From a virus (lineage: Duplodnaviria; Caudoviricetes), in IMG/VR virus record IMGVR_UViG_3300021376_000071, positions 1-56,120 of that record: 56,120 nucleotides of DNA; one strand, given 5' to 3'. A program made the translations under genes and the position numbers. A model generated the notes under the pieces. That model saw only the letters and a list, made by a program, of their open reading frames with translations, searched no databases and had not been told where the DNA came from. The stretch's first letter is position 1; every line of letters starts with the position of its first letter. Below, in pieces: positions 1 to 56,120 of the stretch.

Positions 1-118
1 TTGTGTTGGTCAATTCACCAAGTCGGGCAATCGAGGTCTCCACGACCCCATCAGGACTAGATATGAGGGCGAGAGCGACGAGGGTACGGACTTGATGGTG
101 GGTTAGGTCAGTCAGCAT
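1..118 (-). CDS. 5' part of a putative helix-turn-helix DNA-binding/replication protein (runs off the window)
   Basis: Manual translation from ATG at 118: MLTDLTHHQVRTLVALALISSPDGVVETSIARLGELTNT. Overlaps the end of the preceding gene. The pattern resembles the N-terminus of winged-HTH proteins. Confidence 0.45.
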   Translation of the reverse strand, partial: MLTDLTHHQVRTLVALALISSPDGVVETSIARLGELTNT

Positions 119-578
119 GGGGGCGACGATATTTGAACTTGCCCTCTTGGTTCACTTGGTCCATTACCATCTTATAGACGATGGCTGTGAGACTCTCTAC
201 GAAGTCCTCCAAGACCTCTGAGAGACGTTCTTCTAGCATCTCTGTCTCCGTGTCGATAAGTGCGAGACCATCTGAGATATCCCAAGACTCAATATTCCGC
301 TCTAGCAACGTGAGTACCGCGTCAAATGCTTCTTCTGAATCATCCCAAGCAAATGCTGCTATATCGCCCTTACTAATAGATACGAGAAGTTCGTCTAGTG
401 AACCGCCTTGAGTAACTGCTAATCCTCTTTGAGAGGCTGCAAGTATTACTTGGTCATGAGTTTCGTTTTCTTCCGCGATTGGTAAAACAACTTCTGTAAC
501 TGGTTTTTTGTCAAGAAGCATGCGAAGCCCCATAGTTACTTCTACATCGTCAGACGTTCCGATTACAAGCAGTTTCAT
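108..578 (-). CDS. hypothetical acidic protein
   Basis: 156-aa ORF, GGAGG RBS, TAATG-coupled to the upstream gene. Confidence 0.7.
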   Translation of the reverse strand: MKLLVIGTSDDVEVTMGLRMLLDKKPVTEVVLPIAEENETHDQVILAASQRGLAVTQGGSLDELLVSISKGDIAAFAWDDSEEAFDAVLTLLERNIESWDISDGLALIDTETEMLEERLSEVLEDFVESLTAIVYKMVMDQVNQEGKFKYRRPHAD

Positions 579-829
579 TAAAACCTCCTGATTGGCTGTA
601 TTGTGGTTGGTTTATCAAGCATGGTTGTTACTGCTAACGATACAAATGCAATTGCGGGTGCTACAACCGCTAGGTCGTAATTGTTATACCCGATTAAATA
701 CGCAAGACCTGTAGCAAACGCTAAAGATATAAAACCTTTGACTTTACCTAAGTCAATAAAGGCTTCTATTGCGATTAGAAAGTATGAAGTGCCTAGAGAG
801 GCGATGGCTATGTCTATAAGAGTGGTCAT
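578..829 (-). CDS. small membrane protein (about 3 TM helices)
   Basis: 83 aa, three hydrophobic segments; a TAGGCT -10-like hexamer 6 nt before the ATG suggests a leaderless start. Confidence 0.65.
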   Translation of the reverse strand: MTTLIDIAIASLGTSYFLIAIEAFIDLGKVKGFISLAFATGLAYLIGYNNYDLAVVAPAIAFVSLAVTTMLDKPTTIQPIRRF

Positions 830-859
830 GGGCAGAGCCTACTACCACTTAGCCAAAAA

Positions 860-3076
860 CTAAATGACTGTTTCTGAGGTTCCTTCTAGACCCTTGTAGG
901 ACCTGACTCTGTACGGCATGTTGTACGGAATCCAATCTTTGAGCGTTAAAAAGACACGTGGCATCTTCTTTAGACGACTAGGGTAGTTGTAAGAGTAGGA
1001 AGCGTGGGCTGTTCCAGACCAGAAGACACCATAATCGGCTGGCAAAGACCCATCAAAATAATCCGTTGGATAGAACGTTTGTTCGGCTTGAGTGTTATCA
1101 ATCCAAACGCTTTGTCCTGTAAGAGTGGCTGTAAGGGTAAAGGTTAAGGTTATGTTTCCAAGAACAGAGAGTCCTTCTGGAATAAACAACGATACATAAT
1201 ATCTATCCCAATCCGTTGTAACAGATATTTGTTTGTTTACTACTTCTGTATCTGGGCCATCATCATCTGCTGCCGTAAGAGCCATATTCATAGTTGTGTT
1301 AGCAGACGCTTTTAAATAACAAGAGAAGGTGTAGTTATTACCCTCAGTTAGTTTGTACGTAGTTGGTGTTTTATTAAGTATTTTGGAAAGACTAAAGTTG
1401 TTTTGACCTGTCAATAACATTGAAAATGAACCAGGAAGTCCTGGAGGAACAACCCCTACACGAGATACTGAAGAGTTAGTCGTCCATCCAGTTGTGTTTG
1501 TTTCAAATGATGGATTTGAATTGATGTTTACTTTTTCACTGCTTAAGAATATATCTAAACCACGTGCTTCATCAAAGTTAGTAGCAGTTGCTTGTGGAGC
1601 AAACTGAACCATGTCAATGTTATAGGTGTTTTGAGTTGTAAATTTAAATCTAACTGTCGCATAAACTGCAGTAACAGGTGCTGTTAGGTTCATGAAGAAC
1701 CTTTGATAAACGCCTGTAGTTCCGTTGGTGGTTGCTTCTGTAACTACAGAACTAACTTGAGTACCTAAGTAATCATGCCAAGTTACATCGGCAATAACAG
1801 TTCCGTTAGAGGCAGATGCTGCGTAGTAACTGAACCTATATGCGGTTCCACCAACTACTGGAATACCCTTAGTTACAGGGTTATCTTTTCCAAGACTGAT
1901 GTGAGATACGTCAGATATCGTTCCTGTAACAGTTCCTTCGTTTACGTTTGCTCCTGTGTTTGCGTAAGTAAAAGTAGTTGGAGAAGGAACAGAATCAATG
2001 GTGTGAGTGCCATTAAAGTCAGGCACTGAAACGCTTCCTATAGTTACACTATCGTTAGGTATCAATCCATGAGCAGCAGAAGAAGTAATGGTTGCAACGT
2101 TATTTGCTCTTGCAATTTTACTAACGGCTCCAGCAGAAGTTATAAACTTTCCAGACCAAACAGTGTTGACTGCGTTTGTTCCTGTAGGTCCTGGTTTCGT
2201 ACTGTCTGCAGTAAGATTTCCATAAGTATTTGTCCAGCGTCCAATACCTTCAGTGAATGAAGAGTCTTGAACATCAAGCATGAGATTTGGGCTAACAGTT
2301 ACTACAGGGTCATAGTTAGATACGGCTTCAATGTAGTTCTGAATACCAAGCAAAGTGCCTTTGTTTTGATATAAATAGATGGCTTCACGAATTAACTTCT
2401 TTTGATTTCGATATGGGAGACCGCGTTCTGGATACAACCCAATATTGTTTTCTAAAGGGGGCAATAAAGACGGAGGGGTTTTACGTCTTCCAAAATTTGG
2501 TTTTACTAATTCTGCATAGGTAAGAATTTGGTCAAAGGTAAAACTAAAAGGCTTTAGAAAATTATAAACAAAACTGTTTACATCAGGGACACCTGTAGGG
2601 CTTTGTTCTGCACTGGTATAAACTTTAGGCAATATCTCAAATAACTTTTTTTGACTGCCACGGTCAGAAGGCATTAGTGCAGTTGCATATCCAGCAGGGG
2701 TCCACAAATTAGAATTAGTAAATAACCAGATTGTGTAATAAATAAATTGGCCTTGTGCAACTGGTAAATCATTTATCGTATAACTGTCTAAAAAGTTGTC
2801 TTCGCCATCGGTAAAACTATTGCGATTTACTAATCCATTTAAAGAACTAGTAGACGACTGCTCCCAAAGAATAACTCCGTCTTGTTCTGTTTCTGCAAAG
2901 TTGTCGTTGTTTCTAACCAAACGGATTTTGGTAAAGTCACCAGAAGGTGCGTTCCAACTTACGTATATTTTTCCATAGTCAACGGCAGAAGCCTCCATTG
3001 GCTCTGCGTTATAAACAAGGCGAGGAGGATTACCATAAACAGCACCGCGATATACCGCACCTAAATACTTTGCCAC
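860..3076 (-). CDS. baseplate wedge protein (P2 gpI/tail-formation-like) with carbohydrate-binding-like domains
   Basis: FN3-like N-terminus; wedge motif LFEILPKVY..NFLKPFSFTFD..LIREAIYLYQNKGTLLGI; CBM-like NPSFETNTTGW..YTFSCYLK..WDRYYV..VWIDN; located in the baseplate/fibre block. Confidence 0.75.
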   Translation of the reverse strand: MAKYLGAVYRGAVYGNPPRLVYNAEPMEASAVDYGKIYVSWNAPSGDFTKIRLVRNNDNFAETEQDGVILWEQSSTSSLNGLVNRNSFTDGEDNFLDSYTINDLPVAQGQFIYYTIWLFTNSNLWTPAGYATALMPSDRGSQKKLFEILPKVYTSAEQSPTGVPDVNSFVYNFLKPFSFTFDQILTYAELVKPNFGRRKTPPSLLPPLENNIGLYPERGLPYRNQKKLIREAIYLYQNKGTLLGIQNYIEAVSNYDPVVTVSPNLMLDVQDSSFTEGIGRWTNTYGNLTADSTKPGPTGTNAVNTVWSGKFITSAGAVSKIARANNVATITSSAAHGLIPNDSVTIGSVSVPDFNGTHTIDSVPSPTTFTYANTGANVNEGTVTGTISDVSHISLGKDNPVTKGIPVVGGTAYRFSYYAASASNGTVIADVTWHDYLGTQVSSVVTEATTNGTTGVYQRFFMNLTAPVTAVYATVRFKFTTQNTYNIDMVQFAPQATATNFDEARGLDIFLSSEKVNINSNPSFETNTTGWTTNSSVSRVGVVPPGLPGSFSMLLTGQNNFSLSKILNKTPTTYKLTEGNNYTFSCYLKASANTTMNMALTAADDDGPDTEVVNKQISVTTDWDRYYVSLFIPEGLSVLGNITLTFTLTATLTGQSVWIDNTQAEQTFYPTDYFDGSLPADYGVFWSGTAHASYSYNYPSRLKKMPRVFLTLKDWIPYNMPYRVRSYKGLEGTSETVI

Positions 3077-3103
3077 TTATTCACCTCGCTTAACTAATGA
3101 CTG

Positions 3104-3556
3104 TTAAGAAGTCAATTGAAATGCGTAATACGAAATCTTTAGTGGGAACCCTGTGCCTGAGTTACTGTTTGCGACAGCAACGTTCATATCTACTTCATAA
3201 CTAAAAGATGTTGTGCTTGTGCTTTTAATAGATACAAACCCATTAACACCTGTTGTTGGGTAAATAACAGTGGCTATTACGATAGGGATTTGAGTAAAAC
3301 GACCAGCATCAAAGTTCTTAGTTCCAATAATCAGTAGGTCACCTTGTGCAGATGTAGTTAAATTTACAGTCCCAATCTCCATTGCAAGCGGGATTTGAGC
3401 AGGACGAATAATTGGCGCATTAAAAGTATTTGTTCCAGCAAAGGTATTGTCATTTACTATACGGGCATATTGAGACAGGTCAGGATAAGCAACTGAGATA
3501 GATTCCCAGTCGGTTCCGTTCCATACTCGTGCTTCTCTATAAACTGTTGTTGGCAT
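3104..3556 (-). CDS. tail fibre / small receptor-binding protein
   Basis: N-terminal VWNGTDW, NTFAGTNTF fibre motif, C-terminal F..IPIVIAT..ISYYA beta-sandwich (H-lectin/gp53-like). Confidence 0.6.
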   Translation of the reverse strand: MPTTVYREARVWNGTDWESISVAYPDLSQYARIVNDNTFAGTNTFNAPIIRPAQIPLAMEIGTVNLTTSAQGDLLIIGTKNFDAGRFTQIPIVIATVIYPTTGVNGFVSIKSTSTTSFSYEVDMNVAVANSNSGTGFPLKISYYAFQLTS

Positions 3557-3558
3557 TT

Positions 3559-3762
3559 TTATCCTCTAGGAAGTCTAATGATTTTTTTGCCATCCCATTT
3601 ATCACCAGTTAGTGGGATATCTCCCATGTCAGGTGTATGTTCAACAATTGTTGGTTCGCTTGTTAATACTGCATTAAACCGTTCGTCAGTTCGTAATACA
3701 AAGACTATTTCTCCGTCAATTACGAAAAAAACAACGTTATTTGTTACGTATTCATCAGCCAT
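3559..3762 (-). CDS. putative tail fibre assembly/accessory protein
   Basis: Start reassigned to ATG at 3762 (AAGGAG RBS); FVIDGEIV..GDKWDG pattern typical of small fibre-associated proteins. Confidence 0.55.
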   Translation of the reverse strand: MADEYVTNNVVFFVIDGEIVFVLRTDERFNAVLTSEPTIVEHTPDMGDIPLTGDKWDGKKIIRLPRG

Positions 3763-4048
3763 TTGATTCTCCTTCGTTAGTTCCAACTGTAACAGCCTCC
3801 CACTTACCTACGGGACATGAAGCGTGAGGTAATTTGCATTTTTCTTTCATAAAACACCCACATTGTTTACAGGTAGTAGTCAACTTGATTAAGTGCTCAC
3901 AGTTAAGGCATAGGTCAAGGCGTTTGTTATACGTCTCATCATCAACACGACCAATTTTTGGATTGATAAGGTCCCAAGGACGTACTGAGTCTCCTGGTTG
4001 TTTCTCTTTCCAAATGTCCCAAGGTCTTTTCTTTGGTTGGCTTGTCAT
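3755..4048 (-). CDS. Cys-rich small protein (DUF6171-like), probable metal-binding
   Basis: RLDLCLNC..CKQCGCF..KC..CPVGKW; 7 Cys. Confidence 0.65.
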   Translation of the reverse strand: MTSQPKKRPWDIWKEKQPGDSVRPWDLINPKIGRVDDETYNKRLDLCLNCEHLIKLTTTCKQCGCFMKEKCKLPHASCPVGKWEAVTVGTNEGESNG

Positions 4049-5385
4049 GCTTCGTACACCTTTACCTCTACTGAGCCGATATTGCGACCATCTTCATAGT
4101 TGCTTGGAGCACCAAGTATGCCATAAGCAGTTGCTGCAGAGGTGCTGGCTACAGTTACATTTGTCCCAACTTGTTGTGTGTAAGCGGTGTCTTTAAAGGC
4201 TCTAATAGTTATTGAGTTGGCTGTTTTTGTTGCGGTCAAGGCGTTCCAACGTTCAGTAACCTGGGTATCAGAGATAACAGAAAGGTTACCTCCTTGTTTT
4301 CTAACTACTCGAATGTAAAAGAGGTCGTTGTAAGCGGTTTCTAACCTATCCACTTCGCAAACAAATCGAGTTCCAGACTGGCAGCAACTATAGTAAGGAA
4401 CCTGTTGATATCCAGTAGAGCAGGTAGAAGGGGTTGTTGTACATACTTCTTGGACTGCAGTTCCTGTACATACAGTTTGACATACTCCTGGAATAGTGAT
4501 TGGACATTCGCACACACAAATTGTGCTTCCTGCTGAGGTAGTACATTCGCCTGGAATTGTGCGAGTACAAGTGTCTCTATCGCAGCAAACAGTTGTGTAT
4601 GTAGTAACACAATTTTGTCTTGGAAAACAACGTGTTATACCGTCTTCTCTTACACATTGAGTATCTGTAGTACATGAAACAGTAGGGGTAGAGCATCGTC
4701 TAATACAGCAGTTATAGGACTCTGTTCTATCAGGTGCACAAGTGGTTACTCCTGGAACGTAATAACAGTTAGTACAAAACGGTGCTGAATTACAACCAAC
4801 CGTGGACTCACTACACACTTGACTACATCCAGTTTGAACGGTCTGGTTTACGCATGTTGTTGTTCCTGGTGTTTCAGTTCCAAAACAAACTGTGTTGTAA
4901 CCTGCTGGTTCCGTACAGTTTGCAATGCAGTAACTTTCATTACGACCAGAAACGCAAACAGAGTATTGATAAGAGGTTCGATTGTAATAGGGATACACAG
5001 CCCACCAGTTGTTAGTGTCTGTGTAGTTAAATACAAATCCCATACCTGGAGATAATTCGTTTGCTTTTGCAATAAAATCATAAAACCCAAGGTCTATTAC
5101 TGCTAATGGGTAGTCTGTTTTTGCACCTGTGGTATTAGCAAATCCGTTGTTAATTCGCCATTGACTAGAAATTATGCTCCAGGCTTGTCCTGTTTCAGCA
5201 GTTCCTAAACTGCTTGTAGTATCGGCTCTTGAGAAGGTGTCTTTTAAATCGGCAGCCCAAAACTGTCGCCATTGCCCATCAACTTTTACATAACCAAATG
5301 CGGCTTTTTTCCAACCACCATTAACCTTTGAAAAAAGGCCAGTCCCTGCTTTAAAGTTATTACTTACCTTAGAACCAATAGCCAT
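4045..5385 (-). CDS. tail-tip/receptor-binding protein: concanavalin-like beta-sandwich with a 32-Cys insertion
   Basis: N-terminal KVNGGWKK..YVKVDGQWRQFW adaptor motif; DTFSRAD..LGTAETGQAW lectin-like core; all 32 Cys lie in residues 144-343. Confidence 0.65.
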   Translation of the reverse strand: MAIGSKVSNNFKAGTGLFSKVNGGWKKAAFGYVKVDGQWRQFWAADLKDTFSRADTTSSLGTAETGQAWSIISSQWRINNGFANTTGAKTDYPLAVIDLGFYDFIAKANELSPGMGFVFNYTDTNNWWAVYPYYNRTSYQYSVCVSGRNESYCIANCTEPAGYNTVCFGTETPGTTTCVNQTVQTGCSQVCSESTVGCNSAPFCTNCYYVPGVTTCAPDRTESYNCCIRRCSTPTVSCTTDTQCVREDGITRCFPRQNCVTTYTTVCCDRDTCTRTIPGECTTSAGSTICVCECPITIPGVCQTVCTGTAVQEVCTTTPSTCSTGYQQVPYYSCCQSGTRFVCEVDRLETAYNDLFYIRVVRKQGGNLSVISDTQVTERWNALTATKTANSITIRAFKDTAYTQQVGTNVTVASTSAATAYGILGAPSNYEDGRNIGSVEVKVYEA

Positions 5386-5394
5386 TTAGGTTCC

Positions 5395-6060
5395 TTAAGC
5401 GAGGTACTTAATCCAGATATCTCCGTTATTACCACCCGTTGGGTCTGATGTAGACACCGTGATGTTACGAAGACGAGATGACAATGCTTGGTCGCCTGTA
5501 AGTGTTCCTCCTGTAATTTGGATGGTTGTATCTGCTGAAAGAACTGCTGGAATTGAATCTGAGTCAATCCATACAGTTCCTTGAGGAAGTGCTAAAGCCG
5601 CACCATCTGGCTGAGAGTCAGACCAAATGATTGGTTTAATCTCTTGGTTATTTACGTAAATTCGTCCCTGGTTATCAACTTTAGACATAGTTGTTCCACC
5701 AGAGTTTTTGAACTGAACAAGGTCAGCACTTTGGCTTGTAAAACCTTGCACTACTAAAGGAACGCTTGCTGCGTTTGCTGGTTGAAGGGTTCCGCCTGTG
5801 TACTTGAAGTACTGGTTGTGAACATCTCCCTTGATACCTTTTTCAATATTGGCAATACGAGCAGATAAGGTTGAAAATGTAGTAGTAGTGTCATCAAAAG
5901 AACCAACATATCCACCAGAAACGTTAGGGCTAACACCTACTACTGCTTGTGTAGAAGTTACTTCATCTTGCAGAGAGTTAATGTGTTCGGCAAGAATAAT
6001 ATCGGTGAAGTCCGTCTTATTGACGAACGACTTCACGCCTGAGGGATAAACAGCGGGCAT
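5395..6060 (-). CDS. tail fibre protein
   Basis: AEHINSLQDEV baseplate-anchor motif; two P..G(D/T)(I/V)W motifs, the last being the C-terminal DPTGGNNGDIWIKY. Confidence 0.65.
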   Translation of the reverse strand: MPAVYPSGVKSFVNKTDFTDIILAEHINSLQDEVTSTQAVVGVSPNVSGGYVGSFDDTTTTFSTLSARIANIEKGIKGDVHNQYFKYTGGTLQPANAASVPLVVQGFTSQSADLVQFKNSGGTTMSKVDNQGRIYVNNQEIKPIIWSDSQPDGAALALPQGTVWIDSDSIPAVLSADTTIQITGGTLTGDQALSSRLRNITVSTSDPTGGNNGDIWIKYLA

Positions 6061-6131
6061 TTGGGTCTCCTAACTTGGTTCTATTGTCTCTGGTAAATAG
6101 GGGTTTTAGGGGCTTAACAGGGTAGTAATGA

Positions 6132-6617
6132 TTATGGATGGCTATGGCTAATACTTGCTTTTTGAGTTATTTGAGATTCTAAAGCAACAATGCGTGTTTG
6201 GTGGTCTTTTAAAGCAGCAGCCATGGCTAGTAAGGTAGCAATAAGGTCAATTTCTGTAGTTCCATTTACAGTACTTTCTGTTTTAAAATATGGAGTTAAT
6301 CCTGTTAAAGAAACAGAGTCTGACAAAACTTTTACGTTTACACGTTTTCCTTTTTTGGGTTTTCCAAAGACACCTGCCCATACTGGATAAGCGGGGTCTC
6401 CACCCTCAAAAACAATCCAGACACCTTCACCAACGTCAGGAACTTGAGTTTTAAGACTTGACGTTTCTAAAGGCCATGCCCAATTGGTAGTAATGCCATC
6501 ACTGAGCATAGGTATTTGAACTTTAATTCTTCTATGTCCTTCTGGGTCTTTGTTATTTACAACAATGCCTCTATAAGTTCCGTAGAACTTTATAGAGTCG
6601 CTTATATTTAACGGCAT
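6132..6617 (-). CDS. baseplate central spike (gpV/gp5 OB-fold)
   Basis: YGTYRGIVVNNKDP..RIKVQIP..WAWP..PDVGEGVWIVFEGGDPAYPVW; C-terminal HSH. Confidence 0.85.
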   Translation of the reverse strand: MPLNISDSIKFYGTYRGIVVNNKDPEGHRRIKVQIPMLSDGITTNWAWPLETSSLKTQVPDVGEGVWIVFEGGDPAYPVWAGVFGKPKKGKRVNVKVLSDSVSLTGLTPYFKTESTVNGTTEIDLIATLLAMAAALKDHQTRIVALESQITQKASISHSHP

Positions 6618-8155
6618 TAAATAGCCTCAAGTAAGATATCTGGTTCAGCAAATGTAAGGACTTCATTGTTTAAGGCTTGAATTTGAGAAAGGCTTGGAGT
6701 TCCACCGCTTTTGTATAAGAACTGAATTTTTGCACGTGTAATACCAGGGATATTTTGAATAACAAACTCAACATCTTGAGCAGTAATTAACTCTCCAAAT
6801 TCAACATAGTTATAACTAAAGTTGTTTACTATTGCGGACCTTAAATTATTTTCAGCAACTGCTTGTGTATAAACAGAGTCGCGTGTGTATTGAATGTTCA
6901 TAGTTACTGGAACATAGGTAGGCTGTGTATAAGTAACGGTTACCCCAGCAAGAGTTCTATCAGCCAAAAACGACGTAACGCTGTCTCTCATGCTTGTCCA
7001 TTCAGATGTAGGAGTACCAGAAGATAAGCCTGGTGTTGCATCTCCGTCGTTGTCATCACGCTCTGGTGCAATGTAAAGAGTTACTGAGGTGTAGCCACTA
7101 GAAACAGCCTTTGCTTTACCGCAGTTATCTACAGATAAAGCCAGGTTTTCATAATCGTCTAGGGTTATTGCACGTCCTAATGTTCTTAAGAACTTCGGAG
7201 CATTTCTACGTATTGAATCATCAGACTCTGGGTCTGAACCACCAGTTCCCACAGAAGTATTAGCAACGTCAATAACTCCAGCAATTGCCGTTATTTGAGA
7301 TTCTGATAATCCTGGGATATAGGCTAAGGTATCAATAGTGTTTTGAGAAACATTGCCGAGTAGCCCTCCACCTGCAGTATAGACCGCTTTAACTGTTGCA
7401 TGAATAGTTGGGATGGCTCCTGAAACACCGTCTCCAAATAAAACAAATATTTTATTATCTTTATCAAAACGCGTTGTAAAAACAGCGTCGTTAGGACCGA
7501 AGTCAATTAGGTGTTGAACTTTTGTCCATTTTTTAAAGGTGTTTCCGCTTTCTACGTAAACCTCAATACTGTCAGAAACAACTGGGTCATCATCTAAGTT
7601 AAAGGTTTGGTCAGCCGTTCCATCAGAGTCGCCAAGGTCTACTCCGTAGATGCTTCCTGCTTCAACAGTGTTGTAAGCACCCTCTTCACTAAGAATTAAG
7701 ACCTCTCCCCGTGTACTGCCTACTGCTGCTGGAACAGTGGCATTTGCAAGGGTTGAAAATGTAACGGTTTGAACAGAAGTTTCTCCAATTACTTCTCCAG
7801 TAACACGAGTACCAGCAGGAAGGACTATCTGAGTTCCTGAGTTGTTATAGAAAGTAATAAAGCATGTTGCGTTTTTATAACCAGTTGGGGTGTAACCGTA
7901 AGTCTCTGCTAAAGCCAAAATAGTATCGCGTTGAGTTGCGGTTGCAATAAACTGCTCGTTAGCAACACGGTCAATGTAATAACTAGCAATGTCTCCCATG
8001 TAAGCAAAGGCTTCAATTAACGCTAGACCAAAGTCAGATTGGTCATTACCCGACCACTCAGGGATGTTCTTTTTAACGCGAGCAATTAACTCTTCACGAA
8101 TCGCGAAAAAGTCTCGGTTTGTGTAATCAACCGTTACTGGTGTGTCTTCAGCCAT
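6617..8155 (-). CDS. baseplate J-like wedge protein
   Basis: VDYTNRDF..DFGLALIEAFAY..FGDG..GGSDPES..RAITLDDYE. Confidence 0.92.
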   Translation of the reverse strand: MAEDTPVTVDYTNRDFFAIREELIARVKKNIPEWSGNDQSDFGLALIEAFAYMGDIASYYIDRVANEQFIATATQRDTILALAETYGYTPTGYKNATCFITFYNNSGTQIVLPAGTRVTGEVIGETSVQTVTFSTLANATVPAAVGSTRGEVLILSEEGAYNTVEAGSIYGVDLGDSDGTADQTFNLDDDPVVSDSIEVYVESGNTFKKWTKVQHLIDFGPNDAVFTTRFDKDNKIFVLFGDGVSGAIPTIHATVKAVYTAGGGLLGNVSQNTIDTLAYIPGLSESQITAIAGVIDVANTSVGTGGSDPESDDSIRRNAPKFLRTLGRAITLDDYENLALSVDNCGKAKAVSSGYTSVTLYIAPERDDNDGDATPGLSSGTPTSEWTSMRDSVTSFLADRTLAGVTVTYTQPTYVPVTMNIQYTRDSVYTQAVAENNLRSAIVNNFSYNYVEFGELITAQDVEFVIQNIPGITRAKIQFLYKSGGTPSLSQIQALNNEVLTFAEPDILLEAI

Positions 8156-8556
8156 TATAAGTTCTCCTGTGCTGGTGGGTTTTTTCCACCAATAGCGGTA
8201 AGTGCTACGGCAGTTTTTTGAACTTCCTTATTAGGCAAACTGTAAACAATATCCACCACGATTGTTCCGTTTTCCACGTTTTCTTCAATTATAGACTCAA
8301 TATAAGTAAGATTTGGCAGTAAATTGATAAATGCTTCCTGTATTTCAACATCTATTTGCTGAAATGCTGAATCTGTGCCTTTAAATAAAGCAGCCGAAAT
8401 GGTTGTTCCATATTCTGGGAACATCACTCTTTCACTCTGCAAGGTCCCAATTGCAGACAAAACTCTGTCGGCCCAAATTTTTGACTGTAATTGAGTGGCT
8501 TGAATAGTCCCGTAAGGACTTAAGGACATAGGTAAACTGATTGCACGTTCTGCCAT
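8155..8556 (-). CDS. baseplate wedge/sheath initiator (gp25/gpW-like)
   Basis: GTLQSERVMFPEYG motif; start at 8556 coupled to the hub gene. Confidence 0.85.
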   Translation of the reverse strand: MAERAISLPMSLSPYGTIQATQLQSKIWADRVLSAIGTLQSERVMFPEYGTTISAALFKGTDSAFQQIDVEIQEAFINLLPNLTYIESIIEENVENGTIVVDIVYSLPNKEVQKTAVALTAIGGKNPPAQENL

Positions 8557-9809
8557 TATGCTTTCCATTTCTTTGATGACAAGGTGTAGCCACTTTTAGT
8601 TTGATTAAAGGTGTTTGTTTTAGTGTTTAATCTTGCTGGTTTAGGACGAGATATAGACGCTTTTCCTACTTTAGACAAGTTTAAAACAGGTTTGTTTACA
8701 GAGTTTCTAGGTTGTTGTTCAACGTTATTCCCTCTTCCGTCGGACAAAACAACTCCATCAGAATGATAAACCCCGTCCCTAGAAAAGGTATGAGTAACTG
8801 AACTAACCATCCAATACCCATCAACAACTTCGTCTACACCCTCTACTTCAACCATGTTATAAGGTTTAATTCGTGGGTCACCTTGAGCAAAAAAGGTTGC
8901 AGGTATTGAAAATCTTGCTCTTTCTGCTTTTGCTTTTGTTGCACTTTCAGCAACAAGTTTGCTGTTAGCAACATCAAGACTAGAGTTATCATCAAAAAGA
9001 ACTTGAGCGGGGTTTTTTCTAACCTTGCCTTTGGGGGTTGCTGTTGCATAAAACGTTCTTGGTTTTACAGGGTCAACAGCACTTATATGCTTTTTACCTC
9101 TAAGCGGTTGGTCTGAGTTTTCAATTAAATCACCGAGAACTGGCTCAAACTTATCTAAAGTTCTTTCTGTCCAAGAGTAAAATGGAGGGATAAACTCTTC
9201 AGTAAAACTTAATAAAGGTATAGAACCAAAGTTACGTTTTATGGTTTCGTCTACTGATAAAAAGTAAATAGTGGCATTTTCTTCCCAACAAAAATAACCA
9301 ACTTTAAAGGCTAGTTCTTGAAGCATTTCCCAATATGACAAACCATACTGAGAGATTTGACTAAATCGTGTTGAATGGGGGGTAGTAACTGCTTTAAGTT
9401 TAGTTTTTTTTGCAATGTCTTTTACAATCTCATCTGCTGTTTTGTTTATCCAAAGGTTTGATTTGATGTCTTTTAAAGGTAACGATGCCCCAATACAGCG
9501 AATTTCAATCTCGTGATTTACTTGTGCAGCACGAGTTCTTTTGTAAGACATTACATATCCTTTAAAATTACCTGTTGCTTTGTTGTTATTTTTCCAAGTA
9601 ACAGAAACAGGAGTTCCAGTTTTTAATGCTTTATGAAAAAAATCCGTTTGTTGAGTATAGCGAAGAATAAGAATGTCATGGCTTCTTTCCTCTTGTTTTA
9701 AGACAACTTGAGACGGAGACAGAGGAAAGTTTGGAAATTCAGGAAAAGAAACGGTGTAGGTTGTGTTAAACCGTGATTGGACTCCTTCTTCTACGTTATT
9801 AAGCAACAT
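8556..9809 (-). CDS. baseplate hub (gpD/gp27/VgrG-like)
   Basis: FKGYV..CIG..SQYGLSYWEMLQELA..GDPRIKP..DGYWMVSSVTH. Confidence 0.85.
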   Translation of the reverse strand: MLLNNVEEGVQSRFNTTYTVSFPEFPNFPLSPSQVVLKQEERSHDILILRYTQQTDFFHKALKTGTPVSVTWKNNNKATGNFKGYVMSYKRTRAAQVNHEIEIRCIGASLPLKDIKSNLWINKTADEIVKDIAKKTKLKAVTTPHSTRFSQISQYGLSYWEMLQELAFKVGYFCWEENATIYFLSVDETIKRNFGSIPLLSFTEEFIPPFYSWTERTLDKFEPVLGDLIENSDQPLRGKKHISAVDPVKPRTFYATATPKGKVRKNPAQVLFDDNSSLDVANSKLVAESATKAKAERARFSIPATFFAQGDPRIKPYNMVEVEGVDEVVDGYWMVSSVTHTFSRDGVYHSDGVVLSDGRGNNVEQQPRNSVNKPVLNLSKVGKASISRPKPARLNTKTNTFNQTKSGYTLSSKKWKA

Positions 9810-10077
9810 TTGGAATCCTTAAAATTGTTCCAGGCTCAATTTCCATTGGGTTTTGAATTTCTGGATTAAAGTCCATAATTTTCCACCAATACGTTGAGTC
9901 TCCAAAAAATCTACTAGCAACTATGTCAATTCGGTCAGTTTCTACCCATTCGTAAAAAGCAACCTCGGAAATAAGTTCAGGAAATTGACGCATTACAGTT
10001 AAGTCGTATTGTTTTTTTAATGGGTTGTAGGCTTTAAAAATGTTGCCATCTGCGTAACGACTATCTAGAAAAATCAC
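9799..10077 (-). CDS. LysM-like tail X/baseplate protein
   Basis: DRIDIVASRFFGDSTYWWKIMDFNP..GTILRIP. Confidence 0.88.
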   Translation of the reverse strand: MIFLDSRYADGNIFKAYNPLKKQYDLTVMRQFPELISEVAFYEWVETDRIDIVASRFFGDSTYWWKIMDFNPEIQNPMEIEPGTILRIPNVA

Positions 10078-11336
10078 GATTTCTTTCCTTTCGGAGCAAT
10101 GGCATCAAAGAAACGAGAGCCTTGAACGCTTACAACGGACAAGGTAGGGACCATTCGTTCATTAAATAAAATGTGATTAACGTTGATGTTATTTATAGAC
10201 ACCAAATATCTCAAACCATCGCCTAAATGAACCTCTACAGGAACACGAGCAATCCACCCAATATCTGCAGTTTTCCTTCCGCGAAAATCGCTATCTACGT
10301 CATTCATACCACCATGTATAGACCTAAAGAAATACTCTAGGTCATACATGGTTCCTTTTTTGTAAATTTTAGCAAGTTCACCTGCAGAAACTGTTTCTGG
10401 GTACAAATCTCCAGATGGCAAAGCAGAACGTAAAGAGCCTGTTTGTGAGTTTTTTATTGTTATAGACCCGTCTTTTTGAAGAAAACTTAAGTCTTCAATT
10501 CTGTTTAAATAAAGTTCAAAACTAATTCCGCCAACGTTAAGTGGAGTTACTGGATTAAAATTAGTCATGTCTTCTCTCATTAATTCAGGAGAGTTTCTGT
10601 CCATCGCTCCGTATTGCAAAACAACGCTGGTAGGATTGTAATGGAATCTAAAACCGTAAGAGTTAGTGTCTAAAGTTCCTTTAGAGTTTAGTTTACTTTT
10701 TAAAAACCTTGCTGTTTGGTTATACATCTGTATAACGCCACGATTTGCGTCTTTGCCTGTGAAAGTTTCTTTTAAAGCGTCTGTAATAGAACTAGGTAAA
10801 TGTTTTCCGTGAGTAGTCAAACGAGTTTGAATACCGTTACTAGTAAAGTAAGCGGATTTTGCAGCAGGAGCATTGTAAATATAGTCTTGTAATCGACCTG
10901 CATTAGAAGTAGGGTTAACTACACCAGCGGCTGAAGCCCTTTCCTTTTTATTAAGAAGTACGGTAGAAGTTTGGGCTGTTATGTCAGTTAGTTTAGTAAT
11001 AACAGTTCCTACTGCAGAAGATTCACTTTTAAGTATCGACACGTTTCTTGCTGCTTGATTTTTTTCGTTAGTTAAAGACTTTGCTTTTTCTTCTGCACGT
11101 TTCCAGTTTGATTGTTTAGTGGCATTGGATTGGTCTGCTAGGTAAATGTCAAACTTTCTAGCCATGTCATCGTTTGCCAATTTAAGGTTCTTTTCAGCAA
11201 GAGTCAATCGTTTTGTAGCATCGGTCAACGACTTTTGAAGAGTTTCGCTTCTTTTTTTAAACGCTCTGCGTTGAGACTCAGCATAAGCAAAATCTGTAAG
11301 AGCCTTATCGTAATTAATTTGAATTCTACCTGCCAT
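10074..11336 (-). CDS. tail tube initiator / baseplate tube protein with N-terminal coiled coil
   Basis: FRFHYNPTSV..GTMYDLEYF..VNHILFNERMVP; lies between the tape measure and LysM genes. Confidence 0.7.
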   Translation of the reverse strand: MAGRIQINYDKALTDFAYAESQRRAFKKRSETLQKSLTDATKRLTLAEKNLKLANDDMARKFDIYLADQSNATKQSNWKRAEEKAKSLTNEKNQAARNVSILKSESSAVGTVITKLTDITAQTSTVLLNKKERASAAGVVNPTSNAGRLQDYIYNAPAAKSAYFTSNGIQTRLTTHGKHLPSSITDALKETFTGKDANRGVIQMYNQTARFLKSKLNSKGTLDTNSYGFRFHYNPTSVVLQYGAMDRNSPELMREDMTNFNPVTPLNVGGISFELYLNRIEDLSFLQKDGSITIKNSQTGSLRSALPSGDLYPETVSAGELAKIYKKGTMYDLEYFFRSIHGGMNDVDSDFRGRKTADIGWIARVPVEVHLGDGLRYLVSINNINVNHILFNERMVPTLSVVSVQGSRFFDAIAPKGKKS

Positions 11337-14068
11337 TACATTCTACCCATCGTTCTCATAGATGCGTCTTTTTCAAGTTCAGCCTTAACTATACGAACCA
11401 GTTGCATTGCTTCTGCTTCTGAAGCCTTTTGAAAAGTAGCGTAAACATTTACAGTTGCTCCACTAGACGAACTTCCAGACATAGAAGGAGTTGCTACCCC
11501 AAGACTTGAAGGACCACCTTGTGGAAACTTGTAAGGATTTGCTCCAGTTTTTCCAGTCATCCAAGCAGAGTTATTAACTGCTGAAAGAATAGAGTCAGTT
11601 GAAGCACCGCTCTTTAACGCATTAACAATTGCTGTGTAACCACGTTGGTCTGCTTGATTTCCAGTAAGGGTTCCAATCGTTGCTGCATATCCGTCTTCCC
11701 ATGAAGCATAAGATTTAACACCAACACTGTTCATGCTAGGGGCATTGTTTAAACTATAAGTTGTGTTTAAAGGGTTATAGTTAGCACTGTTTTTCCAGTG
11801 TCCACCTTCAAATCGTGCCCATGTAGTAAGAGCAGCAATTGCACTCTCTGTAACAGGAGCACCAAGTCTATTTAGTAGACCTGTAGCCCACTCTTTTTCA
11901 CTACCAGTTCCAAGTATTGCCTTGTAAGTTCCAGACTTAGTTGCTTTGTCTGCTGGCATGAAGGTTCCGTTAGGACCTACTAATCCACCTGATTTAATTA
12001 AGGACTCTGTGCTTCCTGAACCATAAACCGAAGAAAGGTTAACTTCTTTACTTGAAAGACCTGAGGTTTGAATTTCTAAAGCAGTTCCACTAAACAGTTG
12101 GCTTAAAACGTTATCGTTCTTAAGAAGTTCTTTTGGATTTACTGGGTTGTTTTTTCCACGACGTACTTCAAAGTGAAGGTGTGGTCCATCTACGTTTCCA
12201 GTGTCACCAGACTTACCAATTATCTGACCTTTTTTAACATTGTCACCAGTACGAACTAAGACCTCTGAAAGGTGACCATAAAGAGTTTGATAGCCATTAC
12301 CGTGGTCAATCTGTACTGTTTTTCCATAAGCCTGACCAGGGTTATCGTTGTAAACAACTCCGTCTAATGCTGCAACAACTGGAGTTCCAATTGCACATGG
12401 GTAGTCATCACCAGTGTGAGAGCCCTTCCACATTTTTCCTTCAGCACCGTAAGGAGTTCCAACAGCACCGCCCATAATTGGAGAAATTGCTCCAGTGCCA
12501 ACAGTCCCGCTTCCAAATGAACCGCCCATTGGAACTTGGTTACCGCCACCAGAACCACCGCCACCTAAAAGATAGCCACCCATATAAGTTGCTCCGCCAA
12601 CAACTCCACCAATAAGTGCTCCAGGAACAGCACCAATTCCATAAGCAGGTGCACCAATTACCGCTCCAGTTGCAGCACCTCCTCCAATAGAAGTTAAAAG
12701 TCCTGCTTTGTTTATTCCACTGCCATCTTTTCTATCAAAGAAACCACTAGCACCACCTAACACAAGACCTAAGCCAGGAATAAAACGACCTGCTCCTTTT
12801 GACATAAACTTTCCAGCAGTAGCAAGTCCTCCTTTACCAAGAATTGCTCTACCAGCAAGTGCTGTAAGTGCAACGTCTTTGATTCCACCAAGAATAGAAC
12901 CTGCAGCAACTCCAAGACCAGAACCAGCACGGCTTTGTCCAAGACCCCCAACAAATCCAGCAAACTTTCCTAGTTCATCTGCTGCTCCTTGCAACATTGA
13001 ATTAAAGTTTTCAACAACAGTAGCAGCACCACTCATGCCTTCTAACATTGGCTTTACGTAAGCGTTTAACGTCTCTACATCAGACTGGACTATTCTTTTC
13101 TGTGCTTCAAGAGGGTTTCCGCTAACTCCTAATTTTGCAAAATCAGATTCTTTGCCACCAGCCTTTTGAATCATGAACTGGAAGAACATTTGTTTTTGGT
13201 CTTCAGACATTCCTAAATCTTCAGCAGTTTGTCTAATAAATCCGCCTTGAATTGAGTTCATAGTTTGTTGCAGATTTGCTTGAGGACGACCCATAGTCAT
13301 ACGTTCGTATAGTTGTTGGAACACTTCGGTTCCACCTCTGAACTGACCAGTGTCGTTGTTGAATGTGCTAATACCTGCAGCGTATAAACGAGCACTCATT
13401 GGTCCTTGTGTAAGACCAGATAACCCTAGTGCTGAGTTTTCATTAGCCATATTCATGTAACGAGCAGCACCGCCAATTTCACCAAGAAGCGTTCTGTACT
13501 GTGCACTTCCTGGCATTACACCACGAGAGGCAAGAATGGCTGCAGTTGCTGCAGGAGATTGTTCTCCTGTAATTCCAAGGCGACCAAGACCCTGCATGGT
13601 CATGTTGGTTATTTGTTGATAGCCCAGACCACTAGCACGAAGCGATGCTCCATAGTAATTGGCAGAACTTGCCATAACAGACTGGATGTTTGGAACACCC
13701 ATGTACATGCCAGCAGCAACTCCTGCTGCTGCACTTAAACCTGCTTGTGCATACCCTAAGGCTTTATCGTTTACTGTAAATTTGCCTAAACCAAGGCGGT
13801 CATAGGTGGCTTGAGTACGACGAACAATGTCGTTATCAACGGTGTCTCCGCCAAATGAAACTTTTTCCATTTGTGGCATCATGCTGGTAGAACCAGAACT
13901 TAGCCCACGGTCTCCGCCACCCTTAGTTGCTCCACGGACAGCACCAGGAACCTTGCCAGCACCAGAGCCGATTGTTTTAATCGACTTTTCAATGCCAGCA
14001 AGTTTTTTTACGATGTCATCTAATTCCTTATTGGTCTTAGATAACGACTCGTTAATCTCACCTGCCAC
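11336..14068 (-). CDS. tape measure protein with M23 peptidase and lysozyme-like domains
   Basis: Ala/Gly-rich helical N-half; M23 motifs [19 protein letters not shown]; WARFEGG..YNPLNTT..VKSYASW glycosidase-like domain. Confidence 0.88.
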
Positions 14069-14076
14069 GTAAACTC

Positions 14077-14226
14077 CTAATAGCCTTCTTTAGCAATTTC
14101 AATCCAGTTACGTCTTTCTCTTACCGAAAGTTCTTTAATCTCAGTAAGAGTCCAACCTGGATGTCTGTCAGATAACGCCATGAACTCAGCCAGTAGCGTT
14201 GAGTAGTCCGTAGTATTAGAAACGAA
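14077..14226 (-). CDS. second tail-assembly-chaperone segment (T4 gp51/DUF6760-like), probably expressed by +1 frameshift from the upstream gene
   Basis: Manual translation of the +1 frame: [49 protein letters not shown]; fills the gap before the tape measure gene. Confidence 0.7.
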
Positions 14227-15037
14227 ATAAGGTTCCCAGGTTTGCTGGGACACTTACCTCACTTTCGCAGTCGGGACAACTACCTATTACGTCTTCAAAT
14301 AGTGGACCAAAGTTACGTTTATTAATTTGTTCCGCAATCTTGCGACGGTCGGTAATGCCAAGGTTTTGAACCTGTGCTTTACCTATTACGTCCGTATCGT
14401 CAATAGTCAGGACGCAGTTTTCTAACAAGATAGTGGTTAACTCTGCAACGCTTTTATCTACATTGCTTACAAGGTCTTTTTGAGTATGGCCTGTTGGAAG
14501 AACGACCGTGCACTTGCCTACCTTGCAGTCAACATTGAATCGGCGTTCTTTTGGATTGAGCATTGGGCGAACTTTTATGTCTTTATCAATGTCTATCTCA
14601 ATCGTTTTTAACTCAGCACACTTGTTACAGATGCCTTGCAAATTTGCTTTGTTTCCAAAAGTTGCTCTGTAAATAGCAAGCATTAAGAAGTCTCTGTCAC
14701 CAGCAAGGAGAGAATCAAGCATTTCTTCTGTTGCTTTTTCGTCTCCGATTCGAACAACACCACGGTCAAGAATTGAAAGCAATGCTTTGCCTACCGAAGT
14801 AGAACGAGAGATTGCCTCTTCATCTTTGCCGTTTAGTTCTCTAACTTCGACCTCTTTAATGATTTCCCCAGCGGGACTTACGTACCCGCCAGGAATAATC
14901 ACGACAGTGTCAGAAGGAGGCATAATTGTCACTGGCTTTTGCTCAACTTTATCGTTGGCAACAACCTGAGCAATCATGCTGTTAACTAGTTCGGGATTGT
15001 CAGCCGCTTTAACAGTTTGGTCTGTTTTTGTAGTCAA
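14216..15037 (-). CDS. tail assembly chaperone / baseplate hub assembly protein (T4 gp26-like)
   Basis: EVRELNGKDEE..LLAGDRDFLMLAIYRATFG, two CxxC pairs; lies between the tube and tape measure genes. Confidence 0.8.
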   Translation of the reverse strand: MTTKTDQTVKAADNPELVNSMIAQVVANDKVEQKPVTIMPPSDTVVIIPGGYVSPAGEIIKEVEVRELNGKDEEAISRSTSVGKALLSILDRGVVRIGDEKATEEMLDSLLAGDRDFLMLAIYRATFGNKANLQGICNKCAELKTIEIDIDKDIKVRPMLNPKERRFNVDCKVGKCTVVLPTGHTQKDLVSNVDKSVAELTTILLENCVLTIDDTDVIGKAQVQNLGITDRRKIAEQINKRNFGPLFEDVIGSCPDCESEVSVPANLGTLFRF

Positions 15038-15056
15038 TTTGTATTCCTATTCTTTG

Positions 15057-15683
15057 TTAGTTTCCGCCTGTAGTACCAATTTCAGGGGCTGCTGTGAAGG
15101 TCTTACCATCACTTGAGAATGAACCCCATGAGCAATCAAAACCTTCATGAACGAGAGTCATTTGCTCTACGAACAATGAATTGTCTCCAGCGTTTAGGTC
15201 AGAGTAAGCAACTGCTGTAGGCCATGCGTTATAAACTTTAAACTGCATTGCTACGTCATTTATTCCAGCCTTCGCTGCAGCATCAAGTTTTGGAATTGGA
15301 TGTGCCAAAATCTTGATTGTTACATCGCAACGGAAACCATCGGTAAGTCCACGTTGTGCACCACCCATGACGGTTGCGAACATATTACGCATCCAGTTCC
15401 ACTTCTCTTTCTTTCCAATTACAACACCATTTTGAAGTGTAATCGGTTGGAACGAGGTTTGACCAGGAATTTGGTGAACAGTGGTATTGAAGCCACCTTC
15501 ACGATAAGGAATCGAGTCTGTTGTTACCGCCAAGCCTGATACAGATGTGAAACCTAGAGTTGCCTTTGCAACTGCAATATCGGTCTTTGTTGTATCGGTT
15601 GCAGCAAACGAGACAAGAAACCGAAAATTACGAATCGGGTCGGTTACAAGGGTCGACCGATTCTTATAGACGATGTCAGCCAT
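15057..15683 (-). CDS. tail tube protein (T4 gp19-like)
   Basis: DPIRNFRF..GFTSVSGL..YREGG..PGQTSFQPITL..NAWP..EQMTLVHEG. Confidence 0.93.
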   Translation of the reverse strand: MADIVYKNRSTLVTDPIRNFRFLVSFAATDTTKTDIAVAKATLGFTSVSGLAVTTDSIPYREGGFNTTVHQIPGQTSFQPITLQNGVVIGKKEKWNWMRNMFATVMGGAQRGLTDGFRCDVTIKILAHPIPKLDAAAKAGINDVAMQFKVYNAWPTAVAYSDLNAGDNSLFVEQMTLVHEGFDCSWGSFSSDGKTFTAAPEIGTTGGN

Positions 15684-15702
15684 TTATTTTATGCCTTCTT
15701 TC

Positions 15703-17223
15703 TTAGTTTACTGTTTTCTGGCTTAGAGTGATGACAACAAATTCGGCTGGGTACTGTAGAGCAACACCAACTTCAATGTGTACTTCACCTTGGGCAATCA
15801 GATTGTCAGGGTTGTTTTCAGCATCGCACTTCACGAAGAAGGACTCTGCTGGTGATGCACCACGAAGACCGCCTTGATTTCGGTATTCATTTAAGAACGA
15901 AACTAGGACTCCGTTTATACGTTCCCAGAGTTTTTCGTCGTTGTTCTCAAATAGTGCAAACTGTGTTAAGTCTTCGCACTTTTTGCGAAGATAAATAAGC
16001 GAACGACGCATATTTACATACTTGTTCGCTGTACCGTCTTGCTTCAAAGTACGAGCACCCATTACTGAGATACCTGCACCTGGAAGTTGACGAATTGCGT
16101 TTACTGGAGCAGTTGCTCCGTTCAGGTCATCTAACTCTGTAGGTGTAAAGGTTTTTTCTGTTGAGATAGCACCTTGTACCACAGTACCAATACCTGCTGG
16201 AGCCTTAAAAGGACCAGTAGTTGCATCGGTGTTTAGATAGATACCAGCGATTGCACCAGAAGGTCCAATCTTACGAATTGATGATGCACCACGACCTACT
16301 GGGTCAGTAATGAAGTAGTGTGGGTAATACACAGCAGAGTGGCTATATCCAGAAATTGCAGCAGCGGTTTGAAGTGCTTGAGCAACTGTACGGGCTGCTG
16401 GAGTCTCTACAACAACGAAGTGTTTTCCACTTCCTGCTGCCCAAGGAATTGCTGTTGCATAGATAAGACCAGCAGTGTTAGCACCCATAAGCACATCAAG
16501 TGCTGGGAAGAAAACAACCAATGGTCTGTCGATTTTGTTGAACTCTGCAACGTATCCAGTTGAGTTGTCGTTAAAGTCTGCTTCAACGATTGTTCCACCG
16601 TTTGCTCCACCAGTTAATGGGAATACGGTTGTTGCTGGAGCGTTTACTGCATCAAGTACGGTTACACGGATGTGACCAGAGAGTGTATTGACTACAGTCT
16701 CTGCATAATCGCTTGATGTTACTGGAGTAAGAACGAGATTCTCATAAGATTCTAGAAGAACATCGTTTGTAATATCTGATGCGGTTCCTGTGACTCCCTC
16801 TTTGTAAACAGCGAGGTCATAGTAACCAGAACCAGCAGTTCCTGCGGATAACTTAACACGAAGGTTGTTTCCCTCTGTTCCTTTATCACGAGCATCAACT
16901 TTGATAACGTTTCCAACTCCTGATGCTCTTGTAATGGTAACACCTGCAGTAACTGCATCTGCTGGAAGCATACGCTTCACATAAAGTTCACGTCCTCCAT
17001 TTTGGAAGAACGCAGCAACCTGAAAGGTTGCTGGGTAGAGGGCGTTATACCCTCCAAAGTACTTGGTAAATTCATACCAAGTGTTAACAAGTGTTGCTGT
17101 GGTAGGTCCACTAGCAAAAGTGCCAACTACTGCTCCCGCCGCTGTTGCATTGCCTGTAACAGTAATAGGTGCAGCAAGTAGCCGTTCGCTCAGGTACACA
17201 CCTGGGCGTTTGTATACTGACAT
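15703..17223 (-). CDS. tail sheath protein
   Basis: YKRPGVY..FFQNGG..YYP..KAPAG..GARTL..YVNMRR..FENND..PAEFV. Confidence 0.96.
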   Translation of the reverse strand: MSVYKRPGVYLSERLLAAPITVTGNATAAGAVVGTFASGPTTATLVNTWYEFTKYFGGYNALYPATFQVAAFFQNGGRELYVKRMLPADAVTAGVTITRASGVGNVIKVDARDKGTEGNNLRVKLSAGTAGSGYYDLAVYKEGVTGTASDITNDVLLESYENLVLTPVTSSDYAETVVNTLSGHIRVTVLDAVNAPATTVFPLTGGANGGTIVEADFNDNSTGYVAEFNKIDRPLVVFFPALDVLMGANTAGLIYATAIPWAAGSGKHFVVVETPAARTVAQALQTAAAISGYSHSAVYYPHYFITDPVGRGASSIRKIGPSGAIAGIYLNTDATTGPFKAPAGIGTVVQGAISTEKTFTPTELDDLNGATAPVNAIRQLPGAGISVMGARTLKQDGTANKYVNMRRSLIYLRKKCEDLTQFALFENNDEKLWERINGVLVSFLNEYRNQGGLRGASPAESFFVKCDAENNPDNLIAQGEVHIEVGVALQYPAEFVVITLSQKTVN

Positions 17224-17241
17224 TCTTTTCTCCTAACTAAA

Positions 17242-17907
17242 TTAGTTTTGTCCAGTTTGTTGCGTAATTGTGAAACTACCGAGACCTGCATACTTACTGC
17301 GAGGGGTAAGAGGTCTCCCCGTGTTGTTAATTTTCTGCACCTTATAGAGTTCTTTATGGGCTGCTTGTGAGATTTCGGATGAAACTCTCACAGTTATTGC
17401 GTTAACGAAGAGACGTTTAGATGCCTCAACGGTATCGCGTTTAGCAACATCCAACACATCAAGACGACGAACTGTGTCATCGGCTTCAGGAAGGATGGAG
17501 CCAAACCTGAGCGGGAGTCTTGTAAACAAGAGTTCGCTCAAAATCTGTCGGTCGTGTCGTGGATTACGAGCATAAATCGTAATTTGATAGTCGATATTAA
17601 TTGGAATTGGCATATCAACTTTAAACCCTTTATTACTTGGAACAGAAGTAGGACGTAGATACGCACTTTCTCTTGTTCCATCAAGTACGCCTCGCATAGC
17701 ACGAGCACGGTCTTCTAGAACATCAATCATGTCAATGGTGATGTATGGGTAGTTCTGGTCGCGTAGTTCTTGGTCAGGCATACCAAACCAAACTCCTACA
17801 GGACGTGGAGTTGCTTCTTCGTTTGCTTTCTGGTCAAAGACAGTAATGCCTTTGAGCAAGTCTCTAAGGGCTTTGTCTTCTGCTAAGAACAATGCTCCTA
17901 CGGTCAT
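17242..17907 (-). CDS. tail terminator / neck protein (Pvc16/gp15-like)
   Basis: YPYITID..PINIDYQITIYAR; immediately upstream of the sheath gene. Confidence 0.7.
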   Translation of the reverse strand: MTVGALFLAEDKALRDLLKGITVFDQKANEEATPRPVGVWFGMPDQELRDQNYPYITIDMIDVLEDRARAMRGVLDGTRESAYLRPTSVPSNKGFKVDMPIPINIDYQITIYARNPRHDRQILSELLFTRLPLRFGSILPEADDTVRRLDVLDVAKRDTVEASKRLFVNAITVRVSSEISQAAHKELYKVQKINNTGRPLTPRSKYAGLGSFTITQQTGQN

Positions 17908-18221
17908 ACTGCACCACCTAACAATCCTTTTGCTCTCTTCAACAAGAAACTTTCTGCAGTTTCTGGTCTATTAGCAAAACGACGGATAGCAGCGGTTGGT
18001 TGAGTGTTAGGGGTTCCGTACTCTAGATTTGAAATTTCTTCTTTAATATCCTCTGGGATATTAACTTTGAACTCGTTATTTACATAACGGACAGAGAGAC
18101 GATTAGCCAATGATGGGCTCCAGCCACTTGCTACGCACTCTTTGCGTAACTGGGCAGTCATGACTACTGCTGTGTCTTTTGCTGCCTGACGTGCTACCTG
18201 AGTTAAGTTAGCGGTCTTCAC
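17904..18221 (-). CDS. putative neck/tail-completion protein (HK97 gp10-like)
   Basis: LEYGT..P..AIRRF motif; position in the neck region. Confidence 0.6.
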   Translation of the reverse strand: MKTANLTQVARQAAKDTAVVMTAQLRKECVASGWSPSLANRLSVRYVNNEFKVNIPEDIKEEISNLEYGTPNTQPTAAIRRFANRPETAESFLLKRAKGLLGGAV

Positions 18222-18399
18222 GTCGTGACTTCTTCTTCATCGCTTTAGAAAGGGCTTGCTGACCAAAATAACCAGCGAGTAACCCAATTAAAAAAGTATG
18301 CTGACTGTTCGGTCGTATGCCGTACATACCTTTGATGAATTCGTCACGTTCATGTGCAGAGTGCATATCAGCAACCTGCTCATACCATGGGGTAGACAC
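18208..18399 (-). CDS. hypothetical protein
   Basis: GTG start preceded by AGGAGG; one short hydrophobic stretch and a basic tail. Confidence 0.6.
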   Translation of the reverse strand: MSTPWYEQVADMHSAHERDEFIKGMYGIRPNSQHTFLIGLLAGYFGQQALSKAMKKKSRREDR

Positions 18400-18481
18400 G
18401 CAAAAACCTCCTAGAGGTGAGCAAAACAATCAGCAAGTACTACAGTAAAAATCCGCATGACTTTTACTGCTCACAAGAATA

Positions 18482-18508
18482 AAGCCCCCGAAGTTAATTC
18501 GGGGGCTT
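18482..18508. terminator. intrinsic terminator hairpin
   Basis: Perfect inverted repeat AAGCCCCCGAA-gttaa-TTCGGGGGCTT, downstream of the small basic ORF cluster; U-rich tail on the minus strand. Confidence 0.75.
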
Positions 18509-18566
18509 AACTATCATTTCTTTTTACGCCATTATTACCCTCACGGGCTTGATGGGGGCTTTTCTA

Positions 18567-18716
18567 TTACTTCTTTTTCTTTCCTTTGGACTTAGAGGAC
18601 TTAGAGGACTTGGACTTCTTGCCTTTGCCCTTCTTTGCAAATTTACGGTTTGCAGCAGCAAGAGTCTTCATTCCGTGCTTGTTGTTAGGTTGCATACATC
18701 CACATGTTGCACACAT
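18567..18716 (-). CDS. tiny Lys-rich protein with N-terminal CxxCxC
   Basis: Manual: MCATCGCMQPNNKHGMKTLAAANRKFAKKGKGKKSKSSKSSKSKGKKKK; AGGAG RBS. Confidence 0.7.
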   Translation of the reverse strand: MCATCGCMQPNNKHGMKTLAAANRKFAKKGKGKKSKSSKSSKSKGKKKK

Positions 18717-18725
18717 GTCTTTCTC

Positions 18726-18962
18726 CTATCTATGTCTTGCCGTTTTTTTGGCAATGTCTTTGGGTTGCTTTACGAACTGCTTTCCTTCTTTGTTACCTTT
18801 GGCTTTGGCACGATTAGTGGCAGCCTTCTCGCCAGGGGTTAAAGAATCCCAGGCTTTTTCTGGAAGGTAACGCTTTTTGCCTTTTGATGGCTTACCGTCA
18901 GAAGTTTTCCACTTCTGTGCAGTCCACTTCTTTAAAGACTCTTGCGACTTTTTTACAGCCAT
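18726..18962 (-). CDS. small basic protein (DUF5872-like C-terminal half)
   Basis: QESLKKWTAQKW..RYLPEKAWDSLTPGEKAATNRAK. Confidence 0.7.
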   Translation of the reverse strand: MAVKKSQESLKKWTAQKWKTSDGKPSKGKKRYLPEKAWDSLTPGEKAATNRAKAKGNKEGKQFVKQPKDIAKKTARHR

Positions 18963-19168
18963 TAGTCTTTGTAACCTCCACCCTTCTTCTTGTATTCAGA
19001 TGCAAGAAGTTGAGCCTTACGTGCAGACCATTCTCCTGGGTCTCCACCTTTTGTACCTGCTTTAATCTTGTTGAACAAAGCCTTACGCATACCAGGCTTG
19101 GTGTAGTTACCTGCCTCGTTTACTTTGGACTTTGATGCTTTTTTAACGGGCTTCTTTTTGGCTGCCAT
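18962..19168 (-). CDS. small basic protein (DUF5872-like N-terminal half)
   Basis: YTKPGMR..GGDPGEWSARKAQLLASEYKKKGGGY. Confidence 0.7.
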   Translation of the reverse strand: MAAKKKPVKKASKSKVNEAGNYTKPGMRKALFNKIKAGTKGGDPGEWSARKAQLLASEYKKKGGGYKD

Positions 19169-19293
19169 TATTTACCCTTCTTTGATTTGCGTATTTTTTT
19201 TGTTGCGGGAACGCAGTTGGGAACTTTCTTGCCGTTCTTGTTCTTCCAACCTTTTTGAACGTACCCCTCCCAACAAGGACCTCTTTCTGCCAT
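19168..19293 (-). CDS. tiny basic protein with CWxGY..VPNCV motif
   Basis: Manual: MAERGPCWEGYVQKGWKNKNGKKVPNCVPATKKIRKSKKGK; TAATG-coupled on both sides. Confidence 0.7.
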   Translation of the reverse strand: MAERGPCWEGYVQKGWKNKNGKKVPNCVPATKKIRKSKKGK

Positions 19294-19424
19294 TATCGAC
19301 CTTGCGTTCTGTGAGGGTTTGCTTTGTGCCATTGCTTTACTGCTTTGACACCTTGCTTAATGTTTTTAGACCCACTTTTTTTAGTGAGGTTAATCTTGTC
19401 GTACGACTTTTCGTTTTTTTGCAT
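19293..19424 (-). CDS. tiny basic protein
   Basis: Manual: MQKNEKSYDKINLTKKSGSKNIKQGVKAVKQWHKANPHRTQGR; fills the gap exactly. Confidence 0.55.
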   Translation of the reverse strand: MQKNEKSYDKINLTKKSGSKNIKQGVKAVKQWHKANPHRTQGR

Positions 19425-19426
19425 GA

Positions 19427-19591
19427 TTACTCTTCAGATTCAGCAGACTCTTCTGTTACCTCTAATGCTGCAACTTTTGCAAGTGCTTCTTCTAATCTAA
19501 CAATTAAACGTTCATCATTGTTAGCAGTTTTTGCTGTTTCTAACTCTGCTGTAAGAGTTGCAGTCGCTGCTGCTTTTTGTTCTGCGTTCAT
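19427..19591 (-). CDS. small acidic helical protein
   Basis: Manual: MNAEQKAAATATLTAELETAKTANNDERLIVRLEEALAKVAALEVTEESAESEE; ATGA overlap with the upstream gene. Confidence 0.6.
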   Translation of the reverse strand: MNAEQKAAATATLTAELETAKTANNDERLIVRLEEALAKVAALEVTEESAESEE

Positions 19592-20142
19592 TGGACTTCC
19601 TTCGTTGATAGGGCGTACTGTTTAAATTGTGGGTCATTGACCAACTCCTCAGAGTTGACCTCAGTGCAATCAACCGTGACTACTGCCCAGTTGTAACCAA
19701 AGTGACCACGGGGATTTACACGAGTTGGATTAAACACATTACCTCTGTAAAGGATACGGTCTTTAATGTGTTTTTGAGGGTTGACTAACATCTCAGGAAC
19801 AAGTCTTTGAACATCTCCTACGTTCAACACTATTCTAAGAGAGTCGACTACGTAGAAACCGCGTTCGTTCATTTCGTTTCCTCCACGAACCAATTGTACG
19901 GTTACGCAAGGCATATTGAAAGGAAGCATCCAACGACGACCTTCTCCAGGGGTGAAACTAGAGGTGTCGTATACGTCGTCTACGATAGCGGTAACGTTCT
20001 CATCTAGGTAGTACTCACTCCACCTAAACCAGTCAACATCAACACCTACAGGATGCTGTATGTCTTCCTTTATGGATTCATACATTCGCTTTTGTTCAAA
20101 GTCCATGTTGAAACGGCCTTGCATCCTGCTGCCTCGCATCAA
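19588..20142 (-). CDS. putative head-closure/head-tail joining protein
   Basis: 184 aa; DDVYD..NERGFY..KDRILYRGNVF beta-rich stopper-like pattern; position. Confidence 0.55.
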   Translation of the reverse strand: MMRGSRMQGRFNMDFEQKRMYESIKEDIQHPVGVDVDWFRWSEYYLDENVTAIVDDVYDTSSFTPGEGRRWMLPFNMPCVTVQLVRGGNEMNERGFYVVDSLRIVLNVGDVQRLVPEMLVNPQKHIKDRILYRGNVFNPTRVNPRGHFGYNWAVVTVDCTEVNSEELVNDPQFKQYALSTKEVQ

Positions 20143-21188
20143 GACTCCTTATAGAACTCTAAGTTCTTCTTTAGACGTTTGTCTGTAGGGTTAAGGTTAA
20201 GGGCTTCTTGACCAAACGTCAGGGCTTCCTCTTTATAACCTAAATTATGAGCAGCAATTGCTGCTATGTCATAGGGAAAATCGCTCCACACTTTAGGGTC
20301 ATTTAGGTATTGAAGAGGCTTTTCTTTAATCTCAATCGCTCTTAAACAAGATGCGTAACACTCTCTCCATAATTCGTTTTCGTAGTAGTACTCTGCTAGT
20401 TCTACCCATGGTTCTCTACCTTCTGGATATTCAAGAGCAGCCTTCTTAAACCATTCTTCTCGTTCCTTACCTTCAGAACATTTAGCAATATACCTCATAG
20501 AGGCAGCACGTTCTGGTTTCCATACGGCTCGTTTTAAAGACAGATGGCGTTGAAGTTCTTCTTTAGCCTTGTCACACATTTGATGAAAAAAGTATTCCCG
20601 TCCTAAATAATGAGAGTTACGGTCATCTTCAGGGTCTTCAGCAACAGCCAGTTCTAACATGGGGAAATATTGACTACGAGATTTTGATTGGTCTGGATGA
20701 TGGTGAATTTGTAGCCCAATCCACTCTTGGACTTCTGGTATTAGGTAACTGTTTAATACTTCGTGTACTGGATGTTTCCAACGATATCCTTGACGAGCAT
20801 GAATTTTATCTCCACCGTAAACAAGTCCTTCTGAACCATCTGCGTTCCAAGACCACACGTATTTATATCGTGGTCTTGTTACAGTGCTTGGTGTTTTTTC
20901 TATATGTTCTCTCCAACCTGGAGCAAGAACTTCGTCAACGTCTAAAGCAATACAATAATCGATGTCTGTAGGAATATGAGAAAGAGAAGCATTGCGAGCA
21001 TCATCAAAACGCCAGGGTTTAATTCGTATATCTACGACGTGTATCCCTAACTCACGGGCTAATTCAACTGTTCCATCAGTAGACCCAGTATCAGCAAGAA
21101 GAAAAAAGTCTGCTTCTTTTGCTGACTCATACCACCTTTGAACAAATTGTTTTTCGTTTAAAGCGATGCTGTAGACCGCTATTTTCAT
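20139..21188 (-). CDS. glycosyltransferase family 2 with C-terminal TPRs
   Basis: KIAVYSIALNE..DTGSTDGT..WRFDDARNASL..LDVDE (DxD)..VHE; TPR-like C-terminus. Confidence 0.9.
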   Translation of the reverse strand: MKIAVYSIALNEKQFVQRWYESAKEADFFLLADTGSTDGTVELARELGIHVVDIRIKPWRFDDARNASLSHIPTDIDYCIALDVDEVLAPGWREHIEKTPSTVTRPRYKYVWSWNADGSEGLVYGGDKIHARQGYRWKHPVHEVLNSYLIPEVQEWIGLQIHHHPDQSKSRSQYFPMLELAVAEDPEDDRNSHYLGREYFFHQMCDKAKEELQRHLSLKRAVWKPERAASMRYIAKCSEGKEREEWFKKAALEYPEGREPWVELAEYYYENELWRECYASCLRAIEIKEKPLQYLNDPKVWSDFPYDIAAIAAHNLGYKEEALTFGQEALNLNPTDKRLKKNLEFYKES

Positions 21189-21205
21189 ATTGTACTCCGT
21201 TTAGT

Positions 21206-22024
21206 TTATATTCTTAGCCCTGATGAACCCATTCCTGAATGTATAGCGCAGTTGTAATAAACAGGGCTTGTAAAGTTGTAGGCTATTACGGCAGTTACCT
21301 TTCGGTTAGTAGCACTCGCACTCCAAGCAGCAGAATACGCAGTAAATGTTGTGTAGGTATAAGCGTCTATAGTGTAAGTAACTCCTTGTGCTGAGTTAAG
21401 AGCAGAGGCTGTGTTGTCTTGAGCAGAAGACAGATAGAACGGATGACCGTCAACGGTATCGCTAGATACGTCAAATACATAGGTCATTCCTGGAAGTAAC
21501 TTTAGTTGTGGGGTTTGAACGCCATCAACAAAGTAGTAATTACTTCCAAGGACAGACTGCACAGTAATGATATGAGTGATGACTGCTGTACCAGCAGGTC
21601 CAGCGTTACCTTGAACTCCAGCAGCACCTGTTGGTCCTGTTGGTCCTGTAGGTCCTGCAACGTTTGAATCAGCACCTGTTGGACCAGTTGGTCCAGTTAC
21701 TGTTGATGCTGGTCCAGTAGCACCTGTTGGGCCAACACCGCCTTCTGCACCTGTTGGTCCTGTTGGTCCTCCTACTCCAGTAGCACCTGTTGGTCCTGTA
21801 GGTCCAATAGAGCCAACTGGTCCAGTAGGTCCAGTAGGTCCGTCTGGTCCTGTTGGGCCAGTTGGTCCACCAGAGGGACCTGTTGGTCCTTGTGGTCCAG
21901 TCGGTCCTTCAGGTCCACCAGAAGGTCCTGTTGGTCCTGTAGGACCTGCAGCACCTGCTGGACCTTGAACGCCTTGTTCAATGCTTACCCAAGCGGAACC
22001 ATTCCAATACTTTAACTGTGGCAT
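21206..22024 (-). CDS. collagen-like (GPT) fibre protein with C-terminal beta-sandwich domain
   Basis: Gly-X-Y repeats; [30 protein letters not shown]. Confidence 0.8.
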
Positions 22025-23343
22025 TATGACAACCTACTCCAATATCGATGCGTCATATTACTAAACGAGTCTCGTGTTGTTGGCAAATCTGACGTAGAAG
22101 AAGCAGAGCCCGCCATTCTTGGAGAAGCAGCAAGAATTGCAGTAGAGGCGGAACCACCAGCCACTGATGCGAGGGTCGGGGGTGTAGAAGCAACTACAAC
22201 CACGGCTACTGCATAACGGCTACCTGCAGTTAGTGTGTAAGAAGTTGGATAACTACCAGTTGAATCTAATGCTCCTGTGTAAATGCTGTTTGAAACAGTA
22301 AATCTTGATGCGTCGTTATTTGTTCTTGCAACTAAAGTAGCGGTTGTTCCATCAAATGTATACAAACCAAAACGCACAAGTGATACACCTGAAGCAACAG
22401 TTGAACCTGAAGAAAACGATATGTTAGAAACTGTTAAATCTTCTGTAGGAGTAAAAAATGAAAAATACGTATTGTTTGAAGCAACTGCTGTAGTTCCATT
22501 CACTAAATCTCTTACTGGAACATCCAATGTTGTTGCAGAGTTATGCAGCGAGTCTCTAAGCCAAGGTTGAGCAACAGAGTTATAAGAAGTTTCATCCGTA
22601 TCAAGCCATAGAACATCTGTTGTAGAAGGAGTACTTGTTTGAGCAACTAGTGCAGTTGGTCCCGTAGGACCAGTTGGTCCAGTTGGTCCTGCATCACCTG
22701 TTGGTCCTGTAGGTCCTCCTGAAGGTCCGATAGGTCCTTGTGGTCCAGTAGGTCCAGTAACTGAGGGACCAAGTGCTCCAGTAGGTCCAGTAGGTCCAGC
22801 AGCACCTGTTGGTCCTGTTGGTCCTCCTGAAGGTCCGATAGGTCCAGTAGGTCCAGTAGGTCCGTTTGGTCCAGCAGAACCTGCAGGACCAGTTGGTCCT
22901 AAAGTTATGGAAGCAATCCACTGAACACCGCTCCAAAAACTAACGGAATTATCTGTTTTAATCCAGATATCGCCAATTTGAGGAAGATTGGGTTCATAAG
23001 CCGAATAAGTTACATACTGTTTACCGTCTACTTCGTAAGCAGCAGTAACTGAATATGAAAGGTCTGCAGTTGTTCCTGTAACTTTTATGGTATCACCAGT
23101 ATTTAATGCAAATCTAAATGTTTCAAATGCTTGACCTTGTGTTATTTCAAGGTCTTTAACTATTACCAAAGTTGTTGGGTCTGTATAAACAGAACCAGTT
23201 GGCACAACATAAACAGTTGTTTTTGCTGTTTGAGTTCCTTTATTAGCAATAATTAAAGAAGCAACGTAACCACGACTTGCGGTTACAAGGTCTGTAAGAG
23301 AATCTCTACCAGGATTGGATACGGCTAGACGTGTTACTGGCAT
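22024..23343 (-). CDS. collagen-like (GPT) fibre protein
   Basis: Start at ATG 23343 (MPVTRL); N-domain paralogous to the upstream gene; GPT repeats; C-terminal beta domain. Confidence 0.8.
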
Positions 23344-23867
23344 TAGTCTGTTACCGTCACTTTCTTCCAACCATCGTTAGTTTTAACTTCTAACGAATCA
23401 GTATCAGTATTAAATCTTACGTAACCAACTTCAGCAGCAGTTTCTCTAGCAGCAGTTGTGCCTTTATCAAGGTAAATAACGTTGTTAATTCCTCTAATAG
23501 TCTTATTTCTAAAGACTGCTGGCAAATCTGCTGGACTGAAATCGTCTGCTTGTAAAATTCCGTATGCTGAGAAAGAAGTTCCCGCTATTGTAGATTTTAC
23601 AAAAATAGAGTCGTTTGCATTTAATGCAAAACGAAACGTTTCAAAAGACTGGCCTACTCCAACAGTTAGGTTTGATGCAATGTACGCATATTCGTTTGCT
23701 TGTGCTGCTCCAGCAGGAACAACCCAAACGTCTACTTTGCAAACAGGAGTTGCTTGTGCTGAAGTATTAGCAATAACAACTGAAGTTAAATGAGCGTTTA
23801 GTACCGCGGTAAGTTGTTGATTACTATTAGCAGCGGGAGTCGCAACTCCAAGTCGAATAATCGCCAT
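23343..23867 (-). CDS. virion structural protein
   Basis: [12 protein letters not shown] domain plus [20 protein letters not shown] fibre motif. Confidence 0.7.
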
Positions 23868-23879
23868 GGGTTTTCCTCC

Positions 23880-26800
23880 TTAAGCCTGTGCTTCAGTCCA
23901 CGTTAACTTTGCTGAACAGAGTGTAGTATTACCAGTCAAGCGAGCAGCAGCAATTGTCAAAATGTCTGGTCCATCTGGGAATACTGAGTCTCCACCAAGA
24001 ATTGAGTTTGATAACTCAAACAAATCTCCGATATCCACAGTAGTCGACTGTTCTACACCGTTCTGACCAGCAGCACGGAAGTTATAAATTTGAGTACCGC
24101 CAGAAACTGTGTCGTTACCAGTGTGTTGGATAATTTGAGTCAACGAAGGAGAAGTCACTGCAGAAAAGTTTAAGTTGTTCAAACGAGGGTTAATAAGAAC
24201 CTTTACGTCAACCAACTGTGTTGTTTGAACAGCAAGTTCTACCATTCGCAACTGCATGCGGTTAATAACGTCACGGTCACCAAGTTTTCCAGTCAAACCG
24301 CTTGAAACCGAAGGAGACAGGCGGATTGAAAGAAGTGGTTGATAGTTAGCACCAGAAGAGTTGTTTAAAGAACCCTGTGGGTACAAGAAGAATGTGTATT
24401 GAGCATTACCTTGAGAAGTAAAGTCAATTGTGTTAGTTCCACCACTAGCATTGGCATCCGCTGCTGTTGGGTGAAGCGTTACGTTGTTTGCATCTACTGC
24501 ACGTATAAATAGCAAAGGAGTGCTATTTTGTAAATTAACAAAGTTGTAGGCTGGGTTTTGTGCAACAACTCTTGGGTTTTGTGAATTTGCACCTGTAATT
24601 CCTTGAGCAGTTAAACCAATAAACTGAACAGGTGTTCCTGTTGTAAATCCGTGTGTAGGAATGTTGATTTGGTTTGTTGTAACGTTAATTGCTGTTGAAC
24701 CAAAGGTCTTTGCTGTGGTTCCAGAAATTGTAAGAGTCTGACCAGGTTGTGAGAAGAGGTAGGCTTTATCATCATCAAACTTACCGTCCATGATGACTGA
24801 AGTACCCCAGTGGAATAAGAACGGAATATAAGTTGGGTCAGTGTAGGTAGTTACCTCATAGCGAGTAGGTAAGTTACCTGAGCGGAAATATGATTCTAAC
24901 TGGAAGTTATTGTGAATAAATTCGTGAACATATTGAACTTCGCCCTCTTTAGTCTTAAAGCCGTAACGAATCTTACCCGCACCGTACCAAGAGTAGTCAA
25001 TGTAAGCCATTTGAATCTTGTTTAGGTCAAGGTTATATCCAGTTGGACCTGTGCCATCGCAAGGGTCAATAGACCAGTTTTCTTGAGGAGTACGAGTATC
25101 TACTGTCTTAGTCATGATAATACCGCTCTTTGCTGGAGTGAAAGAGTGTGGTGTTCCTGAACCAGCAGAAGAAATAGCAACAACAACTGTTGCATCTGGT
25201 GATGCTTTTAATTTGAACTGATTATTGTCAATAAAATCAACGTAGTAGACGCGACCGTTAATTAAACCACCAATAGGTGTTCCATCAATTGAATCGTAAA
25301 TAACTGGAAGATTATTAGAGAATCCATGATTTTGTAAAACAAAAGAATCATCTGCAGCACGAACTACGCCTGTATTTCCATCTCCAGGGTTGAACTCTTT
25401 TTCAATACCATTTGAACCTTTGTATTCAGGCTTAATGGTTAAACGTGTATCACTAACGATGCTAGAAATCTTGTAAGACTGACCACGCATAACAATGTAG
25501 TCTCCAACGTTAAGTTGCGTTGTAAATGTTGTCCCAGTACCAAATACGTATTCAGTTCCTTGCAGAGCAGCAGCAGTACCAGCAACTTGTTGAGTTGAAG
25601 AACGACGAACTGCATAAATTTTTTGTCCATCAAACTCAAAAAACATTCCGTTTTGGAAATCAAACATACCAGCACGGATTGCACCATTTTGCCAACTATC
25701 TACGTTAAATTGTGGGAATCCATAAGCAATGTTGTTTGGTGCTGTTGGTACTGTAGAGGACGCAATACAAGTAAAGGTTAACGAATCAATAACTGTTACT
25801 TGGAAAATACCGTTGTAAACAGTGCTTAGTGCACCTAGGTTTGTCCTAGACTCAGAAATTTCAATGTACAAACCATTAATAAGACCATGAGGACGACGAG
25901 TTACACATTGGAATGTGGTATTGCTGACTCGACTTATCTTCTCAATATCAATTGTAGGTTTGAAGTTAATACCAAATGAAGTTTGCAAACCTTTACCAGA
26001 CTGATAACGGAAGTACTTACGAGTCTGACGAATAATCTGAGCATTAGAGGTTCCAACACCAGTCGACATTTCAACTCCACCGTCAAACGGTCTGTGAAGT
26101 GAGTATCCTTGTGGACGTACATAAACAAACGTCTGATATGAGTAAGACACAGAGGAGTAAGATGCTGCGTATGGTCTGTTAAGAGTTATCTGAGTATCAG
26201 AACCAATAGCAGTAATTGTTCTAATAATTGGAGCAGTTGGAATAGTTTCGGTAAAGGTGTGAGTAGTTCCAGAACCCTGAGTAGTTACAACTACTGGGTT
26301 TGTATTGGTATTTGCATCGTTTAAAGTGTTAAATAAACGAATTGTGTTTGCATCTATCCTTCTAACAAAGTAGAAGAAAGTAGAGTTCAAACCTGTAGGA
26401 GCAACGGAACCAGCACCTGTATTGTACTGAACGCAATCTCCTGTCGTAAATCCGTGTCCTGTAAGCGTAAATTGGTTTGTTGGCTGAACCGCAACGTTAG
26501 TACTAGAGAAAGTAGACACAGTAGTTGTGTTTGGTGGGAACAAGCGGAACTTGTCACCAACTTTAAGAATCTTAGCAAATGAAGTGTTTACACCATTTAC
26601 AAGGGTTGAACCTGAAGCCACACTTACGGTTCCAGAACCAGTTACAAACCCATTAATTTGAGCAGTTGTAAGGGTGTGGTCTACACCGCCACCCCATGAA
26701 GTCAAAGTCAAAGCAATACCAGATGCAGCGTTTTCTTCAGAAGAGGCTAACTGAATATAGTCTTTGCTTACGTTGATTACGTAATAGTTACTTTCATTAG

Positions 26801-29471
26801 TTAAACCTCCAACGTTTGTTCCACCAGCATTGCTGTAAGTAACCTTTGTACCAGTAATAAATCCGTGTGAAGGAATACGCAGGTTATTAGCAGCAAGGTC
26901 AATAACAGAACGTGGAGTAAACGTCTTTATGATGAAAGGAACGAATCCATTAGCAGGAACTGTAAAGGTTGTTGTAGAGGGAACCGCATTAACTGTGTAG
27001 GTTCCATCTGGAGACTTAGTCAAAGACAATATTCTATGACGACCAGCACCAGCAGTTGTTAAGTTAACAGGTACTGGGGTAGCAGCAGTAGCATTATCCA
27101 AAGTTGCGGCTAATCTTAGGTTGTCTCCGTCTATTTGGATAATGTAGTACGGATTACCAGAAACTAAACCACCGATAGCAGTCTGACCAACAGAGTCATA
27201 CTGAACAAGTTCTCCGTTAGAGAATCCGTGAGAAGGAATTGAGATGGTATCTGTAACAAAATCAACAGAGTTTGTAGTAATTGAGTGGTTTCCAGTACCT
27301 AACGAAGTCAGGTTAATAATGTTTGTTCCTTCTTTGTTACTTGCTAAACGAAGAATGTTATTATCAACTTTAGAGATAAAGTAAGAACCATTGTTAGTTA
27401 AACCACCGATAACGGTTCCACCACCTGAAGAATAAACAATGCGAGAACCAGTAACTAAATCATGGCCTGGAACGTAAAGGCTATCTTCATCTAGGTTAAC
27501 AACCACGTAGATAAATGAGTGTGTATTTCCAGTTCCTGCAGAAGTAAAGTCAATTACTGGACCATTTAAAGACTGGCTTAACTGAATGTTATTGCTATCG
27601 ACTACTGTCTTTACGTAATAGGTAGCGTTATTTTGAAGAGGAGCAATTGATGTTCCACCACCATTTGAATAACGAATTGGCTGATTTGCCAAGAAACCGT
27701 GAGATGGAATGGTGATGATGTCTGTAGAAGTATTTACAACAACCTTTCCAAATTGTTCGCTACTTGTAGTAGCACTTGGAATTGTAAAGTTTACGTTGGT
27801 AAAATTAGGTGCTGGAGTTGTGCTTAGTTTGTAAGTCCAGTTATTAATACGGTTTACATAATAAGTAGTAGTTGTGTTTAATGGTGTAGCACCAGTTCCA
27901 GTCAAACGATAGACCAGAGCATCTCCATTAGAAAGCCCGTGACCATCAGCAACGTTGATTGTATCTGCATCTAAGTCTAGAGTGATTGGGTGTACTGCGT
28001 GATACTCGCTTCCTGCTGCAACAATATTGATTTGATTTGTTCCATCATTTGCATCTTGAGCAGTTGGATGGAATGTAAACGCACTAGAAGCCGTAGATAA
28101 CAAAGTAACAACAACTTCACCTTCATTATTGCCTGTGTTATAAGCACCGATATTAGTAATTGTTGCTCCGCCAAATGATGATGAACCATTGTATTGACCA
28201 GTAGAAGTAGCAACGTTTGTAGCACCAGTTACGATAAAGGAACCGCCACCACCGCCAGGGGCTGTGCCTTGAGCGTTACCACCAGCACCACCAGAGTAAC
28301 CACCAGCACCACCAGGAGCACCGTAGGCTTGACCGTCAGAACCAGCACCTCCGCCAAAACCACCGTGTCCAGAAGAACTACCAGCACCACTACCACCAAC
28401 AAGACCGTTGTTGAAACCGCCACCACCGCCACCGTATGAAGAGTTACCACCAGCAGTTAGGAAACCACCTCCACCACCACCAGCAGTTGCACCAGGAGCA
28501 CCGTTACCATTAGCACCTGCCGTTGCATTTGCATTATCACCGTTATTGGTTAGAACAGCGTTACGTCCACCAGTTGTATTTGAGGAAGCAGAACCTCCAC
28601 CTGCAACAAAAAGAGGTACGTTTCCTGATTTACGAACAACAAATGTAGCACCTGAAGAAGCGGGCCAAGCATCGTTGTTTCCTGGGTTTTCACCACGTTG
28701 TCCAACAGCAATAGTTATGATTTCGCCACGAGTTAAGTCAACTCGTCCTTGAACGATTGCACCGCCACCACCTGCTGCACGACCTGCTTTACCAGGAGCA
28801 CCCTTTACGTTGAATTCATAGGTTCCATTAACTGGAACAGTCCAATCTTGATAACCCTGATAACTTCCTTGGTTAAAGTAAGCGGTGTTGGTTGCCCATG
28901 TTGCACCAGCCGTATTATAAGCAGAAACTAAAGTAGAAAGAGCAGGGCCATTACGTCCAGTAGTTCCACCTGTTGTGAATGTAAGAGTAGTAAAGTTATA
29001 CAAAGGAGCAGCAGTGTCAGAGAAGGCTGTTGAAGTCTTCTTTAAGTAATAAGTGTTTCCAGAGGTTAATCCAGAAAGAGGAGTGCTGTTTGTGTAGTAC
29101 TTAACTGCTTGATTGGTTGGGTAGTTACTGCTTATATGTAGTTTGTTTCCATAAACAAATGGGAAGTCAAGAGTGATGTTTCCAGTTGTAAGATTAGTAA
29201 TGTCAATTGCAGCACCACCGCTAGTATTCGAAAATGTGATTTTGCGGTCTTCAACAACGTTTGTAAATACTAAGTTTCCAGAAGTAAGACCTGTTAATGC
29301 ACCAGTTCCATCACGATAGATGAAAGGTCGATTTGCTCCAGCAGCAATTGCAGCGGGAGTTACTTCATTAACTGTTTTGTTTACGTAGACAAAGTTATCT
29401 TCAATGTTTACGTTAGTTTTTGACAACGAGTGAGTACCGCTAGTACCAGCCGCAGTTATATTAATGGGCAT
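23880..29471 (-). CDS. giant virion fibre/decoration protein with about 10 HG(F/L)-type beta repeats and a Gly-rich domain
   Basis: 1863 aa; repeats such as HGFxTGxxVxYxxxGxxxIGGLxxxxxYYV; Gly-rich domain; RQTRKYFRYQSGKG, WYGAGKIRYG and PLLSIRL core motifs. Confidence 0.75.
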   Translation of the reverse strand: MPINITAAGTSGTHSLSKTNVNIEDNFVYVNKTVNEVTPAAIAAGANRPFIYRDGTGALTGLTSGNLVFTNVVEDRKITFSNTSGGAAIDITNLTTGNITLDFPFVYGNKLHISSNYPTNQAVKYYTNSTPLSGLTSGNTYYLKKTSTAFSDTAAPLYNFTTLTFTTGGTTGRNGPALSTLVSAYNTAGATWATNTAYFNQGSYQGYQDWTVPVNGTYEFNVKGAPGKAGRAAGGGGAIVQGRVDLTRGEIITIAVGQRGENPGNNDAWPASSGATFVVRKSGNVPLFVAGGGSASSNTTGGRNAVLTNNGDNANATAGANGNGAPGATAGGGGGGFLTAGGNSSYGGGGGGFNNGLVGGSGAGSSSGHGGFGGGAGSDGQAYGAPGGAGGYSGGAGGNAQGTAPGGGGGSFIVTGATNVATSTGQYNGSSSFGGATITNIGAYNTGNNEGEVVVTLLSTASSAFTFHPTAQDANDGTNQINIVAAGSEYHAVHPITLDLDADTINVADGHGLSNGDALVYRLTGTGATPLNTTTTYYVNRINNWTYKLSTTPAPNFTNVNFTIPSATTSSEQFGKVVVNTSTDIITIPSHGFLANQPIRYSNGGGTSIAPLQNNATYYVKTVVDSNNIQLSQSLNGPVIDFTSAGTGNTHSFIYVVVNLDEDSLYVPGHDLVTGSRIVYSSGGGTVIGGLTNNGSYFISKVDNNILRLASNKEGTNIINLTSLGTGNHSITTNSVDFVTDTISIPSHGFSNGELVQYDSVGQTAIGGLVSGNPYYIIQIDGDNLRLAATLDNATAATPVPVNLTTAGAGRHRILSLTKSPDGTYTVNAVPSTTTFTVPANGFVPFIIKTFTPRSVIDLAANNLRIPSHGFITGTKVTYSNAGGTNVGGLTNESNYYVINVSKDYIQLASSEENAASGIALTLTSWGGGVDHTLTTAQINGFVTGSGTVSVASGSTLVNGVNTSFAKILKVGDKFRLFPPNTTTVSTFSSTNVAVQPTNQFTLTGHGFTTGDCVQYNTGAGSVAPTGLNSTFFYFVRRIDANTIRLFNTLNDANTNTNPVVVTTQGSGTTHTFTETIPTAPIIRTITAIGSDTQITLNRPYAASYSSVSYSYQTFVYVRPQGYSLHRPFDGGVEMSTGVGTSNAQIIRQTRKYFRYQSGKGLQTSFGINFKPTIDIEKISRVSNTTFQCVTRRPHGLINGLYIEISESRTNLGALSTVYNGIFQVTVIDSLTFTCIASSTVPTAPNNIAYGFPQFNVDSWQNGAIRAGMFDFQNGMFFEFDGQKIYAVRRSSTQQVAGTAAALQGTEYVFGTGTTFTTQLNVGDYIVMRGQSYKISSIVSDTRLTIKPEYKGSNGIEKEFNPGDGNTGVVRAADDSFVLQNHGFSNNLPVIYDSIDGTPIGGLINGRVYYVDFIDNNQFKLKASPDATVVVAISSAGSGTPHSFTPAKSGIIMTKTVDTRTPQENWSIDPCDGTGPTGYNLDLNKIQMAYIDYSWYGAGKIRYGFKTKEGEVQYVHEFIHNNFQLESYFRSGNLPTRYEVTTYTDPTYIPFLFHWGTSVIMDGKFDDDKAYLFSQPGQTLTISGTTAKTFGSTAINVTTNQINIPTHGFTTGTPVQFIGLTAQGITGANSQNPRVVAQNPAYNFVNLQNSTPLLFIRAVDANNVTLHPTAADANASGGTNTIDFTSQGNAQYTFFLYPQGSLNNSSGANYQPLLSIRLSPSVSSGLTGKLGDRDVINRMQLRMVELAVQTTQLVDVKVLINPRLNNLNFSAVTSPSLTQIIQHTGNDTVSGGTQIYNFRAAGQNGVEQSTTVDIGDLFELSNSILGGDSVFPDGPDILTIAAARLTGNTTLCSAKLTWTEAQA

Positions 29472-29477
29472 TATTTA

Positions 29478-32057
29478 TCAGCCTTTCCATCTAACAACGA
29501 CAATTCCTGAACCACCATTGCCACCTTTAGTACCCGCCCGATAGTGAGCACCGCCACCACCGCCACCACCAGTGTTTGCACCACCGTTACCACCTGGAGT
29601 GTTGGCCTGTTGGTTAGGACCTCCACCACCACCTGGTTGACCAGCGTTCAATCCAGCACCACCGCTTGTAGAACCAATGGCTCCACCGCCACCGCCTCCG
29701 TTACCACCATTACCACCAGTGGATGAAGAGTAAGCAGCACCTCCTCCTCCACCACCCCAGAAGTAGTTAGTTCCTAAAATGTTGCTTTGAATTCCCACAC
29801 CGCCGTTTGGTTGACTTGATGCGTCAGTACCATTACCACCAGCACCACCACCACCACCTGAGTAATACTGCGGTCCACCATTACCGCCACGGTTTCCGTA
29901 TTGGGTAAAGGAAATTAAACCGTTTTGGGATGCCGATAATTGGTTACCAGTACGCCCACGGCTGCCAGAGTTTCCGTCTGAATAACCAGAACCACCGCCA
30001 CCACTACCGCCAAAGCCAGCATAACCTTGAGAAGGGGAGTACTGCCAATAAGATGAACCACCAAATCCACCACCGTTCGCGACGATACTTACTCCGCCAG
30101 GTCCTGAAATGGTTGAGTTACCACCATTTGTACTGTTTACACTGTACTGGTGATTATCTCCGTTACCGTCTCTATTTGCACCACTACCGTTACCACCAGC
30201 ACCAACAGAAATGTTGTAAGTGCCTGACTGGGCTTGGAAAGTGCCAATAACGACACCTCCACCACCGCCACCACCTCCCATATCAAATCCGCCACCACCG
30301 CCACCTGCAACAACTAGGAATTCCAAAACTCCAGTTCCTGCAACAGTAAAGGTGTTGCTGCCTGTAGAAGTAAATGAAAGAACTTTGTAAGTCTCAGAAC
30401 CGACAGTAATAGATGTCGGACTTATGCTAGAGGTTACTTGCAAACCTGAAGAAGTTTCTAATTGAATATTGCTGTTATCAAGTCTGGTTACAAAATGATA
30501 GTCTTTTGTAAATCCGCTTCTAGTTATGGCTCCACCATTTGGGTAGGTGTATTTAACCATGTCCCCAGTAACTAATCCGTGGTTTTGAATGTGAATTATG
30601 TCTTTATCAATAGATACGCCAATTTTTTTAATAGTGAGTGTTCCAGAGTAAGAACCGTTAGAAAGAACTATATCGCTACCGCCAGGAGTTGCCGCTAACT
30701 TAATTTGAACAAGACCTGGAGCAACATCTACAACTAAGTTAAATGAAGAAATCCAATAGGTTGTGTTATTTGCTAATCCTCCAGGAACTGTTCCAGTAGA
30801 GGAAAGGAATACCATTGCTCCAACATATAGACCAGTAGACTGTGTGCTACCAGCGTTGTTTTGCATTTGGATGATTGCAGAACCCGTTGAAGTTGAGTTA
30901 ACAGTGCTTGTTGCACCTTCAGAGTTTGCTCCATCAAAATTCAATCCAGCACCCGCAGTTAAAGCAATCGTTGTTTGATTTTGGTTGTCGAGGTTATTAC
31001 CAGCAAATTTTTGAGCAAGATTTGCTTTACGGAAGGTTCCAGTCATTGAGACTGTTATATCGATGGCGTTACCATTAGGAGTTGCACTTACTTGGAATAC
31101 CGAAGAAGAAGTTCCAAGAAGATTATTAGTTTTTAAGTAAACTATTCCACGAGGTGCTGTAGCAAAATAGCCAGAAGATGCAGCGATGTTGTAGTAAAGA
31201 GGAGTTCCAATTTGGAGTCCTGAGAAAGTTTCTGCTGCTTGATGAGTTACTGTAAAAGTATCATCACCAGTGTTTACAGATGCGATTGTACTATCTGCAC
31301 CACCACTAGAGAACGATTTATTTGTTAAATCTAATGCGTATGTAGTTAAAGTGTTAGCACCATCAAATGTCTGTGCAGTTGCAGTGTTTGAAGAGTCAAA
31401 AGTTCTAGAACTTGTGTTAGATGCGTCAAACTCTTGTGAGATGGTGGAGTTTAGATTCAAGAAATAGAACGGAGTATTAACACCAAATCCATGAGGAGCA
31501 TCTGTTTTTAAAGTAAGTGTAGATTGTCCTTGAGCATTTGTAACAAGACCTTCAGAGTCTGAAATTTTAATTTGTGAACCTTGGAAGAACTGTCCTGTAA
31601 TAACAGAGGTATAAAGGTCAACAATAGAAGCAGTACTTAACTGATTTTGCTTGCTAAGGTAGGTAAGAGTTGTGCTATCTGGAATTGAGTTAATGATATA
31701 TGAGCCATCAGCAGTTAAGGACTTAGTTCCAGAAACGTTAATGGGGATACCAACAGCAAGACCATGAGGAAGAGAAGTTGTAATTTTTATTTCACGAGAA
31801 CCTGCAGTAGTAATCATGTCCACAAGGTTTGGAATTGTGGTGTCACCAGAAGCAGAAAAGAACGATGGAGTGTTGTTGATTAACTCAACTGTTTCCCACT
31901 TGGTTGGCTGCAGACCGTATTCAAAGTCCGTGTCGATGAGCGTCTGCGGCTCACTGACACGCAGTTTCGTTACGGGGTCAAGAAATTCAGCGGGGAAACG
32001 GATTTCTCCACCAACGCCACCACTGCTGCCTGTGCTACCGCCGAGAAAACCTGGCAT
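29478..32057 (-). CDS. virion fibre protein with C-terminal glycine-rich domain
   Basis: DPVTKLRVSEPQTLIDTDFEYG N-motif; FLVVAGGGGGG..GGNGGSGIVVVRW Gly-rich domain. Confidence 0.75.
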   Translation of the reverse strand: MPGFLGGSTGSSGGVGGEIRFPAEFLDPVTKLRVSEPQTLIDTDFEYGLQPTKWETVELINNTPSFFSASGDTTIPNLVDMITTAGSREIKITTSLPHGLAVGIPINVSGTKSLTADGSYIINSIPDSTTLTYLSKQNQLSTASIVDLYTSVITGQFFQGSQIKISDSEGLVTNAQGQSTLTLKTDAPHGFGVNTPFYFLNLNSTISQEFDASNTSSRTFDSSNTATAQTFDGANTLTTYALDLTNKSFSSGGADSTIASVNTGDDTFTVTHQAAETFSGLQIGTPLYYNIAASSGYFATAPRGIVYLKTNNLLGTSSSVFQVSATPNGNAIDITVSMTGTFRKANLAQKFAGNNLDNQNQTTIALTAGAGLNFDGANSEGATSTVNSTSTGSAIIQMQNNAGSTQSTGLYVGAMVFLSSTGTVPGGLANNTTYWISSFNLVVDVAPGLVQIKLAATPGGSDIVLSNGSYSGTLTIKKIGVSIDKDIIHIQNHGLVTGDMVKYTYPNGGAITRSGFTKDYHFVTRLDNSNIQLETSSGLQVTSSISPTSITVGSETYKVLSFTSTGSNTFTVAGTGVLEFLVVAGGGGGGFDMGGGGGGGGVVIGTFQAQSGTYNISVGAGGNGSGANRDGNGDNHQYSVNSTNGGNSTISGPGGVSIVANGGGFGGSSYWQYSPSQGYAGFGGSGGGGSGYSDGNSGSRGRTGNQLSASQNGLISFTQYGNRGGNGGPQYYSGGGGGAGGNGTDASSQPNGGVGIQSNILGTNYFWGGGGGGAAYSSSTGGNGGNGGGGGGAIGSTSGGAGLNAGQPGGGGGPNQQANTPGGNGGANTGGGGGGGAHYRAGTKGGNGGSGIVVVRWKG

Positions 32058-32077
32058 CAGTTTTTACCTTTCATTCA

Positions 32078-34051
32078 TTACGCTCCAAGCCACCATGATG
32101 TTGAAATCGCAAGCGTTCCTACTGTGCCTTGAGGACCAGTTGGACCAGCATTTCCTGATGCAACTTCTATCCATGCACCTTGAAAGAATACATAAGTTTT
32201 TGCGTTTTGAGTGTTAAACCAGCCGTCACCTGCATCTGCAGTTGCAGTAGATGGAGCGGTTGGACCTGTAGCAGTGAATTTACCAACAGGACCTGTTGGA
32301 CCAGTAGGACCTAACGGACCAGTAGGACCCGTGACTTGTGACTGTGGGCCAATAGGACCAGTAGGGCCAGTAGGTCCTGTAGGACCAGTCTCGCCTTTCT
32401 TGTCATAAATAGCGATAACACCAAGTTGTGCACCATCAGTTGAACTTTGATAAACAATATTTGCTGGTGCGTTTAGAGGAACAACATAAGTGATTATGTT
32501 TGGTGAAGAAGCACTGTACACACCAACAGCAGCATTGTTGCCTGTTGTTCCAGGAACTGTTGCACCGTTGTTTTCTGATAAACGAAGTGCAAATGGGTCG
32601 TTAACAACTAGACCACTGCAATCAAAGTAATAAGTTTCACCACGAACTAAAGTAAGGGTTGGGTTATCACCCTCAACGTCTGCAACTAAATATGCTGTAT
32701 TTCCTGAATTATTTGTAATTACAAACGTTGTTCCATTACGTGGACCCATAGGACCAGTAGGACCTGTAACTGATGGACCAGTCGAACCTGTTGGACCTGT
32801 AGGACCAACGAACGGACCTCCGCTTACCCAATCAGAGCCATTCCAAATATAAATGTTGCTATCTGCAGAAACTACGTATGCGTCACCAGAAGTATTTCCA
32901 GTTGAAGGAAGATTTCCAGTTGCTGAAACAACGCCTTTAACATTGATAGATGTTCCTTGTGCACCAGTTGGACCAGTCGGACCTTGCGAACCTGTAGGAC
33001 CAGTTACAGTTGAAGCAGGACCAGTAGCACCAGTTGGTCCAAGTGGACCAGTTGGACCAGTTACATCAGAAGCAGGACCAGTAGGTCCTGTTGGACCTTC
33101 AGGACCGATAGGACCAGTTGGTCCTGTTACGTTAGAAGCAGGTCCTGTTGCACCTGTTGGTCCTTGCAAACCTTGTGGACCAGTAACACCTTGAATATTA
33201 CCGACGTTTTGCCAACCACCTGCACCGCCATTTAATGACGGATTCCACACAACTAAATCGCCATTTGTTAAAAGGTAAGCATCACCAATTTGTCCTGTTG
33301 GTCTTGCTGCTACTAGTGTTTCAAAATCTGCGTACTCGCCTTTAATAACTGTTGCTGCACCAGCAGGACCAGTAGCACCTGTAGGTCCAGTTGGTCCTAC
33401 AACGTTTGAATCAGCACCAGTTGAACCTGTTGGACCTGTTGGGCCAACATTGCCTTGTGCACCTGTAGGTCCTGTAGGTCCTTGATTACCTTGTTGACCT
33501 TGAGACCCTGTTGGTCCTGTTGGTCCTTCAATACCTTGAATACCTTGCGGACCAGTTGGGCCAGTTGGTCCTATAGGACCAGTAGGGCCAGTTACATTTG
33601 AAGGAAGTCCTTGAATACCTTCTGGACCTGTTGGACCAGTCGGTCCCAATGGACCTTGTGGGCCAGTTGCACCATCAACACCAATAACACCATCAAAACC
33701 ACGTGGACCAGTAGGACCAGTAGGACCTAAACCACCTTCAGGACCAGTAGGTCCTGCTGCACCTGTTTCACCTAACGGACCACGAGGACCAGTTGCACCA
33801 GTTGGTCCAGTTACACCTTCAAAACCACGAGGACCAGTTGGTCCTGTTGGTCCAGTTACAGCAGGACCTGTAGGACCTGTTGCACCAATTGGACCTGTTG
33901 CACCAGTTGCTGATGCAGAACCTGCAGGACCCGTTGGTCCAGTTGGACCTGAAGGACCAGTAAAGCCACGAGGACCTCGTTGATTAGGAACACCAGGAAG
34001 TAACGATGGGTCAATCTCTGGATACTTAGGACTGTTCGGATTAATTGGCAT
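32078..34051 (-). CDS. long collagen-like (GPT) fibre protein
   Basis: Several Gly-X-Y blocks separated by G(D)AY..W..W..G modules and a [14 protein letters not shown] domain. Confidence 0.85.
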
Positions 34052-35103
34052 TATGTAGTCACCTCACGAACAGTAAAGAATTTGCCAGCCTTGTAGGTTT
34101 CTTTACGACCATCTGAGTCATATACACACTGGACATCCCAATACATTCTTTGTGCAAGCCTTCTCGTTTGTTCCTGCGTCAAACTTAAGGTAATAGTATG
34201 ACTTGTATTTGACGTTGATGTGACCGTAACTGTGAACGGCATGTGGGACTGTTCTACCCCAGCCTTCCACCTAATGTTTGCAATAACGCCTTTATTGGTG
34301 AGGTTTCCTGTATACGGAATGGAGTAGGAGAACGCCACGTCTTGATATGCGGTAAGTTCCACAGAGTCATAAGGGTGCTCTGATGGTTGGTCTCCGTAAC
34401 TTGGTCTTGGAACTTCAACTCGTTCTGGGTATGAGTAATCGTCCACCTCCTGTGGTCGGTAAATTGGTACATAGTGATTTGTTTTTTTAGAAATTCTGCG
34501 GAATGTAAATACTTCGATGCGGTACATGCCAATACCAAGCAAGATGCAGAGTTCACGGTACTGGTCTTTACGAGCCTGAATCATGTCCATGATTTGGCGA
34601 TAGCGTTCAGAACGCGGAATTGTTACTCCGTCTGGAGCAAAGACGTTAATATCGAATGAAGCATCTGTGGCTAGTGTGTAGAGAGCCAACGTAGATGCAA
34701 GAAGTGCTACAGGATAAACTTCAACGGCTGGAAGGTTATCTATTGTCTGAATACGACCAAGAGAATCGGTACGGTTATTAGAGTGCTGTAGTAAAGCAGT
34801 CTCTACAAATCTTTGAATTTCCGCTGTTGTGTAATAGCGGAAATAGTTTCCTGAAACAGTAATCTCAACGCCATCAACAGGAACGTTGTCAGAAACAAGA
34901 ACACCTGTGTGTTCTTCTATAGAACATTGGTTTGAAACATCAACGCCATCAAAAGCAACATAAACGCCAGAAGCATCTAAAGGCGAATAATGAAGTGTAA
35001 ATCTGTTGGTAGTTCCGTCTGCTGTAAACTGCATGACGAACGACTTAGAAAGGTCGCCAATCTCGGACCGTACTAAATCGGTTAGACTTTGTACGGTAGC
35101 CAC
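34051..35103 (-). CDS. head-tail adaptor/neck protein
   Basis: [27 protein letters not shown]; follows the capsid genes; GGAGG RBS. Confidence 0.65.
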
Positions 35104-35176
35104 TTATCCTCCATGCAGTTGAATCCTCATCGCTTATAATCTCTAACTAATTGAATTTAGTCAGCCCAAAAAAGGG

Positions 35177-35222
35177 TACTCCTCACTCTGGGAGGAGGGC
35201 GGAAACCAGAAGTGAGGAGTAC
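35177..35222. terminator. stem-loop downstream of the capsid-associated gene
   Basis: GTACTCCTCACT-CTGG..CCAG-AAGTGAGGAGTAC inverted repeat, followed by a T-tract on the minus strand. Confidence 0.7.
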
Positions 35223-35235
35223 GACTGTTGACGGC

Positions 35236-35607
35236 TTAGTTGGGCCGCCAGATGTAACCTAGACCTTCAAGATAATCTGCGAGGTCACGAGAGACTGAGT
35301 ACTTAACTCCAGCCTTAAATGAGTAAGTGTTTCCTACACCGTAAGTCATCTCATCAATGTCTGTAATGGTGCGAATGATTACCTTGTCATTTGCAAGTGA
35401 TACGCCAACTTCTTGAATCTCGTCTAGAACAATCGGTGCGTCTGGTTTCTTAGGGTCAAATACGTCCCGTTCCAGACTTTCTCTTTCAATCTCCGCTGCT
35501 ACAGAAATTTCTTCCTGACGCTTACGGAGGGCTTCCGCGTTCTTTTTTGTTGCTGTCTCTGCTGCACGTCCTGTTGCATCCAGAGGTGATGTTGGTTTGT
35601 TTGCCAC
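35236..35607 (-). CDS. capsid-adjacent hypothetical protein
   Basis: GTG start at 35607 with AGGAG RBS; C-terminal YSFKAGVKYSVSRDLADYLEGLGYI. Confidence 0.65.
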   Translation of the reverse strand: MANKPTSPLDATGRAAETATKKNAEALRKRQEEISVAAEIERESLERDVFDPKKPDAPIVLDEIQEVGVSLANDKVIIRTITDIDEMTYGVGNTYSFKAGVKYSVSRDLADYLEGLGYIWRPN

Positions 35608-35638
35608 GATGTTCGTTCTCCTAACTATATTTTTTGTT

Positions 35639-35677
35639 GCGGATGAGTCCCAAAGAAGGAGTATGGGACTCATCCGC
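35639..35677. terminator. 14-bp hairpin after the major capsid gene (terminator or mRNA stabiliser)
   Basis: GCGGATGAGTCCCA..TGGGACTCATCCGC perfect inverted repeat; no U-tract on the minus strand. Confidence 0.7.
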
Positions 35678-35691
35678 TTGCTTAACAATTA

Positions 35692-36804
35692 TTAAGCAGT
35701 GTAGACCTTGCAGATAGCCTGGTCTGTGATAACGCCAAGTCCCCAAATTGCGTACCAAGCAAGGGCATGCTCACGACCGAAGTCAAGAACGCCACCATCG
35801 CGTAGTTCAACTGGAAGAGAAATTGCGTGACCAAATGCGTTGTCACCAATCATGAGTGATTCGTAGACATCAACTGCAGTTGTACCTGCTGGAGCAGACT
35901 GTCCTGGGTTTTCTGGGTTTCCACCAGTACCAGGAGCGGTGTTTGCCTTTACAGGAACTTCACCCTGGTCAGCAGGTGCACCAATGATGCTGCTGTAGTT
36001 AACAGCAGTTCCTGATGCAATCTTCTTGACCTGAGTTGTCTCAATGAAGACTACGTCGTAGAGACGACCAATCTCACCAAGCATGAAGTTACCAGGAGCA
36101 GCATACTTCGTGACTTCAATGAACTCTGGGTTCGAACGGATGTCACGTGACTGCTTTGGATGAATGAACTGTACATAAGTTTCACCCAACCTTGGAATGT
36201 TCTTTGATGCAAGAGTCAACGCTGCGTCCTTAACGGCTGCGGTTGTCAACTTGTCATTTGCTCCGATGTCAGCAATACCTGTTGCAGGTGTTCCTTCATC
36301 GTAGTTTGTGAAGGCTCCACCAGTGATGCCTGAGCGGTCGTAACCGAATACTGCAGAAGTTGCAGCACCGAGTGTGTTACGTGCTTGTACATCTAGGTAT
36401 TGAGCCATGTGGCGACCAAGAAGACGTGAAGCAGATGCCATTACGTCATCGAAGGAAGCGTTGAGAAGTAGTTCAGAAACTGCTACTGCGTAGCCGTGCT
36501 CTGCAACTGTAATTGCGATTTGGTCCGCTGTAAGAGCATTAGTGGTTAGACGAACACCTTCAGTAAGAGGTGTTGGGTCTACGCTAAAGTTCTTGTAACG
36601 GAGGAAGTTAACGCGAAGACCTGGTGCTACACCAAGTTCGGTCTTCTTTACTGCAAACTGTTCGAAGCGAAGAATCGGCATCGCTTGGAACAGGATTTCC
36701 TTAGACCAGATGGTCTGAATGGCTTGTGAGAGGGAGGTGTTGCTACCTGAATACGCGGTAGGTGCACCTGCTAGTTCACTTGAGCCAGTAATTGCTGATG
36801 CCAT
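35692..36804 (-). CDS. major capsid protein (N4-gp56-like, HK97 fold)
   Basis: PLTEGV..ITVAEHG..FIHP..GEIGRLYDVVFIET..DFGR..AWYAIWG; follows the scaffold gene. Confidence 0.92.
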   Translation of the reverse strand: MASAITGSSELAGAPTAYSGSNTSLSQAIQTIWSKEILFQAMPILRFEQFAVKKTELGVAPGLRVNFLRYKNFSVDPTPLTEGVRLTTNALTADQIAITVAEHGYAVAVSELLLNASFDDVMASASRLLGRHMAQYLDVQARNTLGAATSAVFGYDRSGITGGAFTNYDEGTPATGIADIGANDKLTTAAVKDAALTLASKNIPRLGETYVQFIHPKQSRDIRSNPEFIEVTKYAAPGNFMLGEIGRLYDVVFIETTQVKKIASGTAVNYSSIIGAPADQGEVPVKANTAPGTGGNPENPGQSAPAGTTAVDVYESLMIGDNAFGHAISLPVELRDGGVLDFGREHALAWYAIWGLGVITDQAICKVYTA

Positions 36805-36847
36805 TTTGGAATCAGTCCTTTCCTGTTAGATGGTTAGTTGTTTGGGC

Positions 36848-37600
36848 TTACCCGAACAGTCCCCGACCGCGATTGTTTGATGCTTCGCCAAGTAATTTGG
36901 CTCTGTTCTTCGCATAGTCTGCCAAAGACATTTCCCGAATTGAATCGGGAGTGTACATTTTTGAATCCGAATTGGTGTCCAGAGGTCCTGACGCAGGAGC
37001 AGTAATACGTGCTCCCGCCATTTCTCTGCGAGCACTGGACATAGCCTGTGCTGCTGAGTCGAGAATACGAGCAGATTTGTCTTTCAAACTTGCGATGCTC
37101 TGCTCTACTTCATCGCGGTTACTACCTTCAATCAAATCTATGAGTTCAGGAATGATGTTGTCGCGTTCCTGCTCAAGTCTCTGTTGACGGTACTGCATTA
37201 GTTCTTGGAACGTGCGTTCCTGCTCCAACAATGCAAAAGCACGTTCTCTTTCGAGACGCTCTGCTTCCAACTGTTGCTGGAACTCTTGCTCTTTTTTAGT
37301 AAGAAGAGCACGGATGTCCATATCTTCTTCTAACTTCTTTTGATGTTCAGCCTCAGCGAGTTGACGTTGCCGTTCTTCCTCTGCTGCTCTGTCGTCACGC
37401 TCCTTCTTCAAGGTTGCGAGTTCTTCTTTCAACTTTTCGAGTTGAGGATAGAGTTTTGCCTTTTCTTGTTCACGAGCACGAACGATGTCGTCCTGCGTGA
37501 AGTTCAAGTTAGGCTCCTCTACCTTTTGAGACACGCTTTCCATGACTGGAGTCGCAGCCTCTGGTATTGCTGAATCAACTAATACTTCTTGGTTATCCAT
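36848..37600 (-). CDS. capsid scaffolding protein
   Basis: FTQDDIVRAREQEKAKLY, long Glu/Gln coiled coil, MSLADYAKNR C-terminus; lies between portal and MCP. Confidence 0.85.
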   Translation of the reverse strand: MDNQEVLVDSAIPEAATPVMESVSQKVEEPNLNFTQDDIVRAREQEKAKLYPQLEKLKEELATLKKERDDRAAEEERQRQLAEAEHQKKLEEDMDIRALLTKKEQEFQQQLEAERLERERAFALLEQERTFQELMQYRQQRLEQERDNIIPELIDLIEGSNRDEVEQSIASLKDKSARILDSAAQAMSSARREMAGARITAPASGPLDTNSDSKMYTPDSIREMSLADYAKNRAKLLGEASNNRGRGLFG

Positions 37601-37725
37601 AATTGCACATCTCTTTTCTTTGTCGTTGTCCGAGTGTGGATTTCTCCACGTGCCACGCTTATTAGCAGATAATTACACAGTGTTAACTGATAATTGTCTG
37701 CATAAATCAAATTTTTTCATTTGAT

Positions 37726-39468
37726 TTAGGAGTTGTCTCTGTCAACTGCCCTTCGCTGTGGAATTTTGGTTCCATAGGCTTCGGTGACTAGTTTCTCTCT
37801 CAAACCAGCCTCTGTCTGTGCCTCCATAGCGGCAGCAGCCTGAGTCTCAGGGTCTTGAAGGTTGTCAGGAGTTGGTGCTCCATCAATCTTGTCACCCATA
37901 ATGTCCCCATCAGCCAACTGTGTTGGTTGTAGAGGAATAGCACTATTTCCATCAGGACCTGGCATCATGCCAGTCATGTCTTGGATTTCTTTCTGAATTT
38001 GAACCTTCATAAGTTGCAACGCACCATCAGAAACAGCGTCATCACGCAATTCTGAACGAATCTCTGCCAACTTCTCTTCTGGGAACTCTTCTCCCAAACT
38101 ACGTAGAGCACCTTCTTTAGACTCAAGACCCATACCAAGTTTGGTTTGAATCTCATTAAGAATGATTAGTTTGTCTAGTGGAAGTGGGGGTGGGAATTGA
38201 ACATAATTCTGATAAGTCAAAGGGTCATTTGGGTCAAGACGAGTTAGTTGACCTTGTTTAATTGGGCCATCTTCTTCAGGGTTGTAACCCAAAGAATCAG
38301 GCTCCTTAAGAGCAAGGTGAAGAATAATTAATTCGTTAATCTTTTCAATACCCGCTCCGTATTGAGCAACTTTTTGAGAATAACGATTCATCAAAGGCTG
38401 ATACTGAATGGAAAGAGCAACACCTGATGTATTTGAAATTGGCTGAACTTGTCCCAAAGCAGTCTCTGGAATGTTCATCATTTCGTGCATAGAACGCTTT
38501 AGAAGTTCAAGGTACTTCAGTGCACCGTCGATACCAGATGCTCCGCCTTCAAGGTTAAACACCTGACTATCTTTTGGAAGACCTCCCCAAACTTTCTTTG
38601 GACCCTTTTCAAGGTTAGAAGCCTTTGCTCCAACGATAACTGTTACAGGTGCAGCGTGATAGTTAATGATGTCTGCAATATCTGTTGAAATTTCGTTGTA
38701 AGAACGATTAATTGTAATAATGTCATGGCAGTCAGAAAGTCCCCAAGGTGAACCAGCGACAGGGATATTTGGAATGTGAACGATTGGGATTACACCTAGT
38801 GGATTTGGACGTGAATCAATCAACTCATCGTTAATGTATTCCTCAATAACATCGTCAGTAAGAATTTCAGTATATGTAAATACCTGACGAGTACCTTCTA
38901 AAGAAGTTCCCCAGAAACGGTACTTTTGCTTAAAACGCAGTAAACGAGTTCTGTCATGTGGGTGGAACTCTGGAAAACAAAAAGCGGAGTTCATAGGAAG
39001 GATGCGAACACGTCCTGGATGATTTCTACCTGCTGAATCTTGCCAAGGCTCTTCGTATGCAACCTTTACAAAACAATCTCCTGTAATACCACCGCTTTGT
39101 GCCATTTCAAATAGCACACGCATTTTGTCGTTATCAACTTCCCAAACACGTTGTAATCTGTCTGGAATGATTGCTTCTGTTGCTTTAGGGCTACGGTAGT
39201 GGATGCCCTTACCAAAAGTAAATCTTGCTAAAAAGTCATTAAACGCTCTGTAATAATTTACTGCAATTTGCATTTCGCCTTGTTCACGACGATAACCCCA
39301 GTGATGTCCTAAATACATCGCCCAGTTAAGTGAGTAGCGATTTAAACGAGGACCATGGACTTCAAACTCTTCATCTGCTAACTCCACAAGTCCAAGTGGA
39401 GAGATTGAAATTGTTAAATCAGAAGACGCTGCACGATACGACGGCGGGGAGAAGTCAATGAAACTCAT
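37726..39468 (-). CDS. portal protein (SPP1 gp6-like)
   Basis: VNYYRAF..GDCFVKV..NPLGVIPIVHIPN..WGLSD..SGVAL. Confidence 0.9.
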   Translation of the reverse strand: MSFIDFSPPSYRAASSDLTISISPLGLVELADEEFEVHGPRLNRYSLNWAMYLGHHWGYRREQGEMQIAVNYYRAFNDFLARFTFGKGIHYRSPKATEAIIPDRLQRVWEVDNDKMRVLFEMAQSGGITGDCFVKVAYEEPWQDSAGRNHPGRVRILPMNSAFCFPEFHPHDRTRLLRFKQKYRFWGTSLEGTRQVFTYTEILTDDVIEEYINDELIDSRPNPLGVIPIVHIPNIPVAGSPWGLSDCHDIITINRSYNEISTDIADIINYHAAPVTVIVGAKASNLEKGPKKVWGGLPKDSQVFNLEGGASGIDGALKYLELLKRSMHEMMNIPETALGQVQPISNTSGVALSIQYQPLMNRYSQKVAQYGAGIEKINELIILHLALKEPDSLGYNPEEDGPIKQGQLTRLDPNDPLTYQNYVQFPPPLPLDKLIILNEIQTKLGMGLESKEGALRSLGEEFPEEKLAEIRSELRDDAVSDGALQLMKVQIQKEIQDMTGMMPGPDGNSAIPLQPTQLADGDIMGDKIDGAPTPDNLQDPETQAAAAMEAQTEAGLREKLVTEAYGTKIPQRRAVDRDNS

Positions 39469-39471
39469 CTG

Positions 39472-39735
39472 TTACTTCTTGTCCTTGTCACGTTTGCTGC
39501 CCTTTTTCTTTTTAAAGTCTAATCCTCTGGCTTTTTTCTGTTTAGTGAACTGTTTCTCTGACAACTTCTGTTGCTTGTAAACAGGGTCACTAGTGTTGAT
39601 AAACTTACCACCAGATTGTTCATATTTTTGGTGAACCCAGTGACTTGCAGCAGGATTTGGGTACGTAGAAAACTTCGCTCTGGCTTGAGCAATAATCATT
39701 TGCCAAAGTTTTAAGTTCGCAGGTTTCTCAGCCAC
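39472..39735 (-). CDS. small basic protein
   Basis: ARAKFSTYPNPAASHWVHQKYEQSGGKF; Lys-rich tail. Confidence 0.65.
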   Translation of the reverse strand: MAEKPANLKLWQMIIAQARAKFSTYPNPAASHWVHQKYEQSGGKFINTSDPVYKQQKLSEKQFTKQKKARGLDFKKKKGSKRDKDKK

Positions 39736-39750
39736 CGTAATCCTCTATAC

Positions 39751-39787
39751 CTTTAGGCCCCCTAGCCTAATGCCAGGGGGACCAAAG
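39751..39787 (-). terminator. stem-loop
   Basis: CCCCCTGGC-attag-GCTAGGGGG; the G:U pair is compatible with the minus strand. Confidence 0.55.
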
Positions 39788-39800
39788 TTCTACTATCTAA

Positions 39801-40196
39801 TTAGTCGTTTACGACTGTTGGAGCAACGCGTTGTGTGCGTCCTCCTGACCGAGCAACAACTTCAACCTTCTGCTCTGCATAGTCAGTGAATGACCCATGT
39901 GAGAACTCAGAAAGAAATGTTGGTGCTTCAGTCCATGCAGCAGAGCCAACGTGGGCACGTGCTTGCATTGTTTCTGCAGCAGTTTTTGTGTGAACTGGTG
40001 CATTGCGATTTGGACGACCAGGTGCTGCAGCGTAGCCATTTGCAATACCAGTCTGGAAATCGTTTGGAACATCGGTATCAGTTGCAATACCTTCTTCGAA
40101 GCGAAGTGGTCCACGGCGTTCTGGATTACCCCACTGCTTTACTTCGTAAACATTGTCTCCCTTTTCAGGAAACTGTGGATTTGGTGCTAGTGTCAT
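39801..40196 (-). CDS. hypothetical protein between terminase and portal
   Basis: 131 aa, AGGAG RBS; RGPLRFEEGIATDTDVP. Confidence 0.7.
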   Translation of the reverse strand: MTLAPNPQFPEKGDNVYEVKQWGNPERRGPLRFEEGIATDTDVPNDFQTGIANGYAAAPGRPNRNAPVHTKTAAETMQARAHVGSAAWTEAPTFLSEFSHGSFTDYAEQKVEVVARSGGRTQRVAPTVVND

Positions 40197-40291
40197 TTAA
40201 GACTCCTAAACTCTAGAGTTGTTTATCGGAACGGCCTATTCCAGGTATGAGTTTGACGGATTTCAACGATTTAGTAATGTCAAACTAAGAA

Positions 40292-41887
40292 CTAATTGTT
40301 TACAAAGAAGGGGCTAGAGGTTAGGACGACTTCAGGCATTACCAGGTCCTTGGTCAAGGAACAGGCAATAGCCAAAGAATCAACATAGTCATCATGGGCA
40401 TAAGATTCGTCTGGTGCTTTAACTATGAAGTTAGGTCCTTTGAAATGAACCTCTGCGTCCACCATCTGTTGATAAAAACGCTTCCAACTACGTAAACGAC
40501 GTGTTTTTGCATGTGCTGGGAATCCCAACATACGGCGTTGAATTAAGGCTTGCAGATGCTTCCATCTTGTAGATTGTTCAGACTGGCTGGAAGTAATAGG
40601 TGCTACTTCTGCTCTTGGAATCAACACCTTTAATCTTTGAGCAACAGCGTCACCAACACCGTTGGCATCTACTCCAATAGCAAGTACGTCGTAATTACTT
40701 AAGAAGTTGACTATCTGGAAGTACTGCTCTTCCCAATCCTCGTTTTGTAGTTCTAACCAGTTTAAAACTCGATGTTCAAAATAACCAAACTCATCTGGTC
40801 TATCCCAATCAACCCAAACAACCGTTACGACTGTAGAGTCCATCTTACGTGCAGGGTCAATACCTACCACTACAGGAGTCTTGTGCCATACCTTTACAAC
40901 TTCTTGAGACGTATCTCCAAGTTCATCCATAATTCCAGAGGTAACAAACATTCCACGTTCTAACAACCATTTACAGTTGTAAGACATCTGAAACTCGTCT
41001 GAGTCTTCACCAATACGGAGCATTTCTTTCTTAATAAATTTTTGATAGTTCTCGTTAAATTTTGATACGTCTTTCCAGTCCCATTGGAAATGATTTTGAC
41101 GAGAACTACGTCCTGTCTGTCGACGTTTGTTTAATTGAATACTTCTATAGAAGTTGTTTTTATTAGTTGTAGGAGTTCCTGCTTTAACCATGGTTCCTGC
41201 GTAATATGCAAGCATCGGGCTGATGGATTTAGAGACTACAAAGTCGTCTGCTTCTTGACACTCATCAATAACTATTAAGTGGAAGGACTTAGACTCAATC
41301 TTTGCACGAGGGTTTGCAGTCATCATCGTCAAAGTAGAGCCAGAATTCTTTAACTTAACCATGCGTGTTACTCCGCCAATTCTTGCAGCGGAATCGTCAA
41401 TTTCTGGGTCACCTAAAACCTCAAGTGCACGGTTAGACGTTAGTCGCGTAACTGTTCTACCAAATAGTGTTTCAGCCTGTGACTCAGTTGGAGCAAACAA
41501 TCCAACCCATAATCCATCTTTAAATTTACTTAGTAGGTCTGGATACAACTTTGCAAGACGTGGAAGAAGAATCATCAACGTAGCAACAGTGTCTGCAACA
41601 GTTTCTGATTTACCTGACTGACGTGCAGCAAGTGCTGTTATTTCTTCACCATCGTTTATAAGAACAGACTCAATCATTCTTTTTGCTAATGGTTTTTGAT
41701 ATGCGTGAAGGTCATGACCAACAAGAACAACTAAAAACTGAAGTATCTTTTCAATGAGTTTATTTACAAACTCTTGAGACAGTTCATCTAACTGTTCAAA
41801 CTCTTCGTCAATAGAAACATCATCTTCTTCTGCATAAAACTCAGGAGTGATTTCCTCGAATTGTTTATCATTAAAATCTATTGGCAT
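40292..41887 (-). CDS. terL: terminase large subunit
   Basis: Walker A ARQSGKS, Walker B IVIDE, nuclease GIDPAR..DSTV and HDDYVDS. Confidence 0.95.
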   Translation of the reverse strand: MPIDFNDKQFEEITPEFYAEEDDVSIDEEFEQLDELSQEFVNKLIEKILQFLVVLVGHDLHAYQKPLAKRMIESVLINDGEEITALAARQSGKSETVADTVATLMILLPRLAKLYPDLLSKFKDGLWVGLFAPTESQAETLFGRTVTRLTSNRALEVLGDPEIDDSAARIGGVTRMVKLKNSGSTLTMMTANPRAKIESKSFHLIVIDECQEADDFVVSKSISPMLAYYAGTMVKAGTPTTNKNNFYRSIQLNKRRQTGRSSRQNHFQWDWKDVSKFNENYQKFIKKEMLRIGEDSDEFQMSYNCKWLLERGMFVTSGIMDELGDTSQEVVKVWHKTPVVVGIDPARKMDSTVVTVVWVDWDRPDEFGYFEHRVLNWLELQNEDWEEQYFQIVNFLSNYDVLAIGVDANGVGDAVAQRLKVLIPRAEVAPITSSQSEQSTRWKHLQALIQRRMLGFPAHAKTRRLRSWKRFYQQMVDAEVHFKGPNFIVKAPDESYAHDDYVDSLAIACSLTKDLVMPEVVLTSSPFFVNN

Positions 41888-41905
41888 TTGTTCCTAAACA
41901 GAGTA

Positions 41906-41926
41906 GCCCAACGATTTACGTTGGGC
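41906..41926. promoter_or_regulatory. hairpin in the terminase leader
   Basis: GCCCAACG-attta-CGTTGGGC, about 18 nt upstream of the terL start. Confidence 0.45.
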
Positions 41927-41981
41927 AACCCCGCGTCTGAGAGAGGGAGACAGGATAATCATAACAAACACAATAACAAAT

Positions 41982-42212
41982 TCAACGTCGTTTTAGTTCT
42001 TTAATAATTTCGTGTAGAACTTCTGCACCCATTTCGGCATCGTTTAGCAATGCCTTTTCATTAGTACGCATCCATGTGGTTACTTCTTTACCAATTACAA
42101 ACAGAGCATTTTCTGCCCATGTAATTAACTCTGGTGTAGGTAGTTTAGAGATACGTTTCTGAATCTTGGTCTGGGGCTGGTTTCCATCCCGCTTCTTCCG
42201 TAAAATCATCAT
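41982..42212 (-). CDS. hypothetical protein (helical)
   Basis: 76-aa ORF directly upstream of terL. Confidence 0.6.
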   Translation of the reverse strand: MMILRKKRDGNQPQTKIQKRISKLPTPELITWAENALFVIGKEVTTWMRTNEKALLNDAEMGAEVLHEIIKELKRR

Positions 42213-42453
42213 AAGTTAGGTCCCTCCTAGATACGGCTAAGTTTAACGCTTCTTCTTCCTCTTTTGTACCCTCCCACTTACCCACTACTAAAATTTTGTT
42301 GCGGAACAGTTTTATAAGGGTTGGGGAAGCGTATCTATAAGGCGGGTTTATTTCTTGAGTCCAGCCTTTTGAAGTTCGTTTACCTTCCCATTTCAACGGT
42401 TGGTTGATGAGTTGAACAAATCTGTGTGGTCCGAGTGGTAGTAGTTTTGGCAT
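42145..42453 (-). CDS. hypothetical protein
   Basis: 102-aa ORF in the operon. Confidence 0.6.
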   Translation of the reverse strand: MPKLLPLGPHRFVQLINQPLKWEGKRTSKGWTQEINPPYRYASPTLIKLFRNKILVVGKWEGTKEEEEALNLAVSRRDLTYDDFTEEAGWKPAPDQDSETYL

Positions 42454-42455
42454 AC

Positions 42456-43265
42456 CTATCTGCTTCTCTTGCGATTTCCTTTACCAGACTTTAGTGCAGA
42501 ACGATTTGGTTTGCTTGCTTTAGTTTTAGGTAGTTTTTTTGCCTGAGCGTTTCTTTGCCCTCTGTAAAGACGAGACTCATCCATAGCGGACTGTTTGCCC
42601 TGGAAGTAAATCTGGGTAGTACGAACGACACGGTACAAAGTCTCACGAGCAAGAGGTGTGAAACTTCCTATGTCTGCAGAACCACGAGGCTTGCCATCTA
42701 AGACCTCACGGATATAGCAACCCTTACAGGTACGGGCTTTAAATGCTGCCCACTCAGATGGGCTAACTTCGTAATAGTTATAAAACAGTCCGTCTCTAAA
42801 CACGACGGTAAGAACGCCACGTGACTTCTCATAACCAGCAGCAACTGTGCGTGGTCTTTGATAATTAGTTGTAGATGTTGGGACTACAGAAAGCGGAGCA
42901 GGAGCGTCGTAATCATCACGTGCTTCATCTGCATAGTTTGGATAGTAATAAGGTTCGTAGTAATCACCAGATGTTAAATCTTCACTTAGGTACTCTGACT
43001 CATCATCATCGTCGTAAATTGCAAGGGCTTCAAATGTTCCAGAACCAATTGCTACTGGAAGACCTTGGAATGGGTTTACAGAGCGATTTTTTAGTTCTCC
43101 AGAGTCGTAAGTTCCAAGTAGTCGACGGAAATCAGATTGTTCACGGTCATTAAGACCAATGCCGTAAGTAGAAGTGGCGGGGTCCAAGAAACCATAGAGT
43201 TCCTCAGAGGAAGGCAACACAGGTGCTGCTTTCTTCTTCGGTCCTTGGTTCATGGACCTCGCCAC
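42456..43265 (-). CDS. KTSC-domain protein
   Basis: VAAGYEKSRGVLTVVFRDGLFYNYYEVSPSEWAAFKARTCKGCYIRE; acidic linker, basic tails. Confidence 0.75.
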   Translation of the reverse strand: MARSMNQGPKKKAAPVLPSSEELYGFLDPATSTYGIGLNDREQSDFRRLLGTYDSGELKNRSVNPFQGLPVAIGSGTFEALAIYDDDDESEYLSEDLTSGDYYEPYYYPNYADEARDDYDAPAPLSVVPTSTTNYQRPRTVAAGYEKSRGVLTVVFRDGLFYNYYEVSPSEWAAFKARTCKGCYIREVLDGKPRGSADIGSFTPLARETLYRVVRTTQIYFQGKQSAMDESRLYRGQRNAQAKKLPKTKASKPNRSALKSGKGNRKRSR

Positions 43266-43279
43266 CGTAACTCCTTAAA

Positions 43280-43975
43280 TTAAGACGCTGTTGCGTATGG
43301 AGTAATTGTAACTGCTGCGGCAGGAGCGATGTTGTTTGCTCCAGCAGCAAGTGACTGTGTTTTGATTGTTGCACCTTTACCAGCAAGAGTTCCAGTTGCG
43401 TTGATACCTGTTGTATCAGCGACTGTAAATCCTGAACCAGAAATGGTGATTTGATTTGCTGTTGAAGCGGATGTAACTGTGAAAGTACCAACAAGAGCAG
43501 TAGGGACGTTTACAGGTGATTCTCCTGCAGCAGTTCCTGCAAAGATTTCAACCTTAGTTCCTACTGGATAATTGGTGTTTGCACTGGTTGCAAAAACTAC
43601 TGCAACTGTTGCACTTGTAGCATTAATACGAGTGATGTCTGTCTTGGCATTTGCTGCAGCAGAGGCTGTAGTTACTGTCAAGGAAGCATCCTTCATTGCA
43701 TCTTGTGCAAGAGCAGTTGTAAGACCAAGTACGCTTGGTACGAGTACGTAGTTAGTTGGTCCTGCTACGTCTTCACCAGGGGTATTGGCTACAAATTGTG
43801 GATACCCTCCCCATCCTGAAAGAGCGATGATGTGGTTATCAAGTGCTGGGTCTAGACGGTTAGCCAACGCGTCTGGACGAGCATCATTTGGCTGCATCGG
43901 CATGTTACCCCAAACGAAGTCGATTGCGACCTCACCTGCGGTATCAAGAAGATTGCCGTTATTGTTTACTGCCAT
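43280..43975 (-). CDS. PASTA-like domain protein (probably virion-associated)
   Basis: VPSVLGLTTALAQDAMKDASL ... GATIKTQSLAAG..AAAVTITPY, with an internal beta-rich insert. Confidence 0.6.
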   Translation of the reverse strand: MAVNNNGNLLDTAGEVAIDFVWGNMPMQPNDARPDALANRLDPALDNHIIALSGWGGYPQFVANTPGEDVAGPTNYVLVPSVLGLTTALAQDAMKDASLTVTTASAAANAKTDITRINATSATVAVVFATSANTNYPVGTKVEIFAGTAAGESPVNVPTALVGTFTVTSASTANQITISGSGFTVADTTGINATGTLAGKGATIKTQSLAAGANNIAPAAAVTITPYATAS

Positions 43976-44211
43976 TCTTTTATTTCCTCACATTCATGAA
44001 TGTCAAGTCCTGCTCTGTATAACACCTCGCCACAGTCGCGACATCTGAAGAGGCGAACATCATCAAGTGCTTCGTGTAAGGAGTCCGAATGTTCGATGCT
44101 GCTTTCCATCTCAGGTTGTTTTAAAACCTCAGGAGGAAAGGGTCCTACAGGGTGGTGGGACTTAGCAGGGACGGGATGTCCTTGCACTGCAAATTTTCTA
44201 ATAAGTTTCAT
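43966..44211 (-). CDS. small Zn-binding protein
   Basis: FRCRDCGE..HEC. Confidence 0.6.
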   Translation of the reverse strand: MKLIRKFAVQGHPVPAKSHHPVGPFPPEVLKQPEMESSIEHSDSLHEALDDVRLFRCRDCGEVLYRAGLDIHECEEIKEWQ

Positions 44212-44492
44212 TTTGCATCAGGCTCAACTGCTGACGCTTTTTTTACTGCTTTCTTAGCAGGAGCCTTTTCTACAGATGGCTCAGGTTCAGGAGTTGCTTC
44301 TGATGCTTTTGGAAGAAGGTCCATCGCTTCTTTAACTGATTTGGCTTTAGAAGCAGCAACCGTCAAATGTCCAGCCTTCATAACTGGAATTAAAAATGAC
44401 GGCAAACAACGTACACAATAAGGAATTGATGTACTTTCTGATGGTTGGTAAATATATGCAGCGTCGTTTGAACAGTTTGCACACTTGTTCAT
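44208..44492 (-). CDS. Zn-binding protein with H1-like basic tail
   Basis: CANC..YCVRC; KAPAKKAVKK. Confidence 0.65.
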   Translation of the reverse strand: MNKCANCSNDAAYIYQPSESTSIPYCVRCLPSFLIPVMKAGHLTVAASKAKSVKEAMDLLPKASEATPEPEPSVEKAPAKKAVKKASAVEPDAK

Positions 44493-44502
44493 TTAGTACT
44501 CC

Positions 44503-44787
44503 TTAACAATCCCATTTGCGTAATGCTAATGCTTTACGTGTTGGTTTTCCGTTCTTCTCCATTGGTCCTGGCATGCCACCCATACGTGCACAAAACGATT
44601 TGCGACGATTAGCAGACTTTTTTGATTTCTTTGCTTGAGCAGCAGAAACTGGTGGCTTTAAATTAGAGCCAGGGTTCTGACGTTCATAGGACTTACGTCC
44701 CTTTTCATTTAAACCGCCTTTTGAATTCTTGCCCTCTTTACGAGTCCAAGCAGCAGTTTTATGAGAAGACTTTTTCTTATTTGCCAC
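44503..44787 (-). CDS. small basic protein (DUF6321-like)
   Basis: GGLNEKGR..RRKSFCARMGG..ALALRKWDC; probable GTG start at 44787. Confidence 0.7.
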   Translation of the reverse strand: MANKKKSSHKTAAWTRKEGKNSKGGLNEKGRKSYERQNPGSNLKPPVSAAQAKKSKKSANRRKSFCARMGGMPGPMEKNGKPTRKALALRKWDC

Positions 44788-44908
44788 TTGTCTTCTTCTT
44801 GCCTTTACGAAGGGCTTTGAAGTCAGCAGCGTCAATTGCTTTCTTGTTACCTGCAACTGATGCAATTTTCATTTGCTTTGCTGTAAGTGGTTTTTTCTTA
44901 GTTGCCAT
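44777..44908 (-). CDS. tiny basic protein
   Basis: Manual: MATKKKPLTAKQMKIASVAGNKKAIDAADFKALRKGKKKTSGK; AGGAG RBS. Confidence 0.65.
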   Translation of the reverse strand: MATKKKPLTAKQMKIASVAGNKKAIDAADFKALRKGKKKTSGK

Positions 44909-45561
44909 TATTTGCTCCTAGGTTTACGGGCTGCTTTAGGTGTTGCCTTTGCAGCGGGGGTTGATGTAGGTGTGTAAGCGGGATTACGTTTCGCACGTCC
45001 TGTCTTAGGGTCACGAATTACTGGTGCAACTTTAGTTGTTCCACTTGGAACCTCTGGAGTTTTAGTAGAACGTTGCGGAGTTGTAGGTGCTACTTGAGTA
45101 GGCTGACCTGGTGTTGCTGAAGAACGACGACGAGTAGTTGGTTTGTTGTATGCAATTTTCATACCGCCTTGACCATCAGTTTCAAAAGTGCTTACACGTT
45201 TTCCTTTGCCAAGACGTTCAACACCAGCAAATGCCGTATTTGCTTTTAGTACGTCACCAGCAATACCAAGACGTTGAGTAGCAAGTTCATGCTTACGTTT
45301 TGCTCGTCCTTCACTCTTTGCATGCTTCATGCCTTGTTGAGCCATAGTCATTGCATGACCTTGTTTTGACTCTAACATACCTCGTTCATGACCGAACTTA
45401 CGTTCGTCACGTATGCTCTGTAGTTCATGACCAACAACCATGGTACGTAGTTCTTGGTTTCTCTTAATTCTTTTATCAAATACTCCAGAAACTGCACCCT
45501 GCAATGGAGCAAGAATATTTGGATTACCTGAAGGTGCGCCAAACTGTTGTTGATTAATCAT
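44908..45561 (-). CDS. basic hypothetical protein
   Basis: 217 aa, HE-rich helical middle, Pro/Thr/Lys-rich tail. Confidence 0.65.
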   Translation of the reverse strand: MINQQQFGAPSGNPNILAPLQGAVSGVFDKRIKRNQELRTMVVGHELQSIRDERKFGHERGMLESKQGHAMTMAQQGMKHAKSEGRAKRKHELATQRLGIAGDVLKANTAFAGVERLGKGKRVSTFETDGQGGMKIAYNKPTTRRRSSATPGQPTQVAPTTPQRSTKTPEVPSGTTKVAPVIRDPKTGRAKRNPAYTPTSTPAAKATPKAARKPRSK

Positions 45562-45566
45562 GGGCC

Positions 45567-45941
45567 CTATTCTCCCCTGCTTTTAGTTTTTTTGGTGCTA
45601 AGTGCTTTTATAGCCTCAAGAATAATTACGTGGTTCTGTTGGCGGGCTACCTCTGCCTCTTCCAACTTCTGTTCTAGCCTGTTCTGACGCTTTTCAATAC
45701 GTTGGACAGTATCTTTTAGGGACTTACCCCCGTTATTGGATAGTTCCCCATCCAGTTTATTTAAACGCTCCATAACGCCTGGAGTAGCGTCTCTACCTAT
45801 TGCTGCTTCTTCCCCTTCCCAATCTCTCATGAAACTATGCCATGTACCAAACAAGATATTCAACTTTCTAATAAACCAACCCAAGATGGCTCCTCCACCA
45901 AGAACGATGCCAATAATTATCGACGTAGTTTCTAGAGCCAT
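45567..45941 (-). CDS. membrane protein of actinophage lysis-cassette type
   Basis: N-terminal TM, GVMERL..NNGGKSLKD motif, coiled coil. Confidence 0.7.
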   Translation of the reverse strand: MALETTSIIIGIVLGGGAILGWFIRKLNILFGTWHSFMRDWEGEEAAIGRDATPGVMERLNKLDGELSNNGGKSLKDTVQRIEKRQNRLEQKLEEAEVARQQNHVIILEAIKALSTKKTKSRGE

Positions 45942-45953
45942 CTTGTGTAGACC

Positions 45954-46244
45954 TTACTTAACTGATTTTTTTGCTGGTGCTTTTTTAGCGGCAGATGAAA
46001 GTTTCTTCTCCGCTTCTTTTGCTACGGCTGTTGCTACGCGACCAAATGCTGGGTCTTTTTTATTTGCCCAACGAAGTGCTGTTGGAATTATTGAACCCCA
46101 CAATGCGTTTGCTACAAGTAGCCACTCTCCTGAACCAAAATCAAGTGGACTTGAAATTCCGCTTGTTTGGGTAACAATCATCACTGCTGCAATTACTTGG
46201 CCTAGCAAGTTGCGAGCATACGATTCAATTGCTGATTTGTTCAT
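45954..46244 (-). CDS. putative holin
   Basis: ESYARNLL, 2 TM, PTALRWANKKDPAFG, basic tail. Confidence 0.65.
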   Translation of the reverse strand: MNKSAIESYARNLLGQVIAAVMIVTQTSGISSPLDFGSGEWLLVANALWGSIIPTALRWANKKDPAFGRVATAVAKEAEKKLSSAAKKAPAKKSVK

Positions 46245-46284
46245 TTATATCTCCTAAATGTGTCAGTTAGACACAGATGAAAGT

Positions 46285-46452
46285 CTAATCCTCTTCTTTA
46301 TTTCTCAATGGGTAAGTAATTCCCCAAAGAACAATTGTTCCCAAAGTTGCCCAGCCAACAACGGTCTTTGCAGACCCATCAAGCACAACCCAGGCAATAA
46401 ACATTCCTAGAAGTGTCCAGGACTGTTCAAGAAAGTCTTTCAGTATTTTCAA
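46285..46452 (-). CDS. small 2-TM membrane protein
   Basis: Manual (TTG start overlapping the upstream stop): [55 protein letters not shown]. Confidence 0.65.
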
Positions 46453-49157
46453 GGTTTGCGTCTCCTAACGCCCTTCAACTCGCCAGTGGGCCCACCGCCA
46501 CCAGAACTTCCTCCACCTGAAGGTGCAGATAGAGCACTACCACCAGTTGCTAGTCCGACTGCGTTTAGTGCTGCACCTGTAGCAACGACAGTGGCAACAA
46601 CCATTTTGGTTGCCTCTTCACGTTCTTCTGGTGACATATCTGCGCCAATGCTTCCAAGTGCAAGAAGAACTTGACCTGGGTCTTCAAATATTGCGCCTAA
46701 TAGTTCTGCGGGGTTTTGTAACACCTCTAATGCTGCAGCAACTTCTGCAGTAATTATGACAGCATTTCCATTTTCGTCAGTGCGAACATCTACTGGCGTA
46801 GCAGGTGGCAAGTCTTCGTATGTAATTCCTGCTTCTTTAATTGCTTCTGAAGACAACGCTTCGCCTGGTGCTAAAGAAGATACAAGTGCCTCAACCACAG
46901 CAGCCTTTTCTTCAGCCGTTAAATTTCCGTCAGCCAATGCTTCACTTATTACAGTTTCGAGTGTAGTCTCAGAGGATGATTCTTCGGACTGACTTTCTTG
47001 CACTGGGGCTTCTGTCTCTGGTTTTTCTGGTTCTACTGGTTGTTGTTCTTCCTCAGTGGAAGACTCTTCATCGGACGTTCCGTCGTCTTCTGTTGGGGTT
47101 GTCTCTGACGATTCCTCTTCTGTGGGTGTCGATGGTTCTTCTGTTTCAGGCTCAGTAGGTTCTGATGGTTGTTCTTCCTCTGTTTGACCTGAATCAGAAG
47201 GCTCTTCTTCATTATCAGAAGGTGACTCCTCAGGTTGCTCAGGCTGCTCAGGCTCTGGCTCTGTCTCAGGGTCGACAGAAGGTGGCTCTTCAGGATTTAC
47301 TTCAGGTTCAGGCTCAGGAGTAGGTTCTGGTGAAGAAGGTTCTGGCGTTGGCTCTGGTTGTGGTGTTGGCTCTGGTTGCGGCTGTGGTTGTGGTTCGGGA
47401 GTTGGCTCAGGCGTTGGAGTCGTTGGAGTTTGAGGAGGAATAGGTGTCGGAGTTGGTTCTGGGTTTGGTGTTGGGTTTGGTGTTGGGGTTGGCTCTGGCT
47501 GTGGTTGTGGGGTTGGTTGTGGGGTTGGCTCTGGTGAGGGCGTGGGAGCAGGATTGGGCGGAACGACTTGGGATTGCTGAACAGAAGCAATTACGGCAAT
47601 GGCTGAAGAAACTGTGGAAGTAGCCTCATCCGCTTTTTGAACTGCTGTGTTTGCTGCTGCATCTGCAGTTGCTAATGCGGTTGTTGCTGCTGCATCTGCT
47701 TGTGTTTTTTCTGTTTGAGCATTTGTTAAATTTGTTTGAGCAGTAGTTAACGTAGATTGGAGGGTATTTAGTGTTTGAGTTTCTGTTGTTAATGTGGTCT
47801 GAGATGTTGCAAGTGCTGTCTCTGCTGCTGTTTTCTCTCCCTCTTTAACTGCTAACACTGCGGTTTCTGTAGTAACTGTTGCTTCTGCTGCTTGTAATGT
47901 GGCTACTTGTTGTGGCGTAGCAGAACTTTGAGAAAACTCAGACCCTGGAATTATTTCCCACCCACTTCCTGTATAACGCATTAAAGCAACGTGAGCACCA
48001 CCGCCATTTTCGTAATACCAAAAAACAAACTCTTTTTTAGTGCCAGCAGTAGTTGCTACATCTGCGGTGGAGCCTCCTCCACCCTTGTCAACCCAATCGT
48101 TAATAACTAACTGACCATCTAGATATAAGCGAACACCATCATCTGCGGGGGCATGTAAGTATTGAGTACCTGTAGTCTGCGGAGTCCATTGACCAGAGTA
48201 CTTAACAATTACATCCTCTGACCTATTAGAACCAGCAACGTTACCGAGTCCCCATTGTTCATTTATTCCATTGGTATCGGTTGTAGTGTGAATAGGAGAT
48301 GCTCCTGCAGGGAGAACTGGAGAAGCGTTTTGCCCTAATACGTTGTACACCTCAACCTTTAGACCTGGTTGAGTAGCAGCGTCTACCACGGCTTGTGCTG
48401 CTGCTTCTGTAACTACTGCTTGAGTTACTACGGCTTGTTGAGTTGAAACAGCAACTGTTGCTACATTTACATCTTCTTGACGAGCAGCGACTACTGCTGT
48501 TGCTGATGCGACTACTGGAACCTGTGTGTCTACCGCACTTTGAGCAACAGCCACTACTTGAGTTTTGTCTGCAACAACTGCTGTAGCAGTTTCTGCAATT
48601 GCTACCGCAACAGACGCTGAGTCAGATGCAGCCACTGCTGCAACAATGGCAGTCTGTGCTTCTTCAATTCTTGCTTGAGCAGTTGCTACCGCTGCTACAA
48701 CCGTTGTATCGGAAGATACTGGAGTTGGAAGATTAGTTGTGGCAGTATTTAGGTCTTGTTGGGCTTGTGTAGTTGTTACATTTGCAGACTCAATTTTATT
48801 TTCAACGGAGGTGACTGATGGACTTTCAGACGTGGCAGGAGTGGGCGTGGACTGCGTTGTGCTTGGGGACGGGGATTGTTCTGGGGACGGTGTGGACACG
48901 GGAGCCGTTGAAGTCGAAGGTGAAGGCTCTGCAGTCACTGTTGGCTCAGGAGCGGGTGAAGAACTTGGACTTGGTTCAGGAGTTGAAGTTTGCGAAGGCG
49001 AAGGTGTTGGCTCAGGACTCTGACTTGGAGCGGATGAGGTCGAAGTGGTTGTGGAGGGAGTAACTTCCTCTGCATACGTCGTCTCTGTTCGCATAATCGT
49101 GTAAACGAAAGCAAGTAAGAGAACAGCAAAAAATTGTTTAATTGCTTTCGGTAGCAA
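46449..49157 (-). CDS. secreted, membrane-anchored PA14-domain protein with S/T/P-rich, Ala/Val/Thr helical and PEP/acidic repeat regions
   Basis: Signal peptide (..TTYA|EE); PA14 motif [26 protein letters not shown]; C-terminal hydrophobic helix followed by RRRKP. Confidence 0.75.
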
Positions 49158-49174
49158 TTAGAGACACCTCGTGG

Positions 49175-49339
49175 TCAGTTTTTTTGAGGAACCCAGTTAC
49201 GATTAATAATCATTGGGAAAGATTTTCCACTGTTAATGGATTCCCCACGTACACCTTTGCCAGGACTTGACCACGAGATAATAGACGGCTTTTCGACCGA
49301 TTTCATTTGAACGCTTGATAGGTTGGCGTTCGGATTCAT
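49175..49339 (-). CDS. hypothetical small protein
   Basis: Manual: MNPNANLSSVQMKSVEKPSIISWSSPGKGVRGESINSGKSFPMIINRNWVPQKN. Confidence 0.5.
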   Translation of the reverse strand: MNPNANLSSVQMKSVEKPSIISWSSPGKGVRGESINSGKSFPMIINRNWVPQKN

Positions 49340-49359
49340 GTCGTAATTATTACAACACT

Positions 49360-49656
49360 TTACGTATTTGGTGTGCTAAGTGGCGTTGGTTCTATATTTA
49401 AGTTTGGGGCAACATCATCTGCACCCCAAGGTTTTGGTAAATCTTGTTTTGCATTTGGGTCAACATTTGCAAGTGGATTACTTGGTATTGGCATTGGATT
49501 AGGAACTGAGTTTTTCCAATCAGGAGTATTAACAGTCATGTTTGGAATCTCCACGTAGTTATCGTGGATGTCATTAGTAACAGGTGCATTGACTGAGCAA
49601 GCACTGAGTAAAACGGTTATAAGTGGTAGTCCCACTAACATTCGGGTGTTAGTCAT
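49360..49656 (-). CDS. Pro/Asn-rich lipoprotein
   Basis: Signal peptide with LSAC lipobox. Confidence 0.65.
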   Translation of the reverse strand: MTNTRMLVGLPLITVLLSACSVNAPVTNDIHDNYVEIPNMTVNTPDWKNSVPNPMPIPSNPLANVDPNAKQDLPKPWGADDVAPNLNIEPTPLSTPNT

Positions 49657-49664
49657 AATGCTAG

Positions 49665-49695
49665 ATTATAAACCCACTGTTATCAGATAGGTCAA
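49665..49695 (-). promoter_or_regulatory. possible sigma70-type promoter giving a near-leaderless lipoprotein mRNA
   Basis: TTGACC-N19-TATAAT, 8 nt before the ATG at 49656; the spacer is longer than ideal. Confidence 0.4.
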
Positions 49696-49766
49696 GTCGA
49701 CACGAACAAATGTTTGATATGTCTAAAGTTAGGGTATAGACTTCTTTTGCTTCTTCTAAAGAAGTT

Positions 49767-49821
49767 TAAGACCTTAGGCTGTCGGTACAAATGTACCTTT
49801 CGGGGACGGCCTAAGGTCTTA
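49767..49821. terminator. long branched stem-loop
   Basis: TAAGACCTTAGGCTGTC / GACGGCCTAAGGTCTTA 17-bp stem enclosing GGTAC-aaat-GTACC. Confidence 0.55.
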
Positions 49822-49822
49822 T

Positions 49823-50080
49823 TTAATCAGATGCCATTCCTCCAACAGCACTTACCCCATGACCATCGGCTGCTGAGGCTGTTTCCCCTGAATCTTGGTT
49901 TACTGCTTGTGGTTGAGATGCGGTCATGTATCCGCCGTAACCACTTTGTGCAGAAACGTATGTTGGGTACATCCCCCACCAATACCCGTTACCAACAAAG
50001 CCTTTATTTGGATTTACCAGACCCTTTTTACGAATCTCTTCTTCCGTTGTAGCAAACTGACTATTACTTAAGTTTCTCAT
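49823..50080 (-). CDS. hypothetical protein
   Basis: 85 aa, ATGA overlap with the upstream gene. Confidence 0.6.
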   Translation of the reverse strand: MRNLSNSQFATTEEEIRKKGLVNPNKGFVGNGYWWGMYPTYVSAQSGYGGYMTASQPQAVNQDSGETASAADGHGVSAVGGMASD

Positions 50081-50259
50081 GTAGTTACCAATGATGGATG
50101 AATAACAAACTCAGGGTCTTCAACACTTAGTGAGACTTCTTTAATTTTAATCGCGTATTTCTTAGCGTGGTGTCCACAGAAGAAGAGTTCTCCATTCAGC
50201 ATTACGGCCCGTACCTTTGCCACAGCAGAACAACGGTCACAACGGTCGTTAACGTTCAT
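50077..50259 (-). CDS. small Zn-binding protein of actinobacterial type
   Basis: DRCDRC..GELFFCGHH motif. Confidence 0.7.
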   Translation of the reverse strand: MNVNDRCDRCSAVAKVRAVMLNGELFFCGHHAKKYAIKIKEVSLSVEDPEFVIHPSLVTT

Positions 50260-50265
50260 GGCTAT

Positions 50266-50541
50266 CTACCTGTTCTTGTTTCCTTTACCAATGTTCTTCT
50301 TGGCTGACATTACCTTAAGGTTAGACGAAGACTCATTACTTTTGTTGTTATCCTTATGGTCAACGTGTTCTTTCTTAGATAAATTCCTGCCTAATGACTT
50401 TTCTTTTTTGTGGCGGGCTGAATTAGTGCTAGTGGTTTTTTGAGACTTAGGGTCATACTCAACCATAATCTTGCGACCACCATTTTGCTTTGAGCCTTTG
50501 TAAGGTCCGTAAACCTTTTTCTTTTTGCTAGGCAGAGTCAT
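50266..50541 (-). CDS. small HNH-motif protein
   Basis: EHVDHKDNNKSNESSSNLKVMS..N. Confidence 0.7.
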   Translation of the reverse strand: MTLPSKKKKVYGPYKGSKQNGGRKIMVEYDPKSQKTTSTNSARHKKEKSLGRNLSKKEHVDHKDNNKSNESSSNLKVMSAKKNIGKGNKNR

Positions 50542-50543
50542 AA

Positions 50544-51152
50544 TTACTTAGTAACTGTGTAACCGTGTGAGCGTAATAGATTTATGGCTGCTTCAATGTC
50601 AGCAGATGGGCCTGTTGCTGCTGGTGCTTCTGCTGCTGCTTTACCTGCACCCTTAAACTTTGGTCTACCAAAACCAACAATAGAGATTTGAACTCCTGCT
50701 TTGTTCTTTTTGTAAGCACGAAGTTTCTTACAAGCCTCTCCACCATTACGTTGAGAGCCTCTCTTTCCATCTCCAGTAGTGTTGCCTTCAATACACCAAA
50801 CAGTTCCGTCTTCATTGTCTTTGATAACAATGCCTACGTGAGAAATCCTATCGACACCGTCTGCGGGAAAATCAAAATAGGCAATATCTCCTGGTTCTGG
50901 GTCTGCAAGGTCGCCATCAATCCAAGCACCTTTTTTCTTAAAGGCTGCTGCACCACCAGGTGTGTAAACAGTGTTAGGTACTTTTACTCCTGCTTCATTT
51001 GCACACCACATAACAAAGGAGCCACACCAAGGCTGGAAGTTAGCCTTGGTGAAAGCACCATACTTTGTTTCGTTGTCTTTTGGACCTTCAATATAACCAA
51101 CTTCGGCTTTAGCAACCTCAATAAGACGTGCTGCTGTTCCTTGCTCTGCCAT
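50544..51152 (-). CDS. endolysin, CHAP amidase/endopeptidase
   Basis: QPWCGSFVMW (catalytic Cys), SHVGIV (His), IEGNT. Confidence 0.88.
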   Translation of the reverse strand: MAEQGTAARLIEVAKAEVGYIEGPKDNETKYGAFTKANFQPWCGSFVMWCANEAGVKVPNTVYTPGGAAAFKKKGAWIDGDLADPEPGDIAYFDFPADGVDRISHVGIVIKDNEDGTVWCIEGNTTGDGKRGSQRNGGEACKKLRAYKKNKAGVQISIVGFGRPKFKGAGKAAAEAPAATGPSADIEAAINLLRSHGYTVTK

Positions 51153-51316
51153 TACTTTTTCTCCTTCTTACAAAAACACTCAACCTTGTTACTTAACTTA
51201 TTGTGCTGCCAAGCCATGTATAAATTCCATCCAAACATAACAACCATTAAAAACCACATAATCTCCATTTCAGTAATTGAAGACCCTGCTGTTATTACAG
51301 GATGGTCATGGTTCAC
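51152..51316 (-). CDS. small single-TM protein
   Basis: Manual (GTG start): MNHDHPVITAGSSITEMEIMWFLMVVMFGWNLYMAWQHNKLSNKVECFCKKEKK; coupled on both sides. Confidence 0.55.
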   Translation of the reverse strand: MNHDHPVITAGSSITEMEIMWFLMVVMFGWNLYMAWQHNKLSNKVECFCKKEKK

Positions 51317-51723
51317 TCTTTATCCCAATCTAGGTCTACTGGTTGTTCTGCTGGCATAGCACCTTCTGGCTTTGCCTCAAGACGTGCACGGGTTGCATCA
51401 ATCTCTGCTTCAAGTTTCTTATCTGCCAATGTGTTTTTGGCATCCATCTCTTTGTTGGCTAGTTGTGCTGACATGATGTCTTTAGCACCAGACTGACCAA
51501 TCAAGAGACCTGCAAGAGTTCCCGTAATAAATGTTGCAACGCTGCCTAATACATTGAAGAACATCTTGTCATTCTCTGACTGTGCTCCGATTGGCTGCGA
51601 TACGAAAAGAAGTCCGTAAAGAATTCCCAATGCTGTGAATAGGAGAATCGCTCCTAATGTGATGCCCAAGATAAACTTTAAACGAGCATCTAAGTCTGCT
51701 GGTGACAATCTGTCTTTAGCCAT
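51313..51723 (-). CDS. 2-TM membrane protein (holin-like/lysis accessory)
   Basis: Two long hydrophobic helices and a coiled-coil tail; near the endolysin gene. Confidence 0.65.
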   Translation of the reverse strand: MAKDRLSPADLDARLKFILGITLGAILLFTALGILYGLLFVSQPIGAQSENDKMFFNVLGSVATFITGTLAGLLIGQSGAKDIMSAQLANKEMDAKNTLADKKLEAEIDATRARLEAKPEGAMPAEQPVDLDWDKE

Positions 51724-51961
51724 TTGGTTGACCGCTTTCTGTGGTTACTGTGTTTTCATCTGTTGTTAGGTTCTTCAGTATATCTGAAGTACATGTAAGG
51801 CTTGCTTCACAAATAGGAGGATTGCACTCTGCGTTTTTCCAATTTGCTGGGTCTTGGCATGGATAACGATAACGCTCTAGGTTTTCGCATCCTGTAAGTG
51901 AAAACAAGAGGACACTAGCCATGCCAGCAACTAATAACTTCTTAACGTTTTTCACTTTCAA
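51716..51961 (-). CDS. Cys-rich lipoprotein
   Basis: LTGC lipobox; RYRYPCQDPANW..C.PPIC..C. Confidence 0.7.
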   Translation of the reverse strand: MKVKNVKKLLVAGMASVLLFSLTGCENLERYRYPCQDPANWKNAECNPPICEASLTCTSDILKNLTTDENTVTTESGQPNG

Positions 51962-52103
51962 ATGACTCCTTAATTGCTAATCGTTGTGCTGTACTTTTAT
52001 CTCTCATTCGATTTGTGCGACGGTCATTAAATACTGCGATTTTTTGATTCAGTTTGTAATTGCCTGGAGCACCCTTGCCTAAGGACTTGTCTTTCTTAGG
52101 CAC
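51942..52103 (-). CDS. small basic protein
   Basis: Manual (GTG start): MPKKDKSLGKGAPGNYKLNQKIAVFNDRRTNRMRDKSTAQRLAIKESFESEKR. Confidence 0.5.
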   Translation of the reverse strand: MPKKDKSLGKGAPGNYKLNQKIAVFNDRRTNRMRDKSTAQRLAIKESFESEKR

Positions 52104-52452
52104 TTGGCTTTGGTCCAGGTGCTTTGGTTACTGGACGACCAGATGCTTGTGCTCCTCTTCGTGTGTAGTTTTGATGCTTGGATGTGGTGGAAGAATATTT
52201 AACGTCTGGAATTACCCATCCGTGTTCTGCACTGTGTACTCCAATTGGTGTGCCGTAAGAATGAACAACGTAATCAATGTCTTTTAAAGGTTGAATAGTT
52301 GCACGAGCAGCCTCTGGCATACGACCAAAGATTAAATGGTCGCCAGGGCCTGTGTGTCCACGTGCATGAATCGCACCGTGGCTAACAAAAGCCTCACGTC
52401 GTGAGATTTTTTCAATTGCTTCTCTGGAGTTAACTCTTTTAGGCATGGTCAA
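52096..52452 (-). CDS. hypothetical phage protein
   Basis: YVVHSYGTPIG..W..P..KYSSTTSKHQ motif. Confidence 0.65.
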   Translation of the reverse strand: MTMPKRVNSREAIEKISRREAFVSHGAIHARGHTGPGDHLIFGRMPEAARATIQPLKDIDYVVHSYGTPIGVHSAEHGWVIPDVKYSSTTSKHQNYTRRGAQASGRPVTKAPGPKPSA

Positions 52453-52464
52453 ATAGTAAAGTAC

Positions 52465-53010
52465 TTATTCGTACTTGTACTGCTCTTTCTTAGTAAAAGG
52501 TGCAGAAGTCCAAGCATCTTGAGACTCGGCTATCTTCATAGCCTTCAGAGGGGCTGCACCAGCCAAAATAGCCCCTACAGCATACTTTGCACCGTTTCCT
52601 ACTCCATAAATGCCATCGGCTCTTATACCGACCGACAGGTCGTCTTCAATGGCAAATAGAGTTCCACCAACAGCAACTAAAAACTGAAAACGGTATTCGC
52701 CATCAATGCCCTCTTCTTTAAAGTCAAATCCGTTATTAATTAAACATTGGCGAAGAGAAGGCACTACTTTTGCAATCATGAAGTGATAGAGGTCTTTGAT
52801 GTCTTTTTCGGTAGGTGCTGGTGGATTCCAGATGTGTTGTGCTACATCGCAAGGGAAGGCTTCTCCTGCTCCAGCAATTAAAAAATCCCCACGTCTTGAA
52901 ATTTTAGACATGTGGGGATGATGGAACTTACGTCCTTGACCATCTGTTGTTTGATTATCGCAATAGATAACGCATTTATCTTTCTGCTGGATTCCAATAA
53001 TCGTCGTCAC
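52465..53010 (-). CDS. HslV/proteasome-beta-like Ntn hydrolase
   Basis: N-terminal (M)TTIIG, D..T, SKI, and YGVGNGAKYAVGA matching the AIGSG..YA motif. Confidence 0.8.
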   Translation of the reverse strand: MTTIIGIQQKDKCVIYCDNQTTDGQGRKFHHPHMSKISRRGDFLIAGAGEAFPCDVAQHIWNPPAPTEKDIKDLYHFMIAKVVPSLRQCLINNGFDFKEEGIDGEYRFQFLVAVGGTLFAIEDDLSVGIRADGIYGVGNGAKYAVGAILAGAAPLKAMKIAESQDAWTSAPFTKKEQYKYE

Positions 53011-53022
53011 AGTAGGTCCTCA

Positions 53023-53065
53023 AAGTCGGGGGGGATGAGTAATTCTACTTCTCACCCCCCGACTT
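53023..53065. terminator. stem-loop
   Basis: AAGTCGGGGGG..TGAG / CTCA-CCCCCCGACTT inverted repeat between genes. Confidence 0.6.
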
Positions 53066-53074
53066 AGAAAGTGT

Positions 53075-53362
53075 CTACTTAGGGTCTCTGTATGTGAAAG
53101 ACCCGTAGAAACGGGCTGTTTTGCCCTTATCGTCTGTTTCTGGACCTGCTACCAATTTAACGCTCTTACGAGGTGTCTTGGCTGCTGCTTGGGCTTTAAG
53201 CCACTTCTTGGCAGCAGAGGCGTTTTTCCAAGCGGTAACTGAGGCGGTCTCGTTATCGTCTTGGTCGTTCTTAAGAATAATTGTGGCTAACCAACCGCCA
53301 CCTTTCTCTTTGTTAAGAACTGCTTTTGCTTCAAACGTGAAGATTTTTCTTGGCACGTTCAT
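53075..53362 (-). CDS. hypothetical protein
   Basis: 95 aa, AGGAG RBS. Confidence 0.65.
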   Translation of the reverse strand: MNVPRKIFTFEAKAVLNKEKGGGWLATIILKNDQDDNETASVTAWKNASAAKKWLKAQAAAKTPRKSVKLVAGPETDDKGKTARFYGSFTYRDPK

Positions 53363-53427
53363 CTCCTTTGTTCAAATAGGGTGAGTTGACAATAACACGG
53401 ATGGGTGGGTGGGTCTAGTATCGCACC

Positions 53428-53628
53428 ATGGAAGGTTTAGAAAAAATTGACTTTCGTGGCATACCCACGCATGAGTGCCCCGTGTGTGGAAGCACGTCCT
53501 TCCGTATAGTAGCGGGGTTTATTGACTACAACATAGCCTGGTGGGGAACAGACGCTGAGTGCTACGAGTGCGGAACTAAACTGACTGTTCCAACTCCCGT
53601 GGATGACCCTGAGAGGTCTGAATCGTAG
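53428..53628 (+). CDS. small Zn-ribbon protein (the only clear plus-strand gene)
   Basis: CPVCG..CYECG..TVPTPVD. Confidence 0.7.
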   Translation: MEGLEKIDFRGIPTHECPVCGSTSFRIVAGFIDYNIAWWGTDAECYECGTKLTVPTPVDDPERSES

Positions 53629-54232
53629 TTTCAAACCCTGCGATATTGCAGAACATAGCCACATTTGGTTTTAGAGTATAGACATCCCACTCACGAGTCA
53701 TACCGCGTTTTAATATGTACCAATCAACCGCTTCATCTATTGGTTGATTGGTTATTGCCTCAAGTAAACGTTCTGCACCTTTTTTGGAAACCCAATAACA
53801 TGCGTTAGACCAAACTTGGTATGAACGACAAATCCTAGAGTCACCGATATCAAATGATTGCTTGTAGTTGTTTTCGCCTTGCCACTGATGCACATATTGA
53901 TAGAAAAAGTCCCACATCATCGGTAATCGGTTTAGATACATCTTGCTGTAGTACAGAAATTCGGGGTCCAACAGAATGTCATCTTCCAGTAGTAGAAGAG
54001 CGTCGTAATCAGATGAGGCGAACTCCCGCAACGCCAAGACCGTTGAGTGCCATAGTCCTACTTCACCTGGTTTAAGCATCTTTGAAAAGTGAAGTGGGCA
54101 TGCGTCAGATGCAGTCATCGTGGGGCTAAATAACTTTGGAAGTTCTAAAGAACTTTCTATTTGGGACTTGTTGCGGTCCCTTTCTTCGTTGATGCCAGGA
54201 ATGTTAAATATTTGATAGACGAGATTCATCAC
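53576..54232 (-). CDS. glycosyltransferase family 25-like
   Basis: GEVGLWHS..LLLEDD..CYWVSKKGAERLL..VDW. Confidence 0.8.
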   Translation of the reverse strand: MMNLVYQIFNIPGINEERDRNKSQIESSLELPKLFSPTMTASDACPLHFSKMLKPGEVGLWHSTVLALREFASSDYDALLLLEDDILLDPEFLYYSKMYLNRLPMMWDFFYQYVHQWQGENNYKQSFDIGDSRICRSYQVWSNACYWVSKKGAERLLEAITNQPIDEAVDWYILKRGMTREWDVYTLKPNVAMFCNIAGFETTIQTSQGHPRELEQSV

Positions 54233-54238
54233 ACCAGT

Positions 54239-54349
54239 TTAGCGGGTAACCTCACAGATACAAGTACACGAGTCAATCTCGCAAACGCCAAACAGGATGA
54301 AATGACCACATTTGCGACACTTCTTGGGTTGACGTACATCTTCACTCAC
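54239..54349 (-). CDS. tiny Cys-rich peptide
   Basis: Manual (GTG start): MSEDVRQPKKCRKCGHFILFGVCEIDSCTCICEVTR. Confidence 0.45.
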   Translation of the reverse strand: MSEDVRQPKKCRKCGHFILFGVCEIDSCTCICEVTR

Positions 54350-54364
54350 AGCCCAATTATCGGA

Positions 54365-54511
54365 CTAGGAATTCCAGAGTTCGTCCTCAATACGAAGAAT
54401 CTCTTCTAACTTTTCTTCTGCGACATGTGATGATTTTTGGTTGGGGTAATACTCGTAGTCATCAAACGTTTTGAGTTGTAACGGGTATTCAAACTGTTTC
54501 TTCTTCAACAT
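54365..54511 (-). CDS. hypothetical small protein
   Basis: Manual: MLKKKQFEYPLQLKTFDDYEYYPNQKSSHVAEEKLEEILRIEDELWNS. Confidence 0.45.
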   Translation of the reverse strand: MLKKKQFEYPLQLKTFDDYEYYPNQKSSHVAEEKLEEILRIEDELWNS

Positions 54512-54953
54512 TTTTAAAACCGTTCTCTCTATCTAGGTTGAGGTAATCCAACTCTACAACTTGGAAGGTTTCGTTGAAAAGAGCCAACACTTGGTCCACA
54601 TTGAGAGAACCGCAGGTGTACAGGTCGAACTGGACTAATGCTGGGTCCTTCTCATCCCAGATGTGGAAAGCGATGTGGCTGGTCTCAATCATCACAATTG
54701 CAGTTAGACCACGGTTACCTGGCTTATCTACATAACTAGCAAATGGCCCCTTGATAATCTTCATGTCGATGTTCTCAACTAAACGTATCAAGAAGCCGAC
54801 GGCCTCTTCCTCGCTCCGCATCGGGGAGGTTACTTTTGCGTTAATCAACAAGTGTTTATGGAAAAGGGGCTTTACCTCGTCTCGCCCGCAAGTACAGTCA
54901 GCACAACCACTGGACTGCTCGTTTGCTAAAGGTAGTTCATTTATACTGGTCAT
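54489..54953 (-). CDS. speD: S-adenosylmethionine decarboxylase-like pyruvoyl proenzyme
   Basis: HKHLLI..GLTAIVMIETSHIAFHIWDE..FDLYTCG. Confidence 0.8.
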   Translation of the reverse strand: MTSINELPLANEQSSGCADCTCGRDEVKPLFHKHLLINAKVTSPMRSEEEAVGFLIRLVENIDMKIIKGPFASYVDKPGNRGLTAIVMIETSHIAFHIWDEKDPALVQFDLYTCGSLNVDQVLALFNETFQVVELDYLNLDRENGFKNVEEETV

Positions 54954-54959
54954 AGACGC

Positions 54960-56120
54960 AAAGGCTACTGCCTAACAATGCTTATGTAACGCTAGTCGCG
55001 GATTGCTCAATGGCTACGGTGGCTGGTGCGACGCTACCGACCCCCTGACCCCCCTGGCTCTTGAGTATCCCTGCCGTGTTTTGTACGTACATTGTGTATA
55101 CATTGTGCGTACAAATTTAATCACCTGGCTCTTTGGCTACTGCCTCCAAATTGACCTTCGACCTGGGTATCTCATCTGGCGGTGGTTTTTACAGCGATTT
55201 TCTAATGGTGGGGGGGTCACTTGTATTGTTCTTTAGCAATCTGTTTATGAAACAACTTGTACGTGTTCTATCTATGTTTATTTACTTATGTTTTTTAGTT
55301 GTTGATAGCAACGTTGATAGCAAGTTTGGCTACTGTGTTTTTTATTTATTGACTTGTGTGAATACCACCAGAAAATCAAGCACTATCAAGCACTATTATC
55401 AGATAGTTATTTAGTTATTTATTTACTAACTACCTAACGTGATTACTTAGTGTCACACAATCAAAATCACTTGCTAATCACTATCTATTACTTCTCTATC
55501 TATCTATGTATTACTTCTATCTATTCAATAACAACAAGTGTTCCCCGACTTTTTTTACGTTTCGTGCGTTGCGAGATACACGTTGTGTATTAGTGATTAC
55601 TTGACGTTGTTGTTGATTATGATATGAATAAACTTCTATAGATAGATTACATCTATGCTCTGGTTCTTCAGTATTTAACACCGCCACCACCTCCGCCACC
55701 TCAATAACAACGTTAAATAACTTTCTAAATACCTTTCAATCTTCTATAACTAAATAAATAAACTTCTTATTGTTATATCTTGAACAACTTACGCATCTAC
55801 GCTCTTCACAAAAACTCTTGCGTTGAAACCTTTACAAAATAATCGCCAACAGAGAGTACGTATAAATGACGGCGAAAACTCTCACTATTTAGGCGTAAAA
55901 CACGCGAGTTGCGTGGGGGGGGTGGGGTCGTGTATTCTCTACCTCAGGTAGTTAGCCCAACGGAAGTTGTTGAGGCAGGTGAAAGAAAACTTCTATTGAA
56001 GTTATACAAATAGTTTTCACGCAATCTTGTGTAAGTCGTGAAACAAAATCGTGTAACTAACTTCTTTAGTAAATAGTTTTCGGTATTCACTAAATCGAAA
56101 CTTGTAGTGACAAACAACTT
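54960..56120. repeat. long non-coding region with dispersed GGCTAC(TG) motifs, short tandem repeats and G-tracts (candidate genome end/packaging site or origin)
   Basis: No credible ORF; GGCTACTGCCT at 54963 and 55135; GGCTAC at 55012; GGCTACTG at 55328; (GTTGATAGCAA)x2, (ATCAAGCACT)x2, CTAT runs; AT-rich after about 55220. Confidence 0.55.

Follow-up and report, generated by a model that had tools for sequence, protein, structure and literature searches.

A Long, Probably Disulfide-Braced β-Hairpin Predicted in a Lectin-Like Baseplate Protein of a Lake-Water Myovirus

The window analyzed here is the whole 56,120-nucleotide stretch of the viral record IMGVR_UViG_3300021376_000071. On its minus strand, the gene at 4045..5385 encodes a protein of 446 aa plus stop, according to the open reading frame list and translation, and this protein combines a lectin core with a Cys-ladder insert. 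What fold would so many cysteines build, how are they paired, and what would such an insert do for the phage? A sequence-only reading of the DNA had proposed one very long antiparallel β-hairpin stapled by cross-strand disulfides or metal sites. From the analysis described below, we favor, with some reservation, a baseplate protein of the receptor-binding type that carries a disulfide-braced β-ribbon as a stalk.

Genomic Setting of the Cys-Ladder Gene

Judged from its gene neighborhood, the Cys-ladder gene is part of the baseplate module of a 56-kb lake-water myovirus. All features given with coordinates in this paper lie on the minus strand. The upstream neighbor encodes a 221-aa protein with a tail-fiber-like C-terminus (5395..6060; PHROG 14064 'tail fiber protein', E 7.6e-5, residues 195-219). 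It is followed by a Phage_base_V spike OB-domain protein (6132..6617; Pfam PF04717) and a Baseplate_J wedge protein (6617..8155; Pfam PF04865), with PHROG 219 as a further basis for these spike and wedge annotations. A 738-aa protein at 860..3076 has a CBM_4_9 domain (Pfam PF02018, E 2.6e-9) and a weak P2 gpI-like match (PF09684, score under its cut-off). Sheath and tube genes are found in the same genome. The 'tail-tip' label of the earlier reading is corrected by gene context, which places the protein in the baseplate module of a myovirus and does not demonstrate a location at the tail tip itself.

The phage is probably an actinophage, based on a capsid 61% identical to those of Streptomyces phages together with fold and feature neighbors. 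A scan of the GTDB species genomes returned a single spurious 25-residue match and gave no prophage or host clue. Contigs from 4 of the 24 listed sequencing runs are at least 99% identical to the gene, with one difference, at position 4855. None of the runs listed as containing the sequence is an RNA run.

Lectin Core and N-Terminal Region

The protein begins with a region of short strands, residues 1-45 (5251..5385), delimited by identity, PHROG and AlphaFold2; it has weak matches to PHROG 25859 and 36019, and its short strands are predicted at 5-49. This region is the best conserved, with a mean identity to 65 relatives of 0.69, followed by the core (0.59/0.43 for its two parts), the proximal arms of the insert (0.35-0.38) and the distal arms (0.20-0.29). 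Residues 1-45 are presumed to serve virion attachment.

In the model, residues 46-143 (4957..5250) and 344-446 (4048..4356) form the two halves of a β-sandwich that is a concanavalin-A-like fold of the carbohydrate-binding type. The assignment is based on VIA-align matches, which cover model residues 46-446, and for the second half also on the AlphaFold2 model. The closest match is the CBM66 structure 4b1m (Z 16.8, rmsd 2.3 Å, 147 of 165 residues aligned), and many lectin, GH16 and GH43-C structures follow at Z 11-15. Among phage proteins, the core matches the receptor-binding domain of TM4 gp23 (9n6a, Z 14.8), a Douge baseplate chain (8zdo, gp23 BppU-CBM, Z 14.2) and the CBM2 of the phage J-1 Dit (5ly8, Z 13.1). 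The lectin-like character proposed from sequence is therefore well founded.

Mirror-Symmetric Cysteine Spacing in the Insert

A recount agrees with the sequence-only reading that all 32 Cys are confined to residues 144-343 (4357..4956), 16 on either side of C244-VREDGITR-C253. The ascending arm, residues 144-247 (4645..4956), has Cys at 144, 153, 157, 167, 178, 187, 191, 198, 204, 207, 216, 226, 227, 231, 238 and 244. The descending arm, residues 250-343 (4357..4638), has them at 253, 259, 267, 268, 273, 281, 290, 292, 294, 302, 306, 315, 322, 334, 335 and 343. Both arms were delimited by these Cys positions and the AlphaFold2 strands. Read from the center outward, the gaps are 6,7,4,1,10,9,3,6,7,4,9,11,10,4,9 on the left and 6,8,1,5,8,9,2,2,8,4,9,7,12,1,8 on the right. 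Each of the near-mirror pairings of spacings listed earlier was reproduced, with a permutation P of about 5e-4. Over 100,000 permutations of the 31 Cys gaps, the summed |L-R| of 26 compares with 54.1 ± 8.4 in permuted arrangements (P = 4.6e-4), and the left/right gap correlation is 0.75 (P = 5.6e-4). The same gap permutations gave no support for a tandem, same-order arrangement (sum 70, P = 0.98).

The insert is rich in Thr and Val, as described before: its 200 residues include T 40, C 32 and V 19. It has only one CxxC motif and is without K, L, M, H or W. When one arm is aligned to the other in reverse, the z score is 2.4 with the Cys and 0.3 with the Cys masked, so the likeness of the arms lies in the Cys only.

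Two origins of the insert and its variability were considered and rejected. There is no DNA repeat or second copy of the insert region in the 56,120-bp genome, and the arms are alike through Cys only, which rules out repeat or duplication. A diversity-generating retroelement (DGR) as the origin of the variability was rejected, with no template repeat found; blastn of the gene against the whole genome returned only chance matches of 19-25 nt.

Predicted Hairpin Structure

An AlphaFold2 model was built on 66 sequences, with a mean pLDDT of 84 and a pTM of 0.56. It gives a segmented form of the very long antiparallel hairpin that had been proposed, with strands within 126-247 and 250-364 and a two-residue turn, D248-G249 (4639..4644). 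This turn is the sole break between the predicted strands 220-247 and 250-277. The strand segments are mirror-placed, 220-247/250-277, 206-216/281-291, 176-191/302-317 and 126-167/326-364, and together they present two antiparallel strands joined by a single turn, as in a cystine-ladder β-hairpin. The insert had also been placed between two neighboring core strands; in the model, WWAVYPYY (127-134) and FYIRVVRK (356-363) indeed fall within strands 126-167 and 326-364, and these flanking core strands extend unbroken into the ribbon.

The ends of the predicted strands define two registers, i+j = 497 and 493, in which 7 of the 16 Cys pairs formed by rank face each other exactly: C207:C290, C216:C281, C238:C259, C244:C253, C178:C315, C187:C306 and C191:C302. 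The six-Cys cluster (226, 227, 231/267, 268, 273) is out of register by 1-2 residues. The pLDDT falls at 193-202 and at about 290-300, and the kinks might let the ribbon bend or turn back on itself. There are three mirrored kinks, so the 'tens of nm' of the earlier reading can be kept as an upper limit only. It should be mentioned that the AlphaFold2 input is the same alignment that carries the Cys covariation described below, so that model and covariation are not independent evidence. A complex prediction with three copies of residues 120-370 scored 0.00, which counts neither for nor against an oligomer. We are highly confident of a hairpin topology for the insert.

Nested Cysteine Pairing among Relatives

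The close family comprises 66 aligned metagenomic sequences, with P0001 as the reference protein. Alignment-free spacing tests were relied on, since column covariation from MAFFT suffered from noise: in the low-complexity arms, the alignment does not bring matching Cys into the same columns. The Cys count is even in 66 of 66 aligned sequences, ranging from 14 to 34. At P<0.05, mirror symmetry holds for each of the 46 distinct spacing patterns; at P<0.01, it holds for 45 of them. Mirrored gaps co-vary with r 0.83 over 444 pairs, versus 0.19 in direct order. Patterns exactly two Cys apart could be compared in 37 pairs; the two differing Cys are nested partners (rank r with n+1-r) in 33 of these and neighbors in 1. 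The lengths of the two arms are correlated as well (r 0.84), so that the compensating paired changes anticipated on both arms are borne out. Partner columns are most consistent under nested pairing (0.82), less so under sequential pairing (0.62) and least under tandem pairing (0.35).

These results point to a nested connectivity, Cys i with Cys n+1-i, from which local clusters deviate. The specific proposal that Cys i pairs with Cys 33-i is supported by the 33 nested cases and by the symmetry of every pattern, but not throughout: 4 of the 37 pairs are exceptions, and pairing near the CC clusters is probably not strictly nested. The Cys are conserved beyond the rest of the insert, P0002-P0004 keeping all 32 at a non-Cys insert identity of only 0.55-0.78.

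A further suggestion, that the tip loop is hypervariable, did not hold. Tip residues 245-252 are 62-88% identical to P0001 in most of the 19 closest relatives (P0002-P0020), the exceptions being P0014 and P0015, which score 0, and P0018 at 0.38; even in the distant P0062 and P0065 they are 75% identical. The tip is conserved within the subfamily, and most variation lies in the distal arms. This conservation suits a structural turn better than a binding loop.

A profile search for the wider family at E<=1e-3 returned 1691 representatives, every one from an uncultured phage. In the 126 of these proteins that are 260-700 aa long, the Cys cluster is even in 110 and odd in 6, and 10 have <6 Cys. 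Mirror symmetry at P<0.05 is found in only 43 of the 110, versus 8 of the 110 for direct order. Arm lengths correlate with r 0.81 and span 16 to 236 residues.

Relatives without Cys but with Tyr-rich inserts also exist, which shows that a stalk is possible without Cys.

Probable Disulfide Bonds and Alternative Readings

Disulfides usually reveal themselves by even Cys counts and nested pairing, and we consider it likely, from the sequence patterns above, that the pairs are disulfides. Counts of 14, 18, 22, 26 and 34 are not multiples of four, which argues for disulfides over intrachain metal sites. So do the spacing of most rungs (6-12 residues apart), the single CxxC and the absence of His. 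Virions assemble in a reducing cytoplasm, and a disulfide reading raises the question of when and how 16 Cys pairs would be oxidized in register despite this. In the freshwater cyanophage Pam3, functional disulfides are described in both baseplate and fibers (PMC9942802).

Four other readings were weighed against the disulfide-braced stalk. In the first of these, which we think unlikely, the hairpin is the same but has a structural or regulatory job in the baseplate, as a strut, a ruler or a redox-sensitive latch that helps to trigger contraction. The gene sits among wedge genes, the tip motif is conserved within the subfamily, and Pam3 loses its fibers and contracts its tail under DTT (PMC9942802), all of which would suit such a part. 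However, the fastest divergence is in the distal half of the ribbon and the arms range so widely in length in the wider family, which would be odd for a part with a fixed partner. The conserved part is instead the N-terminal region, like in receptor-binding proteins.

Rather improbable is a metal-stapled oligomeric fiber in the style of the T4 gp37 needle, in which the Cys pairs would be Zn or Fe half-sites shared by two or three chains. Rungs made of two-Cys half-sites would likewise be gained and lost pairwise, and the neighboring DUF6171 protein has a six-Cys motif resembling a metal site. Against this stand the lack of His and the single CxxC in the insert (His is 0.1% of family inserts) and the even, nested Cys, which usually signify disulfides. 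The rung spacing, together with Cys counts that do not divide by four, excludes Cys4 sites within one chain, and the features of a fiber stapled through intrachain Cys4 or His sites are not found here. We know of no precedent for interchain Cys4 or Cys6 ladders.

It is very improbable that small local modules rich in disulfides, of the EGF, TNFR or granulin type, are strung together in the insert, with short-range pairing and a coincidental mirror. Such a string could account for motifs that recur in the same N-to-C direction on both arms (CCxxxC and CCxxxxC in P0001), for directly repeated gap series (2,3,5,10 in P0107 and 5,1,10 in P0200) and for a CxCxxC cluster at either end of P0172. However, direct-order similarity is absent from the gap permutations, Cys that differ between patterns are neighbors in only one pair, and sequential pairing is less consistent than nested pairing. 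The predicted strands are long and continuous, and no Pfam family matches at E<=1. The sequence-only reading had named tandem local domains as a finding that would overturn it; neither a tandem signal nor tandem Cys-rich modules of these types were found.

Equally improbable is a long β-barrel tube or membrane pore formed by the hairpins of several copies, as in the stems of β-pore-forming toxins or the tube of hairpins in phi29-like tails: the weak matches that lead the Foldseek list are to toxins in their pore form and to tail chains of podoviruses, with long hairpins (E 0.025-0.2), but none is significant, the alternating hydrophobic pattern of a pore-toxin stem hairpin is missing (in none of the six arm segments does the β-moment exceed that of shuffled sequence), and the phage already has sheath, tube and spike.

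The Downstream DUF6171 Gene

Directly downstream, and overlapping the Cys-ladder gene by ATGA, lies the gene of a 97-aa DUF6171 protein (3755..4048; Pfam PF19668, E 5.3e-7; PHROG 13558) with six invariant Cys, C47, C50, C60, C63, C65 and C78. In 25 of the 27 related loci that were examined, the Cys-ladder homolog is directly followed by a homologous open reading frame of 91-98 aa. We propose, as a hypothesis only, that this protein is a candidate partner or assembly factor of the Cys-ladder protein. Its AlphaFold2 model (pLDDT 74.7) matched no solved chain at Z>=2, a comparison of its sequence to solved structures returned only designed repeat proteins with no stretch passing, and no mention of DUF6171 was found in the openly searchable literature. 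The gene contexts of DUF6171 in isolated phages are mixed. Given such contexts, one can only guess at a dedicated oxidase or chaperone role.

Proposed Role of the Ribbon

In the disulfide-braced stalk that we prefer, the conserved residues 1-45 would anchor the protein on the baseplate, and two adjacent strands of the sandwich would run outward as a two-stranded antiparallel β-ribbon of about 100 residues per arm, with three mirrored kinks and the turn at D248-G249. Such a ribbon would lack a hydrophobic core, and 16 rungs of paired Cys would tie its two strands to each other, in nested order (Cys i with Cys 33-i) except in the local three-Cys clusters of each arm. The rungs would most simply be disulfides, present in the oxidized, released virion. 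The stalk would be thin, stiff and resistant to shear and protease, up to about 30 nm long if straight; that it is free-standing, and its length, we infer. It would jut from the lectin head, with its distal half diverging fastest, and would contact or thread the host envelope during adsorption. Such a role is argued from the lectin fold, the glycan binding of the Douge module, the position of the gene among the Baseplate_J, spike and fiber-like genes, and the fall in identity toward the distal arms. We judge the chances of a host-contact role for the ribbon to be about even.

A bolder and more doubtful form of this proposal is that the insert stands free as a nanorod built from a single chain, about 25-30 nm long and up to about twice that in 46-Cys relatives, made of only two strands and a serial disulfide ladder. 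Whole rungs would be gained or lost as Cys pairs or swapped for Tyr zippers, oxidation would be aided by the translationally coupled DUF6171 protein, and infection would be set off by a redox trigger, the reduction of the rod on reaching the host surface. Such a nanorod would be a protein architecture without described precedent. If the stalk model holds, the insert would be, to our knowledge, both the longest two-stranded β-hairpin and the longest serial cystine ladder described. It would mean that a stiff rod of tens of nm can be made from one chain without a hydrophobic core, a point relevant to protein design and to how phages reach through thick or layered envelopes.

The architecture had not been recognized as a described phage architecture in the sequence-only reading, and the searches agree, with no family, sequence-related structure or paper found. 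The protein has no Pfam match (0 families at E<=1) and no NCBIfam family. No match came from tblastn against 50,697 phage records, no sequence of a solved structure was hit below E 0.3 in a profile search, and Foldseek of the model against the PDB gave no match at E<=1e-3. No described equivalent was found in the openly searchable literature. The family is large and wholly uncharacterized, so its description annotates a blind spot in freshwater viromes, and its clean pairwise gain and loss of Cys offers a natural data set on the evolution of disulfides.

Comparison with Known Systems

The lectin head has the closest known counterparts. It shares the sandwich core with the Douge, TM4 and J-1 modules and with CBM66 (Z 13.1-16.8, 147-179 residues aligned), and with the phage baseplate modules also its place in the tail or baseplate and the order of parts, first an N-terminal attachment part and then a lectin head. 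In contrast, sequence identity to these modules is only 10-11%, a level at which no ligand residues could be carried over, and none of them has a 200-residue Cys-ladder insert. The present phage is a myovirus, whereas Douge is reportedly a siphophage. The BppU module of Douge binds mycobacterial glycans (PMC13033339).

For the insert, the likenesses are more partial. Pam3 is a precedent for functional disulfides in tail and baseplate proteins of environmental phages, despite cytoplasmic assembly. Agrobacterium phage Milano and a siphovirus tail tube are also said to have disulfide-bonded tails, but in all three systems the bonds are a few inter-subunit or intra-domain locks, not a serial intrachain ladder that builds a rod. 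In the T4 gp37 needle, three interwoven chains are stapled by iron bound to His, and the stalk of the bovine ultralong CDR-H3 is short and without rungs, its disulfides being in the knob. With both, the insert would share a chain that runs out to a tip and back, an elongated projection and a binding end carried away from the body; unlike the needle, it has no His. The antifreeze protein of Tenebrio, a β-helix, is also rich in Thr and Cys and lines up its disulfides regularly along an elongated β structure; it pairs neighboring Cys within 12-residue coils, whereas the pairing here would be long-range and nested. Theta-defensins, protegrins and tachyplesins have the antiparallel strand pair, the nested cross-bracing and the lack of a hydrophobic core that are proposed for the insert. 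They stand alone as peptides of about 17-18 residues and have 2-3 rungs, while the insert described here would have 16 rungs over about 200 residues inside a folded domain, with kinks and local three-Cys clusters in each arm.

Cysteine pattern of the ladder protein

The window is a complete contig of 56,120 bp. The ladder protein (446 aa; ORF 4045-5385, minus strand) contains 32 cysteines, all within residues 144-343 (nt 4357-4956), with 16 on each side of the tip C244-VREDGITR-C253. Recounting by script recovered the full layout and every spacing of the mirror-symmetric ladder described in the sequence-only reading. When the 31 inter-cysteine gaps were shuffled 100,000 times, the mirror fit (sum |L-R| = 26) was well below the permuted mean of 54.1 ± 8.4 (P = 4.6e-4), whereas the same test gave no signal for a tandem, same-order arrangement (P = 0.98). 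The likeness between the two arms is due to cysteine alone. The 200 residues of the insert include 40 T, 32 C and 19 V, and K, L, M, H and W are absent. No DNA repeat was found within the ladder gene, nor a second copy or template repeat of it within the 56,120-bp genome. The other proteins of the phage are cysteine-poor, most structural ones having 0-3 cysteines. It is noted that the sole further cysteine-rich structural protein is a 273-aa T4_baseplate-family protein (14216-15037, minus strand) with seven cysteines and two CxxC motifs.

Paired cysteine changes among close relatives

No family in Pfam (E<=1) or NCBIfam matches the ladder protein, two PHROGs of unknown function match it at the N-terminus only, and the isolated phage genomes searched hold no relative. 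A large protein collection yielded 66 matches, none with a functional name; 65 were aligned with the query, the partial P0067 (296 aa) being excluded. Cysteine number is even in 66/66 aligned sequences, ranging from 14 to 34. These sequences have 46 distinct spacing patterns, all mirror-symmetric by permutation (P<0.01 in 45; weakest, P0052, 0.04). Among the 37 pattern pairs differing by exactly two cysteines and otherwise matching (L1 distance <= 6), 33 have the two extra residues as nested partners (ranks r and n+1-r), for which chance would give about 5% in each case, and one has them as neighbours; the four non-nested cases adjoin CC-type clusters. Mirrored gaps correlate with r 0.83 (444 pairs) vs 0.19 in direct order, and left and right arm lengths with r 0.84. 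The compensating changes on both arms that the sequence-only reading proposed as a test are thus present. The three closest relatives keep 32/32 cysteines at a non-cysteine insert identity of 0.55-0.78. Our conclusion is that the insert forms a long hairpin, with cysteine pairs coupling its two arms at successive rungs.

Predicted structure of the ribbon

AlphaFold2, run on the 66-row alignment, gave a model with mean pLDDT 84 and pTM 0.56. Outgoing strands (126-167, 176-191, 206-210/214-216, 220-247) are joined by a two-residue turn at 248-249 to returning strands (250-277, 281-283/287-291, 302-317, 326-364). The strand breaks are mirror-placed, with pLDDT dips at 193-202 and ~290-300, and the ribbon is rooted in the two adjacent core strands named beforehand from sequence. 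Strand ends give a register (i+j) of 497 distally and 493 for the middle segment, under which seven rank pairs lie exactly opposite; C231:C267 is off by one residue, and the cluster C226/C227/C231 vs C267/C268/C273 is staggered by 1-2 residues. Given the two-residue turn, C244:C253 and C238:C259 would occupy non-hydrogen-bonded pair positions, which cross-strand disulfides favour. At ~3.3 Å per residue and ~100 residues per arm, the modeled ribbon would reach at most ~30 nm, and three kinks may shorten or bend it. Hydrophobicity does not alternate along the strands, so both faces are polar. It should be mentioned that one alignment underlies both the model and the covariation, and the two lines are therefore not independent.

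Lectin-type core and proposed mechanism

Exhaustive structural comparison of the model assigns residues 46-143 and 344-446 to a concanavalin-A-like lectin/CBM fold. The matches include CBM66 (4b1m, Z 16.8), the TM4 gp23 receptor-binding domain (9n6a, Z 14.8), residues 111-311 of Douge baseplate chain 8zdo_a (Z 14.2) and J-1 Dit CBM2 (5ly8, Z 13.1). The Douge chain fits BppU in length and range, and passages of PMC13033339 describe the BppU CBM as binding mycobacterial glycans. Against BFVD, significance is reached by six uncharacterised proteins from uncultured Caudovirales phages (E 9e-19 to 3e-10); next come minor tail proteins from phages of Gordonia, Arthrobacter, Rhodococcus and Streptomyces.

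The insert would project stiffly from the glycan-binding head and would contact or thread the host envelope. A role as a baseplate strut or redox latch is the less probable function, though the foremost of the alternatives. For the rungs, disulfides would be the simplest chemistry, because the evolutionary unit is the cysteine pair rather than the quartet, most rungs are too widely spaced for intrachain four-cysteine sites, the insert has no histidine, and even cysteine counts typify oxidised extracellular proteins. Functional disulfides are documented in phage tails, as parts of PMC9942802 describe for Pam3. Metal stapling between chains, which would also employ cysteine pairs, appears improbable. 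Local tandem modules are very improbable, nested pairing giving a partner consistency of 0.82 on MAFFT columns, sequential pairing 0.62 and tandem pairing 0.35, and assembly of the hairpins into an oligomeric barrel is equally so.

Regional variation

Mean identity over the 65 relatives is 0.69 in the N-terminal 45 residues, 0.59 and 0.43 in the core halves, 0.35-0.38 in the proximal arms and 0.20-0.29 in the distal arms. The tip stretch (residues 245-252) keeps 62-88% identity in most of the close relatives and 75% in a distant subgroup, so the expectation of a hypervariable tip loop is unsupported; it is the distal ribbon that varies. The central gap spans 4 to 34 residues across subfamilies. 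In four relatives, 61-69% identity is confined to the first 37-38% of the protein. Mosaic relatives P0022, P0028, P0040 and P0057 (loci L015-L017 and L030) are 60-69% identical to the query over their first 146-167 residues and strongly diverged thereafter, which suggests recombination at or near the insert base. Such mosaics are common among receptor-binding proteins. One lake-water run, X8, has G instead of T at 4855, a third-codon position (Thr177) in the insert; three other runs are identical to the ladder gene wherever they cover it.

Wider family

Searching 1.84 billion representatives with a profile gave 1691 proteins at E<=1e-3, of which 362 reach 1e-10 and 46 reach 1e-30. From the best 150 of the 1691 (146 new), 126 were analysed after removal of 20 new proteins of <260 aa or >700 aa. 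The cysteine cluster is even in 110/126 and odd in six, several through stray nearby cysteines; ten have <6 cysteines. Mirror symmetry reaches P<0.05 in 43/110 and direct order in 8/110. Arm lengths run from 16 to 236 residues (r 0.81), and some ladders are very regular, e.g. one of 14 cysteines at 12-residue spacing and one of 36 cysteines.

In members lacking cysteine, this site is occupied by Tyr-rich inserts, and two of these members share a tip motif with a cysteine-bearing one; the constant feature is therefore a two-arm stalk at one core point. The cysteine rungs are its usual brace, not the sole one, and the Tyr-rich inserts suggest that an aromatic zipper can replace them. P0095, P0149 and P0171 lack cysteine and have Tyr/Pro/Ser/Gly-rich low-complexity inserts at this point; a central D-[GA]-F-R-G-Y-Y-Y motif is common to P0171 and the 14-cysteine P0167. 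Nine giant proteins of 1260-2470 aa (P0077, P0101, P0110, P0122, P0139, P0159, P0160, P0185, P0188) carry 4-8 tandem copies of the core's first half (profile positions ~47-128), each accompanied by a cysteine pair 8-10 residues apart.

Gene neighbourhood and host

The minus-strand order is sheath, tube, T4-baseplate-like protein, tape measure with M23 peptidase domain, gpD-like hub, Baseplate_J, spike OB domain, 221-aa fibre-like protein, ladder gene, DUF6171, 75-aa and 150-aa ORFs, and a 738-aa protein with a CBM_4_9 domain. The DUF6171 protein (97 aa; 3755-4048, minus strand) overlaps the ladder-gene stop (ATGA), and a homologue lies directly downstream of the ladder relative in 25/27 related loci examined; the loci concerned are L001-L029, downstream of the ladder homologues, and L038 (3938-4273). 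It has six invariant cysteines (C-x2-C, C-x2-C-x-C, C-P-x-G-x-W), and its model matched no solved fold. Further homologues occur directly after a gp38-like adhesin (11 cysteines) in Synechococcus phage S-SRM01 and amid small early genes in Stenotrophomonas phage IME-SM1. By eye, several tail proteins (3104-3556, 21206-22024 and 4045-5385, minus strand) begin with similar short motifs of W-x-G-x-x-W type ([27 protein letters not shown] / KVDGQWRQF), which may represent a common attachment module.

Two glycosyltransferase-like genes lie at 20139-21188 and 53576-54232 (minus strand), the former (PHROG 13126, E 9e-115) in the structural module adjoining collagen-like fibre genes. Other notable minus-strand genes encode an unannotated 1863-aa ORF (23880-29471), a 902-aa PA14-domain protein (46449-49157), an S-adenosylmethionine-decarboxylase-like protein (54489-54953) and a DUF7455 protein (50077-50259). 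Capsid protein identity to Streptomyces phage counterparts is 61%. Of the 24 lake-water metagenome runs listed, which may be one campaign, 16 contain half or more of the words sampled from the phage sequence. The host is probably a freshwater actinomycetote (Actinomycetota).

This architecture is undescribed in Pfam, NCBIfam, the PDB and the literature, the last covering main texts outside subscription journals. A phage baseplate lectin is a known kind of protein; a stalk built as a 16-rung ladder is not.
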